Below are positions 1 to 64,000 of a stretch of 64,000 bases of DNA, piece after piece. The DNA comes from Acidobacteriota bacterium (GTDB taxonomy: Bacteria; Acidobacteriota; UBA6911; RPQK01; JAJDTT01): contig CBDCJH010000002.1 of assembly GCA_965217775.1 (NCBI GenBank), positions 3,648,001-3,712,000 of the forward strand, read 5' to 3'. Below the pieces are notes generated by a model that saw only the letters and a program-made list of their open reading frames with translations, did no database searches and was not told the origin of the DNA. The first letter of the stretch is position 1. Each line of letters starts with the position of its first letter. The position numbers and the translations under genes are program-made.

Positions 1-2
1 AG

Positions 3-352
3 CGTGATACCCCTTTCGGGTTTGGCCGCACCGCTCATTGCAGCCAACATCACCCCACCGAGCACATCCATCACGACTATACGGCCGTGGGAGACGCCTC
101 TGTGCGAGCCGTAGTCACCGCGGCGGCGCGTCGGCTGGAATGTTCGCGTCGAGAGCCTTACGACGTGCCGACAGTCTACTACTACGGCACCCAGGACCGG
201 CGCGACGTGCGGATCAACCGAGGCACTGTGGGCGTCGTGGCCACGCACATCGTGAACATCGAGAGCGTGGTGGACCAGAAGCGGGAGGCGCTCAAGACCT
301 TCGCCACACAGAAGTACCAGGGCAAGGGCTACTCTAGACCCGAGTATCTTAA
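3..352 (+). pseudogene. 3' fragment of a PIG-L/LmbE-like deacetylase, cut by the IS1595 element
   Basis: Frame of ORF 87..470 reads HHDYTAVGDASVRA...HIVNIESVVDQKREALKTFATQ, resembling a PIG-L C-terminal region, then runs into the IS inverted repeat at 353. Confidence 0.5.
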
Positions 353-386
353 GGGGATTATATACAAAAGTCCCGACACTCAAGCA

Positions 387-602
387 TTAACGACGGTTCC
401 TGGGCTTTTTGATCCACCGGGGTTTGACGGGACGGAGGACTGCCCGCGCCAGCTTGGCCATTCGATCTAATGAGGCCTCTCCCGGCACCTTCAAATTGAT
501 CTCCTCCTCCTTCTCCGCCTTCGTCGGCTGGTAAGAAGAATGGACCAGTTCTACGGTTCTGGATTTCGGATTCTTGCGAACTGTGGATTTCCTATTGCTC
601 AT
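387..602 (-). CDS. Small basic hypothetical protein carried inside the IS1595 element
   Basis: 71-aa ATG-initiated ORF between the transposase and the left TIR, same strand. Confidence 0.55.
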   Translation of the reverse strand: MSNRKSTVRKNPKSRTVELVHSSYQPTKAEKEEEINLKVPGEASLDRMAKLARAVLRPVKPRWIKKPRNRR

Positions 603-853
603 TTTCCAGCCCTATTGCCCAGCGGGGAAGGTCTTCGATCGGATGCATTTGCTCAGGTCGCTTCCTGAGCTTGAAGGTAACGGATCGTCCTTCCGCCATC
701 CTCACAAGACGCCCGGCTTGTTGCTCTGAGACCTCGCCCTTGGTCCAGACGTTGAACCGGATTTCACTCGGCCTGATGCCAAGACCGAGAAGGTAGTCAT
801 TTCGTCTATCGAGACGAATGTGATGGCACTGGAAGCCGCCACCTCAGTCCGGT

Positions 854-1798
854 TCAACTGACCAAATCCTGGTACCGGAGCCGCTGCCCAATGGCCCGAT
901 CAGCGACCAGAGACATCGGAGCCAGCGTTCCCAGTTCCCGCATATTGTGGCGTCCTGCGAACTCGCCGACGTAGCGGTGAAGATGACGCTCGGACAGCCG
1001 GTGGAAGGTGCCCATATACGCCCGCTTCAACATCGACCAGAAGGACTCAACACCGTTGGTGTGAACCGAACCCCGAACGTATTCCAACTGGGAATGACGG
1101 ACGGACTCATGATTGTCCAGCGATGCATAGGAGGAGGAATCGTCCGTGTAGACCGCCGCGTCCGGGTCGATCCGATCCTGGACGAATCCCTGGAGTGTCT
1201 CCTGGGTCGTGTCCTCGACGACCTGAGCAGACACGCGGTTGGTCTTCCGGTCTTTCACGCCCACGACAGCGGTTTTCCCAACCGGGCCGCGCCCCTTCAA
1301 CTGAGACCGCTTCTGCTTCGGCAGGTTCTTCCGCTTGCCACCAAACCAAGTCTCATCCACCTCGACCGGACCCCAGAATCTCTGCTCCGGGTCCAAGTTC
1401 CAGGCCTGGCGAATCCGGTGTGCCAGGTGCCAGGCTGACTTCTGCGTGATGCCCAGCTCGCGGTGGAGCTTCATGCTGGAAACACTCTTCAGATTCGTGG
1501 CGAACAGGTAGAAGGCGTAGAGCCAGTTCTGATAGCCGATCTTGCTTGACTGCATGAAGGTCCCGGTCTTGATGCTGAAATGCTTTCCGCATTCCTTCTC
1601 ACGGCAACGAAACGGCATCGTCTTATGCTTGCATCCAATCTGGACATTGGTGACCCCGCAGTAGGGACAGCAGACCTCTTCCGGCCAACGTCGCTTGATG
1701 AACCATGCTTCAGCAGTCTTGTCATCCGGGAACCGTTGGAAGAATTGACGGGTCGAAAGACCCTCTCTGTAGTGTTTTCCGGGTGCCTTGTAAACCAT
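854..1798 (-). CDS. IS1595-family DDE transposase
   Basis: Zn ribbon CPYCG...CREKEC, VEVDETW, YTDD, HTNGVESFWS motifs; ATG at 1798 preceded by GAGGA (the ORF track start at 1897 lies outside the TIR). Confidence 0.93.
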   Translation of the reverse strand: MVYKAPGKHYREGLSTRQFFQRFPDDKTAEAWFIKRRWPEEVCCPYCGVTNVQIGCKHKTMPFRCREKECGKHFSIKTGTFMQSSKIGYQNWLYAFYLFATNLKSVSSMKLHRELGITQKSAWHLAHRIRQAWNLDPEQRFWGPVEVDETWFGGKRKNLPKQKRSQLKGRGPVGKTAVVGVKDRKTNRVSAQVVEDTTQETLQGFVQDRIDPDAAVYTDDSSSYASLDNHESVRHSQLEYVRGSVHTNGVESFWSMLKRAYMGTFHRLSERHLHRYVGEFAGRHNMRELGTLAPMSLVADRAIGQRLRYQDLVS

Positions 1799-2002
1799 TG
1801 AATTATCCTCAGTTACAAGACAATTATACAAGACAGTCCCGATACTTGTCAACCCCTTTTTGGGACTTTTGTATATAATCCCCTTTTTCTTCACCAAAAC
1901 CTCATTTAACTTCGGATTTGTCCTGGATCGTCTAAATTCGCTCGCTACCGGGCCGACTTCCGTGGTCCGACGACACGGCTGAGAGCGTCACCATGCGTCC
2001 CG

Positions 2003-5000
2003 TCACTCTTGAAGCGTTATCGAGAGCTTGGAAATCCTCCAACTGGTGCTGTCCTCAATCCTGCTCGCTGCAAATTCAAACGAGTATTCGTTGCCCGACG
2101 AAATTACGGTAAACGACGTGTTGATGTTAAGAGCTACGCCGCTACACCTGACGGAACCACGACCGAGATACAGACAGCCGTTCCCCGCGTTACCGACGTC
2201 ACCAACGGTAAACCGGGCAAATCTAACGCCCGCTTCGGGAGTTCCTTTAGGAAACTCCAGCGTGCATTCGCTTCCGGTCTGAATCGTGTTTCCGGCAGCA
2301 CATACCTTGCTCGCATCCTCATCGTCATCATCAGGGGGAATATCCACCAATCGCCAACTGGAACTCCCGCTCGTTCCGTCGTTGCAACTGAAAGTTACCC
2401 TGCCCGAAGTCGTTGTTGCGAACGTCAATCGGAACGTACAGCGATCGCCGTCGTCGTAGTTCAGCGTGACCGTTCCGGTATTCGAACCCGTGTTCCGGTA
2501 GGTATAGCTTCCAACGTATTCGTCCGATCCCTCGGTTTCCTTGAAACGGCCGGGACTGATGAAGTCGATGAAATAGTTTGGCCGTTCCGTCAGCACACGC
2601 TTGCCAACGGCGACTTCGTTGAACGCATCTTGATCGGCTGGAGCGAGCGACGGTGGCGGCGGCTCGGTGACGGTTACTGTCGCCGAGTCCGAAGCCGTCT
2701 GTCCGTCGGCGCTGCGGACCGTGATTCGATAGGTCGTCGTTCTGGTCGGGGAGACCCGACGCGATCCCGAGGTCGGAACCGTGCCGATCCCCGGTGTGAT
2801 GGATGCGCTGGTTGCGTTCGTGGACGACCACCTCAGGGTCGCACTCTGGCCCCGTTCGATGGACGTGGGCGATGCCGACAGCCTCACCGTCGGGCGCGGC
2901 GGCTCGGTGACGGTTACTGTCGCCGAGTCCGAAGCCGTCTGTCCGTCGGCACTCCGGACCGTGATGCGGTAGGTCGTCGTTCTGGTCGGGGAGACCCGAC
3001 GCGACCCCGATGTCGGAACCGTGCCGATTCCAGGAGTGATGGATGCTCTGGTTGCGTTCGTGGACGACCACCTCAGGGTCGCGCTCTGGCCCCGTTCGAT
3101 GGACGTGGGCGATGCCGACAGCCTCACCGTCGGGCGCACCTGCGGAGCTTCGGGGCGGGTCCCGCCCTTCACCGGCACCACCGGGAGAGTCGTGAAGATA
3201 CCGTTGGCGAAATCCATCTCCAAGGCTATCCCGGCGAACCTTCTCCCATCAGGCGCCAGGCACCTCACGGATCCCACGAAATCCGATGTCCCTGTGCCGA
3301 CGAAGATCTCATTGATGAACTGGGCGGTTTGCCCGCTAGCCTCCAACTGGATATCCACCTGTTCCAGCACGGAGCCCCCCCGCATCAAGTAACAGGACAC
3401 CGTCATCTCTCGCGCTTCCAGGTTGCGGAGCGCCACGCCGGTATTGATGCCTCCCGCTAGGCGGCGAGCCGGGAAGAGGGCGTCAGCGACGGGTTCGCTG
3501 GCTCCGACTCCCGCCACTCCCGCACCTGGGAGAGAAAAGCGAAGGACTCCGCCGATAGGCCCATCCGATATCACCCGCACCGATCCCACGACGGTATCTC
3601 CCCGACCGTGCGTCGAAATCGTCAGCTCTCCTAGCGGCGGCAGCGCCGCACGCACGCGAAGACCTCCGTCCCCACGCACCTCCAGGCTGTTTCTGATTTC
3701 CACCACCGAATCCGCGGCGATCCCATTGCCATCCTGATCAAAAAAGTAGAGGGTGGGACGGACCCGCATGGTCGACACGTTCAACAACACGACATCGGAG
3801 GTGATGGAAGAACCATTGGCGAAATGGGCAAACTCCAGGGTGGTCTCCCGGTTTCCGGCTCCCGACGGGGCCACAGGCACCACCGGCAGGGTTGTGAAGA
3901 TGCCGTTGTTGGGATCAATCTCCAAGGCTATCCCGACGACCCTTCCCCCATCGGGCGCAGTGCACCTCACTGATCCCACGAAATTGGACGTATTCGTGCC
4001 GGGGAAGATCTCATTGATGTACTGCGCGGTCTGCCCGTCCGCCGCCAACTGGATATCTGCTTCATCCAGCACGGAGCCCCCCCGCATCAAGTAACAGGAC
4101 ACCGTCATCTCTTCCGTTTCCATGTTGCGGAGCGCCACGGCAGTGTTGATGCCTCTCGCTTGGCGGCGAGCCGGGAAGAGGGCGTCATTGACGGGTTCGC
4201 TGGCCCCGACTCCGGCTACTCCTACTCCAAAATATTGTAGGTCAAAGCGCAGCACTCCGCCGATGGGTCCATCTGACACCACTCTCACGGACCCCGTCAC
4301 CAACTCACCTCGTCCGTGGGTCGAGATCGTGAGTTCTCCTAGCGGCGCAATCTCCGTTCGTACCTTCAGAGCTCCATCCTCAAGCACCTCCAGATCTGCC
4401 GTGATCTCCACCACCGATTCGGCGTCAATTCGATCGCCCTCCTGATCATAAAAGTAGAGGATTGGACCGATCGGCTTGGTCGCAACGTTCAACAACACCA
4501 CATCGGAGGTGACGGAAGAACCATTGGCGAAATGGGCAAACTCCAGAGCAAACTCCTCGTCGATGAACTGCCGGATTTTGGGATAGAAAAACGAGAATCG
4601 AGTGTAAACTGAGTAATCGGGCTGAGTCGGGCAGACATTATCCCCACCACTTCCGCCGCTCAGTGCCCCTACGATGGTTCCAGGACCGCTGAAGATGGCG
4701 GACCCGGAAGAGCCCCCCTCCGTGAAGCCTCGTCCCAATGGATAGGAGACGTTGAGGTAGGAATCGTCGGAAACTCCAATCCCAGGGTCGGGAATGGTCT
4801 CACCAAAGGAAATCCGCTTGAACTTTCCCCATATACTTCCAGGATGATGAATCCCGGTGACCTGCGCGCCGACCGGTTGTGGGTCCGCGTCCCAGCCTTG
4901 GAACATCACACCGTCGGGGAGACTACCTTCGAGTCGCAGCAGTGTCATATCGCCACCCGGCTCCCCGGGGGACTCGCTGTCGGGGTACCCTGTGGTCGCG

Positions 5001-7288
5001 AGCAGACGCGCCCCCTCGGTACGCGGCACGCTCCCTAAGTCCGGCGGTTCTCCGTTACAGGTTCGCGTCTGGTACAACCAAGCCGCCGTCACGCTACGGG
5101 CTTCCTCCTCGGTTTGTACGCAGTGGGCAGCGGTGAGAAAGTAGGGCGTGAAGTCCTGCCGGCTGTTGCTCAGCACCGTTCCCGAGCAGGCTTCACTGGT
5201 GCCTTCGCTCGTCTCAATGAATATCCTCGCGACTCCAGTTGCGGAACTCGACCATTCTGAGTGGCAGGTCACATCCAGATGACAGTCCGCGGCGTCCGTC
5301 TCTACTGTCGCCGTGATCGTACCCTCGGCGACGACGCCCGTATCAAAGACTAATATCGAGACGAAGTAGGTTCCGGCTCGAAGCGGCGGCTCGGAGCGCC
5401 GGGTGATACCGATCCATTCGTCGCCCGTGGGTTTTTGGGATCCGTGGTCAAAGAAAGGTCTCCCATCCTGAACGTTGTCCTCGCCATGGCGGACAAGCAG
5501 AGCCACATCGGCATCGGATTCCAGCGTGAAGGTTACAAGCGTGGCGGCCTCGGGAACCTCCAGCCGGAACGATTTATCCCCGACGAATAGTGTCGGGGAA
5601 TCAACCGGACCCAGACGGAAGTCTGCAGGCGCTCCGGGCGTGAGCAGTCCGCCGCTTATCTGCTCCGGATCCTCTTCGTCGGTTTCCACTTCCGCCGTGA
5701 GTGTGCCCTCGGCGACGACGCCGGTGTCATAGACTAGTATCGAGACGAAGTAAGTTCCGGCTAGAAGCGGCGGGTCGGATTCGGGGGTAATGACGATATC
5801 CTCATTACCCGTGTCTCCCCGCGAAGCGTAATCATAGACAACCCTCCCATCCCGCACGCCGTTGTCCTCACCATAGCGGGCATACAAATCCACGTCGACA
5901 TCGGGATCGGCGGATTTCAGCGTGAAGGTTACTTGGGAGGCGTCCTCGGGCACCTCCAGCCGGAACGAGTTATCCCCGTAGAATAGTGTCGGGGAGTCAA
6001 CCGGACCCATACGGAATTTGACGGCCTGCCCGGGTGTGAGTGTTCTGCCGCTGTCCGGCTCCGGATCTTCTTCGTCGAGTTCCACTTCCGCCGTGAGCGT
6101 GCAGTTAACGACGACGCCCGTATCAATAACAACTACCGATACGAAGTAGGTTCCGACTCGAAGCGGCGGGTCGGATTGCCCGGTAACGACAATCTCCTCG
6201 GTTCCCACAACAACCTTGTCAATGCCGTAGTCAAAGATTGGCCTCCCATCCTCAAGATCGTTGTCCTCGCCATAGCGGACAAGCAGAGCCACATCGGCAT
6301 CGGATTCCAGCGTGAACGTGACACGGGAGGCGTCCTCAGGAACCTCCAACCGGAACGAGTTATCCCCGTTGAATAGTGTCGGGGAGTCAACCGGATCTAT
6401 TCGGAATTCGACGGGCTGCCCGGGCGTGAGTCTCCTCGCCGCTTTCGGACGCGGCGATTGCAGGGAGGTGGACCGTTTGACCGACTGTATCGACTTGTCC
6501 AGCCACGACGGCTTCGACCGTGTTCCCACCGCAACCTCGATCGGGCCGGCGAGCAACAGCTTTTCCAATTCCCGTCTGTCGGGGCTTTCCGACGCGGTCT
6601 CCATGTCGGCTCCGAAAGCATCGTCCCAGATATGGCTGATCGCAACGATTTGAAACGGCACGGCTTCTGTTGCAGCCTCCTCATGGGGCAGATACTCGAT
6701 CGTCAGGCTGTCGCCGAAGACGATGCCGCTCCAGAAGTCTCCGTCCCCGTACAGACCCGAGCCGCGGTAGGGCCCCACGATCTGCCCGCTCGCCGAGTGG
6801 AGCCACAGACTACCTGCCCCGATGGCGAAGTCTTGAAAGTGAATGCGCATGGCGCGGGCACTGGGAGAGGTCACCTTCAAGCGCCAGACGCGTCCGGCCG
6901 CGGTCGAGTGCCACGCTTCCCTGGCGGTTGTCATGACGGTTTCCCCGGAGAGGCTCAACGTGACCACCCCTGGTGGCAACTGACGGTGAACGCCGATGAC
7001 GGGAGGCCGGCCCGGTTGCGGCTGCACACGCTGCAAATCGTCGGGCCCCAGTGGCGGTAAAACGGCCGTCGCAGGGGATGGAAGACTCAGTTGAAGGCTG
7101 GGCGGTCTGACCGCTGCTGCCTTCGGCCGCTGTTGTTTTTCCAGAACCAGCGGCCCGATCCGTTGGCCCCATCCTGACTGCGTCAGCAGTGCGAGTGTAA
7201 GGACCAAGAAAATTCCGCGGCGCCATGACACCGGGGAAACCGTGGAACTCACGCAGGTTCCGGATTCGTCAAACTTGCCATTTAACAT
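2003..7288 (-). CDS. Secreted multidomain trypsin-like (lysyl endopeptidase-type) serine protease, paralog A
   Basis: Signal-like N-terminus, propeptide, three PPC-like repeats, triad motifs TAAHC / GDMTLL / GSSGS, two LEFAHFAN beta domains, two 80-aa Ig/PKD-like repeats, Cys-containing C-terminal domains. Confidence 0.88.
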   Translation of the reverse strand: MLNGKFDESGTCVSSTVSPVSWRRGIFLVLTLALLTQSGWGQRIGPLVLEKQQRPKAAAVRPPSLQLSLPSPATAVLPPLGPDDLQRVQPQPGRPPVIGVHRQLPPGVVTLSLSGETVMTTAREAWHSTAAGRVWRLKVTSPSARAMRIHFQDFAIGAGSLWLHSASGQIVGPYRGSGLYGDGDFWSGIVFGDSLTIEYLPHEEAATEAVPFQIVAISHIWDDAFGADMETASESPDRRELEKLLLAGPIEVAVGTRSKPSWLDKSIQSVKRSTSLQSPRPKAARRLTPGQPVEFRIDPVDSPTLFNGDNSFRLEVPEDASRVTFTLESDADVALLVRYGEDNDLEDGRPIFDYGIDKVVVGTEEIVVTGQSDPPLRVGTYFVSVVVIDTGVVVNCTLTAEVELDEEDPEPDSGRTLTPGQAVKFRMGPVDSPTLFYGDNSFRLEVPEDASQVTFTLKSADPDVDVDLYARYGEDNGVRDGRVVYDYASRGDTGNEDIVITPESDPPLLAGTYFVSILVYDTGVVAEGTLTAEVETDEEDPEQISGGLLTPGAPADFRLGPVDSPTLFVGDKSFRLEVPEAATLVTFTLESDADVALLVRHGEDNVQDGRPFFDHGSQKPTGDEWIGITRRSEPPLRAGTYFVSILVFDTGVVAEGTITATVETDAADCHLDVTCHSEWSSSATGVARIFIETSEGTSEACSGTVLSNSRQDFTPYFLTAAHCVQTEEEARSVTAAWLYQTRTCNGEPPDLGSVPRTEGARLLATTGYPDSESPGEPGGDMTLLRLEGSLPDGVMFQGWDADPQPVGAQVTGIHHPGSIWGKFKRISFGETIPDPGIGVSDDSYLNVSYPLGRGFTEGGSSGSAIFSGPGTIVGALSGGSGGDNVCPTQPDYSVYTRFSFFYPKIRQFIDEEFALEFAHFANGSSVTSDVVLLNVATKPIGPILYFYDQEGDRIDAESVVEITADLEVLEDGALKVRTEIAPLGELTISTHGRGELVTGSVRVVSDGPIGGVLRFDLQYFGVGVAGVGASEPVNDALFPARRQARGINTAVALRNMETEEMTVSCYLMRGGSVLDEADIQLAADGQTAQYINEIFPGTNTSNFVGSVRCTAPDGGRVVGIALEIDPNNGIFTTLPVVPVAPSGAGNRETTLEFAHFANGSSITSDVVLLNVSTMRVRPTLYFFDQDGNGIAADSVVEIRNSLEVRGDGGLRVRAALPPLGELTISTHGRGDTVVGSVRVISDGPIGGVLRFSLPGAGVAGVGASEPVADALFPARRLAGGINTGVALRNLEAREMTVSCYLMRGGSVLEQVDIQLEASGQTAQFINEIFVGTGTSDFVGSVRCLAPDGRRFAGIALEMDFANGIFTTLPVVPVKGGTRPEAPQVRPTVRLSASPTSIERGQSATLRWSSTNATRASITPGIGTVPTSGSRRVSPTRTTTYRITVRSADGQTASDSATVTVTEPPRPTVRLSASPTSIERGQSATLRWSSTNATSASITPGIGTVPTSGSRRVSPTRTTTYRITVRSADGQTASDSATVTVTEPPPPSLAPADQDAFNEVAVGKRVLTERPNYFIDFISPGRFKETEGSDEYVGSYTYRNTGSNTGTVTLNYDDGDRCTFRLTFATTTSGRVTFSCNDGTSGSSSWRLVDIPPDDDDEDASKVCAAGNTIQTGSECTLEFPKGTPEAGVRFARFTVGDVGNAGNGCLYLGRGSVRCSGVALNINTSFTVISSGNEYSFEFAASRIEDSTSWRISKLSITLQE
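2657..3136 (-). repeat. Tandem 240-bp intragenic duplication (80-aa Ig/PKD-like unit)
   Basis: 2657-2896 nearly identical to 2897-3136 (RPTVRLSASPTSIERGQSATLRWSS...VTVTEPP). Confidence 0.93.
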
Positions 7289-7700
7289 GGTTCTGCTTTC
7301 TCCCTACGGATCTGCGCCGTGGAGGATTTGTGAAACGACTCGGGCGGTTGACCTTGGCTTCGATGAACCGTGCCGTAGAAGACTCATCGTTCGCCATGTC
7401 ACAAGAGGGCCCGCAGTTCGAAAAGATCGATTGAAAAACCGGTTCCAATCGTCGATGACATTGTCGAAAGGCCCCCAGTGGTCCGGTAAGCGGCCATGTC
7501 CGGTAGCCAACGGATCGTCCACTCGGCGGGCGGATCACAAACACCAACTATCAGCACTGGTTTCAGGAGCCGAAGCGGCCCAGTCGGTGTCGGTGGCCGT
7601 TGCCTGAGTCGACCACTTGCGTTTATCCATGAACTACTGATCCTCGCGAGCCACTCGACGGCGTAGCCGTGAAGGCGTCATTCCTCGGTCTTAACTATCT

Positions 7701-7727
7701 ATGACGTATGAGAAACGAGAACCGGAC
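7701..7727 (-). promoter_or_regulatory. Candidate ECF promoter GTCCG-N16-CGTCAT upstream of protease A
   Basis: Minus strand GTCCG gttctcgtttctcata CGTCAT; same motif and spacing at 19820-19846 and 22694-22720. Confidence 0.6.
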
Positions 7728-7750
7728 GGTCTCGCCGCGAAAAATGTGAA

Positions 7751-8018
7751 TTATTCGCCCCTGGAAACCTTCGAAAACACCTCGGCGAATGCGCGTGCGT
7801 TTGCCGGCCGCGCCGAACGGGGGGCCGTCACGATCGAAGCTGCGAACCCGATCACGGCCGCTCCGGTGTCCTACCTTGCACCGGGCCCGGCGACGCTACC
7901 GAGCCGCCGGTGCCGGATCCGGTCCTCCACCTCGTCGATGTCGGGGGCAGCGAACGGATGCCGGCCGGACACCATCCCGTACAGGACGACGCACAGGGAC
8001 CAGACGTCGTCGGCTTCA
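7751..8018 (-). pseudogene. Remnant 3' end of a Ser/Thr kinase gene (copy of about 19870-20137)
   Basis: Reads EADDVWSLCVVLYGMVSGRHPFAAPDIDE..., colinear with the end of kinase 19870..22587; internal stop and no 5' part. Confidence 0.88.
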
Positions 8019-8357
8019 TTTTGCGACTGTCATTGTGTTGGAGCAGTTGTTTACGGTATTGGATTCACCGGGCACCGGGTCGACGCACGCCCCGTAGGTG
8101 TACCTCCCCGGACTCGACGGAAGCGTCGTTCTGATCCACTCGAAGCTGGTTTCCGAGTCGTCAAGAATTCCCAGGGAGTCCGTACCGATTTCCGTATCAA
8201 ATGCTGAGATCGTCGCGTCTGTCGAGCGATAGTACCGTAGCAACGAGGACGACGAGTTGCCGGCGCCCTGGCTGCAGACCGTCGCACTCAGGTCAAAAGA
8301 ATTCCCGGCGACCGGACTCGTGTCGCTGACCGTCGGCGATTCCACCACCAAGTCAGG
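8016..8357 (-). pseudogene. Orphan CARDB-like module detached from the 3033-aa protease
   Basis: PDLVVESPTVSD...SFEWIR...YGACVDPVPGESNTVNNCS matches the terminal-type repeat of 10207..19308; preceded by SVFG-stop and by the ISKra4 end. Confidence 0.82.
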
Positions 8358-8403
8358 TTAACCGAAAACACTGAGGGTGCACGACAAAAAAGTGACGACC
8401 GGA

Positions 8404-9684
8404 TCAAGCTGCGGCTTTGGAATTGGCTCGCCATTCCCAGAAGTCCTCAAAACGCCCACTGAGCCGAACGCACCGAAGGGCCATGATCGAATTAGCTCCC
8501 CGCACACTCCAATGCATCCCGGAACGTTTGAGTCGTGCCCCGATGGCGTTTTTGCATCCGGCTTCCACCACGCCGGTTGAGGTACAGAGTCCCTGGGCCT
8601 CGAACTGGGCGTAACGCATGCGATGTCGATGCTCTTGGAAATAAGTGCAGGCCGCTTTTCCCTCCTCGTGATGAGAGGCCTCGGCGGCGAGGACCGACAG
8701 GAGGGTCTCGATCCGACCGGAATCGAGTTCCGCGCAACGTTTTTGCGCCCACTCCTGCCCGGACTGGCGGTCGGTATACAGACTCTTCGAGAGCGCATGG
8801 AGTCGCTCTTTGGCGTGGAAACGATCGACTATCTGCACCGCCTCCGGGAAGAGCTCGCCGGAGAGATTCCAGATCCACCTCGCTCCGTCTCCCAGGACGA
8901 CTTGCCGTGGCGCTTGCCCAAAACGGCGTCGTTGGCTTTCGCGCTCGACTCGTTGGGCGAACTCCGAAAGCTGGGGGTCCGTATCCAGGGTGGCGGCGCT
9001 CTCGATCGCTGCGGTGTAAGTGACCGAGTGCGGGTCGCGCTGGGGCCGACCCTGGGCGTCCCGTCGCTCGGCGCTCCAAACCGTACAGAGCTTGGCTTCC
9101 CGGGTTCGGGCCGACCCATCAGGCTGTTTGCCCGCCCGCCCCTGTACCTCGGTCGATCGCATCGGCACCCCGGTGCCGTCCAGGCCCAGATAGAGCGTCG
9201 AGGGCAAAGGGAGCCCCGAGTCGGGCTCCCGGGTCTGGCGTTCATAGCCCGCGACTTGCTCTCCCAGAGCCTGGGCCGACCGCTGCACCTGTTTGGTCCC
9301 CACGTCCACTCCGGCCAACTCCTCCAACAACTGACTGCTTTCCTGAAAGCTGACCATGGAGGCAACTGCCCCCACCATCCGCATCAGGGCGGGAGACAAA
9401 GAACTCCCCTCCAGTCCCAGCGCTCGATCTCGGGGACAGAAGCCATGGCCGCAATCCCCGCAGTGATAGTAGGCGCGCGCCAATCGCATCGGTCCCAGCA
9501 CGGTGACGAACTGTTTGGTCCGCCGACCCGCGTAGCGCGCGCTCCCTCCACAGGAGCAGTTGGCGTCGGAATGATCCTGGTTCAGATGCGTTTCCACCGT
9601 CCGGGCCGCCAGCTCGAGGACTTGACGCCGGAGGGCTGTCTCCAGCGCTTCAAAGTCCAGGGCGGCGGCGGCCGCGGGTCCCAT
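8404..9684 (-). CDS. ISKra4-family DDE transposase
   Basis: RAYYHCGDC, LGLDGTGVPMR, VLGDGARWIW, IVDRFHAKE, GVVEAGCK..IGARLKRSGMHW motifs. Confidence 0.9.
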   Translation of the reverse strand: MGPAAAAALDFEALETALRRQVLELAARTVETHLNQDHSDANCSCGGSARYAGRRTKQFVTVLGPMRLARAYYHCGDCGHGFCPRDRALGLEGSSLSPALMRMVGAVASMVSFQESSQLLEELAGVDVGTKQVQRSAQALGEQVAGYERQTREPDSGLPLPSTLYLGLDGTGVPMRSTEVQGRAGKQPDGSARTREAKLCTVWSAERRDAQGRPQRDPHSVTYTAAIESAATLDTDPQLSEFAQRVERESQRRRFGQAPRQVVLGDGARWIWNLSGELFPEAVQIVDRFHAKERLHALSKSLYTDRQSGQEWAQKRCAELDSGRIETLLSVLAAEASHHEEGKAACTYFQEHRHRMRYAQFEAQGLCTSTGVVEAGCKNAIGARLKRSGMHWSVRGANSIMALRCVRLSGRFEDFWEWRANSKAAA

Positions 9685-10109
9685 CAGGGTCCGGACTTCT
9701 CGCTGGATTTCTTGGGCCAGCGTTTTTTGGAGCCCTTTTTTTGGCCCGTCCGGGCCGGAGAGGGGTCCAGTTTAGCCTGACAAATCTGCTCGCTGACCTC
9801 CACCAACTCCTTCACCAAGCTCCGCAATCGGCGATACTCGTCGATCTGCTCTCGAGTCCGTTGGACGGCTGGCCCCGGGGGAATGATCTTGGTCACGGTC
9901 TTGCCCGCCACGCGACGGGTCAAGGAGAAACTGGGCCCGTGGCCCCGGTCGCCGGGCTGGGCGCAGTGACAGTTCGGCTTGCCGCAACGGCGGTAGCGGG
10001 CCACCAGGGACCCGGGCCGGAGATCGCCGAGTTCGAGCAAGGCCTGCAACAACTGCTGGCGTCGTCGTTGGAGTTGGCGCTGAGGGGAAAGATCTGGGGA
10101 CATGGGCAC
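9684..10109 (-). CDS. DUF6788-like IS accessory protein
   Basis: LRPGSL..RYRRCGKPNCHCA..GHGP motif; stop overlaps transposase ATG (TGATG). Confidence 0.8.
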   Translation of the reverse strand: MPMSPDLSPQRQLQRRRQQLLQALLELGDLRPGSLVARYRRCGKPNCHCAQPGDRGHGPSFSLTRRVAGKTVTKIIPPGPAVQRTREQIDEYRRLRSLVKELVEVSEQICQAKLDPSPARTGQKKGSKKRWPKKSSEKSGP

Positions 10110-10206
10110 GCTCCTCTCTGACAGTCATAGTAACTGTCAGAGAGTCTAAGCCCAATCTCCGACGTTCTCTGGCCTTCACTACCAGCATCACTTTCGTGTC
10201 GTGCAC

Positions 10207-13200
10207 CTAACGACCGACTGACACTATGCTGGAGCAGTTGTTTGCGGTATCGGATTCACCGGGCACCGGGTCGACACACGCCCCGTAGTGGTACGTCCCC
10301 GGACTCGACGGCGTCGTCACTCTGATCCACTCGAAACTCGTTTCCGAGGCGTCGAGAATTCCCACGGAGTCCGTACCGACTGCCGTATCCTCCGCTGAGA
10401 TCGTCAGGTCTGTCGAGCGATAGTACCGTAGCGTCGTAGAGGACGACCTGCCGGTACCCTGGTTGCGGACCGTCGCACTCAGGAAAAAAGGAGAAGCCTG
10501 GACGGCCGGAGGGCGCCAGGAGCCCTCAAAAGGATCCACCACCAAGTCAGGTGCGCCAACTGTGACTTCCACCGCACTGGAGCAGTTGTTTGCGGTGTCG
10601 GATTCATCGGTCACCGTGTCGACACACGCCCCATAGTAGTATGTCCCCACAGTCGACGGGGCCGTCAATCGGATCGACTCGTTGCTGGTTCCCGAGGCGG
10701 CAAGAATTTCCACGAAGTCCGTACCGACTTCCGTATCATACGCTGAGATCGTCGCGTCCAACGAGCGATAGTACCGTAGCGTCGTAATGGACGCCGAGCT
10801 GCCGGTACCCTGGTTGCGGACCGTCGCACTCAGGTCAAAAGAATTCCCGACGACCGGACTGCTGTCGCTGACCCTAGGCGATTCCACCACCAGGTCAGGT
10901 AGACCGTGAACTGTGACTATCACCGCGCCGGAGCAATTGTTTCCGGTCTCGGACTCATCGGGAACCGTGTCGACACACGCCCCGTAGTAGTACCTCCCCG
11001 GACTCGAGGGGGCCGTCAATCGGATCGACTCGTTGCTGGTTTCCGAGGCGTCTAGAATTCCCACAAAGTCCGTACCGACTTCCGTATCGAACGCTGAGAT
11101 CGTCGCGTCTGTCGAGCGATAGTACCGTAGCACCGAGGACGGCGAGCTGGCGGTGCCCTGGTTGCGGACCGTCGCTCTCAGGTCAAGAGAATTCCCGACG
11201 ACCGGATTGTTGTCGCTGACATTCAGCGATGACACCACTAGGTCAGGTGCACCGCGAACTGTGACTTCCACCGCGCTGGAGCAGTTGTTTCCGGTATCGG
11301 ATTCATCGGACACCGTGTCGACGCACGCCCCGTAGTAGTATGTCCCCGGACTCGAGGGGGCCGTCAATCGGATCGACTCGTTGCTGGTTTCCGAGGCGTC
11401 TAGAAATCCCACGAGGTCCGTACCGACTGCCGTATCCCCCGCTGAGATCGTCGCGTCTGTCGAGCGATAGTACCGTAGCGTCGTAAAGGACGACGACCTG
11501 CCGGTGCCCCGGTTGCGGACCGTCGCACTCAGGCGAAAAGAATCCCCGGCCGCCGGACTGCTGTCGCTGACCGTCGGCGATTCCACCAGCAGGTCAGGTC
11601 CAGGAGCAGCGCCAACTGTGACTTCCACCGCACTGGAGCAGTTGTTTGCGGTGTCGGACTCATCGGACACCATGTCGACACACGCCCCGTAGTAGTATGT
11701 CCCCGCACTCGACGGGGCCGTCAATCGGATCGACTCGTTGCTGGTTCCCGAGGCGGCAAGAAATCCCACGGAGTCCGTACCGACTTCCGTATCGATCGCT
11801 GAGATCGTCGCGTTTGTCGAGCGATAGTACCGTAGCGTCGTAGAGGACGACCTGCCGGCGCCCTGGTTGCGGACCGTCGCACTCAACGTGAAGGATTGCC
11901 CGGCGGTCGGACTGCTGTCGCTGACCGTCGGCGATTCCACCACCAGGTCAGGTGCGCTAACTGTGACTTCCACCGCGCTGGAGCAGTTGTTTGCGGTGTC
12001 GGACTCATCGGACACCGTGTCGACACACGCCCCGTAGTAGTATGTCCCCGCACTCGACGGGGCCGTCAATCGGATCGACTCGTTGCTGGTTCCCGAGGCG
12101 GCAAGAATTCCCACGGAGTCCGTACCGACTTCCGTATCAATCGCTGAGATCGTCGCGTCTGTCGAGCGATAGTACCGTAGCGTCGTAAAGGACGACGACC
12201 TGCCGGTGCCCTGGTTGCGGACCGTCGCACTCAGGTCAAAAGAATTCCCGGCGGTCGGACTACTGTCGCTGACCGTCGGCGATTCCACCACCAGATCAGG
12301 TGCAGGAGCAGCGCCAACTATGACTTCCACCGCGCTGGAGCAGTTGTTTGCGGTATCGGATTCATCGGATACCGTGTCGACACACGCCCCGTAGTAGTAT
12401 GTCCCCGCACTCGACGGGGCCGTCAATCGGATCGACTCGTCGCTGGTTCCCGAGGCGGCAAGAATTCCCACGAAGTCCCTCGTTCCGACTTCCGTATCGC
12501 TGGTCCCGATCGTCGCGTCGGCAGAGCGGTAGTAGTGCAGAAATACCGATGAGGTCGCGTCGCCGGCGCCCTGGTTGCGGACCGTCGCACTCAACCTGAA
12601 CGATTGCCCGGCCGCCGGACTACTGTTGCTGACCGTCGGCGATTCCACCACCAGGTCAGGTGCAGGAGCAGCGCCAACCGTGACTGCCACCGCGCTGGAG
12701 CAGTTGTTTGCAGTGTCGGACTCATTGGGCACCGTGTCGACGCACGCCCCGTAGTAGTACCTCCCCGGATTCGACGGCGCCGTCAATCGGATCGACTCCT
12801 CGCTGGTTTCCGAGGCGTCAAGATACCCCACGTAGTCCCTCGTTCCGACTTCCGTATCGCTGGTCCCGATCGTCACGTCGGCAGAGCGGTAGTAGTGCAG
12901 ATATGTCGATGAGGTCGCGTCGCCGGCGCCCTGGTTGCGGACCGTCGCACTCAACGTGAACGTTTGCCCGGCCGCCGGACTCCTCTCGCTGACCGTCGGC
13001 GATTCCACCACCAGGTCAGGTGCAGGAGCAGCGCCAACCGTGACTGCCACCGCGCTGGAGCAGTTGTTTGCGGTGTCGGACTCATCGGGCACCGTGTCGA
13101 CGCACGCCCCGTAGTAGTACCTCCCCGGATTCGACGGCGCCGTCAATCGGATCGACTCCTCGCTGGTTTCCGAGGCGTCAAGATACCCCACGTAGTCCCT

Positions 13201-15183
13201 CGATCCGACTTCCGTATCGCTGGTCCCGATCGTCACGTCGGCAGAGCGGTAGTAGTGCAGATATGTCGATGAGGTCGCGTCGCCGGCGCCCTGGTTGCGG
13301 ACCGTCGCACTCAACGTGAACGTTTGCCCGGCCGCCGGACTCCTCTCGCTGACCGTCGGCGATTCCACCACCAGGTCAGGTGCAGGAGCAGCGCCAACCG
13401 TGACTGCCACCGCGCTGGAGCAGTTGTTTGCGGTGTCGGACTCATCGGGCACCGTGTCGACGCACGCCCCGTAGTAGTACCTCCCCGGATTCGACGGCGC
13501 CGTCAATCGGATCGACTCCTCGCTGGTTTCCGAGGCGTCAAGATACCCCACGTAGTCCCTCGATCCGACTTCCGTATCGCTGGTCCCGATCGTCACGTCG
13601 GCAGAGCGGTAGTAGTGCAGATATGCCGATGAGGTCGCGTCGCCGGCGCCCTGGTTGCGGACCGTCGCACTCAACGTGAACGTTTGCCCGGCCGCCGGAC
13701 TACTCTCGCTGACCGTCGGCGATTCCACCACCAGGTCAGGTGCAGGAGCAGCGCCAACCGTGACTGCCACCGCGCTGGAGCAGTTGTTTGCAGTGTCGGA
13801 CTCATTGGGCACCGTGTCGACGCACGCCCCGTAGTAGTACCTCCCCGGATTCGACGGCGCCGTCAATCGGATCGACTCCTCGCTGGTTTCCGAGGCGTCA
13901 AGATACCCCACGTAGTCCCTCGATCCGACTTCCGTATCGCTGGTCCCGATCGTCACGTCGGCAGAGCGGTAGTAGTGCAGATATGTCGATGAGGTCGCGT
14001 CGCCGGCGCCCTGGTTGCGGACCGTCGCACTCAACGTGAACGTTTGCCCGGCCGCCGGACTCCTCTCGCTGACCGTCGGCGATTCCACCACCAGGTCAGG
14101 TGCAGGAGCAGCGCCAACCGTGACTTCCACCGCGCTGGAGCAGTTGTTTGCGGTGTCGGACTCATCGGGCACCGTGTCGACGCACGCCCCGTAGTAGTAC
14201 CTCCCCGGATTCGACGGCGCCGTCAATCGGATCGACTCCTCGCTGGTTTCCGAGGCGTCAAGATACCCCACGTAGTCCCTCGATCCGACTTCCGTATCGC
14301 TGGTCCCGATCGTCACGTCGGCAGAGCGGTAGTAGTGCAGATATGTCGATGAGGTCGCGTCGCCGGCGCCCTGGTTGCGGACCGTCGCACTCAACGTGAA
14401 CGTTTGCCCGGCCGCCGGACTCCTCTCGCTGACCGTCGGCGATTCCACCACCAGGTCAGGTGCAGGAGCAGCGCCAACCGTGACTTCCACCGCGCTGGAG
14501 CAGTTGTTTGCGGTGTCGGACTCATCGGGCACCGTGTCGACGCACGCCCCGTAGTAGTACCTCCCCGGATTCGACGGCGCCGTCAATCGGATCGACTCCT
14601 CGCTGGTTTCCGAGGCGTCAAGATACCCCACGTAGTCCCTCGATCCGACTTCCGTATCGCTGGTCCCGATCGTCACGTCGGCAGAGCGGTAGTAGTGCAG
14701 ATATGTCGACGAGGTCGCGTCGCCGGCGCCCTGGTTGCGGACCGTCGCACTCAACCTGAACGATTGTCCGGCCGCCGGACTGCTCTCGCTGACCGTCGGC
14801 GATTCCACCACCAGGTCAGGTGCAGGAGCAGCGCCAACCGTGACTTCCACCGCGCTGGAGCAGTTGTTTCCGGTCTCGGACTCATCGGGCACCGTGTCGA
14901 CGCACGCCCCGTAGTAGTATCTCCCCGGACTCGACGGGGCCGTCAGTCTGATCGACTCGTCGCTGGTTTCGGAGGCGCGAAGAAACCCCACGGAGTCCGT
15001 ACCGACTTCCGTATCACCGGCTGAGATCGTCGTGTCAGTCGAGCGGTAGTAGCGCAAGGTTGTGGCGACGGACTCGATTGGTCCGCGATTACGGACAGTG
15101 GCCATGAGGGTGAAGGTTGCCCCACTCTCCACGCTGGCGTCGCTTACCGCAGCAGACTCGACAACCAAGTCCAAGTCGGGCTT
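10207..15183 (-). repeat. CARDB-like tandem array with a 360-bp near-identical core at 12301-14820
   Basis: Junction CCAG(G/A)TCAGGTGCAGGAGCAGCG recurs every 360 bp from about 12291 to 14811; outer modules are more diverged. Confidence 0.96.
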
Positions 15184-18100
15184 GATTTCGTCATCATCGA
15201 TTACCGGCACCACCGGGAGAGTCGTGAAGATACCGTTGTTGAAATCCAGTTCCAAGGCTATCCCGGCGAACCTTCCCTCATCAGACGCGATGCACCTTAC
15301 TGAGCCCACGAAATTCACCGCATTCGCGTGGTCGAAGATCTCATCGATAAAATGGGCGGTTTGCCCGTTGGCCGCCAACTGGATATCTGCTTCATCCAGC
15401 ACGGAGCCCCCCCGCATCAAGTAACAGGACACCGCCATCTCTTCCGCTTCCATGTTGCGGAGAGCCACGCCAGTGTTGATTCCTCTCACTTGGCGGCGAG
15501 CCGGGAAGAGGGCGTCATTGACGGGTTCACTGGCCCCGACTCCGGCCACTGCTACATCTGGTATGTCAAAGCGCAGCACTCCGCCGATGGGCCCATCTGA
15601 CACCACTCTCACGGACCCCGTCACCAACTCACCTCGTCCGTGGGTCGAGATCGTGAACTCTGCCAGCGGCGGCAACTGCGTCCGGACCGTCAACGCTCCA
15701 TCCTCTGCGATCCGCAGATCTCTCGTGATTTCCACCACCGATTCGGGGTCAATCTGATCGCCCTCCCGATCATAAAAGTAGAGGGCGGGACGGGTCCGAT
15801 GGGGAGCTACATTCACCAACACCACATCGGAGGTAGTGGAAGAGCTATTAGCGAAATGGGCAAACTCCAGGGTAGTCTCCCTGTTTCCGCCTCCCTTCTG
15901 GTCCACGGGTACCACCGGCAGCGTCGTGAAGATTCCGTTATTGGAATCCAACTCCAAGGCTATCCCGGTAAAACGTCTCTCATCAGGCGCGATGCACCTC
16001 ACCGAGCCCACGAAATCCGACGTATTCGTGCCGGGGAAGATCTCATTGATGAACCGCGCGGCCTGCCCGTCCGCTGCCAACTGGATATCTGCGTCTTCCA
16101 GCACGGAGCCCCCCCGCATCAAGTAACAGGACACCGTCATCTCTTCCGTTTCCATGTTGCGGAGCGCCACGCCAGTGTTGATGCCTCTCGTTTGGCGGCG
16201 AGCCGGGAAGAGGGCGTCATTGACGGGTTCGCTGGCCCCGACTCCGGCCACTCCTAAATCTCGTATGTCAAAGCGCAGCACTCCGCCGATGGGTCCATCT
16301 GACACCACTCTCACGGACCCCGTCACCAACTCACCTCGTCCGTGGGTCGAGATCGTGAGTTCTCCTAGCGGCGCAATCTCCGTTCGTACCTTCAGAGCTC
16401 CATCCTCAAGCACCTCCAGATCTGCCGTGATCTCCACCACCGATTCGGCGTCAATCCGATCGCCCTCCTGATCATAAAAGTAGAGGATGGGACCGATCGG
16501 CTTGGTCGCAACGTTCAACAACACCACATCGGAGGTGATGGAAGAACTATTGGCGAAATGGGCAAACTCCAGAGCGAACTCCTCGTCGATGAACTGCCGG
16601 ATCTGAGGATAGAAAACCGAAAAGTGTGTTGCGCCACTAAAAAAAGGGCCGGACGAGCAGTCGTACACCTTTTTTTGGGGTGCGAAGCTCTGCACTCCCA
16701 CTACAGTTTCAGGTTTGCTGAAGAGGGCCGATCCGGAAGAGCCCTCCTCTACTACGCCTTGCGTGTAGCGGACGATGGCGTAGACATCGTCAGAAGTTTC
16801 AAAACGTGGGTCGGAAATGATCTGACCGAAGGAAATCCGCTTGAATTGGCCCCAGTCATCGCTCCCAGGATGGTGAATGCCCGTGACCTGCCTGCCGACA
16901 GGCTGAGGGTCCGCGTCCCAGCCTTGGAACATCACACCGTCCGACAGATCGCCTTCGAGCCGCAGCAGCGTCATATCGCCGTTGGGTTGTCCGATTTCCG
17001 AGTGCCCTGTGGTCGCGAGCAGACGCGCCCCCTCGGTACGCGGCACGCTCCGTAAGTCCGGCGGTTCTCCGTTACAGGTTCGTGTCTGGTAGAACCAGAC
17101 CGCTATCACACTACGCGCTTCCTCCTCGGTTTGAACGCAGTGGGCGGCGGTGAGAAAGTAGGGTGTGAAGTCCTGCCGGCTGTTGTTAAGCACCGTGCCC
17201 GAACAGACTGCACTGCCGCCCTCGCTCGTCTCAAAGAATATCCTCGCGACTCCAGTTGCGGAACTCGACCATTCCGAGTGGCAGGTCACATCCAGGTGAC
17301 AGTCCGCGGCGTCCGTCTCCACTGTCGCCGTGATCGTGCCCTCGGCGACGACGCCTGTATCAAGGAGAACTACCGTGACAAAGTAGGTTCCGGCTCGAAG
17401 CGGCGGGTCGGAGCGCCGTGTGATACCGATCCGCTCCTTGCTCGCGTAGTCAGAGGCGAGCCTCCCGTCCTGCACATTGTTGTCCTCGCCATAACGGACA
17501 GCCAGAGCCACATCGACATCGGGATCGGCGGACTCCAGCGTGAAGGTGACTCGGGAGGCGTCCTCGGGCACCTCCAGCCGGAACGAGTGGCCCCTGTTGA
17601 ATAGTGTCGGGGAATCAACCGGACCCAGACGGAAGTCGGCAGGCCGCCCGGGGGTGAGCGGTCCGCCGCCGATGGGCCCCGGATCCTCTCCGTCGCGTTC
17701 CACTTCCGCTGTGAGCGTGCCCTCGGCGACGACGCCCGTATCCCAGAAAACTAGCGAGACAAAGTAGGTTCCGGCTCGAAGCGGCGGGTCGGATTCGGGG
17801 GTAATGACGATCTCCTCATTACCCGTGCCTCCCCGCGAACCGTAGTCATAGACAAACCTCCCGTCCTGCAACTCGTTGTCCTCACCAAAGCGAGCATACA
17901 AACCCACGTCGACATCGGCATCGGCGGATTCCAGCGTGAGGGTGACTCGGGAGGCGTCCTCGGGCACTTCCAGCCGGTACGAATAACGCCCGTTGAATAG
18001 TATCGAGGTGTCAACCGGACCCAAACGGAAGTCGGCAGGTTGTCCGGGAGTGAGCGGTCCGCCGCTGATCGGCTCCGGATCCTCTCCGTCGCGTTCCACT

Positions 18101-19308
18101 TCCGCCGTGAGCGTGCATTCGGCGACGACGCCGGTATCATAGAGACTTACCGAGACAAAGTAGGTTCCGGCTCGAAGTGGCGGATCCGATTCGGGGGTAA
18201 TGACGATCTCCTCATTGCCCGTGAGTCCCTCTGAGACGTAGTCAGTAACAGGCCTCCCGTTCTGCACGTCGTTGTCCTCTCCATAGCGGACATACAAATC
18301 CACGTCGACATCAGGATCGGCGGATTCCAGTGTGAAGGTCACTCGGGAGGCGTTGCCGGGAACCTCCAGCCGGAATGAGTCATCCCCGGTGAATAGTGTC
18401 GAGTTGTCAACCGGACCCCTACGGAACTCGACCGGCCGCCCGGGTGTGAGCCTTCTTGCGGCTTTCGGGCGCGGCGTTTGCAGGGAGGTGAACCGCTTGA
18501 CGGACTGCATTGCCTTTGCCAGCCGCCACGGCTTCGACTGTGTTCCCACCGCAACCTCGATCGGGCCGGCGAGCAACCGCTTTTCCGATTCCCGTCTGTC
18601 GGGGCTTTCCGACGCGGTCTCCATGTCGGCTCCGAAAGCATCGTCCCAGATATGGCTGATCGCAACGATTTGAAACGGCACGGCGTCTGTTGCGGCCTCC
18701 TCATGGGGCAGATACTCGATCGTCAGGCTGTCGCCGAAGACGATGCCGCTCCAGAAGTCTCCGTCCCCGTACAGACCCGAGCCGCTGTAGGGCCCCACGA
18801 TCTGCCCGCTCGCCGAGTGGAGCCACAGACTACCCGCCCCGATGGCGAAGTCTTGAAAGTGAATGCGCATGGCGCGAGCACTGGGAGAGGTCACCCTCAG
18901 GCGCCAAAGGCGGCCGGAAGCGGTCGATTGCCACGCTCCCGTGGCGGTTGTCATGACAGTTTCACCGGAGAAGTTCAGAGTGACCACCTCCGGTGGCAAC
19001 CGACGGTGAACGCCGATGACGGGAGGCCGGCCCTGTTGCGGCTGCACACGCTGCAAATCGTCGGGCCCCAGTGGCGGTAAGACGGCCGTCGCAGGCGATA
19101 GAATACTCAGTTGAAGACTAGGCGGTCTGACCGCTGCCGCCTTCGACCGCTGTTGTTTTTCCAGAACCAGCGACCCGATCCGTTGGCCCCATCCCGACTG
19201 CGTCAGCAGAGCAAACGTCAGGACCAATAAAATTCCCAGGCGGCATAACACAGGGAAAACCATGAAACTCAACCGAGTTGTGAATTCGTCAAGCTTTCCA
19301 CTTAGCAT
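10207..19308 (-). CDS. Giant secreted trypsin-like serine protease with 14 CARDB-like repeats, paralog B
   Basis: Same N-terminal architecture as 2003..7288 (TAAHC, GDMTLL, GSSGS) followed by 14 PDLVV...YYGACVD..ES...NNCS modules. Confidence 0.9.
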   Translation of the reverse strand: MLSGKLDEFTTRLSFMVFPVLCRLGILLVLTFALLTQSGWGQRIGSLVLEKQQRSKAAAVRPPSLQLSILSPATAVLPPLGPDDLQRVQPQQGRPPVIGVHRRLPPEVVTLNFSGETVMTTATGAWQSTASGRLWRLRVTSPSARAMRIHFQDFAIGAGSLWLHSASGQIVGPYSGSGLYGDGDFWSGIVFGDSLTIEYLPHEEAATDAVPFQIVAISHIWDDAFGADMETASESPDRRESEKRLLAGPIEVAVGTQSKPWRLAKAMQSVKRFTSLQTPRPKAARRLTPGRPVEFRRGPVDNSTLFTGDDSFRLEVPGNASRVTFTLESADPDVDVDLYVRYGEDNDVQNGRPVTDYVSEGLTGNEEIVITPESDPPLRAGTYFVSVSLYDTGVVAECTLTAEVERDGEDPEPISGGPLTPGQPADFRLGPVDTSILFNGRYSYRLEVPEDASRVTLTLESADADVDVGLYARFGEDNELQDGRFVYDYGSRGGTGNEEIVITPESDPPLRAGTYFVSLVFWDTGVVAEGTLTAEVERDGEDPGPIGGGPLTPGRPADFRLGPVDSPTLFNRGHSFRLEVPEDASRVTFTLESADPDVDVALAVRYGEDNNVQDGRLASDYASKERIGITRRSDPPLRAGTYFVTVVLLDTGVVAEGTITATVETDAADCHLDVTCHSEWSSSATGVARIFFETSEGGSAVCSGTVLNNSRQDFTPYFLTAAHCVQTEEEARSVIAVWFYQTRTCNGEPPDLRSVPRTEGARLLATTGHSEIGQPNGDMTLLRLEGDLSDGVMFQGWDADPQPVGRQVTGIHHPGSDDWGQFKRISFGQIISDPRFETSDDVYAIVRYTQGVVEEGSSGSALFSKPETVVGVQSFAPQKKVYDCSSGPFFSGATHFSVFYPQIRQFIDEEFALEFAHFANSSSITSDVVLLNVATKPIGPILYFYDQEGDRIDAESVVEITADLEVLEDGALKVRTEIAPLGELTISTHGRGELVTGSVRVVSDGPIGGVLRFDIRDLGVAGVGASEPVNDALFPARRQTRGINTGVALRNMETEEMTVSCYLMRGGSVLEDADIQLAADGQAARFINEIFPGTNTSDFVGSVRCIAPDERRFTGIALELDSNNGIFTTLPVVPVDQKGGGNRETTLEFAHFANSSSTTSDVVLVNVAPHRTRPALYFYDREGDQIDPESVVEITRDLRIAEDGALTVRTQLPPLAEFTISTHGRGELVTGSVRVVSDGPIGGVLRFDIPDVAVAGVGASEPVNDALFPARRQVRGINTGVALRNMEAEEMAVSCYLMRGGSVLDEADIQLAANGQTAHFIDEIFDHANAVNFVGSVRCIASDEGRFAGIALELDFNNGIFTTLPVVPVIDDDEIKPDLDLVVESAAVSDASVESGATFTLMATVRNRGPIESVATTLRYYRSTDTTISAGDTEVGTDSVGFLRASETSDESIRLTAPSSPGRYYYGACVDTVPDESETGNNCSSAVEVTVGAAPAPDLVVESPTVSESSPAAGQSFRLSATVRNQGAGDATSSTYLHYYRSADVTIGTSDTEVGSRDYVGYLDASETSEESIRLTAPSNPGRYYYGACVDTVPDESDTANNCSSAVEVTVGAAPAPDLVVESPTVSERSPAAGQTFTLSATVRNQGAGDATSSTYLHYYRSADVTIGTSDTEVGSRDYVGYLDASETSEESIRLTAPSNPGRYYYGACVDTVPDESDTANNCSSAVEVTVGAAPAPDLVVESPTVSERSPAAGQTFTLSATVRNQGAGDATSSTYLHYYRSADVTIGTSDTEVGSRDYVGYLDASETSEESIRLTAPSNPGRYYYGACVDTVPNESDTANNCSSAVAVTVGAAPAPDLVVESPTVSESSPAAGQTFTLSATVRNQGAGDATSSAYLHYYRSADVTIGTSDTEVGSRDYVGYLDASETSEESIRLTAPSNPGRYYYGACVDTVPDESDTANNCSSAVAVTVGAAPAPDLVVESPTVSERSPAAGQTFTLSATVRNQGAGDATSSTYLHYYRSADVTIGTSDTEVGSRDYVGYLDASETSEESIRLTAPSNPGRYYYGACVDTVPDESDTANNCSSAVAVTVGAAPAPDLVVESPTVSERSPAAGQTFTLSATVRNQGAGDATSSTYLHYYRSADVTIGTSDTEVGTRDYVGYLDASETSEESIRLTAPSNPGRYYYGACVDTVPNESDTANNCSSAVAVTVGAAPAPDLVVESPTVSNSSPAAGQSFRLSATVRNQGAGDATSSVFLHYYRSADATIGTSDTEVGTRDFVGILAASGTSDESIRLTAPSSAGTYYYGACVDTVSDESDTANNCSSAVEVIVGAAPAPDLVVESPTVSDSSPTAGNSFDLSATVRNQGTGRSSSFTTLRYYRSTDATISAIDTEVGTDSVGILAASGTSNESIRLTAPSSAGTYYYGACVDTVSDESDTANNCSSAVEVTVSAPDLVVESPTVSDSSPTAGQSFTLSATVRNQGAGRSSSTTLRYYRSTNATISAIDTEVGTDSVGFLAASGTSNESIRLTAPSSAGTYYYGACVDMVSDESDTANNCSSAVEVTVGAAPGPDLLVESPTVSDSSPAAGDSFRLSATVRNRGTGRSSSFTTLRYYRSTDATISAGDTAVGTDLVGFLDASETSNESIRLTAPSSPGTYYYGACVDTVSDESDTGNNCSSAVEVTVRGAPDLVVSSLNVSDNNPVVGNSLDLRATVRNQGTASSPSSVLRYYRSTDATISAFDTEVGTDFVGILDASETSNESIRLTAPSSPGRYYYGACVDTVPDESETGNNCSGAVIVTVHGLPDLVVESPRVSDSSPVVGNSFDLSATVRNQGTGSSASITTLRYYRSLDATISAYDTEVGTDFVEILAASGTSNESIRLTAPSTVGTYYYGACVDTVTDESDTANNCSSAVEVTVGAPDLVVDPFEGSWRPPAVQASPFFLSATVRNQGTGRSSSTTLRYYRSTDLTISAEDTAVGTDSVGILDASETSFEWIRVTTPSSPGTYHYGACVDPVPGESDTANNCSSIVSVGR

Positions 19309-19819
19309 GGTTTTTCTTTCTCGCTAGGAACCTGCGCCGTGGATGATTTGTGAAACGACTCGGGCGGTTGACCTTGGCTTCGATGAACCGTGCGGTAGAA
19401 AACGTTGCGTTCACCAAGTCGGAAGAGCGCCCGCGGCTCCACAAGATCGAGGGGAAAACCGGTTCTGATCGTTGATGGCACGGTCGAAAGGCTCCCCTGA
19501 GGTCCGATGGGCGGCCATTTTTAGGAGCCAAAGGACCGTCCACTCAGCGAGCGGCCGTAGGTGAGGGCCCGGCCGGGAGGTTCGGCCTTGAACATCCCGG
19601 AAACCGTGAGGCCTTGTCGGGAAGATGCCGCCGCATCTACCGTTCCAAAACCGATCACTAATCACCTATTGCCAACACTGGCTTCACGAGCCGAACCGGC
19701 CCCCTCGGTTGTCGTTGCCCGAGTAGACCGCTATCGCTTTTCCATGAACTACTGATCCGAACGAGCCACACGACGGCGTCGTCGTGAAGGCGTGCCTGTC
19801 TTGGCACCTGTAACTCCTA

Positions 19820-19846
19820 ATGACGCCTGGGAAACGAGAACCGGAC
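19820..19846 (-). promoter_or_regulatory. Candidate ECF promoter GTCCG-N16-CGTCAT upstream of protease B
   Basis: Minus strand GTCCG gttctcgtttcccagg CGTCAT, just downstream of the kinase stop. Confidence 0.6.
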
Positions 19847-19869
19847 AGTCTCGCTACGAAAAATGTGGA

Positions 19870-22587
19870 CTATTCGTCCCTGGGAACCTTCGAAAGGGCC
19901 TCGTCGAATGCGCGCGCGTTTGCCGGCCGCTCCGACCGGGGGGCCGATAAGATCGATGCCGCGAACTCGATCACGGCCGCTCCGGCCTTCGACGCTGCGG
20001 TTGGCCCGGCGGCGCCAACAAGACGCCGGCGCCGGATCCGGTCCACCATCTCGTCGATGTCGGGGGCGGCGAACGGATGCCGGCCGGACACCATCTCGTA
20101 CAGAACGACGCACAGAGACCAGACGTCGTCGGCTTCATCGGCCAAGCGGCCGGAGAGCACTTCCGGCGACATGTAGCGCAAGGTGCCCCCTGCGGTCACG
20201 GCATCGTCCGTCTCACGGGTCAGGCCGAAATCCAGCAGTTTGGGCGACCCGTTCGACGTGAAGCCGATATTGCTGGGCTTGATGTCTCCATGCAGGAGTC
20301 CCTTGTCGTGCAGCGTCGCCAGCGCGTCGGCCAGCCGGGCGATGGCGGAAACGGCCTCCAACGGAGGGATCGGACCGTCACGCAATCGATCCTCGAGCGT
20401 GCCGCCGGGAAGGAACTCGACGATGAGGAACGGACGGCCGCGCCAGAACTCGATACCGTAGATCTGAGCGGCTGCCGGATGCGTCACCGTCGCCATGGTC
20501 CGCCCTTCCGGCCTCAGCCTCATCAGGTGGTGGGCCGACCCCCTCCCCAGGGTCTTGATCGCGACGTCTCGGGCCAGTTGCAGGTCACGCGCCAGATAGA
20601 CCGCTCCCATGCCCCCGACACCCAGGCGCCGCGTCAGTCGAAACTTGCCCGCCAGGAGCTTCGGGACCTCCGTCTCTTGGTAAGCGACTCCGCATTCGCA
20701 CTCGGGCGGAGCACCGGCCACCACGACGCATCGGCAGACGGGACACTCCCGCGCCGGCGGCGGCTCCGATGGTCGGGCGTCCGGCGCCTGCAGCAGACGT
20801 AGGCGCGCGACCGCCAACCCGGCGGCGGCCCCGAGCGCCTCGAGAAACGGAAGATCGACGGTGCGCACGATCCGATCGTCGAAACGGCGTCCCACCACGA
20901 GCACGCCGAAGACCTCCGTTCCCGGACCGGGTAGCGGCAGGATCAAGTCGGCGGAAGTCTCGACGACCCACGCCGCATCGGCAGGCGGCAACAGCGGGAA
21001 GACCGCTGTCTTGTCCTCCGGATTGACCCGCAATGGACCGCCGGCCGTCTCCAGCAGGTGGACGATGGCAGAGACGCGCGGCAGGGGAGCGATCCGGGCG
21101 TCCGGCGCGCGGAAATCTTGTGCTTCCGTTGGGGAATCGGTCGCAATCAGCAGGGCAGCCGGCGACCCGCAACCGCGCTTGGCCGTTCGGGTCACCGCCC
21201 GGCTGACCTTGGTCATCCGCCCGGCCTGAGCCAACGCGACCCCCGCGGCGGCCAGTGCCCGCCTCTGGTCCTTGGTCTCGGGGAAGATCCAGGCGTCCAG
21301 GCGAATCAGGATCCGGTCGCGGCCGATGGTCACCAGCAACATGATCCCGGTTGCCGCGAACAGCAACTGCGCCAGCGGATCCGTAGTGACCGCTCCGACC
21401 GTGCGCTCGGGATGACCCGCCACCATCCAGCCCAGGGCCACCGCGGGAACGGCGGCCGCAGCTCCCAACAGGCCCCGGCGCATCAGCACCCGCCTGTAGC
21501 ACGCCCGGACCACCTCTCGCGGGTGGGGCACGCGCACCGCGAGTACGGAATACCAGAGCAGAATCATTCCGGGGAATCGCATCAGAACGACCACCAGAAG
21601 GAGGGGTGACCATCGAAAGTTGGACACCCACATCCCTGGCGAGAACACCTCGGCGACACTGACCGTGACCCAAGCTACTACGTAAATGAGGAACCCGCTG
21701 CTGAACACGACGACGCGTCTCACCTCGTCGGCTGGCGCAGTGTGCGCACGTAACGCAATGACCGCGGCCGCCGCCAGCGCCAACAGAGCAGTGATGGCGA
21801 AGGATCCATCGATGGCCAGAGAAACGGGCGCCTTCGCGTAACCGGCTCGCGCGAACTCCAGCGTCGCCACGTACGTTACCCAGAGGGTTGTGCCGACTGC
21901 CACGCTGACTGGAACCATGTGGCGCGCGAGATCATCGAGCCGGGTTCGCCGATGGATCCGCGGACACTCTCGGGCGAACGCCCAGAGAAACGCAGGGGCG
22001 AAGTGGAACGCGGGCACGTAAAAATAAACGAAACTCCTCGTTAGCGGAGGTAATTCCCGGAGAAACGCGTCGACCATATGCGGTGGCGGGAGTTCTCCGA
22101 GAAACGCCGGCAGCATGTGAAACGGCCCCAGCGTGGCCCTGACCAGGAAAAAGCCTCCGAGCAGCCAAGTTCGCGGTTCCCGAACGCCGCCGAACAGCAG
22201 TAGGAACGCACTCACGCCATGCCCGAGGAACAGCATCACCATGTAAACGGCCACCTCGCCATGCTGGCGGTGGTAGTCGGTCCATTCCCACGGGAGCAGC
22301 ATCAGCGCGACCGCCACCTCGACCGTGGCGATGACCATCAGCGCACGAAATACACGGCCCATGAACGCCCCGGTGCCCGGAACGGGGCCGGTCGCCGGCA
22401 GGGTTGCCGGTGTTTGTCCAGCATGGCGTCGGCTTCTGAAGACACGGGCGATGACGCGCAGGTTCTCAAGCTTCTCGCGGTCGGCAGGCACGGCGAGTTC
22501 CGCACATCGGTCCCATTGGACATCGTGGTCCAGCGTGAGCGCGTCCGCCACATCGGCTATGAGATCGTTACGATCTTTGTCGCTCAT
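19870..22587 (-). CDS. Multi-pass membrane Hanks-type Ser/Thr protein kinase with a GAF-like region
   Basis: Several TM helices, CPVC..CECG knuckle, then GVGGMGAVY, VAIK, HGDIKPSN, DFGL, GTLRYMSPE, DVWSL. Confidence 0.92.
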   Translation of the reverse strand: MSDKDRNDLIADVADALTLDHDVQWDRCAELAVPADREKLENLRVIARVFRSRRHAGQTPATLPATGPVPGTGAFMGRVFRALMVIATVEVAVALMLLPWEWTDYHRQHGEVAVYMVMLFLGHGVSAFLLLFGGVREPRTWLLGGFFLVRATLGPFHMLPAFLGELPPPHMVDAFLRELPPLTRSFVYFYVPAFHFAPAFLWAFARECPRIHRRTRLDDLARHMVPVSVAVGTTLWVTYVATLEFARAGYAKAPVSLAIDGSFAITALLALAAAAVIALRAHTAPADEVRRVVVFSSGFLIYVVAWVTVSVAEVFSPGMWVSNFRWSPLLLVVVLMRFPGMILLWYSVLAVRVPHPREVVRACYRRVLMRRGLLGAAAAVPAVALGWMVAGHPERTVGAVTTDPLAQLLFAATGIMLLVTIGRDRILIRLDAWIFPETKDQRRALAAAGVALAQAGRMTKVSRAVTRTAKRGCGSPAALLIATDSPTEAQDFRAPDARIAPLPRVSAIVHLLETAGGPLRVNPEDKTAVFPLLPPADAAWVVETSADLILPLPGPGTEVFGVLVVGRRFDDRIVRTVDLPFLEALGAAAGLAVARLRLLQAPDARPSEPPPARECPVCRCVVVAGAPPECECGVAYQETEVPKLLAGKFRLTRRLGVGGMGAVYLARDLQLARDVAIKTLGRGSAHHLMRLRPEGRTMATVTHPAAAQIYGIEFWRGRPFLIVEFLPGGTLEDRLRDGPIPPLEAVSAIARLADALATLHDKGLLHGDIKPSNIGFTSNGSPKLLDFGLTRETDDAVTAGGTLRYMSPEVLSGRLADEADDVWSLCVVLYEMVSGRHPFAAPDIDEMVDRIRRRRLVGAAGPTAASKAGAAVIEFAASILSAPRSERPANARAFDEALSKVPRDE

Positions 22588-22693
22588 TACTCGTCCGGGT
22601 TCGCGTCATTGTGCTGTTCGACATCGGCGCTGGCGCAAGATCCGCTGCAATCGGACTCGCCCGGCGTTGACAGCTTGTCTTGTTCAACCTCTT

Positions 22694-22720
22694 ATGACGT
22701 CTGACTGGCAAATTTCGGAC
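22694..22720 (-). promoter_or_regulatory. Candidate ECF promoter GTCCG-N16-CGTCAT upstream of the kinase
   Basis: Minus strand GTCCG aaatttgccagtcaga CGTCAT about 107 nt before the kinase ATG; spacer unrelated to the other two copies. Confidence 0.6.
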
Positions 22721-22954
22721 GGGTGCAGCTCGATTGGCAAGATTTTGGGGATCTCGGTGTGCGGACCGCCAGCACCGGACGGGCACCGGCCTTCCTGTGG
22801 CTATCTGTTGAGCCTGAACGTCGAGAACGATGTCGGAGTGGAAGCTCCCCGCAGTATCGTGGACGAGGAAGTCGCTATCATGGTCCCAGGACTTTCCCCA
22901 TTTTTCTGGGAGTTCGGGAGAACAGGAGAAGCAGGGTTGAGCGAGGATCGCGAC

Positions 22955-23086
22955 GTAGGGGCACCCCTTGTGGGTGCCCGCGGTCGCCCCTTACCGCTCG
23001 GCCCGGGGAGGGCGACCACACACACAAGGGTCGCCTCTACGATAATTTCTTGGATCGAAGACGCCACCCACATGGGGCGCCCCGGC
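22955..23086. repeat. GTAG-type REP-like palindromes (family 1)
   Basis: GTAGGGGCACCCCTTGTGGGTGCCC with inverted partner GGGCGACC..ACAAGGGTCGCCTCTAC; degenerate copies near 23065 and 23887-23912. Confidence 0.7.
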
Positions 23087-23157
23087 GAACAATTCGTGGT
23101 CCGACGAGGGCTCCCCTACGAACAATTCTTCGCCCATTTGCACAACATTATTGGGCG

Positions 23158-23772
23158 TCAGTCTTTCGGCATGACCGTGCTCAGCCGAATCACGGCCCGC
23201 TTCAGGGCCTTGCGCGCCGCGTCCGCGCTAGGCAGGCGTTCGATGGCCGCGAGTTGCTGGTAGTTGTATCCGAGTTCCGCGCGTCCGACGATCAGCCGTC
23301 GATCACGGTCGTTCAGACCCTTGAGTCCATCCCGGTAGCGTTTCCACATCTCTTTGTTCAGCAACTGTTGATGCTGTGGAGACGCATCCTCAAAGGGACG
23401 AAGGGGTTCCTGCGGCGGCGTGAAACGGCCGGCGTCCAGACGTCGAGTGGCGCGTCGCAACTCGTCCTGGACGCGGTTCTCCACGGCGCGCCGCAGATAG
23501 CCCCGCAAGGCGGTCATGTGCTTCGACTCGAACCAGTTGAGCCGCGCGAAGGTGTGATGCAGGACGTCTTGCGCCAGGTCGCTCGTGGTGATCCCGTTGC
23601 GGGCCCACTGCGGCAGCCGGCCCCGCGCGCGTCTCCGCACCCAGGGCGCATACCGTCTGAACAGCGCCTCTATCGCTGATGCTCTCCCCCGTCTCACCCG
23701 TTCCAGAAGACGTTGCTCGGAACCGCCGCTTTGCGAATCGCTTTCGCTCGACCGCTTCGACGGTGGGGACAT
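23158..23772 (-). CDS. ECF-family RNA polymerase sigma factor
   Basis: Region 2 ALFRRY..TTSDLAQDV..YLRRAVENRVQDELRR; region 4 LKGLNDRDRRLI..LGYNYQQLA..ARKALKRA. Confidence 0.9.
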   Translation of the reverse strand: MSPPSKRSSESDSQSGGSEQRLLERVRRGRASAIEALFRRYAPWVRRRARGRLPQWARNGITTSDLAQDVLHHTFARLNWFESKHMTALRGYLRRAVENRVQDELRRATRRLDAGRFTPPQEPLRPFEDASPQHQQLLNKEMWKRYRDGLKGLNDRDRRLIVGRAELGYNYQQLAAIERLPSADAARKALKRAVIRLSTVMPKD

Positions 23773-24109
23773 TTGGTCCGTTATCCTAATCCGGCATAGC
23801 CGGAACCAAAAATTCTTCGCCGGAGCGGCGCCTTGCCGGCTGCCGACTCTTCGTCTGGGCCAGTCTTGCCCCGCTTTGGAACGAAGAGGGCGCCCACAAG
23901 GGGCGCCCCGACGGAAAATTCTTTTTTCATTTGCACAAGACTCTGGGAGTAAGAAAGTAACCGGTGCGGATCGTTCCGGAACGCCCCGCCGCCAGAATCT
24001 GTCCTCGCCACAATCACTCGATTTCTCCGGACAGGCACGCCGCTGCGCGGCCGGCGCCTCGTCCTCAGATGTCCAAACCTGCTGGCTTCGACAGATCCGA
24101 GTCCGGTAT

Positions 24110-25591
24110 TCATGGCAGGCGGGTCGAGCCCATGAGGAAGCGGTCGCACTCCCGGGCGGCTTCCCGGCCTTCGCGGATGGCCCAGACCACCAGGCTCTGC
24201 CCCCGCCGGACGTCGCCGGCGGCGAAGAAGCCCGGCACGCTGGTGACGTAGTCGCCGAAGTCCGCCTTGATATTGGAACGGGGGTCCCGTTCCAGCCCCA
24301 GTTGATCGGGGAGCCGGTCCTCGGGGCCCAGGAACCCCATGGCCAGCAGGAGCAGTTGGGCCGGCCACACCCGCTCCGTTCCCGGGATCCGTTCGAACGA
24401 CGGGCTCCCTCCGTTCCGCGACCACCGGATCCCCACGGTGTGGACCTGCTGCAGACGGCCCGAGGTGTCGCCCTCCATCCTGACGGTCATGATGGCGAAA
24501 CGGCGGGGGTCCGCTCCGAAGCGGGCGGCGGCCTCCTCCTGTCCGTACTCCATGCGGTAGATCCGGGGCCACTGGGGCCAGGGGTTGTCCGGGGCCCGAC
24601 TGTCAGGCGGCCGGGGAAGGATCTCGAACTGGACCAGGCTGCGGCAGCCGTGGCGAAGGGCAGTCCCGACACAATCGGTTCCCGTGTCTCCGCCTCCGAT
24701 GACGATGACGTCCTTGTCCCGGGCCGAAATGTATCGTCCGTCCTCGAGATTGCTGTCCAGCAGGCTCTTGGTGTTGGCGTGCAGATAGTCCATGGCGAAG
24801 TGGACGCCGTCCAGGTGCCGCCCCTCCACCGGCAGGTCTCTGGGCTTGGTGGCGCCGCAACAGAGGACGGCCGCGTCGTAATCGTCTCTCAGCCGGGAGG
24901 CGGAGTAGTTTCCGCCCACGTCCATCCCGGTGAGAAAACGGACCCCCTCCGCCGCCAGGAGCTCGACCCGGCGCCACACCACCTCCTTGTCCAGCTTCAT
25001 GGCCGGGATGCCGTAGGTCAGGAGCCCTCCGATTCGATCCGCCCGCTCCAGGACGGTGACCTCGTGCCCAGCCTGGTTCAACTGGTCCGCACAGGCCAGG
25101 CCCGCCGGTCCCGACCCCACGACGGCGACCTTCTTCCCGGTGCGGCGGGAAGGTGGCCGGGGAACGATCCAACCCTCCTCGAATCCCCGGTCGACGATCG
25201 AGCACTCGATGCTCTTGATGGTGACCGGCGGCTCGATGATGCCCAGGACGCAGGAGCCCTCGCACGGCGCGGGACAGACCCGTCCCGTGAACTCGGGGAA
25301 GTTGTTGGTTTTGTGGAGACGTTCCAGGGCCTCTCGCCAGAGTCCCCGGTAGACCAGATCGTTCCACTCCGGGATCAGGTTGTGGATGGGGCAGCCGGTG
25401 GCCATCCCGGCCATCACCTCACCCGTGTGGCAGAAGGGGACGCCGCAGTCCATGCAGCGGGCTCCCTGGCGCTGCAGCGAGGAATCGGGGAGATGTTGGT
25501 GGAACTCGCCCCAGGTTCCGATCCGCTCGCCGGGAGTCAGGACCGGAAGCGACTCCCGCTCGTATTCCATGAAGCCGGTGGGCTTACCCAT
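24110..25591 (-). CDS. gltD: Glutamate synthase small subunit
   Basis: [57 protein letters not shown]. Confidence 0.97.
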
Positions 25592-25635
25592 CTGGCGCTC
25601 TATTCATACTCTCCGGCAGACGTCTCTGATCTGTC

Positions 25636-30230
<4,595 letters not shown>

Positions 30231-30234
<4 letters not shown>

Positions 30235-31229
30235 GATGCCCTCCCCGGCTGGACACCGGCGCCGCCGGTCCGGGCGTTGCCGCCCCGACCCAACGCGGGC
30301 AGGTTGTTGCCGCCGGTCAGCTTCGGGGAGCGGACCTTGCCATTCTGGTTCCCCGAATTTTTCAACAGGTCCATGAACCGGTGGGCCGCCAGGCTCAGCC
30401 GCGCGTGGCGCCGAATGATGACTCCCAGGGGCCGGACCATGCCCGGCTCGGCCAGAGGCACCGCCGCGAGGGCCCCGGACCGGACTTCCCGCATCAGGGT
30501 GGGCTGGGGCAGGAGGGCCACGCCGGCCCCGACCTCCACGGCCTCCTTGATGTTTTCAATGTTGTCGAACTCCAGGACGACATTCACGCTGACGCCCTGC
30601 TCCCGCAGGAAACGGTCGACCTCGCGCCGGATCACCAGGCCTTTCTCGAAGCCGATGTAACTTTCCTTGGCGAGGTCCTTGGCGTGAACGATGGAGCGGT
30701 TGGCCAAACCGTGTCCGGGAGGACAGACCAGCACCATGGGTTCGTCTCTCCAGGGACGAGTCGTGAGCTCCCGCGTGTTCCTGGGAAACGAAACCAGCCC
30801 CAGATCCGCCGTCCCCTCCACAACCCTCCGATAAACTCGATCCGGGTGCAGATAGTCGATGCGAACCTCCGCGTTCCGGTAGCTCCGGCGGATCCTGTCC
30901 ACGTACTGGCTCATGTCCCTGAGCCCGACGGAGTAGATGGCTGCCACCTGAACCGTGACCTCCATCCGCTCCCCCTCCTGGCGAATGGAAGCCTCGAGCT
31001 CCGTGTACTCGTTCAGCATCTTCTTGCATCCCCGGTAGTAGATCTTCCCCAGCTCCGTGGTCTGAAGAGGCCGGGTCGAACGGTCGATCAGGCTGAGGCC
31101 CAGTTTCCTCTCCAGTTGCAACATGGCCTGGCTGGCGGCGGACTGGGAAAGTCCATTGAGGCGGGCAGCCTGAGAGAAGCTGCGAAGGCGCACGACGTCA
31201 CAAAACATCTTCAGGGACTCTATTCGCAT
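30231..31229 (-). CDS. LysR-family transcriptional regulator, coupled to gltB
   Basis: [32 protein letters not shown]; stop overlaps gltB start (GTGA). Confidence 0.93.
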
Positions 31230-31497
31230 CGCGGAAGTATACACTTTTCTAATACGGCGGCAACATAGTATAAGATTAAATAATATTGATCCGGACTCCC
31301 CCCTGTTTTTCGGAGAGGTGGAGGGAAATGATTTTCCGGGAGCCGCCCGGTTTACCGGGATGCCTCTCGCGCGTATCATCTTGCCGGTTGAGACAGAGAC
31401 CGGCTACGGTGGGTCACTGAGCCACGGCGGCCAGGACCGACGAGCCCCCAGGCCCGGGGCGATTTCTCGCCGCCGGCTGTTGAGAGGAGATCCGATA

Positions 31498-32391
31498 GTG
31501 AATCAATTTCACGGCGTTTATCCAGCGCTGGTCACTCCCGTGGACGACCGCGGCAACATCCGGACGGGAGCCCTCAGAGACCTGATGGAGTGGCACCTGG
31601 AGGTGGGGGTCGACGGGTTCTACATCGCCGGCGGCACCGGGGAAGGCCTGTTGTTGACCCAGGATCAACGCCGGGCGCTCACCGAAGCGACCGTCCGAGC
31701 GGCTGACGGAAGGGTTCCCATCATCGTCCACGTGGGACACGTCTCCACCCGGGCGGCCGTCGACCTGGCCCGTCACGCCGCTTCGGAGGGCGCCGACGCC
31801 GTCAGCGCCATCCCGCCCATCTATTACGGTACGGACCCGGCATCCATCGTGGGGCACTACACGGCCATCGCCTCGGCCACACCGTTGCCCCTCATCGTCT
31901 ACCACATTCCCGCGGCCACCCACTCCCGGATGACCGTGGGCCTGATGACCGAACTGCTCCGGTTGCCGACCGTCAAGGGGATCAAGTTCAGCGACTACAA
32001 CCACTTCCTGATGCGGCAGATCGGCCTGCTGGGATCGGACCTGTTGGTCTATTCGGGAAATGACGAAGTCTTCCTGTCCGGCCTGGTCATGGGGGCCAAA
32101 GGAGGCATCGGTCTGACTTACAACTTCATGCCCCAGCTCTTCGTCGGAATCTACCAGGCCTTCCACGCCGGCGACCTGGCGCGGGCCCGGGAACTGCAAT
32201 GGAAAGCCTGCGCCATGATCGACGTCCTGCTGGGAATCAGCGGGTCCCCACTTTCCGCGGCCAAGGTTCTGCTGCGGCACCTGGGATTCGAGGTGGGAGA
32301 AGTTCGGCGGCCGATTCGCCCGTTGACCCGTCAGGATACGGAACTGGTGGTGGGCCGGATGTCTGAACTGGGGCTGGACCGGCGGAGCTGA
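31498..32391 (+). CDS. DapA/NanA-family class I aldolase/lyase
   Basis: GVYPALVTP, GGTGEG, YHIP, GIKFS Schiff-base lysine; GTG after AGGAGA. Confidence 0.9.
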   Translation: MNQFHGVYPALVTPVDDRGNIRTGALRDLMEWHLEVGVDGFYIAGGTGEGLLLTQDQRRALTEATVRAADGRVPIIVHVGHVSTRAAVDLARHAASEGADAVSAIPPIYYGTDPASIVGHYTAIASATPLPLIVYHIPAATHSRMTVGLMTELLRLPTVKGIKFSDYNHFLMRQIGLLGSDLLVYSGNDEVFLSGLVMGAKGGIGLTYNFMPQLFVGIYQAFHAGDLARARELQWKACAMIDVLLGISGSPLSAAKVLLRHLGFEVGEVRRPIRPLTRQDTELVVGRMSELGLDRRS

Positions 32392-32437
32392 CGGCCGGCG
32401 GCGGCTTCCGCGAAGTTCGACTGCATTGCGCCCCGGG

Positions 32438-33373
32438 TCAAGGCTCCTGCTGGAGCCGTTCTTCGATCTGGCTCACGCGGATCACGCCGTGCTCGGCGTC
32501 GTAGGGGAGTCCGCGGGTGGCGGCCACCCGGTCGATGAAGCTCAGGCCCAACGGACCCGCATAGATCTCGGGAGTGCTGAAAGCCGGGTCCTCCAGGGCT
32601 TCCGCCATGGAGATGAAGGAATATCCCCGTTCCTGGAGCATCCGGATCGTGTCCTCCAGGAAACTGGCGGTGGCGATGGCGCAATGGAGCCAGAGAATGT
32701 GGGGGATGTTCCGGCCGAACACCGCCTGGGACTGGGCCTCGCCGTAGTCGACCGCCTCGCCCACATGCGCCAGGTAGATGGCCTTGAGCCTTTCCCGGAC
32801 GGGGTCGTCGTTCTCGACGTCGAGAAAGATCCGGTTGAACCGGCGGTCTCCGGTCTTGATGGTGACCCGGGCAATCTCGTAACTGGCCCGGTAGAGCGCC
32901 TTGGCCACCCGCTTCTTCTTCTTTTCGTTATCCCCTTGGTGGAGGTAGGGGAACCGCAGATAGCGGAATTTGAATCCTCTCCGGGATCTGGCCAGCAGCT
33001 TCAGATACTTCTGGCCGTCGCTCACGTGCTCCAGAAACTCCCTGGCCTTCAACTGGTGAAGATCGACGTGGGCGAAGGTGTGGTTGCCCACGATGTGCCC
33101 CGCGTCCGCCCAGTCCTCCAGCACGACGAAGGTGGCCAAGTCTTCCTGAATGCGCTCCTCCACCACGAAACCGGCCGCAGGAATGTCCTGCCGCTTCAGA
33201 GTGCGCAGGATCATGTTGCTGATTTCCCGGGGCCGCCAGTAGCCCACGGGTCCCAAGACCGGGAGATCGTCGAAGGTCAGAGCGATTTTTCGGTCCGGCT
33301 CGGCAAGTCCGGGAACCGGTAGAAGAAAGATAAGAAGGAGCGGCAAGCCGATTCGCCGGCCGAGTTGCCTCAT
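32438..33373 (-). CDS. Secreted polysaccharide deacetylase (NodB/CE4)
   Basis: Signal peptide, ALTFDDLP, GNHTFAH, RFPYL, IL.LH. Confidence 0.9.
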   Translation of the reverse strand: MRQLGRRIGLPLLLIFLLPVPGLAEPDRKIALTFDDLPVLGPVGYWRPREISNMILRTLKRQDIPAAGFVVEERIQEDLATFVVLEDWADAGHIVGNHTFAHVDLHQLKAREFLEHVSDGQKYLKLLARSRRGFKFRYLRFPYLHQGDNEKKKKRVAKALYRASYEIARVTIKTGDRRFNRIFLDVENDDPVRERLKAIYLAHVGEAVDYGEAQSQAVFGRNIPHILWLHCAIATASFLEDTIRMLQERGYSFISMAEALEDPAFSTPEIYAGPLGLSFIDRVAATRGLPYDAEHGVIRVSQIEERLQQEP

Positions 33374-33397
33374 TTTCCTTTTCCTCCAATCCGGAGG

Positions 33398-34369
33398 TCA
33401 GGAAGTCAGAAGAAGAACCTTGCCTGTGGTCTTCCGTCCCTCCAGCGCCCGATGCGCCGCCTCGGCCTCCGCCAGCGGGTAGGTCGAACCGATGCGCACC
33501 TTCAGATCTCCTTCAGAGTACCACTGGAACAGGTCATCGGCGCGACCCATCAGCTCTTCCCGGGTGAGGGCGTAGTGATTCAGGCTGGGACGCGTCAGGA
33601 AGAGGGACCCCTTCTGGTTCAGGATCTGGGGATCGAAGGAGTCCACAGGCCCACTGGACTGGCCGAAGAGGACCAGGTAGCCCCTGGGCCGCAGGCAGTT
33701 CAGGCTCCTTTCGAAGGTCGTCTTGGCCACCGAGTCGTAGACCACGTTCACTCCGGCCCCGCCGGTCAGGCGGTCCACCTCGACCTGGAAATCCTGCTCC
33801 GTATAGAGGATGGCATGGTCGGCGCCCGCCTGGCGGGCCAGTTCCGCTTTGGCCTCGGTCGAGACCGTCCCGATGACGGAGGCCCCCAGGCGTTTGGCGA
33901 TCTGCACCAGTAGAAGACCGACTCCGCCGGCCGCCGCATGGACCAGAGCCGTGTCGCCCTCGCCCAAGGGGTAGGACCCGTGGGCCAGGTAGTGGGCCGT
34001 GAGACCCTGCACCATGAGGGTGGCCGCGGCCGAAGTGTCCATTTCGTCGGGGAGGACGATCAGTTTCGACGCGTCCACCGCCGCTCGTTGAGCGTAGGAG
34101 CCCAGGGTCATGGCGTAGGAGACCCGATCGCCGGCGCGAATCCCTTCCACCTGAGCACCCACTTCAAGAACGATTCCGGCGCCTTCCACCCCCGGAGTGA
34201 AGGGCACGGGAACCGGATAGTAACCGTACCGATGGTAGGTATCGATGTAGTTGACCCCGGCGACTTCGATCTCCACCAGGGCCTGGGCCGGACCGATCGC
34301 CGGCTCCGGCGTCTCCTCGTACCGGAGGACTTCGGGACCCCCGTTTTCGTTCACACGGATAGCTTTCAT
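33398..34369 (-). CDS. qor: NADPH:quinone oxidoreductase (MDR family)
   Basis: GGPEVL, GVNYID, HAAAGGVG, YDSV, KGSLFLTRPSL, TTGKVLL. Confidence 0.9.
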   Translation of the reverse strand: MKAIRVNENGGPEVLRYEETPEPAIGPAQALVEIEVAGVNYIDTYHRYGYYPVPVPFTPGVEGAGIVLEVGAQVEGIRAGDRVSYAMTLGSYAQRAAVDASKLIVLPDEMDTSAAATLMVQGLTAHYLAHGSYPLGEGDTALVHAAAGGVGLLLVQIAKRLGASVIGTVSTEAKAELARQAGADHAILYTEQDFQVEVDRLTGGAGVNVVYDSVAKTTFERSLNCLRPRGYLVLFGQSSGPVDSFDPQILNQKGSLFLTRPSLNHYALTREELMGRADDLFQWYSEGDLKVRIGSTYPLAEAEAAHRALEGRKTTGKVLLLTS

Positions 34370-34608
34370 AGGCTGATTCCCAGTCAACGGCCCGGATTCC
34401 CATGCTCCACCGAGGTCCCCCTCCGGGCGATCCGGGCTTTAGTGTAAGCGGGAGTATAGCTTCCGGAGAGAAGTGAGGGAAGACGTGGAGTGAGTAACTC
34501 GGGGCAGGCCACGGGGAAAACCGAGGGGGTTGAACCAACCCCGTTTTCCCAAAAACTCCCTCTCCCCTCTTTCCTCTTTCCTCATTCCTCTTTTCTCTTC
34601 TTGGTGTT

Positions 34609-35142
34609 ATGATGCCGAAAAATAAGGTTCGTCAAGTGACTGAAATGAAGGGGATAAAGATGCCAAGAGTGGCCCTGTTCGTTTTGTTGGTCATGTTTCT
34701 GACATTTCCGGCCCTGGGCCAGGATCGCGTCGAAATGACGTCTCCGGTCATCAGGACGACGGTCGAAGACATCATCCTCTCCGTCGACCTCACCGATTTC
34801 TCGGCCGGGAACTCCTACCGGCTCGGATTCGGCACCGCGAAAGGCCAGATCAAGGCCCGTTTGCAATTGGTCAAGGGCACGGAAGACGTGCCCTTCCCGA
34901 AGATGGATTTCGTCCAGGGACACACCAGCACTTGGTGGCAGGTGCCGCAGATCTCCGCCCGCGGCTGGAGCCTGGAGGGAGCCAACCTGCCCAAGGCAGG
35001 CGAACGGCTCACCTTCAGGGTGTTGATCTCCCGCGCCGACGCCAAGGAAATCACCAAGATCTACCTTCTCATCTCACGCAGCTACGGTCCCGATCTCTGG
35101 TACCTGGAAGACGGTGTGGAGATGGATCAATCCATGTGGTGA
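34609..35142 (+). CDS. Hypothetical secreted protein
   Basis: Signal peptide MPRVALFVLLVMFLTFPALG (true start probably 34660); fills the gap between qor and the ligase. Confidence 0.7.
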   Translation: MMPKNKVRQVTEMKGIKMPRVALFVLLVMFLTFPALGQDRVEMTSPVIRTTVEDIILSVDLTDFSAGNSYRLGFGTAKGQIKARLQLVKGTEDVPFPKMDFVQGHTSTWWQVPQISARGWSLEGANLPKAGERLTFRVLISRADAKEITKIYLLISRSYGPDLWYLEDGVEMDQSMW

Positions 35143-35204
35143 GCCGTTTCCATCCCCGATCGGCCGCCCGACCCTGTTTCTCTTGAGTTCCTGAACTTCC
35201 TTCG

Positions 35205-37781
35205 ATGCGGACCCTTCTCGACCTGATCCCCCATCTGCAGGGGCAGGCCGGTGAAGCGGTTCGTTTCGACGACGGCCTGCGCACCCGCATCCTCTCCTAC
35301 CCCGAATTGTGGCGCAATATCGCCTCCTTCGCCTGTCATCTCAGGGAAAGGGGCATCCGGAAGGGAGACCGGCTCCTGCTCTGGGGAGAGAATGGACCGG
35401 AGTGGGTCATCGTCTTCTGGAGTTGCGTATCCCAGGGAGTGCAGGTCGTCCCTGTGGACTCCAATTCCAGCCCGGAGCTGGTGGATCGGATCCAGGACAA
35501 GGTCCAGGCGCGCCTGCTGGTGCACGGCCGGGAGGTCAACCCGGAGACCAGCGTGGAACGCCTGTCGTACCGGGACTTGGCCGCGTTCAAGCCCCGGAGC
35601 GAGACGCTCCCTCAGGTCCGGCTGGAGCCGGACGACCCGGTGGAGATCGTCTTCACCTCCGGCACCACGGGGTCGCCCAAAGGAGTCATCCACCGCCACC
35701 GGAACATCTGCGCCAACCTGACGCCCTTCGCCCGTGAGATCGCCCGCTACCGGAAATATGCCCGACCGTTCCAACCCGTCCGGTTCCTGAATCTGTTGCC
35801 CCTGAGCCACATGTTCGGTCAGTCGGCCGGACTCTTCATTCCCGTCATCCTGGGGGGCGGCGTGGTGTTCATGTCCGAACTCCACCCGGCCGCGATCCTG
35901 GACTGCATCCGCCGACACCGGGTCTCGGTCCTGGTTTCGGTGCCCCGGGTTCTGACCAGTCTGGAGCGGCGGGTCCGCAAGGAGGTCCGGATTCCCGCGG
36001 GGCGGGTGACGAGACGAGGGCTGCCGGGGGTGGCCGCCCGCTGGTGGAAGTACCGGCAGGTGCACCGGACGTTGGGCTGGAAGTTCTGGGCCATCGTGGT
36101 AGGCGGCGCCCGGCTGGAGTTGCGGCAGGAAGAGTGGTGGTCCGAACTTGGGTTCGCGCTGCTTCAGGGGTACGGTCTCACCGAGAGCAGTCCCGTGGTA
36201 GCCGTGAACCACCCCTTTCGACCTCGGCGGGGTGCCTTGGGACGGCCCCTCGCCGGACAGGAGGTCCGGCTGGCTCCGGACGGCGAGATCCTGGTTCGGG
36301 GGGAGAGTGTCGCCACCGAGTACCTGACCTCCAGGAGCGAGACCCGGAAGATCCTGGACCAGGGCTGGTTCCGGACCGGCGACGTGGGCGAGCTGGACGA
36401 GACGGGCGTGCTCTACTACAAGGGCCGCAAGAAGGACCTGATCGTGACGGCCGACGGCCTCAACGTGCACCCCCAGGACGTGGAATCGATCCTGAACCGG
36501 CTTCCGGGCGTTCGGGACAGCGTTGTGGTGCCCGCCCCCAGCCCGGTGGGCGACGTGGTCCACGCGGCCCTGATCCCGGCGGACGGGAAGGCGGACCTGG
36601 CCGAGACGATCCGTCTCGCCAACCGGCGCCTGGAAGCCCACCAGCGAATCCGGGGCTGGTCCGTCTGGCCGGAGGAGGACTTCCCGAGAACCCCGTCGAC
36701 CTGGAAGGTCCGGCGCCATCAGGTGGCCCACCATGTCGCCGAGGGGCAGGCGACGCCTCTCCGGGAGACCGTCTCCCCGGCCCGAGCCATCCTGGCCCAG
36801 CTCACGGGCCGCGACCCACGGCAGATCCGCGGGAACCAGCGCCTGGACGAGGACCTGGGACTGTCCTCCCTGGACCGGGTCGACCTCCTCTCCCGGCTGG
36901 AGGACCGCCGGGAACTGGAGCTCGACGAAGAGGGAATGGCCGGCATCTGCACGGTCCAGGAACTGGAGGCGGCCCTGACCGGTTCGGCGGTGGCCGGCCA
37001 GAGTGCCGCGGAAATAGGAGACGAACGGAGCCCCAGCGCTTCCCCGCTCCCGGACCGAGTCGAGACTCCCCTGCCCTACTGGACCCGCCGGGCGCCCGTC
37101 CGCTGGGCGCGAACCGGCCTGCGGGAAGGCTTCATGATTCCGCTCCTTCGTAACCGGCTTCCTCTGACGGTGGCTGGCACCGATCTGTTGAAGCGGCTCC
37201 GTCCACCGGTGATCTTCGCCGCGAACCACGTCAGCCATCTGGACACGCCGGTGATTCTGGCGGCGCTGCCTCCGTCCTGGCGTCGGCGGCTGGTCCCGGC
37301 CATGGCCCAGGAGTGGTTCCTGCCCCACTTTCGCCCCGGCGGGTTCTCGTGGAGGGAGAGACTCTCCGCCAGCCTCCAGTACGTCCTGGCGTGCGGCTGC
37401 TTCAACGCCTACCCTCTCCCCCAGAGGATGGGGGGGATCCGGCGTAGCCTCCGCTATACGGGCGAGCTCCTGGACCATGGGTTCTGCCCCCTGCTCTTTC
37501 CCGAGGGACGGCGGTCTCCCGACGGCGCTCTCGGGAGCTTCCAGGCCGGAATCGGCCTCATGGGCGTGCGGCTGGAGGTCCCGGTGGTTCCCGTCTACGT
37601 GGAGGGACTGTTCCAGGTGTTCCCGGCCGGCAGCCGATGGCCCAAGAGGGGTCCGGTCGCGGTGACCTTCGGCGAGCCGGTACGGTTGGACCAGGGACAA
37701 GGATACGCCGAGGGGGCTGAAGCGGTGCGGCGGGCCGTCCAGAAGCTGATTCCTAAGGAAACAAGTGACGTCCATGTTTGA
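35205..37781 (+). CDS. AMP-binding acyl ligase - acyl carrier - PlsC-type acyltransferase fusion
   Basis: FTSGTTGSPKG, QGYGLTE, RTGDVG; carrier motif DLGLSSLDRV; NHVSHLD and FPEGRRS. Confidence 0.9.
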   Translation: MRTLLDLIPHLQGQAGEAVRFDDGLRTRILSYPELWRNIASFACHLRERGIRKGDRLLLWGENGPEWVIVFWSCVSQGVQVVPVDSNSSPELVDRIQDKVQARLLVHGREVNPETSVERLSYRDLAAFKPRSETLPQVRLEPDDPVEIVFTSGTTGSPKGVIHRHRNICANLTPFAREIARYRKYARPFQPVRFLNLLPLSHMFGQSAGLFIPVILGGGVVFMSELHPAAILDCIRRHRVSVLVSVPRVLTSLERRVRKEVRIPAGRVTRRGLPGVAARWWKYRQVHRTLGWKFWAIVVGGARLELRQEEWWSELGFALLQGYGLTESSPVVAVNHPFRPRRGALGRPLAGQEVRLAPDGEILVRGESVATEYLTSRSETRKILDQGWFRTGDVGELDETGVLYYKGRKKDLIVTADGLNVHPQDVESILNRLPGVRDSVVVPAPSPVGDVVHAALIPADGKADLAETIRLANRRLEAHQRIRGWSVWPEEDFPRTPSTWKVRRHQVAHHVAEGQATPLRETVSPARAILAQLTGRDPRQIRGNQRLDEDLGLSSLDRVDLLSRLEDRRELELDEEGMAGICTVQELEAALTGSAVAGQSAAEIGDERSPSASPLPDRVETPLPYWTRRAPVRWARTGLREGFMIPLLRNRLPLTVAGTDLLKRLRPPVIFAANHVSHLDTPVILAALPPSWRRRLVPAMAQEWFLPHFRPGGFSWRERLSASLQYVLACGCFNAYPLPQRMGGIRRSLRYTGELLDHGFCPLLFPEGRRSPDGALGSFQAGIGLMGVRLEVPVVPVYVEGLFQVFPAGSRWPKRGPVAVTFGEPVRLDQGQGYAEGAEAVRRAVQKLIPKETSDVHV

Positions 37782-37792
37782 ACTGGCGCCCC

Positions 37793-38018
37793 GGGACCGG
37801 CGACTTTCTTGTCGCCGACCGGGAGCGGCGGCTTTCTTGCCGCCGACCAGGGGGGGCAGGGGGGACGGAGTCCCCACTCTACACTTCTCCTCCCTCTACA
37901 CTTCCCGGCCACCAAATCGCATAGCAACACTGAAGAGCAGGCGGCAAGAAAACCGCCTGTCCCAGTGGGCGACAAGAAAGTCGCCCCTCCTAGCAGGCGA
38001 CAAAAATGTCGCCCCACC
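37793..38018. repeat. REP/MITE-like composite palindrome (family 2), copy 1
   Basis: Units GGCG(A/G)CTTTCTTG(T/C)CGCC on the left, inverted GGCGACAAGAAAGTCGCC on the right; internal spacer shared with 60301-60496. Confidence 0.8.
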
Positions 38019-38069
38019 AAGGCCCCTCCCAGGGCCCTGACCCATGTCCCACAAGTAGAGGATAACGAC

Positions 38070-39221
38070 ATGCCAAGAGTCCAAGAGTGCACGCAGCGAG
38101 AGCTTCCCGAGGTCATCGGTCTGGTGGACGACGCCATGCGCCAGGGCATGGACCAGACCATGCTCACCGACTACCCCCTGGTCTACCAGGAGAGCAACCA
38201 TCCCAACATCCGTGTCATCAAGGTGGCCGGCCGGGTGGTGAGCGTGGTTCCCTTCCTGCTCCGCACCGTCGACGTGGAAGACGTCTCCTTCACCATCGGC
38301 ATAATCTCGCCGACGGCGACGGCTCCGGAGCACCGCCACCGGGGATACGGACTCGCCTGCCTCAGGAGCTGCCTGCGGAGCATGGAGGCGATGGGATGCG
38401 ACCTGTCGGTGCTCTGGACCCAGATCGCCACCTTTCCCTTCTACCAGCACGGAGCCTTCGAACCGGTCCGATACCAGGAATGGATCTACAACTGCACCCG
38501 CGAGGACGGCCGCCGTTTCGGGAACCATGGAGAGCGGATCGTGCGCTACGACCCGGCGGCCGGAACTCACCTGGACCGGATCCGGTCCATGCACGAGAAG
38601 GAAGGCTACGGCGTGCGGCGGTCCCGCTCCGAGTGGGAGGCACTCCTCCAGCTTCCCCTGATGCACACCCTGTTGGCCGAAGCGGACGGTTTCGCCACCG
38701 GCTACCTGATCGTCTCCGACGCCGGCAACAAACCGGGCCTCATCGAAGCGGGCGGCAGCGTGGAGGCCGTCGAGACCCTGTATTCGCACGCCCTTCGCAA
38801 CTTGCCGGAGGGCGGCCAGATCCAATCCTACGACCCCCTCACCGGCTCGACGGCGGGGCGCCTGCTGGAGCAGAAGCTTCCCGGACGGCGGCAACTGACC
38901 ACCAAGTCCATGATGATCCGCATCAACTGCCCCGCGGCATTCCTGCGCAAGATCCGCCCCTGGCTGGAGCGTCAGACGGGATCCGGCGGGGAAGAGTTCT
39001 CGATCGGGGTCACCGACGCCGCCGAGCAGATCAGCTTCCGCTCCACCAAGGAAGGTCTGATCCTAGGGCAGGAGCCGCTGGAGCGGCACTACGAGCTGTC
39101 GAGACGGGAGCTGACGTCGCTGGTCTTCGGTCCGCATCCGGTTCGTGGCGAAGAGGCCACCGGGATCGAAACGCCGCCGTTCCCCTTCTACTTCCCGCTG
39201 TGGCAACTGGACCAGAGCTGA
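38070..39221 (+). CDS. Eis-like GNAT acetyltransferase
   Basis: ATAPEHRHRGYG acetyl-CoA motif, FYQHGAF; ATG 38070 after GAGGA (the upstream extension in the ORF track is repeat-derived). Confidence 0.82.
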   Translation: MPRVQECTQRELPEVIGLVDDAMRQGMDQTMLTDYPLVYQESNHPNIRVIKVAGRVVSVVPFLLRTVDVEDVSFTIGIISPTATAPEHRHRGYGLACLRSCLRSMEAMGCDLSVLWTQIATFPFYQHGAFEPVRYQEWIYNCTREDGRRFGNHGERIVRYDPAAGTHLDRIRSMHEKEGYGVRRSRSEWEALLQLPLMHTLLAEADGFATGYLIVSDAGNKPGLIEAGGSVEAVETLYSHALRNLPEGGQIQSYDPLTGSTAGRLLEQKLPGRRQLTTKSMMIRINCPAAFLRKIRPWLERQTGSGGEEFSIGVTDAAEQISFRSTKEGLILGQEPLERHYELSRRELTSLVFGPHPVRGEEATGIETPPFPFYFPLWQLDQS

Positions 39222-39283
39222 CAAGCTCGCGTCGCTGTCCGGGTCGCCAAAATCGTCGATCCCGGGGAAAACATCCAAAGGAT

Positions 39284-40105
39284 TCAAGGAGCAATGGTCC
39301 GGGCCACCCGGATGCCGATGCCGAAGGTCCCGCCGGTCGTGTACCCGAGGCGGTACGCGGAGCGCAGGGACCCGGGGTCGCTGACCAGGGAGCCGCCGCG
39401 CATGACGCGCAGGGAACAGTCCCCACGCTCCCACGCCGTTCCGTCCGCCGGCGCTTCCCGGTAACTCTCGTTCCAACAGTCCAGTGTCCACTCCCACACG
39501 TTCCCGTGCACGTCATGCAGGCCCCATCCGTTCGGTGCGAAGGATCCCACCGGCGCCGTCCGCCGATCGTCCCATCGGCTGCCGCAGCCCCGGCAGTTCG
39601 CGCGGTTGCGGCCGATCCCGTTCCCCCAACTGTACGCCGTCGCCGTCCCCGCCCGCGCCGCATACTCCCACTCCACCTCGCTCGGCAGCCGGTACCGCCG
39701 TCCCGTCTCAGCCGACAGCCACTTCGTATACGCCACCGCGTCCGCCCAAGACACGTTGATCACCGGACGCCGCCCCCGGCCCCAGCCTTCGTCCTCCGCG
39801 CGCGCCCGGCCGGTCGCTTCCGTGAACCGGTCGTATTCCTCGAACGTCACCTCGTATCCGGACAGCTCGAACGCCTCCACCCTCACCTCATGCACCGGAT
39901 GCTCCCAGTCGACGCAGTCTTTATCCGAGACGCAGCCCATCCGGAAACTACCCCCGGGAATCTCCACCATCTCCGGCTCGTACGGCAGCCGTTCCGGCGC
40001 CCGAGGTTGGACGCGCTGTCTCCCCCCGGCATCCGCCCCGGGGCAGGTCAACAGGAGAATAACGACGACACTGAAGATCAGTCCGGGCATTTGGGATCGC
40101 TCCAC
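39284..40105 (-). CDS. Secreted FGE-sulfatase (SUMF1/CLec-fold) protein, putative DGR target 2
   Basis: Signal-like N-terminus; EVTFEEY, RPVINVSW, RLPSEVEWEYAAR, GLHDVHGNVWEW, RVMRGGS..GIRVAR. Confidence 0.88.
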   Translation of the reverse strand: MERSQMPGLIFSVVVILLLTCPGADAGGRQRVQPRAPERLPYEPEMVEIPGGSFRMGCVSDKDCVDWEHPVHEVRVEAFELSGYEVTFEEYDRFTEATGRARAEDEGWGRGRRPVINVSWADAVAYTKWLSAETGRRYRLPSEVEWEYAARAGTATAYSWGNGIGRNRANCRGCGSRWDDRRTAPVGSFAPNGWGLHDVHGNVWEWTLDCWNESYREAPADGTAWERGDCSLRVMRGGSLVSDPGSLRSAYRLGYTTGGTFGIGIRVARTIAP

Positions 40106-40144
40106 GTCAAGACCCGTGCCGGCAAGGTTTGGGCGCCACTCATC

Positions 40145-40390
40145 TTACCGTTCCGGCCGAAGGATTTGGTGCTCCAGGTTGGCCGCGGCCAGGGCAGTGC
40201 CCCGGTGCCTTGTGTAGGTTGCCTCGATCAGCCGCTCCGGAACATCCAGAACTGACGTCGGGATCCGGTCCCCCAGCAGGAACTTCGGCCGCCGCAGGAA
40301 GCGCTCGACAGTCGGAATCAAGCAGGCGAGGAAACAATCGTGTGACTCCAAAGCGAGGCCGATTTCGCGCGAGCGGTCGGCGCTACGCAT
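40145..40390 (-). pseudogene. avd: Truncated DGR accessory variability determinant
   Basis: ALESH..FLA.LIPTVERF.R..KFLLGDRI....LDV.ERLIEATYT......LAAANL matches the first helices of Avd; similarity stops after AAANL. Confidence 0.8.
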
Positions 40391-40445
40391 ACGTCCCCCG
40401 CCGGGATTCCTCACTCAGTATCTGCCGATCAGCCTCAAGAAAAAA

Positions 40446-40464
40446 CCAGGGGCGCTGCCCCTGG
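40446..40464 (-). promoter_or_regulatory. DGR-type DNA hairpin downstream of the variable region
   Basis: CCAGGGGC-AGC-GCCCCTGG (8-bp stem, 3-nt loop) about 30 nt after the target 1 stop; followed by a T-run, so it could also act as a terminator. Confidence 0.7.
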
Positions 40465-40493
40465 ACCCCCTTAAGAGGTAAAGATCTAAAGAT

Positions 40494-42368
40494 TTAAGGG
40501 GTAACGGTCCGGGCCACGCGGAACCCGATGAGGTGGAGCCGGAACGTGGTGGTGTCCCTGTAGCGGTTCGCGGAGCGCAGGTTCCTGGGTTCGCCGTACC
40601 AAGACCCGCCGCGCAAGACGCGCTGGGAACAGTCCCCGCTCTCCCACGCCGAGCCGTTTGTCGGCGCTCCTTGGTAACTCTCGTTCCAACAGTCCTGCAC
40701 CCATTCCCGCACGTTCCCATGCATGTCGTGCAGGCCCCAGCCGTTGGGACCGAACGATCCCACCGGCGCCGTCTGTGCGTTGTCCCATCGACTGCCGCAA
40801 CCATCGCAGTTAGCCCGGTTGCGGCCGATCTCATTTCCCCAACTGTACGCCGTCACCGATCCCGCCCGCGCCGCATACTCCCACTCCGCCTCGCTCGGCA
40901 ACCGGTACCGCTCCCCCGTCTGACCCGACAACCACCTCACATACGCCACCGCGTCCTCCCACGAAACCATGATCACCGGACGACGCCCACGGCCCCAGCC
41001 TGCGTCGTCCGCCGGCTCCCGGCCCGTCGCCGCCGTGAATCGATCGTACTCCTCGAACGTCACCTCGTATTTGGACAGCTCGAACCTTCCGACCCGAACC
41101 GTATGCACCGGGTGCTCGGTCTGAAAGCAGTCCTGACCCGAGACGCAACCCATCCGGAAGCTCCCCCCAGGGATCACTGCCATCTCCGGACGAATCGGGT
41201 CCACCTTGCTACGATCGTAGGGGTTGCTGCGGTCATAAGTGACTGAACTCTCGTTTCCTCCTCCCGGATTGATGGTCCAAGTCCCGTCCTTTTTGCCCTC
41301 CACATACGACCCTTGTTCCACGATCTGGCCGTCATTGTTGCGCTTTACCCAACGGCCGTGTTTCTTGCCTTCGACGTAGATCCCCTTCCAGTCCCCCTCG
41401 GACCAGACACCGTGCTTTTGGGCCGCCACGTACGACCCTTCCGACACCTTCCCCTCTGCTGTCCGCTGAGTGGACTGGCCCTGTTTCTTCCCTTCCACAA
41501 AGGAGACTTCCCACGTGTCTCCGCCCACGTTCCGGCCTGCCACTTGGCCATGCATCTTGCCGTCCACGTACGGCCTTTTCTCTATGGACCCGTCTGTCCA
41601 CCGGGCTGTCCACAAACCTTGCATTTTGCCTTCCACATAGGGTCCTTCCATCTGGTTCCCGGACAAGTTGCCGTCGTCATCTGCCCACTGGATGACCCAC
41701 TTTCCCTGCCGTTTCCCCTGCTCATACGGCCCTTCATAGACATGTCCATTCCAAGACCGGATCCTCCACCTGCCGTGGCGCTTACCGGACTCGAGTCGGC
41801 CAGATGATTCCGTGGTCTTCTTGCCCCCGTCGCTGACCCATTTCAGGGTGCCCGTGCCTTGCGCCAGACTCTCGGCACACTCGGCTGTCCAGGTCACCGT
41901 CTGGTCCGGCACAGGATCATCAACCCAGACGTGGCAGCCCGGCTGGTTGGCCAGTTCCTTCCAGCATTCGGAACCCTTCGGCTTGCCTTGGCACGTCTGG
42001 GTGGCGTTGAAGGTTTGCGCTTCGGCGGCGTTGAGCAACTCCAGGGCTTCGATGTACTGTTTCCCGTCGCGTCCGACAATTTCCAAATAGCGTGTCACCA
42101 TCCGGACCGCCCGGGCGGGACGGCCGGTCTGCTGCGCCGTTTGGGCGCTTCGAAAATAGAATTCTTCCGGAAGCTTCAGCCCCTTTTCCGCTTCCAGCAA
42201 ACTCATCTTGTCGAGCGCCGTTTGCGCCGCAGTGAAGTCCTGCCGCTCGATCGCTTGCCGAGCGGCCAGCAGGTAGCGATCCGCTTGGATCTCGGGCGGA
42301 AGCTGGGCGGCCGCCGGGGTCATCCCCAAAAAGACGATTACGACAACGTTCCGGAGAACTCTCGACAT
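40494..42368 (-). CDS. Secreted TPR-like + MORN-like repeat + FGE-sulfatase/CLec protein, putative DGR target 1
   Basis: Signal peptide, helical N-domain, repeated G.YVEGKK.G.W units, C-terminal RLPSEAEWEYAAR...RVLRGGSW...GFRVART. Confidence 0.9.
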   Translation of the reverse strand: MSRVLRNVVVIVFLGMTPAAAQLPPEIQADRYLLAARQAIERQDFTAAQTALDKMSLLEAEKGLKLPEEFYFRSAQTAQQTGRPARAVRMVTRYLEIVGRDGKQYIEALELLNAAEAQTFNATQTCQGKPKGSECWKELANQPGCHVWVDDPVPDQTVTWTAECAESLAQGTGTLKWVSDGGKKTTESSGRLESGKRHGRWRIRSWNGHVYEGPYEQGKRQGKWVIQWADDDGNLSGNQMEGPYVEGKMQGLWTARWTDGSIEKRPYVDGKMHGQVAGRNVGGDTWEVSFVEGKKQGQSTQRTAEGKVSEGSYVAAQKHGVWSEGDWKGIYVEGKKHGRWVKRNNDGQIVEQGSYVEGKKDGTWTINPGGGNESSVTYDRSNPYDRSKVDPIRPEMAVIPGGSFRMGCVSGQDCFQTEHPVHTVRVGRFELSKYEVTFEEYDRFTAATGREPADDAGWGRGRRPVIMVSWEDAVAYVRWLSGQTGERYRLPSEAEWEYAARAGSVTAYSWGNEIGRNRANCDGCGSRWDNAQTAPVGSFGPNGWGLHDMHGNVREWVQDCWNESYQGAPTNGSAWESGDCSQRVLRGGSWYGEPRNLRSANRYRDTTTFRLHLIGFRVARTVTP

Positions 42369-42889
42369 GGCCTCTCTCCTGCTTGTTCCGTTCGCGGCGG
42401 TGAGCTTGGGATATCGCCGACTTAGATGCTCGAATTCTGCACGTTCAACCCGCTTCCCGGCGAGAGCTGCGGCAAACGGCGGTTCGGATTCCGCCAGTCC
42501 TCACTAACGTTTCAACCCTTTATGGTAGGGTTTGGCCAAGTCAGTGGTCGTCACGATTCCTCGATCCGGAATCCCAGGATCCGACGGCTTCGGGTACCAT
42601 GGACCGTTGCGCCTGACGCTGGAAGAAAGCTGCCCGACACCCGAACTCGCAGACAGGCTCGTAGAGTGTCAATGAATGCCGTCAGATGGATCGAACAAGA
42701 TACACAGAATCAACTCTAACACAAGAGAGTGGTATTAGTGTGAAAATAAGAGTATATAAGGTGTAAAATACGTGAAGCAATCAACTATTGCCATTGGCCG
42801 CAGAGCGCGGCGCATCCGGGTCCTGCGTCGAACCGACGCCTGGGGACGCTGAACCGCGCCTCGCTCCGGGGTGCGACGAGATTGGAAAA

Positions 42890-45232
42890 TTGAAGAGTCC
42901 CGAAGAACTGAGACGAGAGAACGAGGTGCTGCGGAACCGCATCTCCAAGCTGAGTGAGGCCAGTCTGCGCATCAGCGCGAGCCTCGAGGTCAGCACCGTC
43001 CTGCGTGAGGTGGTGGAACGCGCCCGCGCGCTGACCGGCGCTCGCTACGGCGGGATTGCGACCATGGACGACTCCGGGCAGTGCGAGGAATTCGTCACCT
43101 CCGGCTTCACCCGCGCCGAGCACCGGCAGATGACAGCCTGGCCGGACGCCTCACGGCTCTTCAAACACTTTCGAGACCTTCCGGGAGTGCTGAGAACCCG
43201 GGAGCTGCACAGCTACGTCCGGTCGCACGGTTTCTCCGCGGACCTGGTGCCGTCGAAGTCCTTCCAGGGGACGCCGATGCATCATCGAGGCTCGCATGTG
43301 GGCAACTTCTTTGTCTGCGGGAAGGAAGACGGGCCGGAGTTCACAAGCGAGGACGAAGAGGTCCTGTTGATATTCGCTGCGCAGGCAGCGACGGCGATCG
43401 CCAATGCCCGAACGCATCGGGACGAACAGCGGGCTCGGGCCGACCTGGAGGTCCTGATCGACACCTCGCCGGTGGGCGTGGTGGTCATGGAGGCCAGAAC
43501 CGTCAAGCCGATATCGTTCAATCGGGAGGCGATGCGGATCGTGGAAGGTCTGCGCACACCGGGTCAATCTCCGGAGCAGTTGCTGGAGGTCGTGACCTGC
43601 CGGTTCGGCGACGGGCGGGAGTTCTCCGCGAGAGATTTCGCGTTGGGAAAAGAGCTGCGCAACGCGACTCAGGTACGCGCCGGGGAGATCGTCCTCCGGG
43701 TCCCCGACGGCCGGAGTGTCACGACGCTGTTCAACGCCTCGCCGGTCCGTTCCGAGGACGGCACGGTCGAGTCCGTGATCGTCACCCTTCAGGACTTGGC
43801 TCCTCTGAAGGAGCTGGAGCAGTTGCGGGCCGAGTTCCTGGGTATGGTGAGCCACGAACTACGGGTTCCGCTGACCTCCATCAAGGGCTCGGCCGCCACC
43901 GCGCTGCGGGCGTCGCCGACGCCGGACCCGGCCGTAGTGCAGCAGTTCCTCCGCATCATCGATGACCAGGCCGATCACATGCACAGCCTGATCGACGATC
44001 TGCTGGATGCGGGTCGCATCGAGGCGGGCACGCTGGCGGTCGGCCCCGAGCCGACGGAGGTGGCCCGCTTGGTGGAACAGGCCAGGAACATGTTCCTGAG
44101 TGGAGAAGGCCGGCACACCGTCCGGATCGACCTGCCGCCGGATCTGCCCCGTGTGATGGCCGACCGCGGCCGCATCGTCCAGGTGTTGACCAACCTCCTG
44201 TCCAACGCGGCCCGGCACTCGCCCGAGTCATCCCCCATCCGGGTTGCCGCGGAGCGGGAGGGCGTTCACGTGGCGATCTCGGTCTCCGACAAAGGCCAAG
44301 GGGTGCCGCTGGATCAGTTGCCGCACCTGTTCCGGAAGTACTCGCGTAGCGGCGGCGATCGCGGGATCAGGGGGACCGGTCTGGGTCTGGCCATCTGCAA
44401 GGGTCTGGTGGAGGCCCACGGGGGGCGCATCCGCGCCGAGAGTGGCGGGGCGGGCCTGGGCACGCGGTTCACCTTCACGATTCCGGTGGCGGAGGACGCC
44501 GCGCCCGGCCTCGCCCGGAGCTCTTCGCGCCCGCCTCGGGAAGAGGGGGAGCGAACCCGCATCCTGGTGGTGGACGACGACCCGCAGACACTCCGCTACG
44601 TTCGCGACGCGCTCGAGGCGGCCGGCTATTCCCCTCTCGTGACGGGCGACCCAGGGAAGGTGTCCCGCCTCATCAAGGAGAAACAACCCCGGCTGGCTCT
44701 GTTGGACCTGATCTTGCCCGGGACCGATGGAATCGAGTTGATGGAGCGCCTCCCCGAGCTGGCCGATCTGCCCGTCATCTTCATCTCCGGATACGGCCGG
44801 GACGAGACGATCGCCCGGGCCCTGGAGGTCGGGGCGGCCGATTACATCGTCAAACCCTTCTCGCCGACGGAATTGGTCGCGAGAGTCCAAGCGGCCCTGC
44901 GCCGGCGCGACGAGCTGCCCGAACCCTTCCGCTCGGGGGACCTGTCCATCCACTACGAGGACCGCCAGGTGGCCGTCGCCGGCCGTCCGGTCCGGTTGAC
45001 GGCCACCGAATACGAGTTGCTGCGAGTGCTCTCGGTCAACGCGGGACGGATCGTGAAGTACGATTCCCTGCTCCGCCAAGTATGGCGCCGAGGGGATTCC
45101 GGCGACCATCGGCGGGTGCGCGCCTTCGTGAAGATGCTCCGCCGCAAGCTGGGCGATAATGCGGCCAGCCCGACCTATATCTTTACCGAGCGCCAAGTCG
45201 GCTACCGGATGGCTCGCCCCAGCGACCTTTGA
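42890..45232 (+). CDS. Hybrid sensor kinase/response regulator: GAF-PAS-HisKA-HATPase-REC-winged helix
   Basis: SHELRVPLT, NLLSNA, D.GQG, GTGLGL, ILVVDDD, KPFSPTEL, LTATEYELL, GYRM; TTG start supported by the paralog at 63395. Confidence 0.93.
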   Translation: MKSPEELRRENEVLRNRISKLSEASLRISASLEVSTVLREVVERARALTGARYGGIATMDDSGQCEEFVTSGFTRAEHRQMTAWPDASRLFKHFRDLPGVLRTRELHSYVRSHGFSADLVPSKSFQGTPMHHRGSHVGNFFVCGKEDGPEFTSEDEEVLLIFAAQAATAIANARTHRDEQRARADLEVLIDTSPVGVVVMEARTVKPISFNREAMRIVEGLRTPGQSPEQLLEVVTCRFGDGREFSARDFALGKELRNATQVRAGEIVLRVPDGRSVTTLFNASPVRSEDGTVESVIVTLQDLAPLKELEQLRAEFLGMVSHELRVPLTSIKGSAATALRASPTPDPAVVQQFLRIIDDQADHMHSLIDDLLDAGRIEAGTLAVGPEPTEVARLVEQARNMFLSGEGRHTVRIDLPPDLPRVMADRGRIVQVLTNLLSNAARHSPESSPIRVAAEREGVHVAISVSDKGQGVPLDQLPHLFRKYSRSGGDRGIRGTGLGLAICKGLVEAHGGRIRAESGGAGLGTRFTFTIPVAEDAAPGLARSSSRPPREEGERTRILVVDDDPQTLRYVRDALEAAGYSPLVTGDPGKVSRLIKEKQPRLALLDLILPGTDGIELMERLPELADLPVIFISGYGRDETIARALEVGAADYIVKPFSPTELVARVQAALRRRDELPEPFRSGDLSIHYEDRQVAVAGRPVRLTATEYELLRVLSVNAGRIVKYDSLLRQVWRRGDSGDHRRVRAFVKMLRRKLGDNAASPTYIFTERQVGYRMARPSDL

Positions 45233-45349
45233 GGGAGGGCCCCGACATTCCTGGTCAGGCTGCGGAAGATAAGGCGAAACAGTGAAGAGGCGCTTTCACC
45301 AGCTCGATATTGGAATCCCGTAATCTCGTCCACCCGGCACCTCCGGCCG

Positions 45350-46243
45350 TCACCTCCGCTTCACCTGACGGGCAATCTCGGGCAGGCTGGCCAGCACCAC
45401 GGCGCCGACCATTTCCAGGTTGGGTCCGGAGAGCTTGTCGAGCGTGTCCGACGGCTTGTGCCAATGGGCGTAGTTGAGGTCGATGAGGTCCACGGCAGGG
45501 ATCCCGGCGCGGAGGAAGGGGAGGTGATCGTCGTCGATGGGGGAAGTGCGTCCCGAGGGCCGGAAGATTCGTTGGTGCCCCAGCCGCGAGCCCTGTTCCC
45601 AGATGATCTTGGTCAACCAAGGAGTGGAGTTCGGTTCCCGGAAGATCCGCAGGTCCTTTCCGCCCACCAGGTCCAACAGGATCATGGCGCCGACGTTGCG
45701 CAGGTTCCCCCGGTCCCCCTCCCGCTTCACGAACTCCCGGCTGCCGTACAGGCTGTCGGCGGAGGTCCAGGTTCCCAGCGCCTCCTCTCCGTCGAAGAAG
45801 ACGAACCAGAAGGTGAGATCGGTGGGGTTGTCCTGGAACAGCACGCGGGCCAACTCCAGGAGCAGGCCGGTACTGGACGCGCCGTCGTTGGCCCCCACGA
45901 ACTCGAAGGTGTCGAAGAACTTGCTGTCGTAGTGGCTGGCCAGGATCAGAACCTTCTCATCGCGGCCGGGAAGAATGCCCCGGATGTTGGTCATAGGCAG
46001 GCGCCCCCGGGGCGTGACCGGACGAAAGGTGTGGGTGTCCACCTGGAGGCCCAGGGCTTCCAGTTGCCCGGCGATGTACTCGCCCACCTTCCGCTGGGCC
46101 TCGGTTCCGGGCGGATGGGGACCGTGGCGCACCATCTCCCGGGTGTGGCGGAGGACCTGAAGGCCGTCGACGCCGGCTCCCTGGCCGCAGCAGACGGCCA
46201 GCGCCAGCAGAGTGAGGAGGCGGATGAAGAGTCCCTTGGACAT
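45350..46243 (-). CDS. M28-family peptidase / glutaminyl cyclase-like exported protein
   Basis: SHYDSK, GANDGASS, FFDGEEA, LDLVG, DDHLPF, WH..SDT. Confidence 0.88.
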   Translation of the reverse strand: MSKGLFIRLLTLLALAVCCGQGAGVDGLQVLRHTREMVRHGPHPPGTEAQRKVGEYIAGQLEALGLQVDTHTFRPVTPRGRLPMTNIRGILPGRDEKVLILASHYDSKFFDTFEFVGANDGASSTGLLLELARVLFQDNPTDLTFWFVFFDGEEALGTWTSADSLYGSREFVKREGDRGNLRNVGAMILLDLVGGKDLRIFREPNSTPWLTKIIWEQGSRLGHQRIFRPSGRTSPIDDDHLPFLRAGIPAVDLIDLNYAHWHKPSDTLDKLSGPNLEMVGAVVLASLPEIARQVKRR

Positions 46244-46404
46244 GTTGTCGGGAGATCCGGTGCGAACACTCGGAGCGAGCGCCCGGCTGGTGCGATGGAG
46301 GACCGGCCGGGACACCGCGCCAGCCGAACTCCGTGGCGACTTTCGCCACGGGCTGCTATCCTACATTGCTCAATTTCGTACTATACCCCAGAAAGGAGCC
46401 GTTC

Positions 46405-48492
46405 ATGAAGGTCTACGACAGCAGGGCAATCCGCAACGTCGGCCTGATCGGTCATGGGGATTCCGGCAAGACCACTCTGGCCAGCGCCATGCTCTACTTG
46501 GCCGGGGCGGTGAACCGCCTGGGTCGAGTGGACGACGGGAACACGGTCACCGACTACGACGACGACGAGATTTCCCGGCAGATCACCATCAACACGGCCG
46601 TCGCCCACTGCGAGTGGGGATCCAGCAAGATCAACCTCATCGACACGCCGGGCTATCCGGCTTTCATCCTGGACGCCAAGTCCTCCCTGATGGGGGCCGA
46701 CTCGGCCCTGCTGGTCGTCGATTCCACGGCCGGAGTGGAGGTGCAGTCGGAGAAGGCGTGGGAGTTCGCCGAAGAGCATCGGCTGGCCCGCGCCGTGGTC
46801 TTCAACAAGCTGGACCGGGACCGGGCCGGCTTCGAGAGAAGCCTGGAGTCGGTTCACAAGTCCTTCGGGCGGACGGTGGTGCCGGTGCAGATTCCCATGG
46901 GCGAGGAGGCGTCCTTCCGGGGGATCATCGACTTGATCGGCGAGAAGGCCTACGTCTGCGAAACGGACGGGAGCGGGAATTTCCAGGAAACGGCCATTCC
47001 GGACGAGCTTCAGGAGGAAGCCGAGCAGCGCCGTGAAGAGCTGATCGAGATGGTGGCCGAGAGCGACGACGATCTGATGGAGAAGTACTTCGAGGAGGGC
47101 ACGCTGACCCAGAGCGAGCTGGTGCAGGGGCTGCGCAGCTTCTTCGTGGACCGGTCCATCGTCCCCGCCTTCTGCGTGTCGGCCGGAAAGAACATGGGAG
47201 TGAAGCAGCTCATGGACGCCATGGTGGAGCTCTTCCCCAATCCCTTGGAGAGGACTCCCGTCCCGGGCCTGACGACGGGATCGGAGGAGGAGGAGGAGGT
47301 CGAGCTTTCCATCTCACCGGACGGCCCCGTCACGGCCTACGTCTTCAAGACTCTGGCCGATCCCTTTGCCGGGCGCATCAACCTGGTGAAGGCGATCACC
47401 GGAACCGTCAAATCGGACTCGAACCTGCGCAACCGGACCGCCGAATCCAACGAACGCCTGGGCGCGGTCCACATCCCCCAGGGAAAGAGCTACGAGCCCG
47501 TGCCGGAACTCCGGCCCGGAGACCTGGGCGCGGTGATGAAGCTGAAGAATACCGCCACCGGCGACACCCTTTCGGAACCCTCGGCCCGCAGCATCGTCCG
47601 CAAGGTGGAGTTTCCCGAGGCCGCGATCAGCTTCGCCGTGGAGCCGAAGTCTCGGGGCGACGAAGACAAGATCGGCAACGCCATCGCCCGGGTGATCGAG
47701 GAGGACCCCTCCATCTCGTTCCGCCGCGAAGCCCAGACCAAGGAGTTTCTGCTCTCCGGCACCGGTCAGCTTCACGTGGAGGTGACGGTGGCCAAGCTGG
47801 AGCGCAAGTACGGCGTCCACGTCATTCTGAAGCCGCCCAAGGTGCCCTATCGGGAGACCATCACCGGAAACGCCGACGTCCACGGGCGGCACAAGAAACA
47901 GACCGGCGGACACGGGCAGTTCGGAGACTGCAAGATCCGGATTGAAGGGCTTCCCCGAGGCTCCGGTTTCGAGTTCGAGAACAAGATCTTCGGCGGGTCC
48001 ATCCCCAGGAATTTCATCCCGGCCGTGGAAAAGGGGATCGTGGAGTCGGCGGAGAGGGGGTTCGTGGCCGGGTATCCGGTGGTGGACTTCAAGGTCACCC
48101 TCTATGACGGCAGCTACCATGAAGTGGACTCCTCCGAGATGGCCTTCAAGATCGCCGGGTCGCTGGCCTTCCGCAAGGCCATGGAACGGGCACGGCCGGT
48201 GCTGTTGGAGCCCATCATGAAGGTGGAGGTCTACGTGCCGGAGGAGAACTCGGGCGACATCATGGGCGACCTGAACTCCCGGCGCGGACGGATCCAGGGC
48301 ATGGACATCAAGACCGGCATGCAGGTGGTCCACGCCGAAGTCCCGCTGGCCGAGATGCTCAACTACGCGCCGACACTGACCTCGGTGACGGGAGGACGGG
48401 GCAGCTTCCACATGGAAAAGTCCCACTACGACATCGTTCCGCCGCACTTCGCCGAAAAGGTGATCGAGGAGGCCAAACGGGACAAGAAGTAG
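46405..48492 (+). CDS. fusA: Elongation factor G paralog (EF-G2-like, outside the str operon)
   Basis: GHGDSGKT, RQITI, DTPG, NKLD, HKKQTGGHGQF, YHEVDSSEMAF. Confidence 0.92.
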   Translation: MKVYDSRAIRNVGLIGHGDSGKTTLASAMLYLAGAVNRLGRVDDGNTVTDYDDDEISRQITINTAVAHCEWGSSKINLIDTPGYPAFILDAKSSLMGADSALLVVDSTAGVEVQSEKAWEFAEEHRLARAVVFNKLDRDRAGFERSLESVHKSFGRTVVPVQIPMGEEASFRGIIDLIGEKAYVCETDGSGNFQETAIPDELQEEAEQRREELIEMVAESDDDLMEKYFEEGTLTQSELVQGLRSFFVDRSIVPAFCVSAGKNMGVKQLMDAMVELFPNPLERTPVPGLTTGSEEEEEVELSISPDGPVTAYVFKTLADPFAGRINLVKAITGTVKSDSNLRNRTAESNERLGAVHIPQGKSYEPVPELRPGDLGAVMKLKNTATGDTLSEPSARSIVRKVEFPEAAISFAVEPKSRGDEDKIGNAIARVIEEDPSISFRREAQTKEFLLSGTGQLHVEVTVAKLERKYGVHVILKPPKVPYRETITGNADVHGRHKKQTGGHGQFGDCKIRIEGLPRGSGFEFENKIFGGSIPRNFIPAVEKGIVESAERGFVAGYPVVDFKVTLYDGSYHEVDSSEMAFKIAGSLAFRKAMERARPVLLEPIMKVEVYVPEENSGDIMGDLNSRRGRIQGMDIKTGMQVVHAEVPLAEMLNYAPTLTSVTGGRGSFHMEKSHYDIVPPHFAEKVIEEAKRDKK

Positions 48493-48613
48493 TAGGAGCG
48501 GCGGCTTTCTTGCCGCCGAATGGGAGCGGCGGCTTTCTTGCCGCCGCACTCCGAATGCAACATAGAGGCACGGAGGAAAATAAGGATGGGCGACAAGAAA
48601 ATCGCCCCTCCCA
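48493..48613. repeat. REP-like palindromes (family 2), copy 2
   Basis: Two GGAGCGGCGGCTTTCTTGCCGCC units and an inverted GGCGACAAGAAAATCGCCCCTCC. Confidence 0.8.
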
Positions 48614-48668
48614 GTCTCTCTCGTAAATTCGCCGGGACGCCGGCCGGTTCGCAAGCTCTTCAAACACC

Positions 48669-49472
48669 ATGTTTCCCAAGCTGTTGGAAATCGGCCCCCT
48701 GACCCTTCACACCTACGGGGCTCTGCTGGCGACCGCCTGCCTGTCGGCCATCTTTCTCTTCGCCCGGCTGGGGGAACGCGACGGCATACCCCGGCAGCGG
48801 AGCTGGGACCTGGGATTCATCATCATCCTCTCGGCCATCGTCGGCGCCAAGCTGCTGATGATCCTCACCAACTGGGAGACCTATCTGGCGCAGGATCCCT
48901 CAAGGTTGTTCACCCTGGGGTTCTGGCAGGCCGGCGGCGTCTACTACGGGGGCTTGCTCGGGGCCATGGCCGGCAGCTATCTCTACGTCCGGCGGCAGCC
49001 GTTCATGGACTTCCGGACGGTGGCGGACGCCGCGGGACCGGCCATCGCCCTGGGACAGACCATCGGGCGTCTGGGCTGTTTCGCCGCCGGGTGCGACTAC
49101 GGGCAACCCTGCTCCCTCCCCTGGGCCGTCACCTTCACCAGCGAGTACGCCCATCGCGTGGTGGGCGTCCCCATCAACGTGGCGCTGCACCCGACCCAGA
49201 TCTACGAGTCGCTGGCGACGTTCATCCTGTTCCTCTTCCTGTTCTGGCTGCACGGGGCGCGGCGCTTCAAGGGACAGGTCTTCGCCGCCTACCTCCTCTG
49301 CTACTCGATCCTGCGCTTCGGCATCGAGTTCTTCCGGGGCGACGCCGACCGGGGCTTCGTGTTCGGAGGAGCCCTCTCCACTTCCCAGTTCATCAGCCTG
49401 CTGCTCGTTCCCTGCGGCCTGCTGCTCTACCGCTACATGAGAAGAAACCCGGTTCCTTCACGCCGTGGTTGA
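48669..49472 (+). CDS. lgt: Prolipoprotein diacylglyceryl transferase
   Basis: GGVYYGG, IGRLGCF, LHPTQIYE, RFGIEFFR. Confidence 0.93.
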   Translation: MFPKLLEIGPLTLHTYGALLATACLSAIFLFARLGERDGIPRQRSWDLGFIIILSAIVGAKLLMILTNWETYLAQDPSRLFTLGFWQAGGVYYGGLLGAMAGSYLYVRRQPFMDFRTVADAAGPAIALGQTIGRLGCFAAGCDYGQPCSLPWAVTFTSEYAHRVVGVPINVALHPTQIYESLATFILFLFLFWLHGARRFKGQVFAAYLLCYSILRFGIEFFRGDADRGFVFGGALSTSQFISLLLVPCGLLLYRYMRRNPVPSRRG

Positions 49473-50427
49473 AACAGACGAGACTCGAACCGAGACCATC
49501 CGCCTCAGGGTGAGCTCCAGCGACGCGGGCCGGCGCCTGGACGCCTACCTGAGCCGCCGCCTCTCCCAGTTCAGCCGCAGCCGTATCCGGCGCTGGGTAG
49601 ACGGCAACCGGGTCCTGGTGCTCGGCCAGGGCCGCAAGCCCAGCTACCGGCTGCGTCCGGGAGACGAGATCCGGGTGGACCCGCCCCCGCCGGAGCCCTC
49701 GCACCTGACGCCGGAACCGATTCCCCTGACCGTGCTCCACGAGGACTCGTGCCTGCTGGTGGTGGACAAGCCGGCGGGACAGGTGGTGCATCCGGGAGCC
49801 GGCAACCGGAGCGGGACTCTGGCCAACGCCCTCGCCTACCATCTGGAGGAGCTGAGCCGGCAGGAGACGGTCAGGCCGGGAATCGTGCACCGGCTGGACA
49901 AAGGGACCTCGGGACTCCTGGTGGTGGCCAAGACGGAGCAGGTACACGATCATCTCTCCGGTCAGTTCGCCCGACGGGAGGTGAAGAAGCGTTACCTGGC
50001 CCTGGTGCACGGCTCGGTGGCGAAGGACCGGGGTGAGATCGACGTGTCCCTGGGGCGCCATCCCCGGTCCCGAACCCGGATCTCGACCCGGACCCGCAAG
50101 CCGCGCCCCGCCCTGACCCGCTACCGGGTGCTCTCGCGGCATCCGGGCTTCACCTGCCTGTCGGTCGCGCCCCACACCGGACGGACGCACCAGATCCGGG
50201 TCCACCTGACTCATCTGGGGCACCCGGTGGTGGGAGACGGCACCTATGGAGGCCGGCGGCTCCGCCGGTTGCCCGATTCGATCCGCGCCTCGGCAATGGT
50301 CCGGATGGGACGCCACTTCCTCCACGCGGCCTCCCTGGCCTTCCTCCACCCCGGCACCGGACGGCGGGTGCGCTTCGAGAGTCCCTTGCCCCCGGAACTT
50401 GAAGGGGTTCTGGGGATTTTGGAATAA
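49465..50427 (+). CDS. rluD: RluA/RluD-family pseudouridine synthase
   Basis: S4 domain, VDKPAG.VVHP, HRLDKGTSG, TGRTHQIRVH. Confidence 0.9.
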   Translation: MVETDETRTETIRLRVSSSDAGRRLDAYLSRRLSQFSRSRIRRWVDGNRVLVLGQGRKPSYRLRPGDEIRVDPPPPEPSHLTPEPIPLTVLHEDSCLLVVDKPAGQVVHPGAGNRSGTLANALAYHLEELSRQETVRPGIVHRLDKGTSGLLVVAKTEQVHDHLSGQFARREVKKRYLALVHGSVAKDRGEIDVSLGRHPRSRTRISTRTRKPRPALTRYRVLSRHPGFTCLSVAPHTGRTHQIRVHLTHLGHPVVGDGTYGGRRLRRLPDSIRASAMVRMGRHFLHAASLAFLHPGTGRRVRFESPLPPELEGVLGILE

Positions 50428-51452
50428 TGAACTCGCTCATGTGCCCAGGCAAGCTGCTCACCCGGATTTTACTCGCCCTGGCCCTGGTCCCGGGCCTCTT
50501 GGCCCAGTCGAGCGCCGAGGCCGGAGACGATCCGCTGGAACCGTTCCGGGTGGAGGTGGAGGCGGTGAACGTCCTGGTGGCGGTCCACCACAAGAAGACG
50601 GGCCGGTTCGTCACGAACCTCTCGCCGCAGCACTTCATCATCAAGGAGGACGGCCGCCGCCAGCAGATCACCAACTTCGCCGCCCAGACGAACCTGCCGC
50701 TGACGATCGCCATCTGCGTGGACGCCAGCGCCAGCGTCCGGCTCAAGCTGGGCTTCGAGAAGGAGGTGGCCACCGACTTCCTCTTCGACGTGATGCGGCC
50801 CACCGACAAGGCGCTGCTGTTGGAATTCGACACCGGGGTGACGCTGCTGCACGACTTCACCTCCAACCCCAACGCGCTGCTGGCCGAGATCGACAACCTC
50901 AGGGCGGGCGGAGGCACCTCCCTTTACGACGCCATCTACCTGATCTCGGAGCAGAAGATGCTTCAGGAGTACGGCCGCAAGACGATCCTGGTCCTCTCGG
51001 ACGGGTCGGACCTGACCAGCGTCCGCACCTTCGACGAGACGCTCCGGATGGCCTATATGGCCGAAGCCACCATCTACGCCATCAGCACCACCCGGTTCGG
51101 GGCGGGTGAGGACGCCAGGGGCGACAAGGCGCTGGAAAAACTGACCGGGAACACCGGTGGCACCGTCTTCTTCCCACATTCCAGCAACAACCTGGCGGAG
51201 GCCTTCAAGACCATCGACCAGGAACTGCGGAGCCAGTACAACCTGACCTACGTCCCCACCAACAAGAAGAAGGACGGCACCCTCCGGAAGATCGAGGTGG
51301 AGGTGAAGGCGGACGACGTCCGGATTCGCCACCGGCGAGGTTACTACGCTCCGTTCGACCCCATGGACAAGTGGAAGCAGCGGGCTCTGGAGTTGGAGCG
51401 GCGGCGGTTCCAGGAGGAGCGGGAGAAGGCGAAGGATACGGGGAAGGAGTAG
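50427..51452 (+). CDS. Exported VWA-domain protein (acidobacterial type)
   Basis: DASAS MIDAS, GGTSLYDAI, LSDGSD, LRSQYNLTYVP, R.RRGYYA. Confidence 0.88.
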   Translation: MNSLMCPGKLLTRILLALALVPGLLAQSSAEAGDDPLEPFRVEVEAVNVLVAVHHKKTGRFVTNLSPQHFIIKEDGRRQQITNFAAQTNLPLTIAICVDASASVRLKLGFEKEVATDFLFDVMRPTDKALLLEFDTGVTLLHDFTSNPNALLAEIDNLRAGGGTSLYDAIYLISEQKMLQEYGRKTILVLSDGSDLTSVRTFDETLRMAYMAEATIYAISTTRFGAGEDARGDKALEKLTGNTGGTVFFPHSSNNLAEAFKTIDQELRSQYNLTYVPTNKKKDGTLRKIEVEVKADDVRIRHRRGYYAPFDPMDKWKQRALELERRRFQEEREKAKDTGKE

Positions 51453-51458
51453 CCCGAG

Positions 51459-52325
51459 TTAGAAGCTCAACTGCGAGACTCGCTCGCGGTGCCTCTCGTT
51501 CCAGAATTCGGCCAGGCTCCGATAGTAACGGGCCTCTTCCATTCGGCCTCGTTTCTCGCACCCCCCTGCCAGGATTTCCGCTTTTCGAACGATCTCCGCG
51601 GCCGTCCAGGCCTCCTGCTGCAGGCTGACGATCCCGCTTTCGACGGTCTTCACCATGGCTCGAATTCGGAAACGGTCCAGTCCCCAGGTGCTCCTCGAGA
51701 GTTGGTCGGCATGGCCGCCGGTCTTGACCAGCAGAGGCCGGTCCACGAAGCAGATGGGGTGGCGGGCGAACATGCGGAGCCAGAGTTCGTAGTCCTCGCA
51801 AACGGGGAACGTCTCGTCGAATACTCCGCATCGATCAAGTAGCTGTCGCGAGATAAGGATGGAACTGGGGCTGATGACACAGCGGGGGAGAGAGTAGCGG
51901 TAGACCCAGCCGCCGTACTTGCGATGGATCTTCTTGGGGTTCACCCGGCGGCCGCGACGGATCCAGATCTCGTCGGAGTGGACGGCGAGGTAGCCTGAAT
52001 GGAACTTCAGCGCCGCAAGCTGAGTCTCCAGCTTCTTGGGAAGCCACGTGTCATCACTGTCGAGGAACGAGATCCAAGGAAATTTCGCCTGCTGAATCCC
52101 CAGATTGCGGGCGGCGCTGACGCCCCGGTGTTCGGTTCGCAGGTACCGGATTCGCGGATCACCGGATTCTGACCAGTCCCAGTACGTGCCGTCGCTGGAA
52201 CCGTCGTCGACGATGAGGAGTTCCCAGTCGCGAAAAGTCTGCGACCGGACTGATTCCACAGCTCCGGCCAGGGTTTTCCGGCGATTGTGGGTGGGAATGA
52301 TGACGCTGACACCTATTATCGGCAC
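51459..52325 (-). CDS. Family 2 glycosyltransferase
   Basis: VSVIIPTHNR, VDDGSSD, SAARNLG, FLDSDD, CEDYELWLR. Confidence 0.92.
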   Translation of the reverse strand: MPIIGVSVIIPTHNRRKTLAGAVESVRSQTFRDWELLIVDDGSSDGTYWDWSESGDPRIRYLRTEHRGVSAARNLGIQQAKFPWISFLDSDDTWLPKKLETQLAALKFHSGYLAVHSDEIWIRRGRRVNPKKIHRKYGGWVYRYSLPRCVISPSSILISRQLLDRCGVFDETFPVCEDYELWLRMFARHPICFVDRPLLVKTGGHADQLSRSTWGLDRFRIRAMVKTVESGIVSLQQEAWTAAEIVRKAEILAGGCEKRGRMEEARYYRSLAEFWNERHRERVSQLSF

Positions 52326-52634
52326 GGATCCCTTTCAGAATTACATGCTCCGCCCCGGCCCGAACTTGATTTTCCCTTACCGGTGGCGTTTACTGGCACC
52401 GTGGCTCACTTGAGCAATCGCCCGCAAAGATTCGGTGAAGTGGAGGTCTGGAGTCAACGGCTCGGCGAAGTCGGTCCAGGACCTCTCTTACTTGGAAACC
52501 CTCGCTAGCCACAACGGATCAACCCCTGATCTATAACTCGGTTGCTCAGCAATCGGTTTGTTCTCTTTCGAAAAGTCGTCTGGCCGGAGTCTCGGGAAAT
52601 CCTCTGTGCCAGTGCAGATCGAAGGAGTGCCTCA

Positions 52635-55600
52635 GTGTCTTCACGCTACCGAATTCTTCGCCCTTTGGAACCCGGGCCGGACCTGCGCGTCTACTTGGCC
52701 GTTGACGAATGGGATGCCGCCCGAAACAAAGTTCTGAGTCTACTGCCGGGAAAGATCACTTCCCGGACAAGCCTTCTGGAGGTGGAGCGCTTGTTCGAGA
52801 TGCGTACGGCGCTCGATCATTCATGGCTCCATCCGGTCCAGGACGTCGCCTTTCGAGGTAAACGTCCCGGCTTCATCTGCGATTACCTGACCCGGAAACT
52901 CATCGACGCAAAGGGAGGGCGACTGACGCCTTCCCGAGCGATGAAGTGTTCCGTGCAACTCGCAGATCTGCTTTCTTACCTTCACTACAGAGGATTCCTC
53001 TGCGGATACCTGAAGCCTTCTCATCTTTTCGTGGGGAACTGCGGGGATCTGCTTCTCAATCTTCCGGCTCCCAAGCAGGGCCCGTCCGGAAAGTCTCTCC
53101 CGGCCCATGTTATTCGGTATGCCTCACCAGAGTGGATCAGACATGGAACCCCATCGAAGCAAAGCGACCTCTACTCGCTCGGAATGGTCCTCTATCGGCT
53201 GTTTACGGGCCACGATCCCTATCGGGAGAAGAACCCCGAAGTCCTTCTGCTGAAACAGGCCCTGACTACCCCGGCCCGGCCCCGGAAATTGAATCCCGAC
53301 ATTCCAGCCAACGTGGAGCAACTGATTCTGGATCTCATTCAGAAGGATCCGGAAGCTCGACCCTCTTCGGCCAGCTACGTGAGCACCGCTCTACAGGCCG
53401 TCATCCGCTTGGCCGCTCCTCCATCCCCACGATTCCGCTGCTCGTTGATCGGCAGGTCGGACGAGTCCACCAGGCTCCGCCAAATCTTGGATCTCCATAT
53501 CCAGGATCCCAAGCCTCGATTCGTCTCCCTCGCCGGCTCCAGCGGAATCGGCAAAACGGCGGTCACGGGACGGGTCGAATTGGCGGCGCGGCTCCGCAGA
53601 ACCACGACGTTCTCAGCGAGCCATCACCCCGGTGACGGGATCCTGGAAGCGTTCCAGGCGGAATCCGAACTCGGCCAGCGCTGGAGGGTCACCGACACTT
53701 GGCAGGCGGCGAAGAGTTCCGCACAGCTCATCGAAACCTTGCTCTCGTTTCTGAGGAACGTGTCCTCACTCTCTCCGGTCGTCTTCTGCATCAACGACCT
53801 GCAATGGATGGATGAGAGTTCGCTGGAACTATACAGACGCGCGTTTGGAGACGATCCCATACCGGTTCTCTTCGTTGGCAACTACCGGACCGATGAACTT
53901 CCGGAATATTGGAACACGTTGAAATCGGAGCTGGAACGGAATGGACACTTGGAGGAAGTCCGGTTGTCACCCCTGGATCCCATCGAGTCGGAGCAACTCG
54001 TCGAAACCTTGCTTGGAGGTCCGGATCCGACCGTCACCTCTACGATACTGCCGCAAAGCACCGGCAATCCTTTTTATGTTCATGAATCTCTCCGCTATCT
54101 GCACGAAACGGGACAATTGAACTTTCGTTCCGGGCAGTGGAAGTATTCACCGACCCGAACCAGGGATTCTTTCCTGCCCGCGGCGGCATCCGGAACAATT
54201 GCCGGCCGTTTGGATCGGCTCACACCGGACCAACGGGAAGTCCTCGATCATCTGGCCCTGATACGAAAACCAATATCGGCCACCAGACTTGCCGGCATTC
54301 TTCAGACCTCGGGCGATTCTCTCTCGGAAGAGATCTACGCCCTGGATCGCCTCAACCTGGTCGGTGTATCGGGAAGCCTCCATGCTCCCGTCCTCACGGT
54401 GGCTCACGACTGGATCGCTCGGACCATTGTCCAACGAATCGGCGAATCCTCGACCAGATATCAGCAGATTCACGGACGTATCGGCAGTGTCCTGGAGAAC
54501 CGGATCCTGAAGTCGGATGACGCGCTCCTGCTGAAGGAGTTGCTGCGCCACTACCTGGCCGCACACGAAATCGGCAAGGTGAGGCAGTACATCTGGGAAA
54601 CCCTGCACCGATTGCGCGAACGACGAGCGTACAGGGACGCTTCCAACCTGCTTCGTCGCGCGTTGCGTTTGGGCGCGCTGCCTATCGACACCCGGGACCT
54701 CATCCGGAAATCGGCCGAGATCATGTATCTGGGCGGCAGTCTGCGCGAGTGTCACGAATTCTGTCTGAACCAACTCGATTCGGGGCCGTCTCAAGCAGAT
54801 CATCGAGCGTGCCTGCTTTCCATGGCGGCCCAGATCCACATCCACTTGGGGAGAATGGGACAAGGCATCGATACGCTGCAGGAAGCCCTCTCCGTCCTGG
54901 ACCAGGCATCCACCCAATTCTCGCAAGGAGAGCTCCAAGGAGAGTGGCTCTACGCCATGAGCCGGACGGGGAAGCACTTGGAGGTTGGCCCGGTGGCCGC
55001 TCAAATGCTGATTCAGTGCGAGAAGGACGCGGCCCTGGCTGAAAAGCATCACCTTGCCTTCGCCTCCTTCGCGCATGCCAACGGAGATCCGGATCAAGCC
55101 ACCCATTGGCAACTGGCCGCCGTACGATCAGCGATCAAACGATGTCGATCCATCAGTCTGGGCAATCGAATCACAAACCTTTCCGTCCTGTATTCGGAGC
55201 TCGGGAAATTCAAATCAGCCAGAAACACGGCTCGATACAGCCTGTCTCTGGCCAGGGAATATGGCAATCCCGAATTGGCGATTCTGGCGCAGAAAGCGCT
55301 GGCGATCCACAGCCGAAAGCTGGGTCATCACAGACATGCGGTGCCACGACTGAGGGAATTGATCTCCAAGAACCGAGACCTGAATCAGAATCGGCATACT
55401 GAAATCGAACTCCATATCGAACTGACGAAAAACCTGAACTATCTGCTGGAACTGGAGACCGCGGTCAGTGTCGGCGCCGCGGCGTTGGAAGCGTGTGCCG
55501 ACCTCCCCGTGTTCTCGTCCTTTGTCGATGCCACGTTGGCGGCGAGTTGGACCTGGGTCATGTTGGGTCTCCCGGACCGGGCCTTGGAGACGCTCGCCCC

Positions 55601-57716
55601 TCTCGAAGTGCGGAAACTCGGTCGGGAGAAGGGACGCTTTCTTCTTCTCAGGACCAGGATTCACCAGGATCTGGCCGAGTATGAGCAGGCGTACGAAACC
55701 GCTATCGAAGCCAAGGAGACCCTCGTGCCGTACCTGCCGTACTACCGAGCGAGAGGACTCCTGAGTCTTGCGGAAACTCTCTTGGCGCTGGGCCGATCTT
55801 CCGGTGCCGAAAGCTGCATTCGAAAGGCAACCGGCCTTTCGATGGAGCATTCCTACCTGCCCTTGCTCGCAACGGCACACCTCCTGAGGGCGAGACATCT
55901 GCTGAAGGAAGACTCGCCCGACCGCGCCCGCGTCCTCTCGCTTCGGGCACTACAACTGGTCACGCACATGGATCGGCCCGGACTCGAAGCCGAGTTGTAT
56001 CGGGTGCGGGCCAGGGCCGAGGTCGCGAGCGGCGAACGCGGGAACGGGGTCCGAAGCTACTCACGAGCCCTGCAGATCTTGAAGGAAAGAGCAGTCCATC
56101 TCTCCGCCGACTTCCGAAGTTCGTTCTCCGAACGCTTCATCTCACCCATCGCGGCCGAACGCGACCAGGTGTTCCGCCGGATTTCCAGGCATCCCGCGCC
56201 CAGGTATCTGGGACATCTGCACGAACTGGTTTCGTCCCTGGGGGAACACGGCGGACTCGCCGAGATCGCCGAGGCGGCCCTGGACTGTCTCGCCGCGGGG
56301 GTTCCGGATTTGGGCGCGAACCTGTTTGGCCGGGAGCATCCTTCCCAGCGATTCCATCGCCTCGCTCACTGCGGAAAATGCGTCAGGAGTGGACGACAGA
56401 CCCTCCCTCAAGGGAACGACGGTCGAGTGTTCGAGGGGTCGCTGGAGCAGGTTCACGGGAAGGACGGATCTCTGGCGATGCGGTTCTACGCAGGCGGAGA
56501 ACTGCTGGCTCTTCTCTATCTGGAACCACCCCTTCAGGGAATGTCCGAAGAGGACATGGACTTTCTGGCCTGCGCCGTCAAACTCCTGGAATGGCAGTTG
56601 CCGATCCGGACCGAACCCGCTGCGGAACGGCTCGAAACCGCCTCAGCCCTCATCCTGAAAGATGCCAGGACAATCATCGGAGAGCACCCGTCCATGAAGA
56701 TGTTGTTCGGCCACATCAAACGGGCCGCGCGCTCGGACGCGACCGTCTTGATCTACGGAGAAAGCGGAACCGGCAAGGAACTCGTTGCCCAGGCTCTCCA
56801 CGACTACAGCCACCGCTCGCGCGGCCCCATGACTCCGGTCAACTGCGGCGCGCTCCCCAAGGAACTCATCGAAAGCGAACTCTTCGGGCACCGTCAGGGG
56901 AGTTTCACGGGAGCCGTGCGGGACCAACCTGGACTCTTCGAAGCCGCGTCCGGCGGAACGTTGTTCCTGGACGAAATCGGGGCCCTGTCCCTGGGTCTCC
57001 AGGTTCGCATGCTGCGGGCGCTTCAGGAGCGGAAGGTGCGGCGCGTGGGCGAAACCCGGGAGCGCGCCGTGGATGTGAGGATCGTGGCGGCCACCAATCA
57101 GCCCCTGGAGGATCTGATCGCAAAAGGCTTGTTTCGGGAAGACCTCTATCACCGGCTGAACGTCTACTACTTGGAGATTCCTCCACTCCGGGAGCGGTCG
57201 ACGGACATCCCGCACCTGGCCCAGTTCTTTCTGGATTCCTTCAACCGGCGCTGGGGAACCAATAAGACCCTGTCCGGAAGGGCCCGGCTCCACTTGAGCC
57301 GATATGACTATCCGGGAAACGTCAGGGAGCTGGAGAACATCCTGGAGAGTAGCTATCACCTTTGCGACGAGACCATTGACCTGCCCGAGGTGTCATCACG
57401 GCTCACACGCCCGAAGAAGAAGTCGTCCCGAGCCGAGATGCTCGCCGAACTCGTGGAGCGGATGGTGGACGGCCAGGCCGACTTCTGGGATGACGTCCGC
57501 GACGTCTACCTCCGCCGCGACCTCACCCGGGACGACCTTCGCCGGATCGTTTCCCTCGGCCTGGAGGCATGCGGAGGGAGCTATCAGCGCCTGGTCCACT
57601 ACTTTGGATTGCCCAAGGAGGATTACAAGAAGTTTCTCTCCTTTCTGTCCAACCACGGCTGCAAAGTCGACTTCCGGCCCTTTCGGGCGCGGAGGCCGAG
57701 ACCTCCTGGGCGGTGA
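52635..57716 (+). CDS. Pseudokinase - P-loop NTPase - TPR-like - GAF-like - sigma54 enhancer-binding protein
   Basis: YASPE and SDLYSLG; GSSGIGKT; GESGTGKE, ESELFGH..GSFTGA, LFLDEI, FREDLY.RL, YPGNVREL; GTG 52635 after AAGGAG. Confidence 0.9.
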   Translation: MSSRYRILRPLEPGPDLRVYLAVDEWDAARNKVLSLLPGKITSRTSLLEVERLFEMRTALDHSWLHPVQDVAFRGKRPGFICDYLTRKLIDAKGGRLTPSRAMKCSVQLADLLSYLHYRGFLCGYLKPSHLFVGNCGDLLLNLPAPKQGPSGKSLPAHVIRYASPEWIRHGTPSKQSDLYSLGMVLYRLFTGHDPYREKNPEVLLLKQALTTPARPRKLNPDIPANVEQLILDLIQKDPEARPSSASYVSTALQAVIRLAAPPSPRFRCSLIGRSDESTRLRQILDLHIQDPKPRFVSLAGSSGIGKTAVTGRVELAARLRRTTTFSASHHPGDGILEAFQAESELGQRWRVTDTWQAAKSSAQLIETLLSFLRNVSSLSPVVFCINDLQWMDESSLELYRRAFGDDPIPVLFVGNYRTDELPEYWNTLKSELERNGHLEEVRLSPLDPIESEQLVETLLGGPDPTVTSTILPQSTGNPFYVHESLRYLHETGQLNFRSGQWKYSPTRTRDSFLPAAASGTIAGRLDRLTPDQREVLDHLALIRKPISATRLAGILQTSGDSLSEEIYALDRLNLVGVSGSLHAPVLTVAHDWIARTIVQRIGESSTRYQQIHGRIGSVLENRILKSDDALLLKELLRHYLAAHEIGKVRQYIWETLHRLRERRAYRDASNLLRRALRLGALPIDTRDLIRKSAEIMYLGGSLRECHEFCLNQLDSGPSQADHRACLLSMAAQIHIHLGRMGQGIDTLQEALSVLDQASTQFSQGELQGEWLYAMSRTGKHLEVGPVAAQMLIQCEKDAALAEKHHLAFASFAHANGDPDQATHWQLAAVRSAIKRCRSISLGNRITNLSVLYSELGKFKSARNTARYSLSLAREYGNPELAILAQKALAIHSRKLGHHRHAVPRLRELISKNRDLNQNRHTEIELHIELTKNLNYLLELETAVSVGAAALEACADLPVFSSFVDATLAASWTWVMLGLPDRALETLAPLEVRKLGREKGRFLLLRTRIHQDLAEYEQAYETAIEAKETLVPYLPYYRARGLLSLAETLLALGRSSGAESCIRKATGLSMEHSYLPLLATAHLLRARHLLKEDSPDRARVLSLRALQLVTHMDRPGLEAELYRVRARAEVASGERGNGVRSYSRALQILKERAVHLSADFRSSFSERFISPIAAERDQVFRRISRHPAPRYLGHLHELVSSLGEHGGLAEIAEAALDCLAAGVPDLGANLFGREHPSQRFHRLAHCGKCVRSGRQTLPQGNDGRVFEGSLEQVHGKDGSLAMRFYAGGELLALLYLEPPLQGMSEEDMDFLACAVKLLEWQLPIRTEPAAERLETASALILKDARTIIGEHPSMKMLFGHIKRAARSDATVLIYGESGTGKELVAQALHDYSHRSRGPMTPVNCGALPKELIESELFGHRQGSFTGAVRDQPGLFEAASGGTLFLDEIGALSLGLQVRMLRALQERKVRRVGETRERAVDVRIVAATNQPLEDLIAKGLFREDLYHRLNVYYLEIPPLRERSTDIPHLAQFFLDSFNRRWGTNKTLSGRARLHLSRYDYPGNVRELENILESSYHLCDETIDLPEVSSRLTRPKKKSSRAEMLAELVERMVDGQADFWDDVRDVYLRRDLTRDDLRRIVSLGLEACGGSYQRLVHYFGLPKEDYKKFLSFLSNHGCKVDFRPFRARRPRPPGR

Positions 57717-57853
57717 AGCAGGGGATGATGTGAAACGGCATGGCGAAGGCTTCTTCCTATTATCGGAGCCTTTACTCCGATATTTCCGGCCGGGACGATT
57801 GACAAGGAAATCCGATATCGGATTTCCGATTAATTATCATTGATGGAGGCGGC

Positions 57854-58033
57854 ATGCTTGTGGAAATCTATAGAGATCGACGTGAAAGAAAAATCAGGCG
57901 AGCGCGTGAGGATGCTCTGAGACAAGTGTTCCAAGACATCTCTCGCGCGGAAATTTCTCTTCCCGAAGAACTTCGTGAGAAATATCAGAAATTTCTGAGT
58001 CCCATTCGTAAAGGGACTACTCCTAACCGGTGA
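57854..58033 (+). CDS. 59-aa basic small ORF (below the ORF-track cutoff)
   Basis: GGAGG-N4-ATG; MLVEIYRDRRERKIRRAREDALRQVFQDISRAEISLPEELREKYQKFLSPIRKGTTPNR. Confidence 0.45.
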   Translation: MLVEIYRDRRERKIRRAREDALRQVFQDISRAEISLPEELREKYQKFLSPIRKGTTPNR

Positions 58034-58169
58034 CTTTCTGGTAAGGATGCCGAGACCGCGCGGCTGGCGACCCGGAGTTGAGCCCGATCTTCAGCAAAAC
58101 GCCAATACAGGGTCGAATTCTGCGCCCGTGCATAGAGAAAGTAACTGTCCCCTTTTCCCGCTTCGTCCG

Positions 58170-58500
58170 CGAGGTGTCTTCCCGGCTCACACGCCGGAAG
58201 GCGAAGTCCTCCCGAGCCGAGATGCTCGCCGATCTCGTGGAGCGGATGGTGGACGGCCACGCCGACTTCTGGGATGACGTCCGGGACGTCTACCTGCGCC
58301 GCGACCTCACCCGGGACGACCTCCGCCGGATCGTCTCCCTTGGCCTGGAGGCATGCGGAGGGAGCTATCAGCGCCTGGCCCACTACTTCGGATTGCCCAA
58401 GGAGGACTACAAGAAGTTTCTCTCCTTTCTGTCCAACCACGGCTGCAAGGTCGACTTCCGGCCCTTTCGGGCGCGGAGGCCGAGACCTCCTGGGCGGTGA
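58170..58500 (+). pseudogene. Duplicated 3' end (putative DNA-binding domain) of the sigma54 activator
   Basis: 331 bp nearly identical to 57386-57716, ending at the same stop. Confidence 0.9.
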
Positions 58501-58511
58501 CGGAGGGACCA

Positions 58512-59324
58512 GTGTGGACCGTCGCCGAGAGACTCCGGCAATGGCAATTCGGATTCACCTCAAAGTGTAAAATTATGGAATGGTGGATCAAACTTAGCGA
58601 AATCGTAAGAAATTTTGGAATCATCGTGGGTTCCGCGCTTGCATTGTTGATCGCGTGGCAGCGTGCACGTGCTGCGACCCGACAAGCCAGCGCGGCAAAC
58701 GACAGCCACTTTCAGGACGTTTTCGCGTCGACCGTCGCAAACTTGGGTAGCCGCTCCCTTTCTGTTCGGACCGGTGGAGTCGTCGCTCTAACGGAACTTG
58801 CCAACAGTGAGCCAAAATATCGCGACCGGGTGCGAGGAATATTGACAGGATTCGTCAGAACGGGAGGCCGGGACGACTTGAACGATGAGTTGCCGCCTGA
58901 CCTGCAGGATGCGCTCTACTATTTGCGTATCCCAAGCGTAGGAAGATGATGAAATATGGCCATTAGACACCAAAATCCTCACCGGCATGAACGGCTCAAT
59001 CTACAAGGATCAAAGCTTCAATATGCTGATATTCGTGAAATGAATTACCCGTCCGTCATCTTTCGCCGCGTTGACTTCAGACACGCGATTCTGACCGACA
59101 CCAATTTTGCCGGCGCAGATTTTCGTGACGCTGATTTGTCGGATGCGGAAACGACCGGCACCAACTTCTCCGGAGCGGACTTGCGCGGCGCGGTGATCAC
59201 GTTGGATCAGTTGGCCCGGGCCGTCATTTCGCCCGAGACGAAGTTACCTGAAGGAATCACGCACGCGAAGGTTGCCTCGCGTGCCACGAAAACGAAGATG
59301 ATGCTCGCCCGTTCCGGCGGATGA
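58512..59324 (+). pseudogene. Membrane-anchored pentapeptide-repeat protein split by in-frame TGA-TGA
   Basis: TM helix plus F..TVANLGS..VRTGGVVAL domain, stops at 58947-58952, then in-frame ADFRDADLSDA repeats. Confidence 0.7.
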
Positions 59325-59439
59325 GGCTTTTGACGGATTGACCTAACAGACCCAAGATGCCGGTGTAGAAAAAGCCGGAGGAACCAAGCGGAGCCTCGGC
59401 CATCCGACCCACCGAGTATTGAATTCTAAACCCAGCCAA

Positions 59440-60159
59440 TTAGCCGAAGACATGAATCCCGACGGAGATCAGCACGCCGTTCGTGCTGTATCGATAGTCG
59501 AGCCGCACCAACTCGTCGGCGACCACCCAGTCGGTGAGTGAACGGAAGTAGCGGACTCGAAAGTCCAGCGGCCACTTGAGCCGCAGCGTGGTTCCCGCGC
59601 CGATCGACCACGGCCATCTTCCCAGCCGCTCGCGGTCTTCCCCGGCCACTCCGGTCTCGGGATTCGTTGCTCCGCTCGCGAACTCGGTCCAGGTACGACG
59701 GACTCCGCCCAGGACGTAGACCTCGGCGAGGCCGCCGGCGACTCTCCGTCCCAAGATGATGTTGCCGCCCGCGCCCGCCAAGTCGCTGTAGTCCCACCGG
59801 CCGGGCCAGACGTCGTGCACGTTCCCGCTCCGGGTCGGAGAGATGGTGCCCTCCAGCTTGCGCCGGCTGGAGACGATCCCCTCGACCTCACCCCCAACCA
59901 GCCAGTTCCCGGGCAGGCCGAGGCGCAATCCGGCCGCCACGCTGCCGGCCAACGCGAGGCCCGTTGAGGAGGACGTGCTGGAACTGGACCCGTCCCCGAT
60001 GGTCACTTTCTTGGTGTGTTCCACCGTAATCGAGCCCGTCTCGGCACCTACGCGCAGGTAGAAGGGGGACTGAGCGCGGGCGTCGTCGACGCCGGTGCAC
60101 AGGCCGGCCAACGCGACCAAGCCGATCAATAGCCCTGGTCCAAGCTTGTGAAATTTCAA
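59440..60159 (-). CDS. Small outer-membrane beta-barrel protein
   Basis: Signal peptide ending ARA, alternating amphipathic strands, C-terminal ISVGIHVFG. Confidence 0.65.
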   Translation of the reverse strand: MKFHKLGPGLLIGLVALAGLCTGVDDARAQSPFYLRVGAETGSITVEHTKKVTIGDGSSSSTSSSTGLALAGSVAAGLRLGLPGNWLVGGEVEGIVSSRRKLEGTISPTRSGNVHDVWPGRWDYSDLAGAGGNIILGRRVAGGLAEVYVLGGVRRTWTEFASGATNPETGVAGEDRERLGRWPWSIGAGTTLRLKWPLDFRVRYFRSLTDWVVADELVRLDYRYSTNGVLISVGIHVFG

Positions 60160-60300
60160 GACCTTCGACTCCCTTCCGGAGAACTATGACGATCGAAGAA
60201 ACGGAGCCTGCCCGTATGTGGCGATCAGCCTATGGTTCGTTGAAGCCGGGGTCAACTTCCAGGGACCCGACTTTCATTCGATTTCGGGACGGGACAATCA

Positions 60301-60496
60301 GGCGGCGACTTTCTTGTCGCCGGATGGGAGCGGCGGTTTTCTTGCCGCCGACCAGGGGGGGGTCAGGGGGGACGGTAGTCCCCCCTCTACACTTTCCGGC
60401 CACTACCCTCTCCGGTCACCGAATCGCGTAGCAACACAGAAGAATGGGGGACTAAAAGTCTCCCCTCCCAGTGGGCGACAAGAAAGTCGCGCCTCC
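60301..60496. repeat. REP/MITE-like composite palindrome (family 2), copy 3
   Basis: Same arms and ACCAGGGGGG..CTCTACACTT..AATCGC.TAGCAACAC spacer as 37793-38018. Confidence 0.8.
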
Positions 60497-60514
60497 AGTT
60501 TCTCCTGCGTGGTG

Positions 60515-60721
60515 TCACTCGGTGAATTTCTGCACGGCCTTCGGGGCGAACGCGGCGACCAGGAAGTACAGGACCAGCTCGGTCTTGTCGCCGCCCGACC
60601 CCCAGCCGAACACCTCGACGCACGCGAGCACCGCCGCCACAATCAACGCCAAAATGGACATCAGACGCATTGCGGACGGATTGCCGTCGCTATCGGTCAT
60701 GAACTTGCTCGAGTTACTCAT
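60515..60721 (-). CDS. 68-aa two-TM membrane protein (holin-like size and topology)
   Basis: GGAGG RBS; GNPSAMRLMSILAL.. TM1, LVLYFLVAAFAPK TM2. Confidence 0.7.
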   Translation of the reverse strand: MSNSSKFMTDSDGNPSAMRLMSILALIVAAVLACVEVFGWGSGGDKTELVLYFLVAAFAPKAVQKFTE

Positions 60722-60807
60722 TTCGTCCTCCAAATCCAACGAAAAAGGATGTTTCCATTGAATCGCACACGGCTCTTTTTTCCGCGGCATTCCGCCGCAG
60801 GGTCACA

Positions 60808-61332
60808 CTACCCCGGGAGCCCCGCGATCCTGGTGGCGATCTTCAGGCTGATGGAGAACGCCTTGAAGATGCCGTTCACAAGTCCCGCCAGCTCCTTGCG
60901 TTCCCGAACCTCCTGCGCCGCGGCGTCGACGCCGGCGCGGAGGTCGTCCAGATCGTCTGCGGTGAACAGCCGGTCCCAGGTGAGCACGGCTCCGATGGTC
61001 AACGCGAACAGCTTCACGTTGATGTCCCCTTTCTGCTCCAGGAGATCCGAGTACTCGCCCGCGTCGAGTTCGGTGTCGTAGACGAGCCGGTCATCGATGA
61101 CCTCCCGCTCTTGCAGCAGGACCCGCTTGACTTCGCCGCTATCAGCCGACCCGGCTTCCCCGGCACTGCTAATCGCTTCCCGGACCCTCTCGATGGCGGC
61201 CAGCGCAGCGCTCTCCAACTCCGCCGTCTTGGCGTCGTCTCCCTGGTTCCGCAGGCCCGCGACCTCTCCAAAGAGAGAACGGGTGTCCTTGGCGATTCCC
61301 ATCAGGTTGCCCATGTTCAAATTCAAAGCCAT
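60808..61332 (-). CDS. Hypothetical alpha-helical protein
   Basis: GAGGAG RBS, starts 3 nt after the upstream gene; amphipathic C-terminus. Confidence 0.75.
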   Translation of the reverse strand: MALNLNMGNLMGIAKDTRSLFGEVAGLRNQGDDAKTAELESAALAAIERVREAISSAGEAGSADSGEVKRVLLQEREVIDDRLVYDTELDAGEYSDLLEQKGDINVKLFALTIGAVLTWDRLFTADDLDDLRAGVDAAAQEVRERKELAGLVNGIFKAFSISLKIATRIAGLPG

Positions 61333-61335
61333 TCC

Positions 61336-62025
61336 CTACTCCTCGGTCGGAACCAGTTCGATCGCCCGGTCCAACACGTCCAGAAATTCCCGGAAGCCCT
61401 TCACGGCTTCCTCCAGGCGGTCCCGCTCTTTCTCGACGGCTGCCTCTGCCTGCTCCTGCTCGACCGCAGGCGACCTGCGGAAACGCCGGGCCTCGGCCAC
61501 GGCCAGGGCCACGCGAGAGAGGTCGATTTCGCCGACCCGCTTGGACAGCGACGTGTCGGACAGGTACCGGGTCAGTTCCACCTGTCCGATCCGCAGCCGG
61601 CTGACCAGCGAGATCAGCCGGTCGAGCTCCGCCCGGCGTTGACCGCCGATCTCCCGGAGCCGAGTCAACTGGGCCTTGGAGACCTCATCGGCCGCCAGGT
61701 CGATCTCGGCGAGCCGCATCAGGACCGCCGTCCGGAACGGCTCCTTCGTCCACGACGTCCGCAGCCGCAGGGCGAGCTCGGCATGACGGAACTCCCGGCG
61801 CTTCAGCCGCGCCTGAGCCAGTTCCGATTCGACGGCGCCGAAATAGAACTCCATGGCTTCCTGCCACGCCTGTTTGTCGTGCCGCAGTTTCTTTTCGATC
61901 CGGTCCAGCGCGCCGGTGATCTTCTCGGACAACTGAACGATTCCGGCGGGGGCGTCCTTGGCGGGAGCCGTGGCGGGGGAAAGGGAAAGGAGGGAAAGGG
62001 CAAAGAGAATCCGGGCGCGGGTCAT
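61336..62025 (-). CDS. Hypothetical secreted coiled-coil protein
   Basis: Signal peptide MTRARILFALSLLSLSPATAPA; ATGA overlap with the upstream gene. Confidence 0.75.
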   Translation of the reverse strand: MTRARILFALSLLSLSPATAPAKDAPAGIVQLSEKITGALDRIEKKLRHDKQAWQEAMEFYFGAVESELAQARLKRREFRHAELALRLRTSWTKEPFRTAVLMRLAEIDLAADEVSKAQLTRLREIGGQRRAELDRLISLVSRLRIGQVELTRYLSDTSLSKRVGEIDLSRVALAVAEARRFRRSPAVEQEQAEAAVEKERDRLEEAVKGFREFLDVLDRAIELVPTEE

Positions 62026-62558
62026 TGTGGAGTCCCCCCGTCCTGCCGGTTCAGGAGGCCGTCCAGGCCGGCGCTGGTCTCGGTGATCCGATCGGAGCTG
62101 GGACCGATGTCGGTCATGATGTATTCGTGAATCAGAGCCTGGCTCCGGTACAGCAGGTCCAGAAGGCTGCCGAGGATGTCCATCTGCTCTTCGTGTTTGG
62201 GCCGCAGTTTCCGCAACGGGCCGGGGCGGCGCGCTTCCTGAGCCTGAATCTGCGCGATCCTCACGGCGACGGCGGCGGAAGCCTCCAGCGGATCGGGGTC
62301 ATTGTTGGCCTTGACCGTCTCCACGGTGCGCTTCAAAACCCGGGCTTCTCTCCGTAACTCCATGGCCGAGTCGAATAACTCATCGGCATGGAATTGGTAG
62401 TCGGAGACGTTCTGGTGCGCCGCCAGCAGCCCCTCGAGCTGGATGGCGGAGGCGTTCTTGAGGTAAGTGGGTTTGGCGCAGGCGGACAGCGGAAGAATCA
62501 GCACTGCGGCGATGAGCGAGCGGCGGATTTCGTGCGTGGCAAGGCAAACGTGTTGCAT
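62022..62558 (-). CDS. Hypothetical helical lipoprotein
   Basis: Lipobox LSAC after a hydrophobic stretch; GGGAGA RBS. Confidence 0.75.
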   Translation of the reverse strand: MQHVCLATHEIRRSLIAAVLILPLSACAKPTYLKNASAIQLEGLLAAHQNVSDYQFHADELFDSAMELRREARVLKRTVETVKANNDPDPLEASAAVAVRIAQIQAQEARRPGPLRKLRPKHEEQMDILGSLLDLLYRSQALIHEYIMTDIGPSSDRITETSAGLDGLLNRQDGGTPQ

Positions 62559-63394
62559 GGGTTCTCCCTTCCCGGACTATGGGGTGACGGAATTGGCCGG
62601 ATGGTGAGCGGCCGCGATCAGGGATGGCAATGCGCCCCGGTCCGAATTGAGTTCAGACCGGTAAGTGGAAGGCAGCGAAGCAGGAGCGCATGACCATTGC
62701 CGAAGACGGTAGCACGAACGAGGGGGGATTGCCATTTGTCGTGCGCACGGCGTCCGGCCCGGCGGGCACTTGGATGGCACCGCCGCGCATCACGCCTTGG
62801 AACTCGTTCCAGATCAGATCCGCGCCATCCTCGACACGCCGCGCAGGTCTACAAGCATCGGTCTTCTGCGCCCGAAATCGACCAAGACGGAACACACTAA
62901 TCCGCTTAACGCCGACCGGTCATCTACCCGCCTGAGAAGAATCCGGACGAATGCTCCATTCGTCGTTCCAGGGACTGATAGCGGGAACTCAAGCGGCAAA
63001 CGGAACCGGATACGTTGGGTTTTTCCTGAGGTGGAACTCCTGTGTCGTTGTGGAATGAATGGTCGGTCTGTGTGAAACGCGACTCAAATGGACTCTTCGT
63101 CTGGCGCAGGACGAGTTGGTTTAGATTTAGTCATGGATCCTCTGTATGACGGAATCGACCTGACGGTCTTGCAATGGGGATCCCATATAAAACTCTCAAT
63201 AACAGTCCCGTAGATTATAGACTCATAGAGTGAATTTAACGTGAAATAACGAGCCAATAAAGTGATCTTTTTGTGATTTTATTCACGAGTATGCTATCCT
63301 TGGCGCCAACTCGGCTTGAATCCGGATTCTCCATCGAGCCGACGCACGACGGCGCCAAACTGAATTTTGCTCCGGGGCCAGCGAGGGAGGACAG

Positions 63395-64000
63395 TTGAAG
63401 AGTCCCGATGAACTGCGGCGAGAGAACCAGGTGCTCCGGGATCGCATCTCCAAGCTGAGCGCGGCCACCCTGCTCATCAGCGCGAGCCTCGACGTCAGCA
63501 CCGTCCTGCGCGAGGTCGTAGAGAGCGCCCGCGCGTTGACCGGTGCTCGTTACGGCGGGATTACGACCATCGGCGACTCAGGCCAGGTCCAGGACTTCGT
63601 TTCTTCCGGCATCACTCCGGGCGAACACCGGCGGATGACGGACTGGCCTGACGGCCCGCGGCTCTTCGAACACTTCCGGGACCTGCCTGGAGCACTGAGA
63701 CTGCGAGACTTGCCCGGCTATGTCCGGTCTCTTGGCTATTCCCCGGAGCTGTTGCCGGCAAAGACCTTCCAGGTCACGCCGATGCGGCACGGGGGCGTCC
63801 ATGTCGGCACCTTGTTTGTCGCCAAGAAGGAAGGCGGACGAGAATTCACGAGCGAGGACGAAGAGGTTCTGTTGATGTTCGCGGCGCAGGCAACGACGGC
63901 AATCGCCAATGCTCGTGCGCACCGGGACGAGCAACGGGCCCGGGCCGACCTGGAGGCCCTGGTCGACACTTCGCCGGTGGGGGTCGTGGTCCTCGATGCC
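63395..64000 (+). CDS. Hybrid sensor kinase paralog (5' part, runs off the window)
   Basis: GGAGG-N4-TTG; KSPDELRRENQVLRDRISKLSAA..ALTGARYG..DTSPVGVVV colinear with 42890..45232. Confidence 0.9.
   Translation, partial: MKSPDELRRENQVLRDRISKLSAATLLISASLDVSTVLREVVESARALTGARYGGITTIGDSGQVQDFVSSGITPGEHRRMTDWPDGPRLFEHFRDLPGALRLRDLPGYVRSLGYSPELLPAKTFQVTPMRHGGVHVGTLFVAKKEGGREFTSEDEEVLLMFAAQATTAIANARAHRDEQRARADLEALVDTSPVGVVVLDA

What the first reader, a model, noticed from the sequence alone, without database searches (positions are those of the whole stretch)
39284..42368. Decayed DGR cassette: target gene + hairpin + truncated avd, with a second target where TR-RT should be
Seen: on the minus strand, an FGE/CLec gene ending RVLRGGSW...GFRVART, a CCAGGGGC-AGC-GCCCCTGG hairpin about 30 nt later, an ORF that reads as the N-terminal part of Avd and breaks after AAANL, then directly a second FGE/CLec gene. 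Established: target(VR)-hairpin-avd-TR-RT is a common DGR order and CLec folds display the VR. Inference: TR and RT were deleted here, leaving an orphan target that keeps its cis homing signals and could be diversified in trans by a DGR elsewhere in the genome. Standard annotation would miss this because no RT is present.
Basis: partly seen in the sequence, partly recalled or inferred. Interest (0 to 1): 0.85.

Follow-up and report, generated by a model that had tools for sequence, protein, structure and literature searches.

The report
RT-less DGR target cassette, trans-diversified
This is a broken copy of a bacterial "targeted hypermutation" cassette that kept its target gene and docking signals but lost its enzyme and template, and comparison with related strains suggests the target went on being mutated by an intact copy elsewhere in the genome, a situation already described in another bacterium.

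Summary
On the minus strand lie an FGE/C-type-lectin gene with a VR (40494-42368), a GC hairpin plus T-run (40440-40464), an Avd stump cut at codon 80 of 131 (40145-40414) and a second FGE gene (39284-40105).

- **Insertion, not local loss:** The stump, hairpin, target and a hybrid kinase gene form a 5.2-kb block (40151-45344). Four congeners lack it at this site.
- **Gene 2 is not a target:** It is an old resident gene whose VR-like end is frozen across species. None of the 8 congeners searched has any Avd.
- **Other DGR copies:** The genome holds one complete DGR 1.54 Mb away (avd-RT-TR) and a second decayed copy.
- **TR match:** VR1 matches that TR at every non-adenine site over its 3' 68 nt. 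It has 6 non-adenine mismatches in its 5' 50 nt.
- **Evidence for trans:** Avd stumps in three other database lineages end at the same junction. Target orthologues differ from this one almost only at adenine-containing template codons, so VR1 was probably diversified in trans after the truncation (about 0.6).

Whether VR1 is still diversified today is untested. Degenerate DGR loci served in trans are already published (Doré et al. 2024), so this is a new member of a known kind.

The parts
40494..42368 (-). Target gene 1 (624 aa): signal-peptide-like N-terminus, seven ~23-aa repeats, C-terminal FGE-sulfatase (C-type-lectin-type) domain carrying VR1
   Evidence: ORF. Pfam FGE-sulfatase E 2.7e-61. 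Repeat family D2. Full-length orthologues of 621-626 aa at 79-94% identity.
40507..40627 (-). VR1: 121 nt homologous to the template repeats. The adenine-derived changes lie in about 40528-40598.
   Evidence: blastn to TR at C2:5234603-5234723, 83%. 14 mismatches at TR adenines and 6 at other bases, all 6 within the 5' 50 nt.
40465..40506 (-). IMH-like block at and after the VR end (includes the stop codon). It is present beside the VRs and absent from the TRs.
   Evidence: Alignments: VR and TR diverge after GTGGCCCG. The block is conserved in the VR loci of DGR A, DGR B and locus C.
40440..40464 (-). GC hairpin (40446-40464, 8 pairs, 3-nt loop) followed by T6 (40440-40445)
   Evidence: It is kept at loci A, B and C, with one compensated pair, and locus A has an added G:C pair.
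40145..40414 (-). avd stump (89 aa from the GTG, 81 aa from the ATG at 40390). Homology to avd ends at 40174. The stop codon comes from resident DNA.
   Evidence: Three other database lineages have stumps with the same end.
40151..40173 (-). 23 nt at the junction that match neither avd nor the congeners' spacer
40151..45344 (.). 5.2-kb block absent from the syntenic site of congeners G002, G003, G004 and G006
   Evidence: In those genomes window 40150 abuts window 45345-45350 across a 33-74 nt spacer (measured in G002 and G006).
42788..45232 (+). Hybrid sensor kinase/response regulator (GAF-PAS-HisKA-HATPase-REC-OmpR type), divergent from target 1 and part of the inserted block
   Evidence: Pfam, NCBIfam.
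39284..40105 (-). Gene 2 (273 aa): resident FGE-domain protein. Its VR-like end, 39297-39414, is frozen.
   Evidence: There is no hairpin after it.

Best explanation
The locus is an acceptor-only remnant of a diversity-generating retroelement (DGR). It keeps a target gene with its VR, the IMH-like block, the GC hairpin and the first 80 codons of avd. It has no RT, no TR and no working Avd.

The remnant is a diverged paralogue (about 80% nt identity) of the genome's complete DGR cassette. It sits at the left end of a 5.2-kb block that this lineage gained between a resident FGE gene (gene 2) and an M28 peptidase gene. The avd stump is a pseudogene. Gene 2 is a bystander, not a target.

Inferred mechanism: the complete DGR 1.54 Mb away on the same chromosome (avd, RT, TR at C2:5233225-5234723), or its recent ancestor, supplied Avd/RT and adenine-mutagenised TR cDNA in trans. 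That cDNA homed into VR1 from the IMH/hairpin end, so VR1 kept diversifying after its own machinery was lost.

Shown: the anatomy, the break points, the insertion, the frozen state of gene 2, the complete DGR elsewhere, and the adenine-codon-restricted differences among orthologues. Inferred: that the orthologues' stumps sit beside their targets, that the diversification came after the truncation, and which element was the donor.
For: 1. Anatomy.
2. Break point: homology to all three paralogous cassettes stops at 40174, and synteny with congeners resumes at 40150.
3. A complete DGR exists in the genome. Its target VR shows 12 adenine and 0 non-adenine mismatches to its TR. Its Avd scores 107 bits. 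Its RT is 423 aa with IGNLASQ and YVDD.
4. VR1 compared with that TR: the 3' 68 nt carry 9 adenine and 0 non-adenine mismatches. This includes positions 80, 102 and 109, where the other strain's TR differs. The chance that all 6 non-adenine mismatches fall in the 5' part is 0.008.
5. The signals 3' of the VR are conserved with the complete element's target. By its abstract, Guo et al. 2011 found that IMH plus hairpin is enough to direct a DGR to a foreign gene.
6. Avd stumps P0122, P0123 and P0124 (82-90% identical to this one) end in the same junction peptide...AAANLE(H/P)QIL(R/W)(P/L)ER. P0124 lies on a contig of the same length (1,645,991) as target orthologue P0002.
7. Target orthologues P0001-P0004 differ from the window's protein at 11-14 of the 17 adenine-containing TR codons and at 0-1 of the 21 other codons (Fisher p 1e-4 to 7e-8). 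Their N-terminal parts differ by only 2.8-14.3%. In the window's protein and P0001-P0005, 70 of the 72 residues at AAC/AAT codons belong to the NNC set.
Against: 1. Against every TR now in the genome, VR1 has 6-10 non-adenine mismatches. It therefore fails the 'perfect match at all non-adenine sites' criterion that Doré et al. used. Two mismatches (positions 46 and 49) are private to the complete DGR's TR and are copied into that DGR's own VR but not into VR1. Two more (positions 22 and 25) are synonymous drift. So VR1's 5' half has not been overwritten recently.
2. Adjacency of stump and target in the other lineages is inferred from protein records and one shared contig length. Their DNA could not be fetched.
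3. The laid public contigs gave no usable picture of VR1, so variation within a population is untested.
4. The hairpin with its T-run also fits a plain terminator.
5. The stretch 3' of the VR is only 77% identical to that of the complete DGR's own target.
Confidence: 0.6

Rival explanations
1. Dead relic. The cassette lost its machinery and VR1 has been frozen ever since. The VR differences among orthologues arose earlier, while a cis DGR was still intact, or entered by recombination with alleles from lineages that still have one.
For: VR1 has six non-adenine mismatches to the best TR, including synonymous drift and the absence of that TR's two private changes. The stump carries helix-breaking substitutions (Q-to-P twice, L-to-P, W-to-C) and evolves about twice as fast as the target's N-terminus: 18% against 8.7% for the P0124/P0002 pair. 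No read-level variation was seen.
Against: The identical junction peptide in four lineages argues for one old truncation that predates their VR differences. A recombination break would have to fall within the roughly 80 nt between VR and stump. The differences are confined to adenine codons even in the closest orthologue, whose N-terminus differs by only 2.8%.
Confidence: 0.27
2. One reading: a whole two-target DGR stood here (target 1 - avd - TR/RT - target 2) and an internal deletion removed avd-3', TR and RT. Both FGE genes are left as orphan targets.
For: The gene order looks like that model. Gene 2's end resembles a TR with many adenine-site changes: 24 of 34 adenines differ.
Against: Gene 2 with its upstream 45 nt is syntenic at 89-91% in four congeners, where it directly abuts the M28 peptidase gene. 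None of the 8 congeners searched has an Avd. Gene 2's VR-like end shows 2.5-4.2% differences against 6.0-8.7% for the rest of the domain. It also has 22 non-adenine differences from the TR, among them a 3-nt gap in the alignment, and no hairpin.
Confidence: 0.08
3. The hairpin is only the intrinsic terminator of the target gene and has no role in homing. Its conservation reflects transcription, not DGR targeting.
For: An 8-bp GC stem followed by T6 meets the terminator scan. The scan found 4 sites against 3.2 expected from shuffles. All four paralogous loci keep the T-run.
Against: The two roles are not exclusive. The hairpin sits where DGR hairpins sit, just after the IMH, and the two avd-distal FGE genes (gene 2 and the 271-aa paralogue) lack it.
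Confidence: 0.15

Closest known systems
'Degenerate' DGR loci of Thiohalocapsa PB-PSB1 (DGR 4 and 5 served by DGR 2), Doré et al. 2024, PNAS, PMC10907252 (passages read)
   Same: One genome holds one complete DGR of a class plus duplicated loci whose key machinery is missing or pseudogenised. Targets at the incomplete loci are proposed to be diversified in trans by the complete one.
   Different: [quoted passage not shown] Here VR1 matches only over its 3' 68 nt, reads were uninformative, and the support is comparative: a shared avd truncation with differing VRs. Transposons drove duplication there. No IS, target-site duplication or inverted repeats flank this block.
Remote (>100 kb) DGR targets, e.g. 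the Treponema DGR with seven non-adjacent targets; Wu et al. 2018, NAR, PMC5758913 (passages read)
   Same: An FGE/C-type-lectin target far from the RT (1.54 Mb here) in a chromosomal DGR that does not appear phage-borne.
   Different: Remote targets were assigned there when only A-to-N differences to the TR were found, and they were not parts of another DGR. This target carries a stump of its own former cassette and has non-adenine mismatches.
BPP-1 target-site requirements (IMH plus hairpin/cruciform), Guo et al. 2011, PLoS Genet, PMC3240598 (abstract and outline read)
   Same: A GC-stem inverted repeat just downstream of the VR and its IMH. Stem structure is kept while the stem sequence varies between copies.
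   Different: The loop is 3 nt and a T-run follows, so the element also looks like a terminator. No function was tested here.

Membership tests
Autonomous DGR (RT + TR + accessory gene + target in one locus) | DGR-type reverse transcriptase in the locus | tested here: not met
   RVT_1 search of the whole genome: 13 matches, none inside the window. The two DGR-type matches are at C2:5233733-5234374 and C1:61188-61826.
Autonomous DGR (RT + TR + accessory gene + target in one locus) | Template repeat next to the VR that differs from it only at adenines | tested here: not met
   No TR-like copy lies within the window. The nearest candidates are 1.54 Mb away or on contig C1.
Autonomous DGR (RT + TR + accessory gene + target in one locus) | Full-length Avd | tested here: not met
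   35.2 bits against an 80-bit cut-off, covering profile positions 9-68 of 104. Homology ends at codon 80 of 131.
Autonomous DGR (RT + TR + accessory gene + target in one locus) | Target protein with a C-terminal VR in an FGE-sulfatase / C-type-lectin-type domain | tested here: met
   Pfam FGE-sulfatase E 2.7e-61, with the VR in the last 45 residues. The fold itself was not modelled.
Trans-served (remote or degenerate-locus) DGR target | A complete DGR of the same class in the same genome | tested here: met
   C2:5232865-5234723 holds a VR, a 131-aa Avd (107 bits), a 423-aa RT with IGNLASQ and YVDD, and a TR. The cognate VR/TR pair shows 12 adenine and 0 non-adenine mismatches.
Trans-served (remote or degenerate-locus) DGR target | [quoted passage not shown] | tested here: not met
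   14 adenine and 6 non-adenine mismatches to the best TR. The feature is met only over the 3' 68 nt, with 9 adenine and 0 non-adenine mismatches.
Trans-served (remote or degenerate-locus) DGR target | IMH and hairpin retained 3' of the VR | tested here: met
   The block is conserved with the three other cassettes at 77-91% over 86-87 nt, and the stem is kept. Function was not tested.
Trans-served (remote or degenerate-locus) DGR target | VR varies at TR-adenine positions among strains or within a population after the cis machinery was lost | tested here: inconclusive
   Among orthologous proteins, 11-14 of 17 adenine codons differ against 0-1 of 21 other codons, and stumps with the same junction occur in other lineages. 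The DNA context of those records could not be fetched, and the laid contigs were uninformative.
Intrinsic (rho-independent) terminator | GC-rich stem-loop followed by a T-run at the end of a gene | tested here: met
   8 pairs, 7 of them G-C, then T6. Termination itself cannot be tested with these tools.

The most novel reading that the evidence does not exclude
Acceptor-only modules (target + IMH + hairpin, with an avd stump as a scar) are copied around this genome without the RT and remain live substrates of one master DGR. The shared avd junction would then act as a natural time-stamp. It would show that a target kept hypermutating in trans across lineages 3-15% apart in protein sequence, possibly still today by partial-length homing that rewrites only the 3' part of the VR.
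Probability: 0.35. Interest if true: 0.5.

Novelty: new member of a known kind. Interest (0 to 1): 0.4.

Why it matters
RT-centred DGR finders miss loci like this one, so the set of hypermutated genes in a genome is under-counted. This case offers a useful handle. The same truncation scar is shared by several lineages whose VRs differ, which could date trans diversification without any experiment. One chromosome also shows a graded series of DGR decay:
- a complete element;
- a copy with a truncated RT and an intact avd;
- this copy with a truncated avd;
- isolated TR fragments.

The principle is already published for Thiohalocapsa, so the value is incremental.

Tried and rejected
- **Public runs:** I laid four runs, all short assembled contigs from mixed communities, with paralogues and TR copies laid on the same stretch. 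No contig covering VR1 was among the rows shown (153 difference rows and 2409 pieces were hidden), so they say nothing about VR1. They did show a junction-spanning piece (X7, 39944-40213, 4 differences) and one VR2 difference (39338) among the 14 differences of a 521-nt X3 contig. Runs X1 and X2 held only small shares.
- **JGI metagenome contigs:** scanned with target 1's N-terminal 389 aa. This gave 11 loci, the best at 38% identity, and no orthologue.
- **Species-representative genomes:** the same query gave 5 loci, the best at 51%, and no orthologue.
- **Repeat search over 39000-46500:** no target-site duplication, terminal inverted repeats or IS ends at the edges of the block.
- **Homologue search with gene 2:** it gave its own 90% cluster (67 members) but no contig-length link to the stump-bearing contigs.
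- **Other TR copies as donor:** the two extra TR-like copies (C2:5225155-5225234, C1:68216-68295) were rejected. They lack the 3' end of the TR and have 7 non-adenine mismatches to VR1.
Full report
**What is there.**

On the minus strand, four features lie in a row.
- A 624-aa gene at 40494-42368 has a C-terminal FGE-sulfatase domain (Pfam E 2.7e-61).
- A stem-loop CCAGGGGC-AGC-GCCCCTGG at 40446-40464 starts 29 nt after that gene's stop and is followed by T6.
- A short ORF at 40145-40414 follows.
- A 273-aa FGE-sulfatase gene lies at 39284-40105.

The short ORF matches NCBIfam DivGenRetAVD at E 1.2e-8, over profile positions 9-68 of 104, at 35 bits against a cut-off of 80. Aligned with the genome's three intact 131-aa Avd proteins it is 67-75% identical up to '...AAANL' (residue 80). 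It then runs into unrelated sequence. It also carries proline and cysteine substitutions at positions that are invariant in the intact copies.

**The rest of the genome.**

The window is C2:3648001-3712000 of a two-contig assembly (C1 144 kb, C2 6.29 Mb).

Searching it with the VR1 stretch gave ten significant matches. An RVT_1 search gave 13 matches. Eleven are uniform ORFs (nine of 526 aa, one of 522, one of 381), probably group-II-intron type, though I did not test that. Two are DGR-type. An Avd search gave four matches.

Together these define four DGR-related places.
- **DGR A, complete, at C2:5232865-5234723.** It has an 885-aa FGE target, the hairpin, a 131-aa Avd, a 423-aa RT with IGNLASQ and YVDD, and a TR at the RT's 3' end. 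Its VR differs from its TR at 12 adenines and at no other base.
- **DGR B on C1.** C1 is collinear with C2:5152009-5303614 at 92-96% identity, with 134,189 of its 144,268 bases covered. It is therefore a second strain's version of the DGR A region, not a plasmid. Its cognate target resembles target 1 but is broken into different reading frames.
- **Locus C at C2:3796355-3801296.** Avd is intact. The RT keeps only its first ~210 of 423 residues, stopping short of where YVDD lies in the complete RT, and there is no TR.
- **The window's cassette.**

Two further TR-like fragments with an RT 3' remnant lie beside ankyrin-repeat genes.

**Break points and origin.**

Homology of the window cassette to loci A, B and C stops at window 40174 in all three comparisons.

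In congeners G006, G002 and G003, window 27811-40150 at most lies directly next to window 45345/45350 onward. The spacer is 73 nt in G006 and 33 nt in G002, and identity is 89-93%. In G004 the peptidase gene's 3' end likewise precedes gene 2.

So window 40151-45344 is a 5.2-kb block that those four species lack at this site. It comprises the avd stump, the hairpin, target 1 and a divergent hybrid kinase/response-regulator gene. The avd break is the block's left edge. The stump's last two codons come from resident DNA, and 23 nt at the junction (40151-40173) match nothing.

No target-site duplication, inverted repeats or IS ends flank the block. None of the 8 congeners searched has any Avd at E 1e-5 or better, so DGRs appear to be a gain of this lineage.

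I cannot tell whether the cassette arrived already truncated or arrived whole and then lost avd-3'/RT/TR in a deletion that reached the edge.

**Gene 2 is a bystander.**

Its orthologues sit at the same site in G006, G002, G003 (where it is 5'-truncated) and G004. Its VR-like end (39297-39414) differs from them at 2.5-4.2% of positions, against 6.0-8.7% for the rest of the FGE domain.

Against the TRs it has 22 non-adenine differences, among them a 3-nt gap in the alignment. No hairpin follows it.

In the laid contigs, a 521-nt piece from another sample had 14 differences, and only one of them (39338) fell in this region.

Gene 2 may be a very old fossil of a DGR target. It is not a target now, and it does not stand 'where TR-RT should be' as the result of a local deletion.

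**Could VR1 be served in trans?**

The cis signals are present. After GTGGCCCG the VR copies share an IMH-like block, the hairpin, the T-run and about 60 nt up to avd. All of this is absent from the TRs. The window's copy is 77% identical to DGR A's over the 87 aligned columns and 91% identical to locus C's. The stem is kept, with one compensated pair, and an extra G:C pair in A.

By its abstract, Guo et al. 2011 found IMH plus hairpin sufficient to retarget a DGR to a foreign gene.

Against DGR A's TR, VR1 has 14 adenine mismatches and 6 non-adenine mismatches. All 6 lie in the 5' 50 nt. The 3' 68 nt have 9 adenine and 0 non-adenine mismatches. The chance that all 6 cluster in this way is 0.008.

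The mismatches count against recent full-length homing. Two (positions 46 and 49) are private changes of TR A that its own VR has copied and VR1 has not. Two (positions 22 and 25) are synonymous.

**Comparative test.**

A protein search with target 1 found full-length orthologues: P0001 (94%), P0002 (89%), P0003 (88%), P0004 (85%), P0005 (83%) and more distant ones.

| Orthologue | N-terminal 392 residues differing | Adenine-containing TR codons differing (of 17) | Other codons differing (of 21) |
|---|---|---|---|
| P0001 | 2.8% | 12 | 0 |
| P0002 | 8.7% | 13 | 0 |
| P0003 | 10.2% | 11 | 1 |
| P0004 | 14.3% | 14 | 0 |

Fisher p ranges from 1e-4 to 7e-8. The ACC/ACG codons show only T, P, S or A. 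The AGG codons show R, W or G. In the window's protein and P0001-P0005, 70 of the 72 residues at AAC/AAT codons belong to the NNC set. This is the DGR signature.

A search with the stump found three other records that end in the same junction peptide...AAANLE(H/P)QIL(R/W)(P/L)ER: P0122 (81 aa, 90% identical), P0123 (81 aa, 88%) and P0124 (90 aa, 82%). P0124's contig has the same length (1,645,991) as P0002's.

One truncation shared by lineages whose VRs differ in the DGR manner implies diversification after the cis RT and TR were gone, which means diversification in trans.

The weak points are these:
- Adjacency in the other lineages rests on protein records only.
- Recombination between alleles cannot be excluded.

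**What is known.**

Doré et al. [quoted passage not shown]

Wu et al. 2018 (passages read) list remote targets more than 100 kb from the RT.

My literature searches turned up no paper that uses a shared truncation scar to date trans activity. Those searches were not exhaustive, and I did not read any supplements.

**Verdict.**

The reading as a decayed cassette is right. The 'second target' and the 'local deletion' parts are wrong or undecided. Trans diversification after the truncation is likely (about 0.6), and present-day activity is unknown.

This is a new member of a known kind. No claim here rests on the unpublished genome G016. Earlier notes of this scan call the organism an acidobacterium, which I did not test.

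Noticed in passing
G000 contig C1 (whole, 144,268 bp) against C2:5152009-5303614: C1 is collinear with this C2 stretch at 92-96% identity, with 134,189 of its 144,268 bases covered. It looks like a second strain or haplotype co-assembled with the genome rather than a plasmid, which may explain the 7.47% contamination figure.
   Followed up: partly
C2:3796355-3801296 (locus L023:4355-9905): A second decayed DGR lies 108 kb from the window's cassette. It has a 603-aa FGE target, the hairpin and an intact 131-aa avd. Its RT keeps only about 210 of 423 residues, stopping short of where YVDD lies in the complete RT, and there is no TR. It also holds a 271-aa FGE gene and, on the opposite strand, a 337-aa ORF homologous to target 1's N-terminus (42% over 347 aa).
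   Followed up: partly
C1:62476-63759 (locus L022:6405-7759): In the second strain, the complete DGR's own adjacent target is a target-1-like gene broken across frames -1 and -3. Its VR carries a 17-nt insertion containing TGA triplets. Its RT, avd and TR look intact, so that DGR may have only remote targets left.
   Followed up: partly
C2:5225155-5225234 and C1:68216-68295: TR-like AAC-rich fragments preceded by an RT 3' remnant and lacking the TR's 3' end. Each lies just downstream of a 627-aa ankyrin-repeat gene.
   Followed up: partly
C2, eleven sites (e.g. 5166638-5167336); one at C2:3645565-3646257, just left of the window: Eleven RVT_1 ORFs of near-uniform length (nine of 526 aa, one of 522, one of 381). 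They are probably a group-II-intron family that has spread through the chromosome.
   Followed up: no
window 42788-43600 and 63320-64000; C2:2620224-2621021; C2:1519226-1520006: The first ~800 nt of the hybrid kinase gene belong to a multi-copy family, 75-80% identical, in this genome and its congeners. Another copy lies at the right end of the window.
   Followed up: no
window 41284-41734: Seven copies of a ~23-codon repeat (spacing 54-87 nt) in target 1's middle part. The paralogous 885-aa target gives a sub-threshold MORN_2 hit.
   Followed up: no
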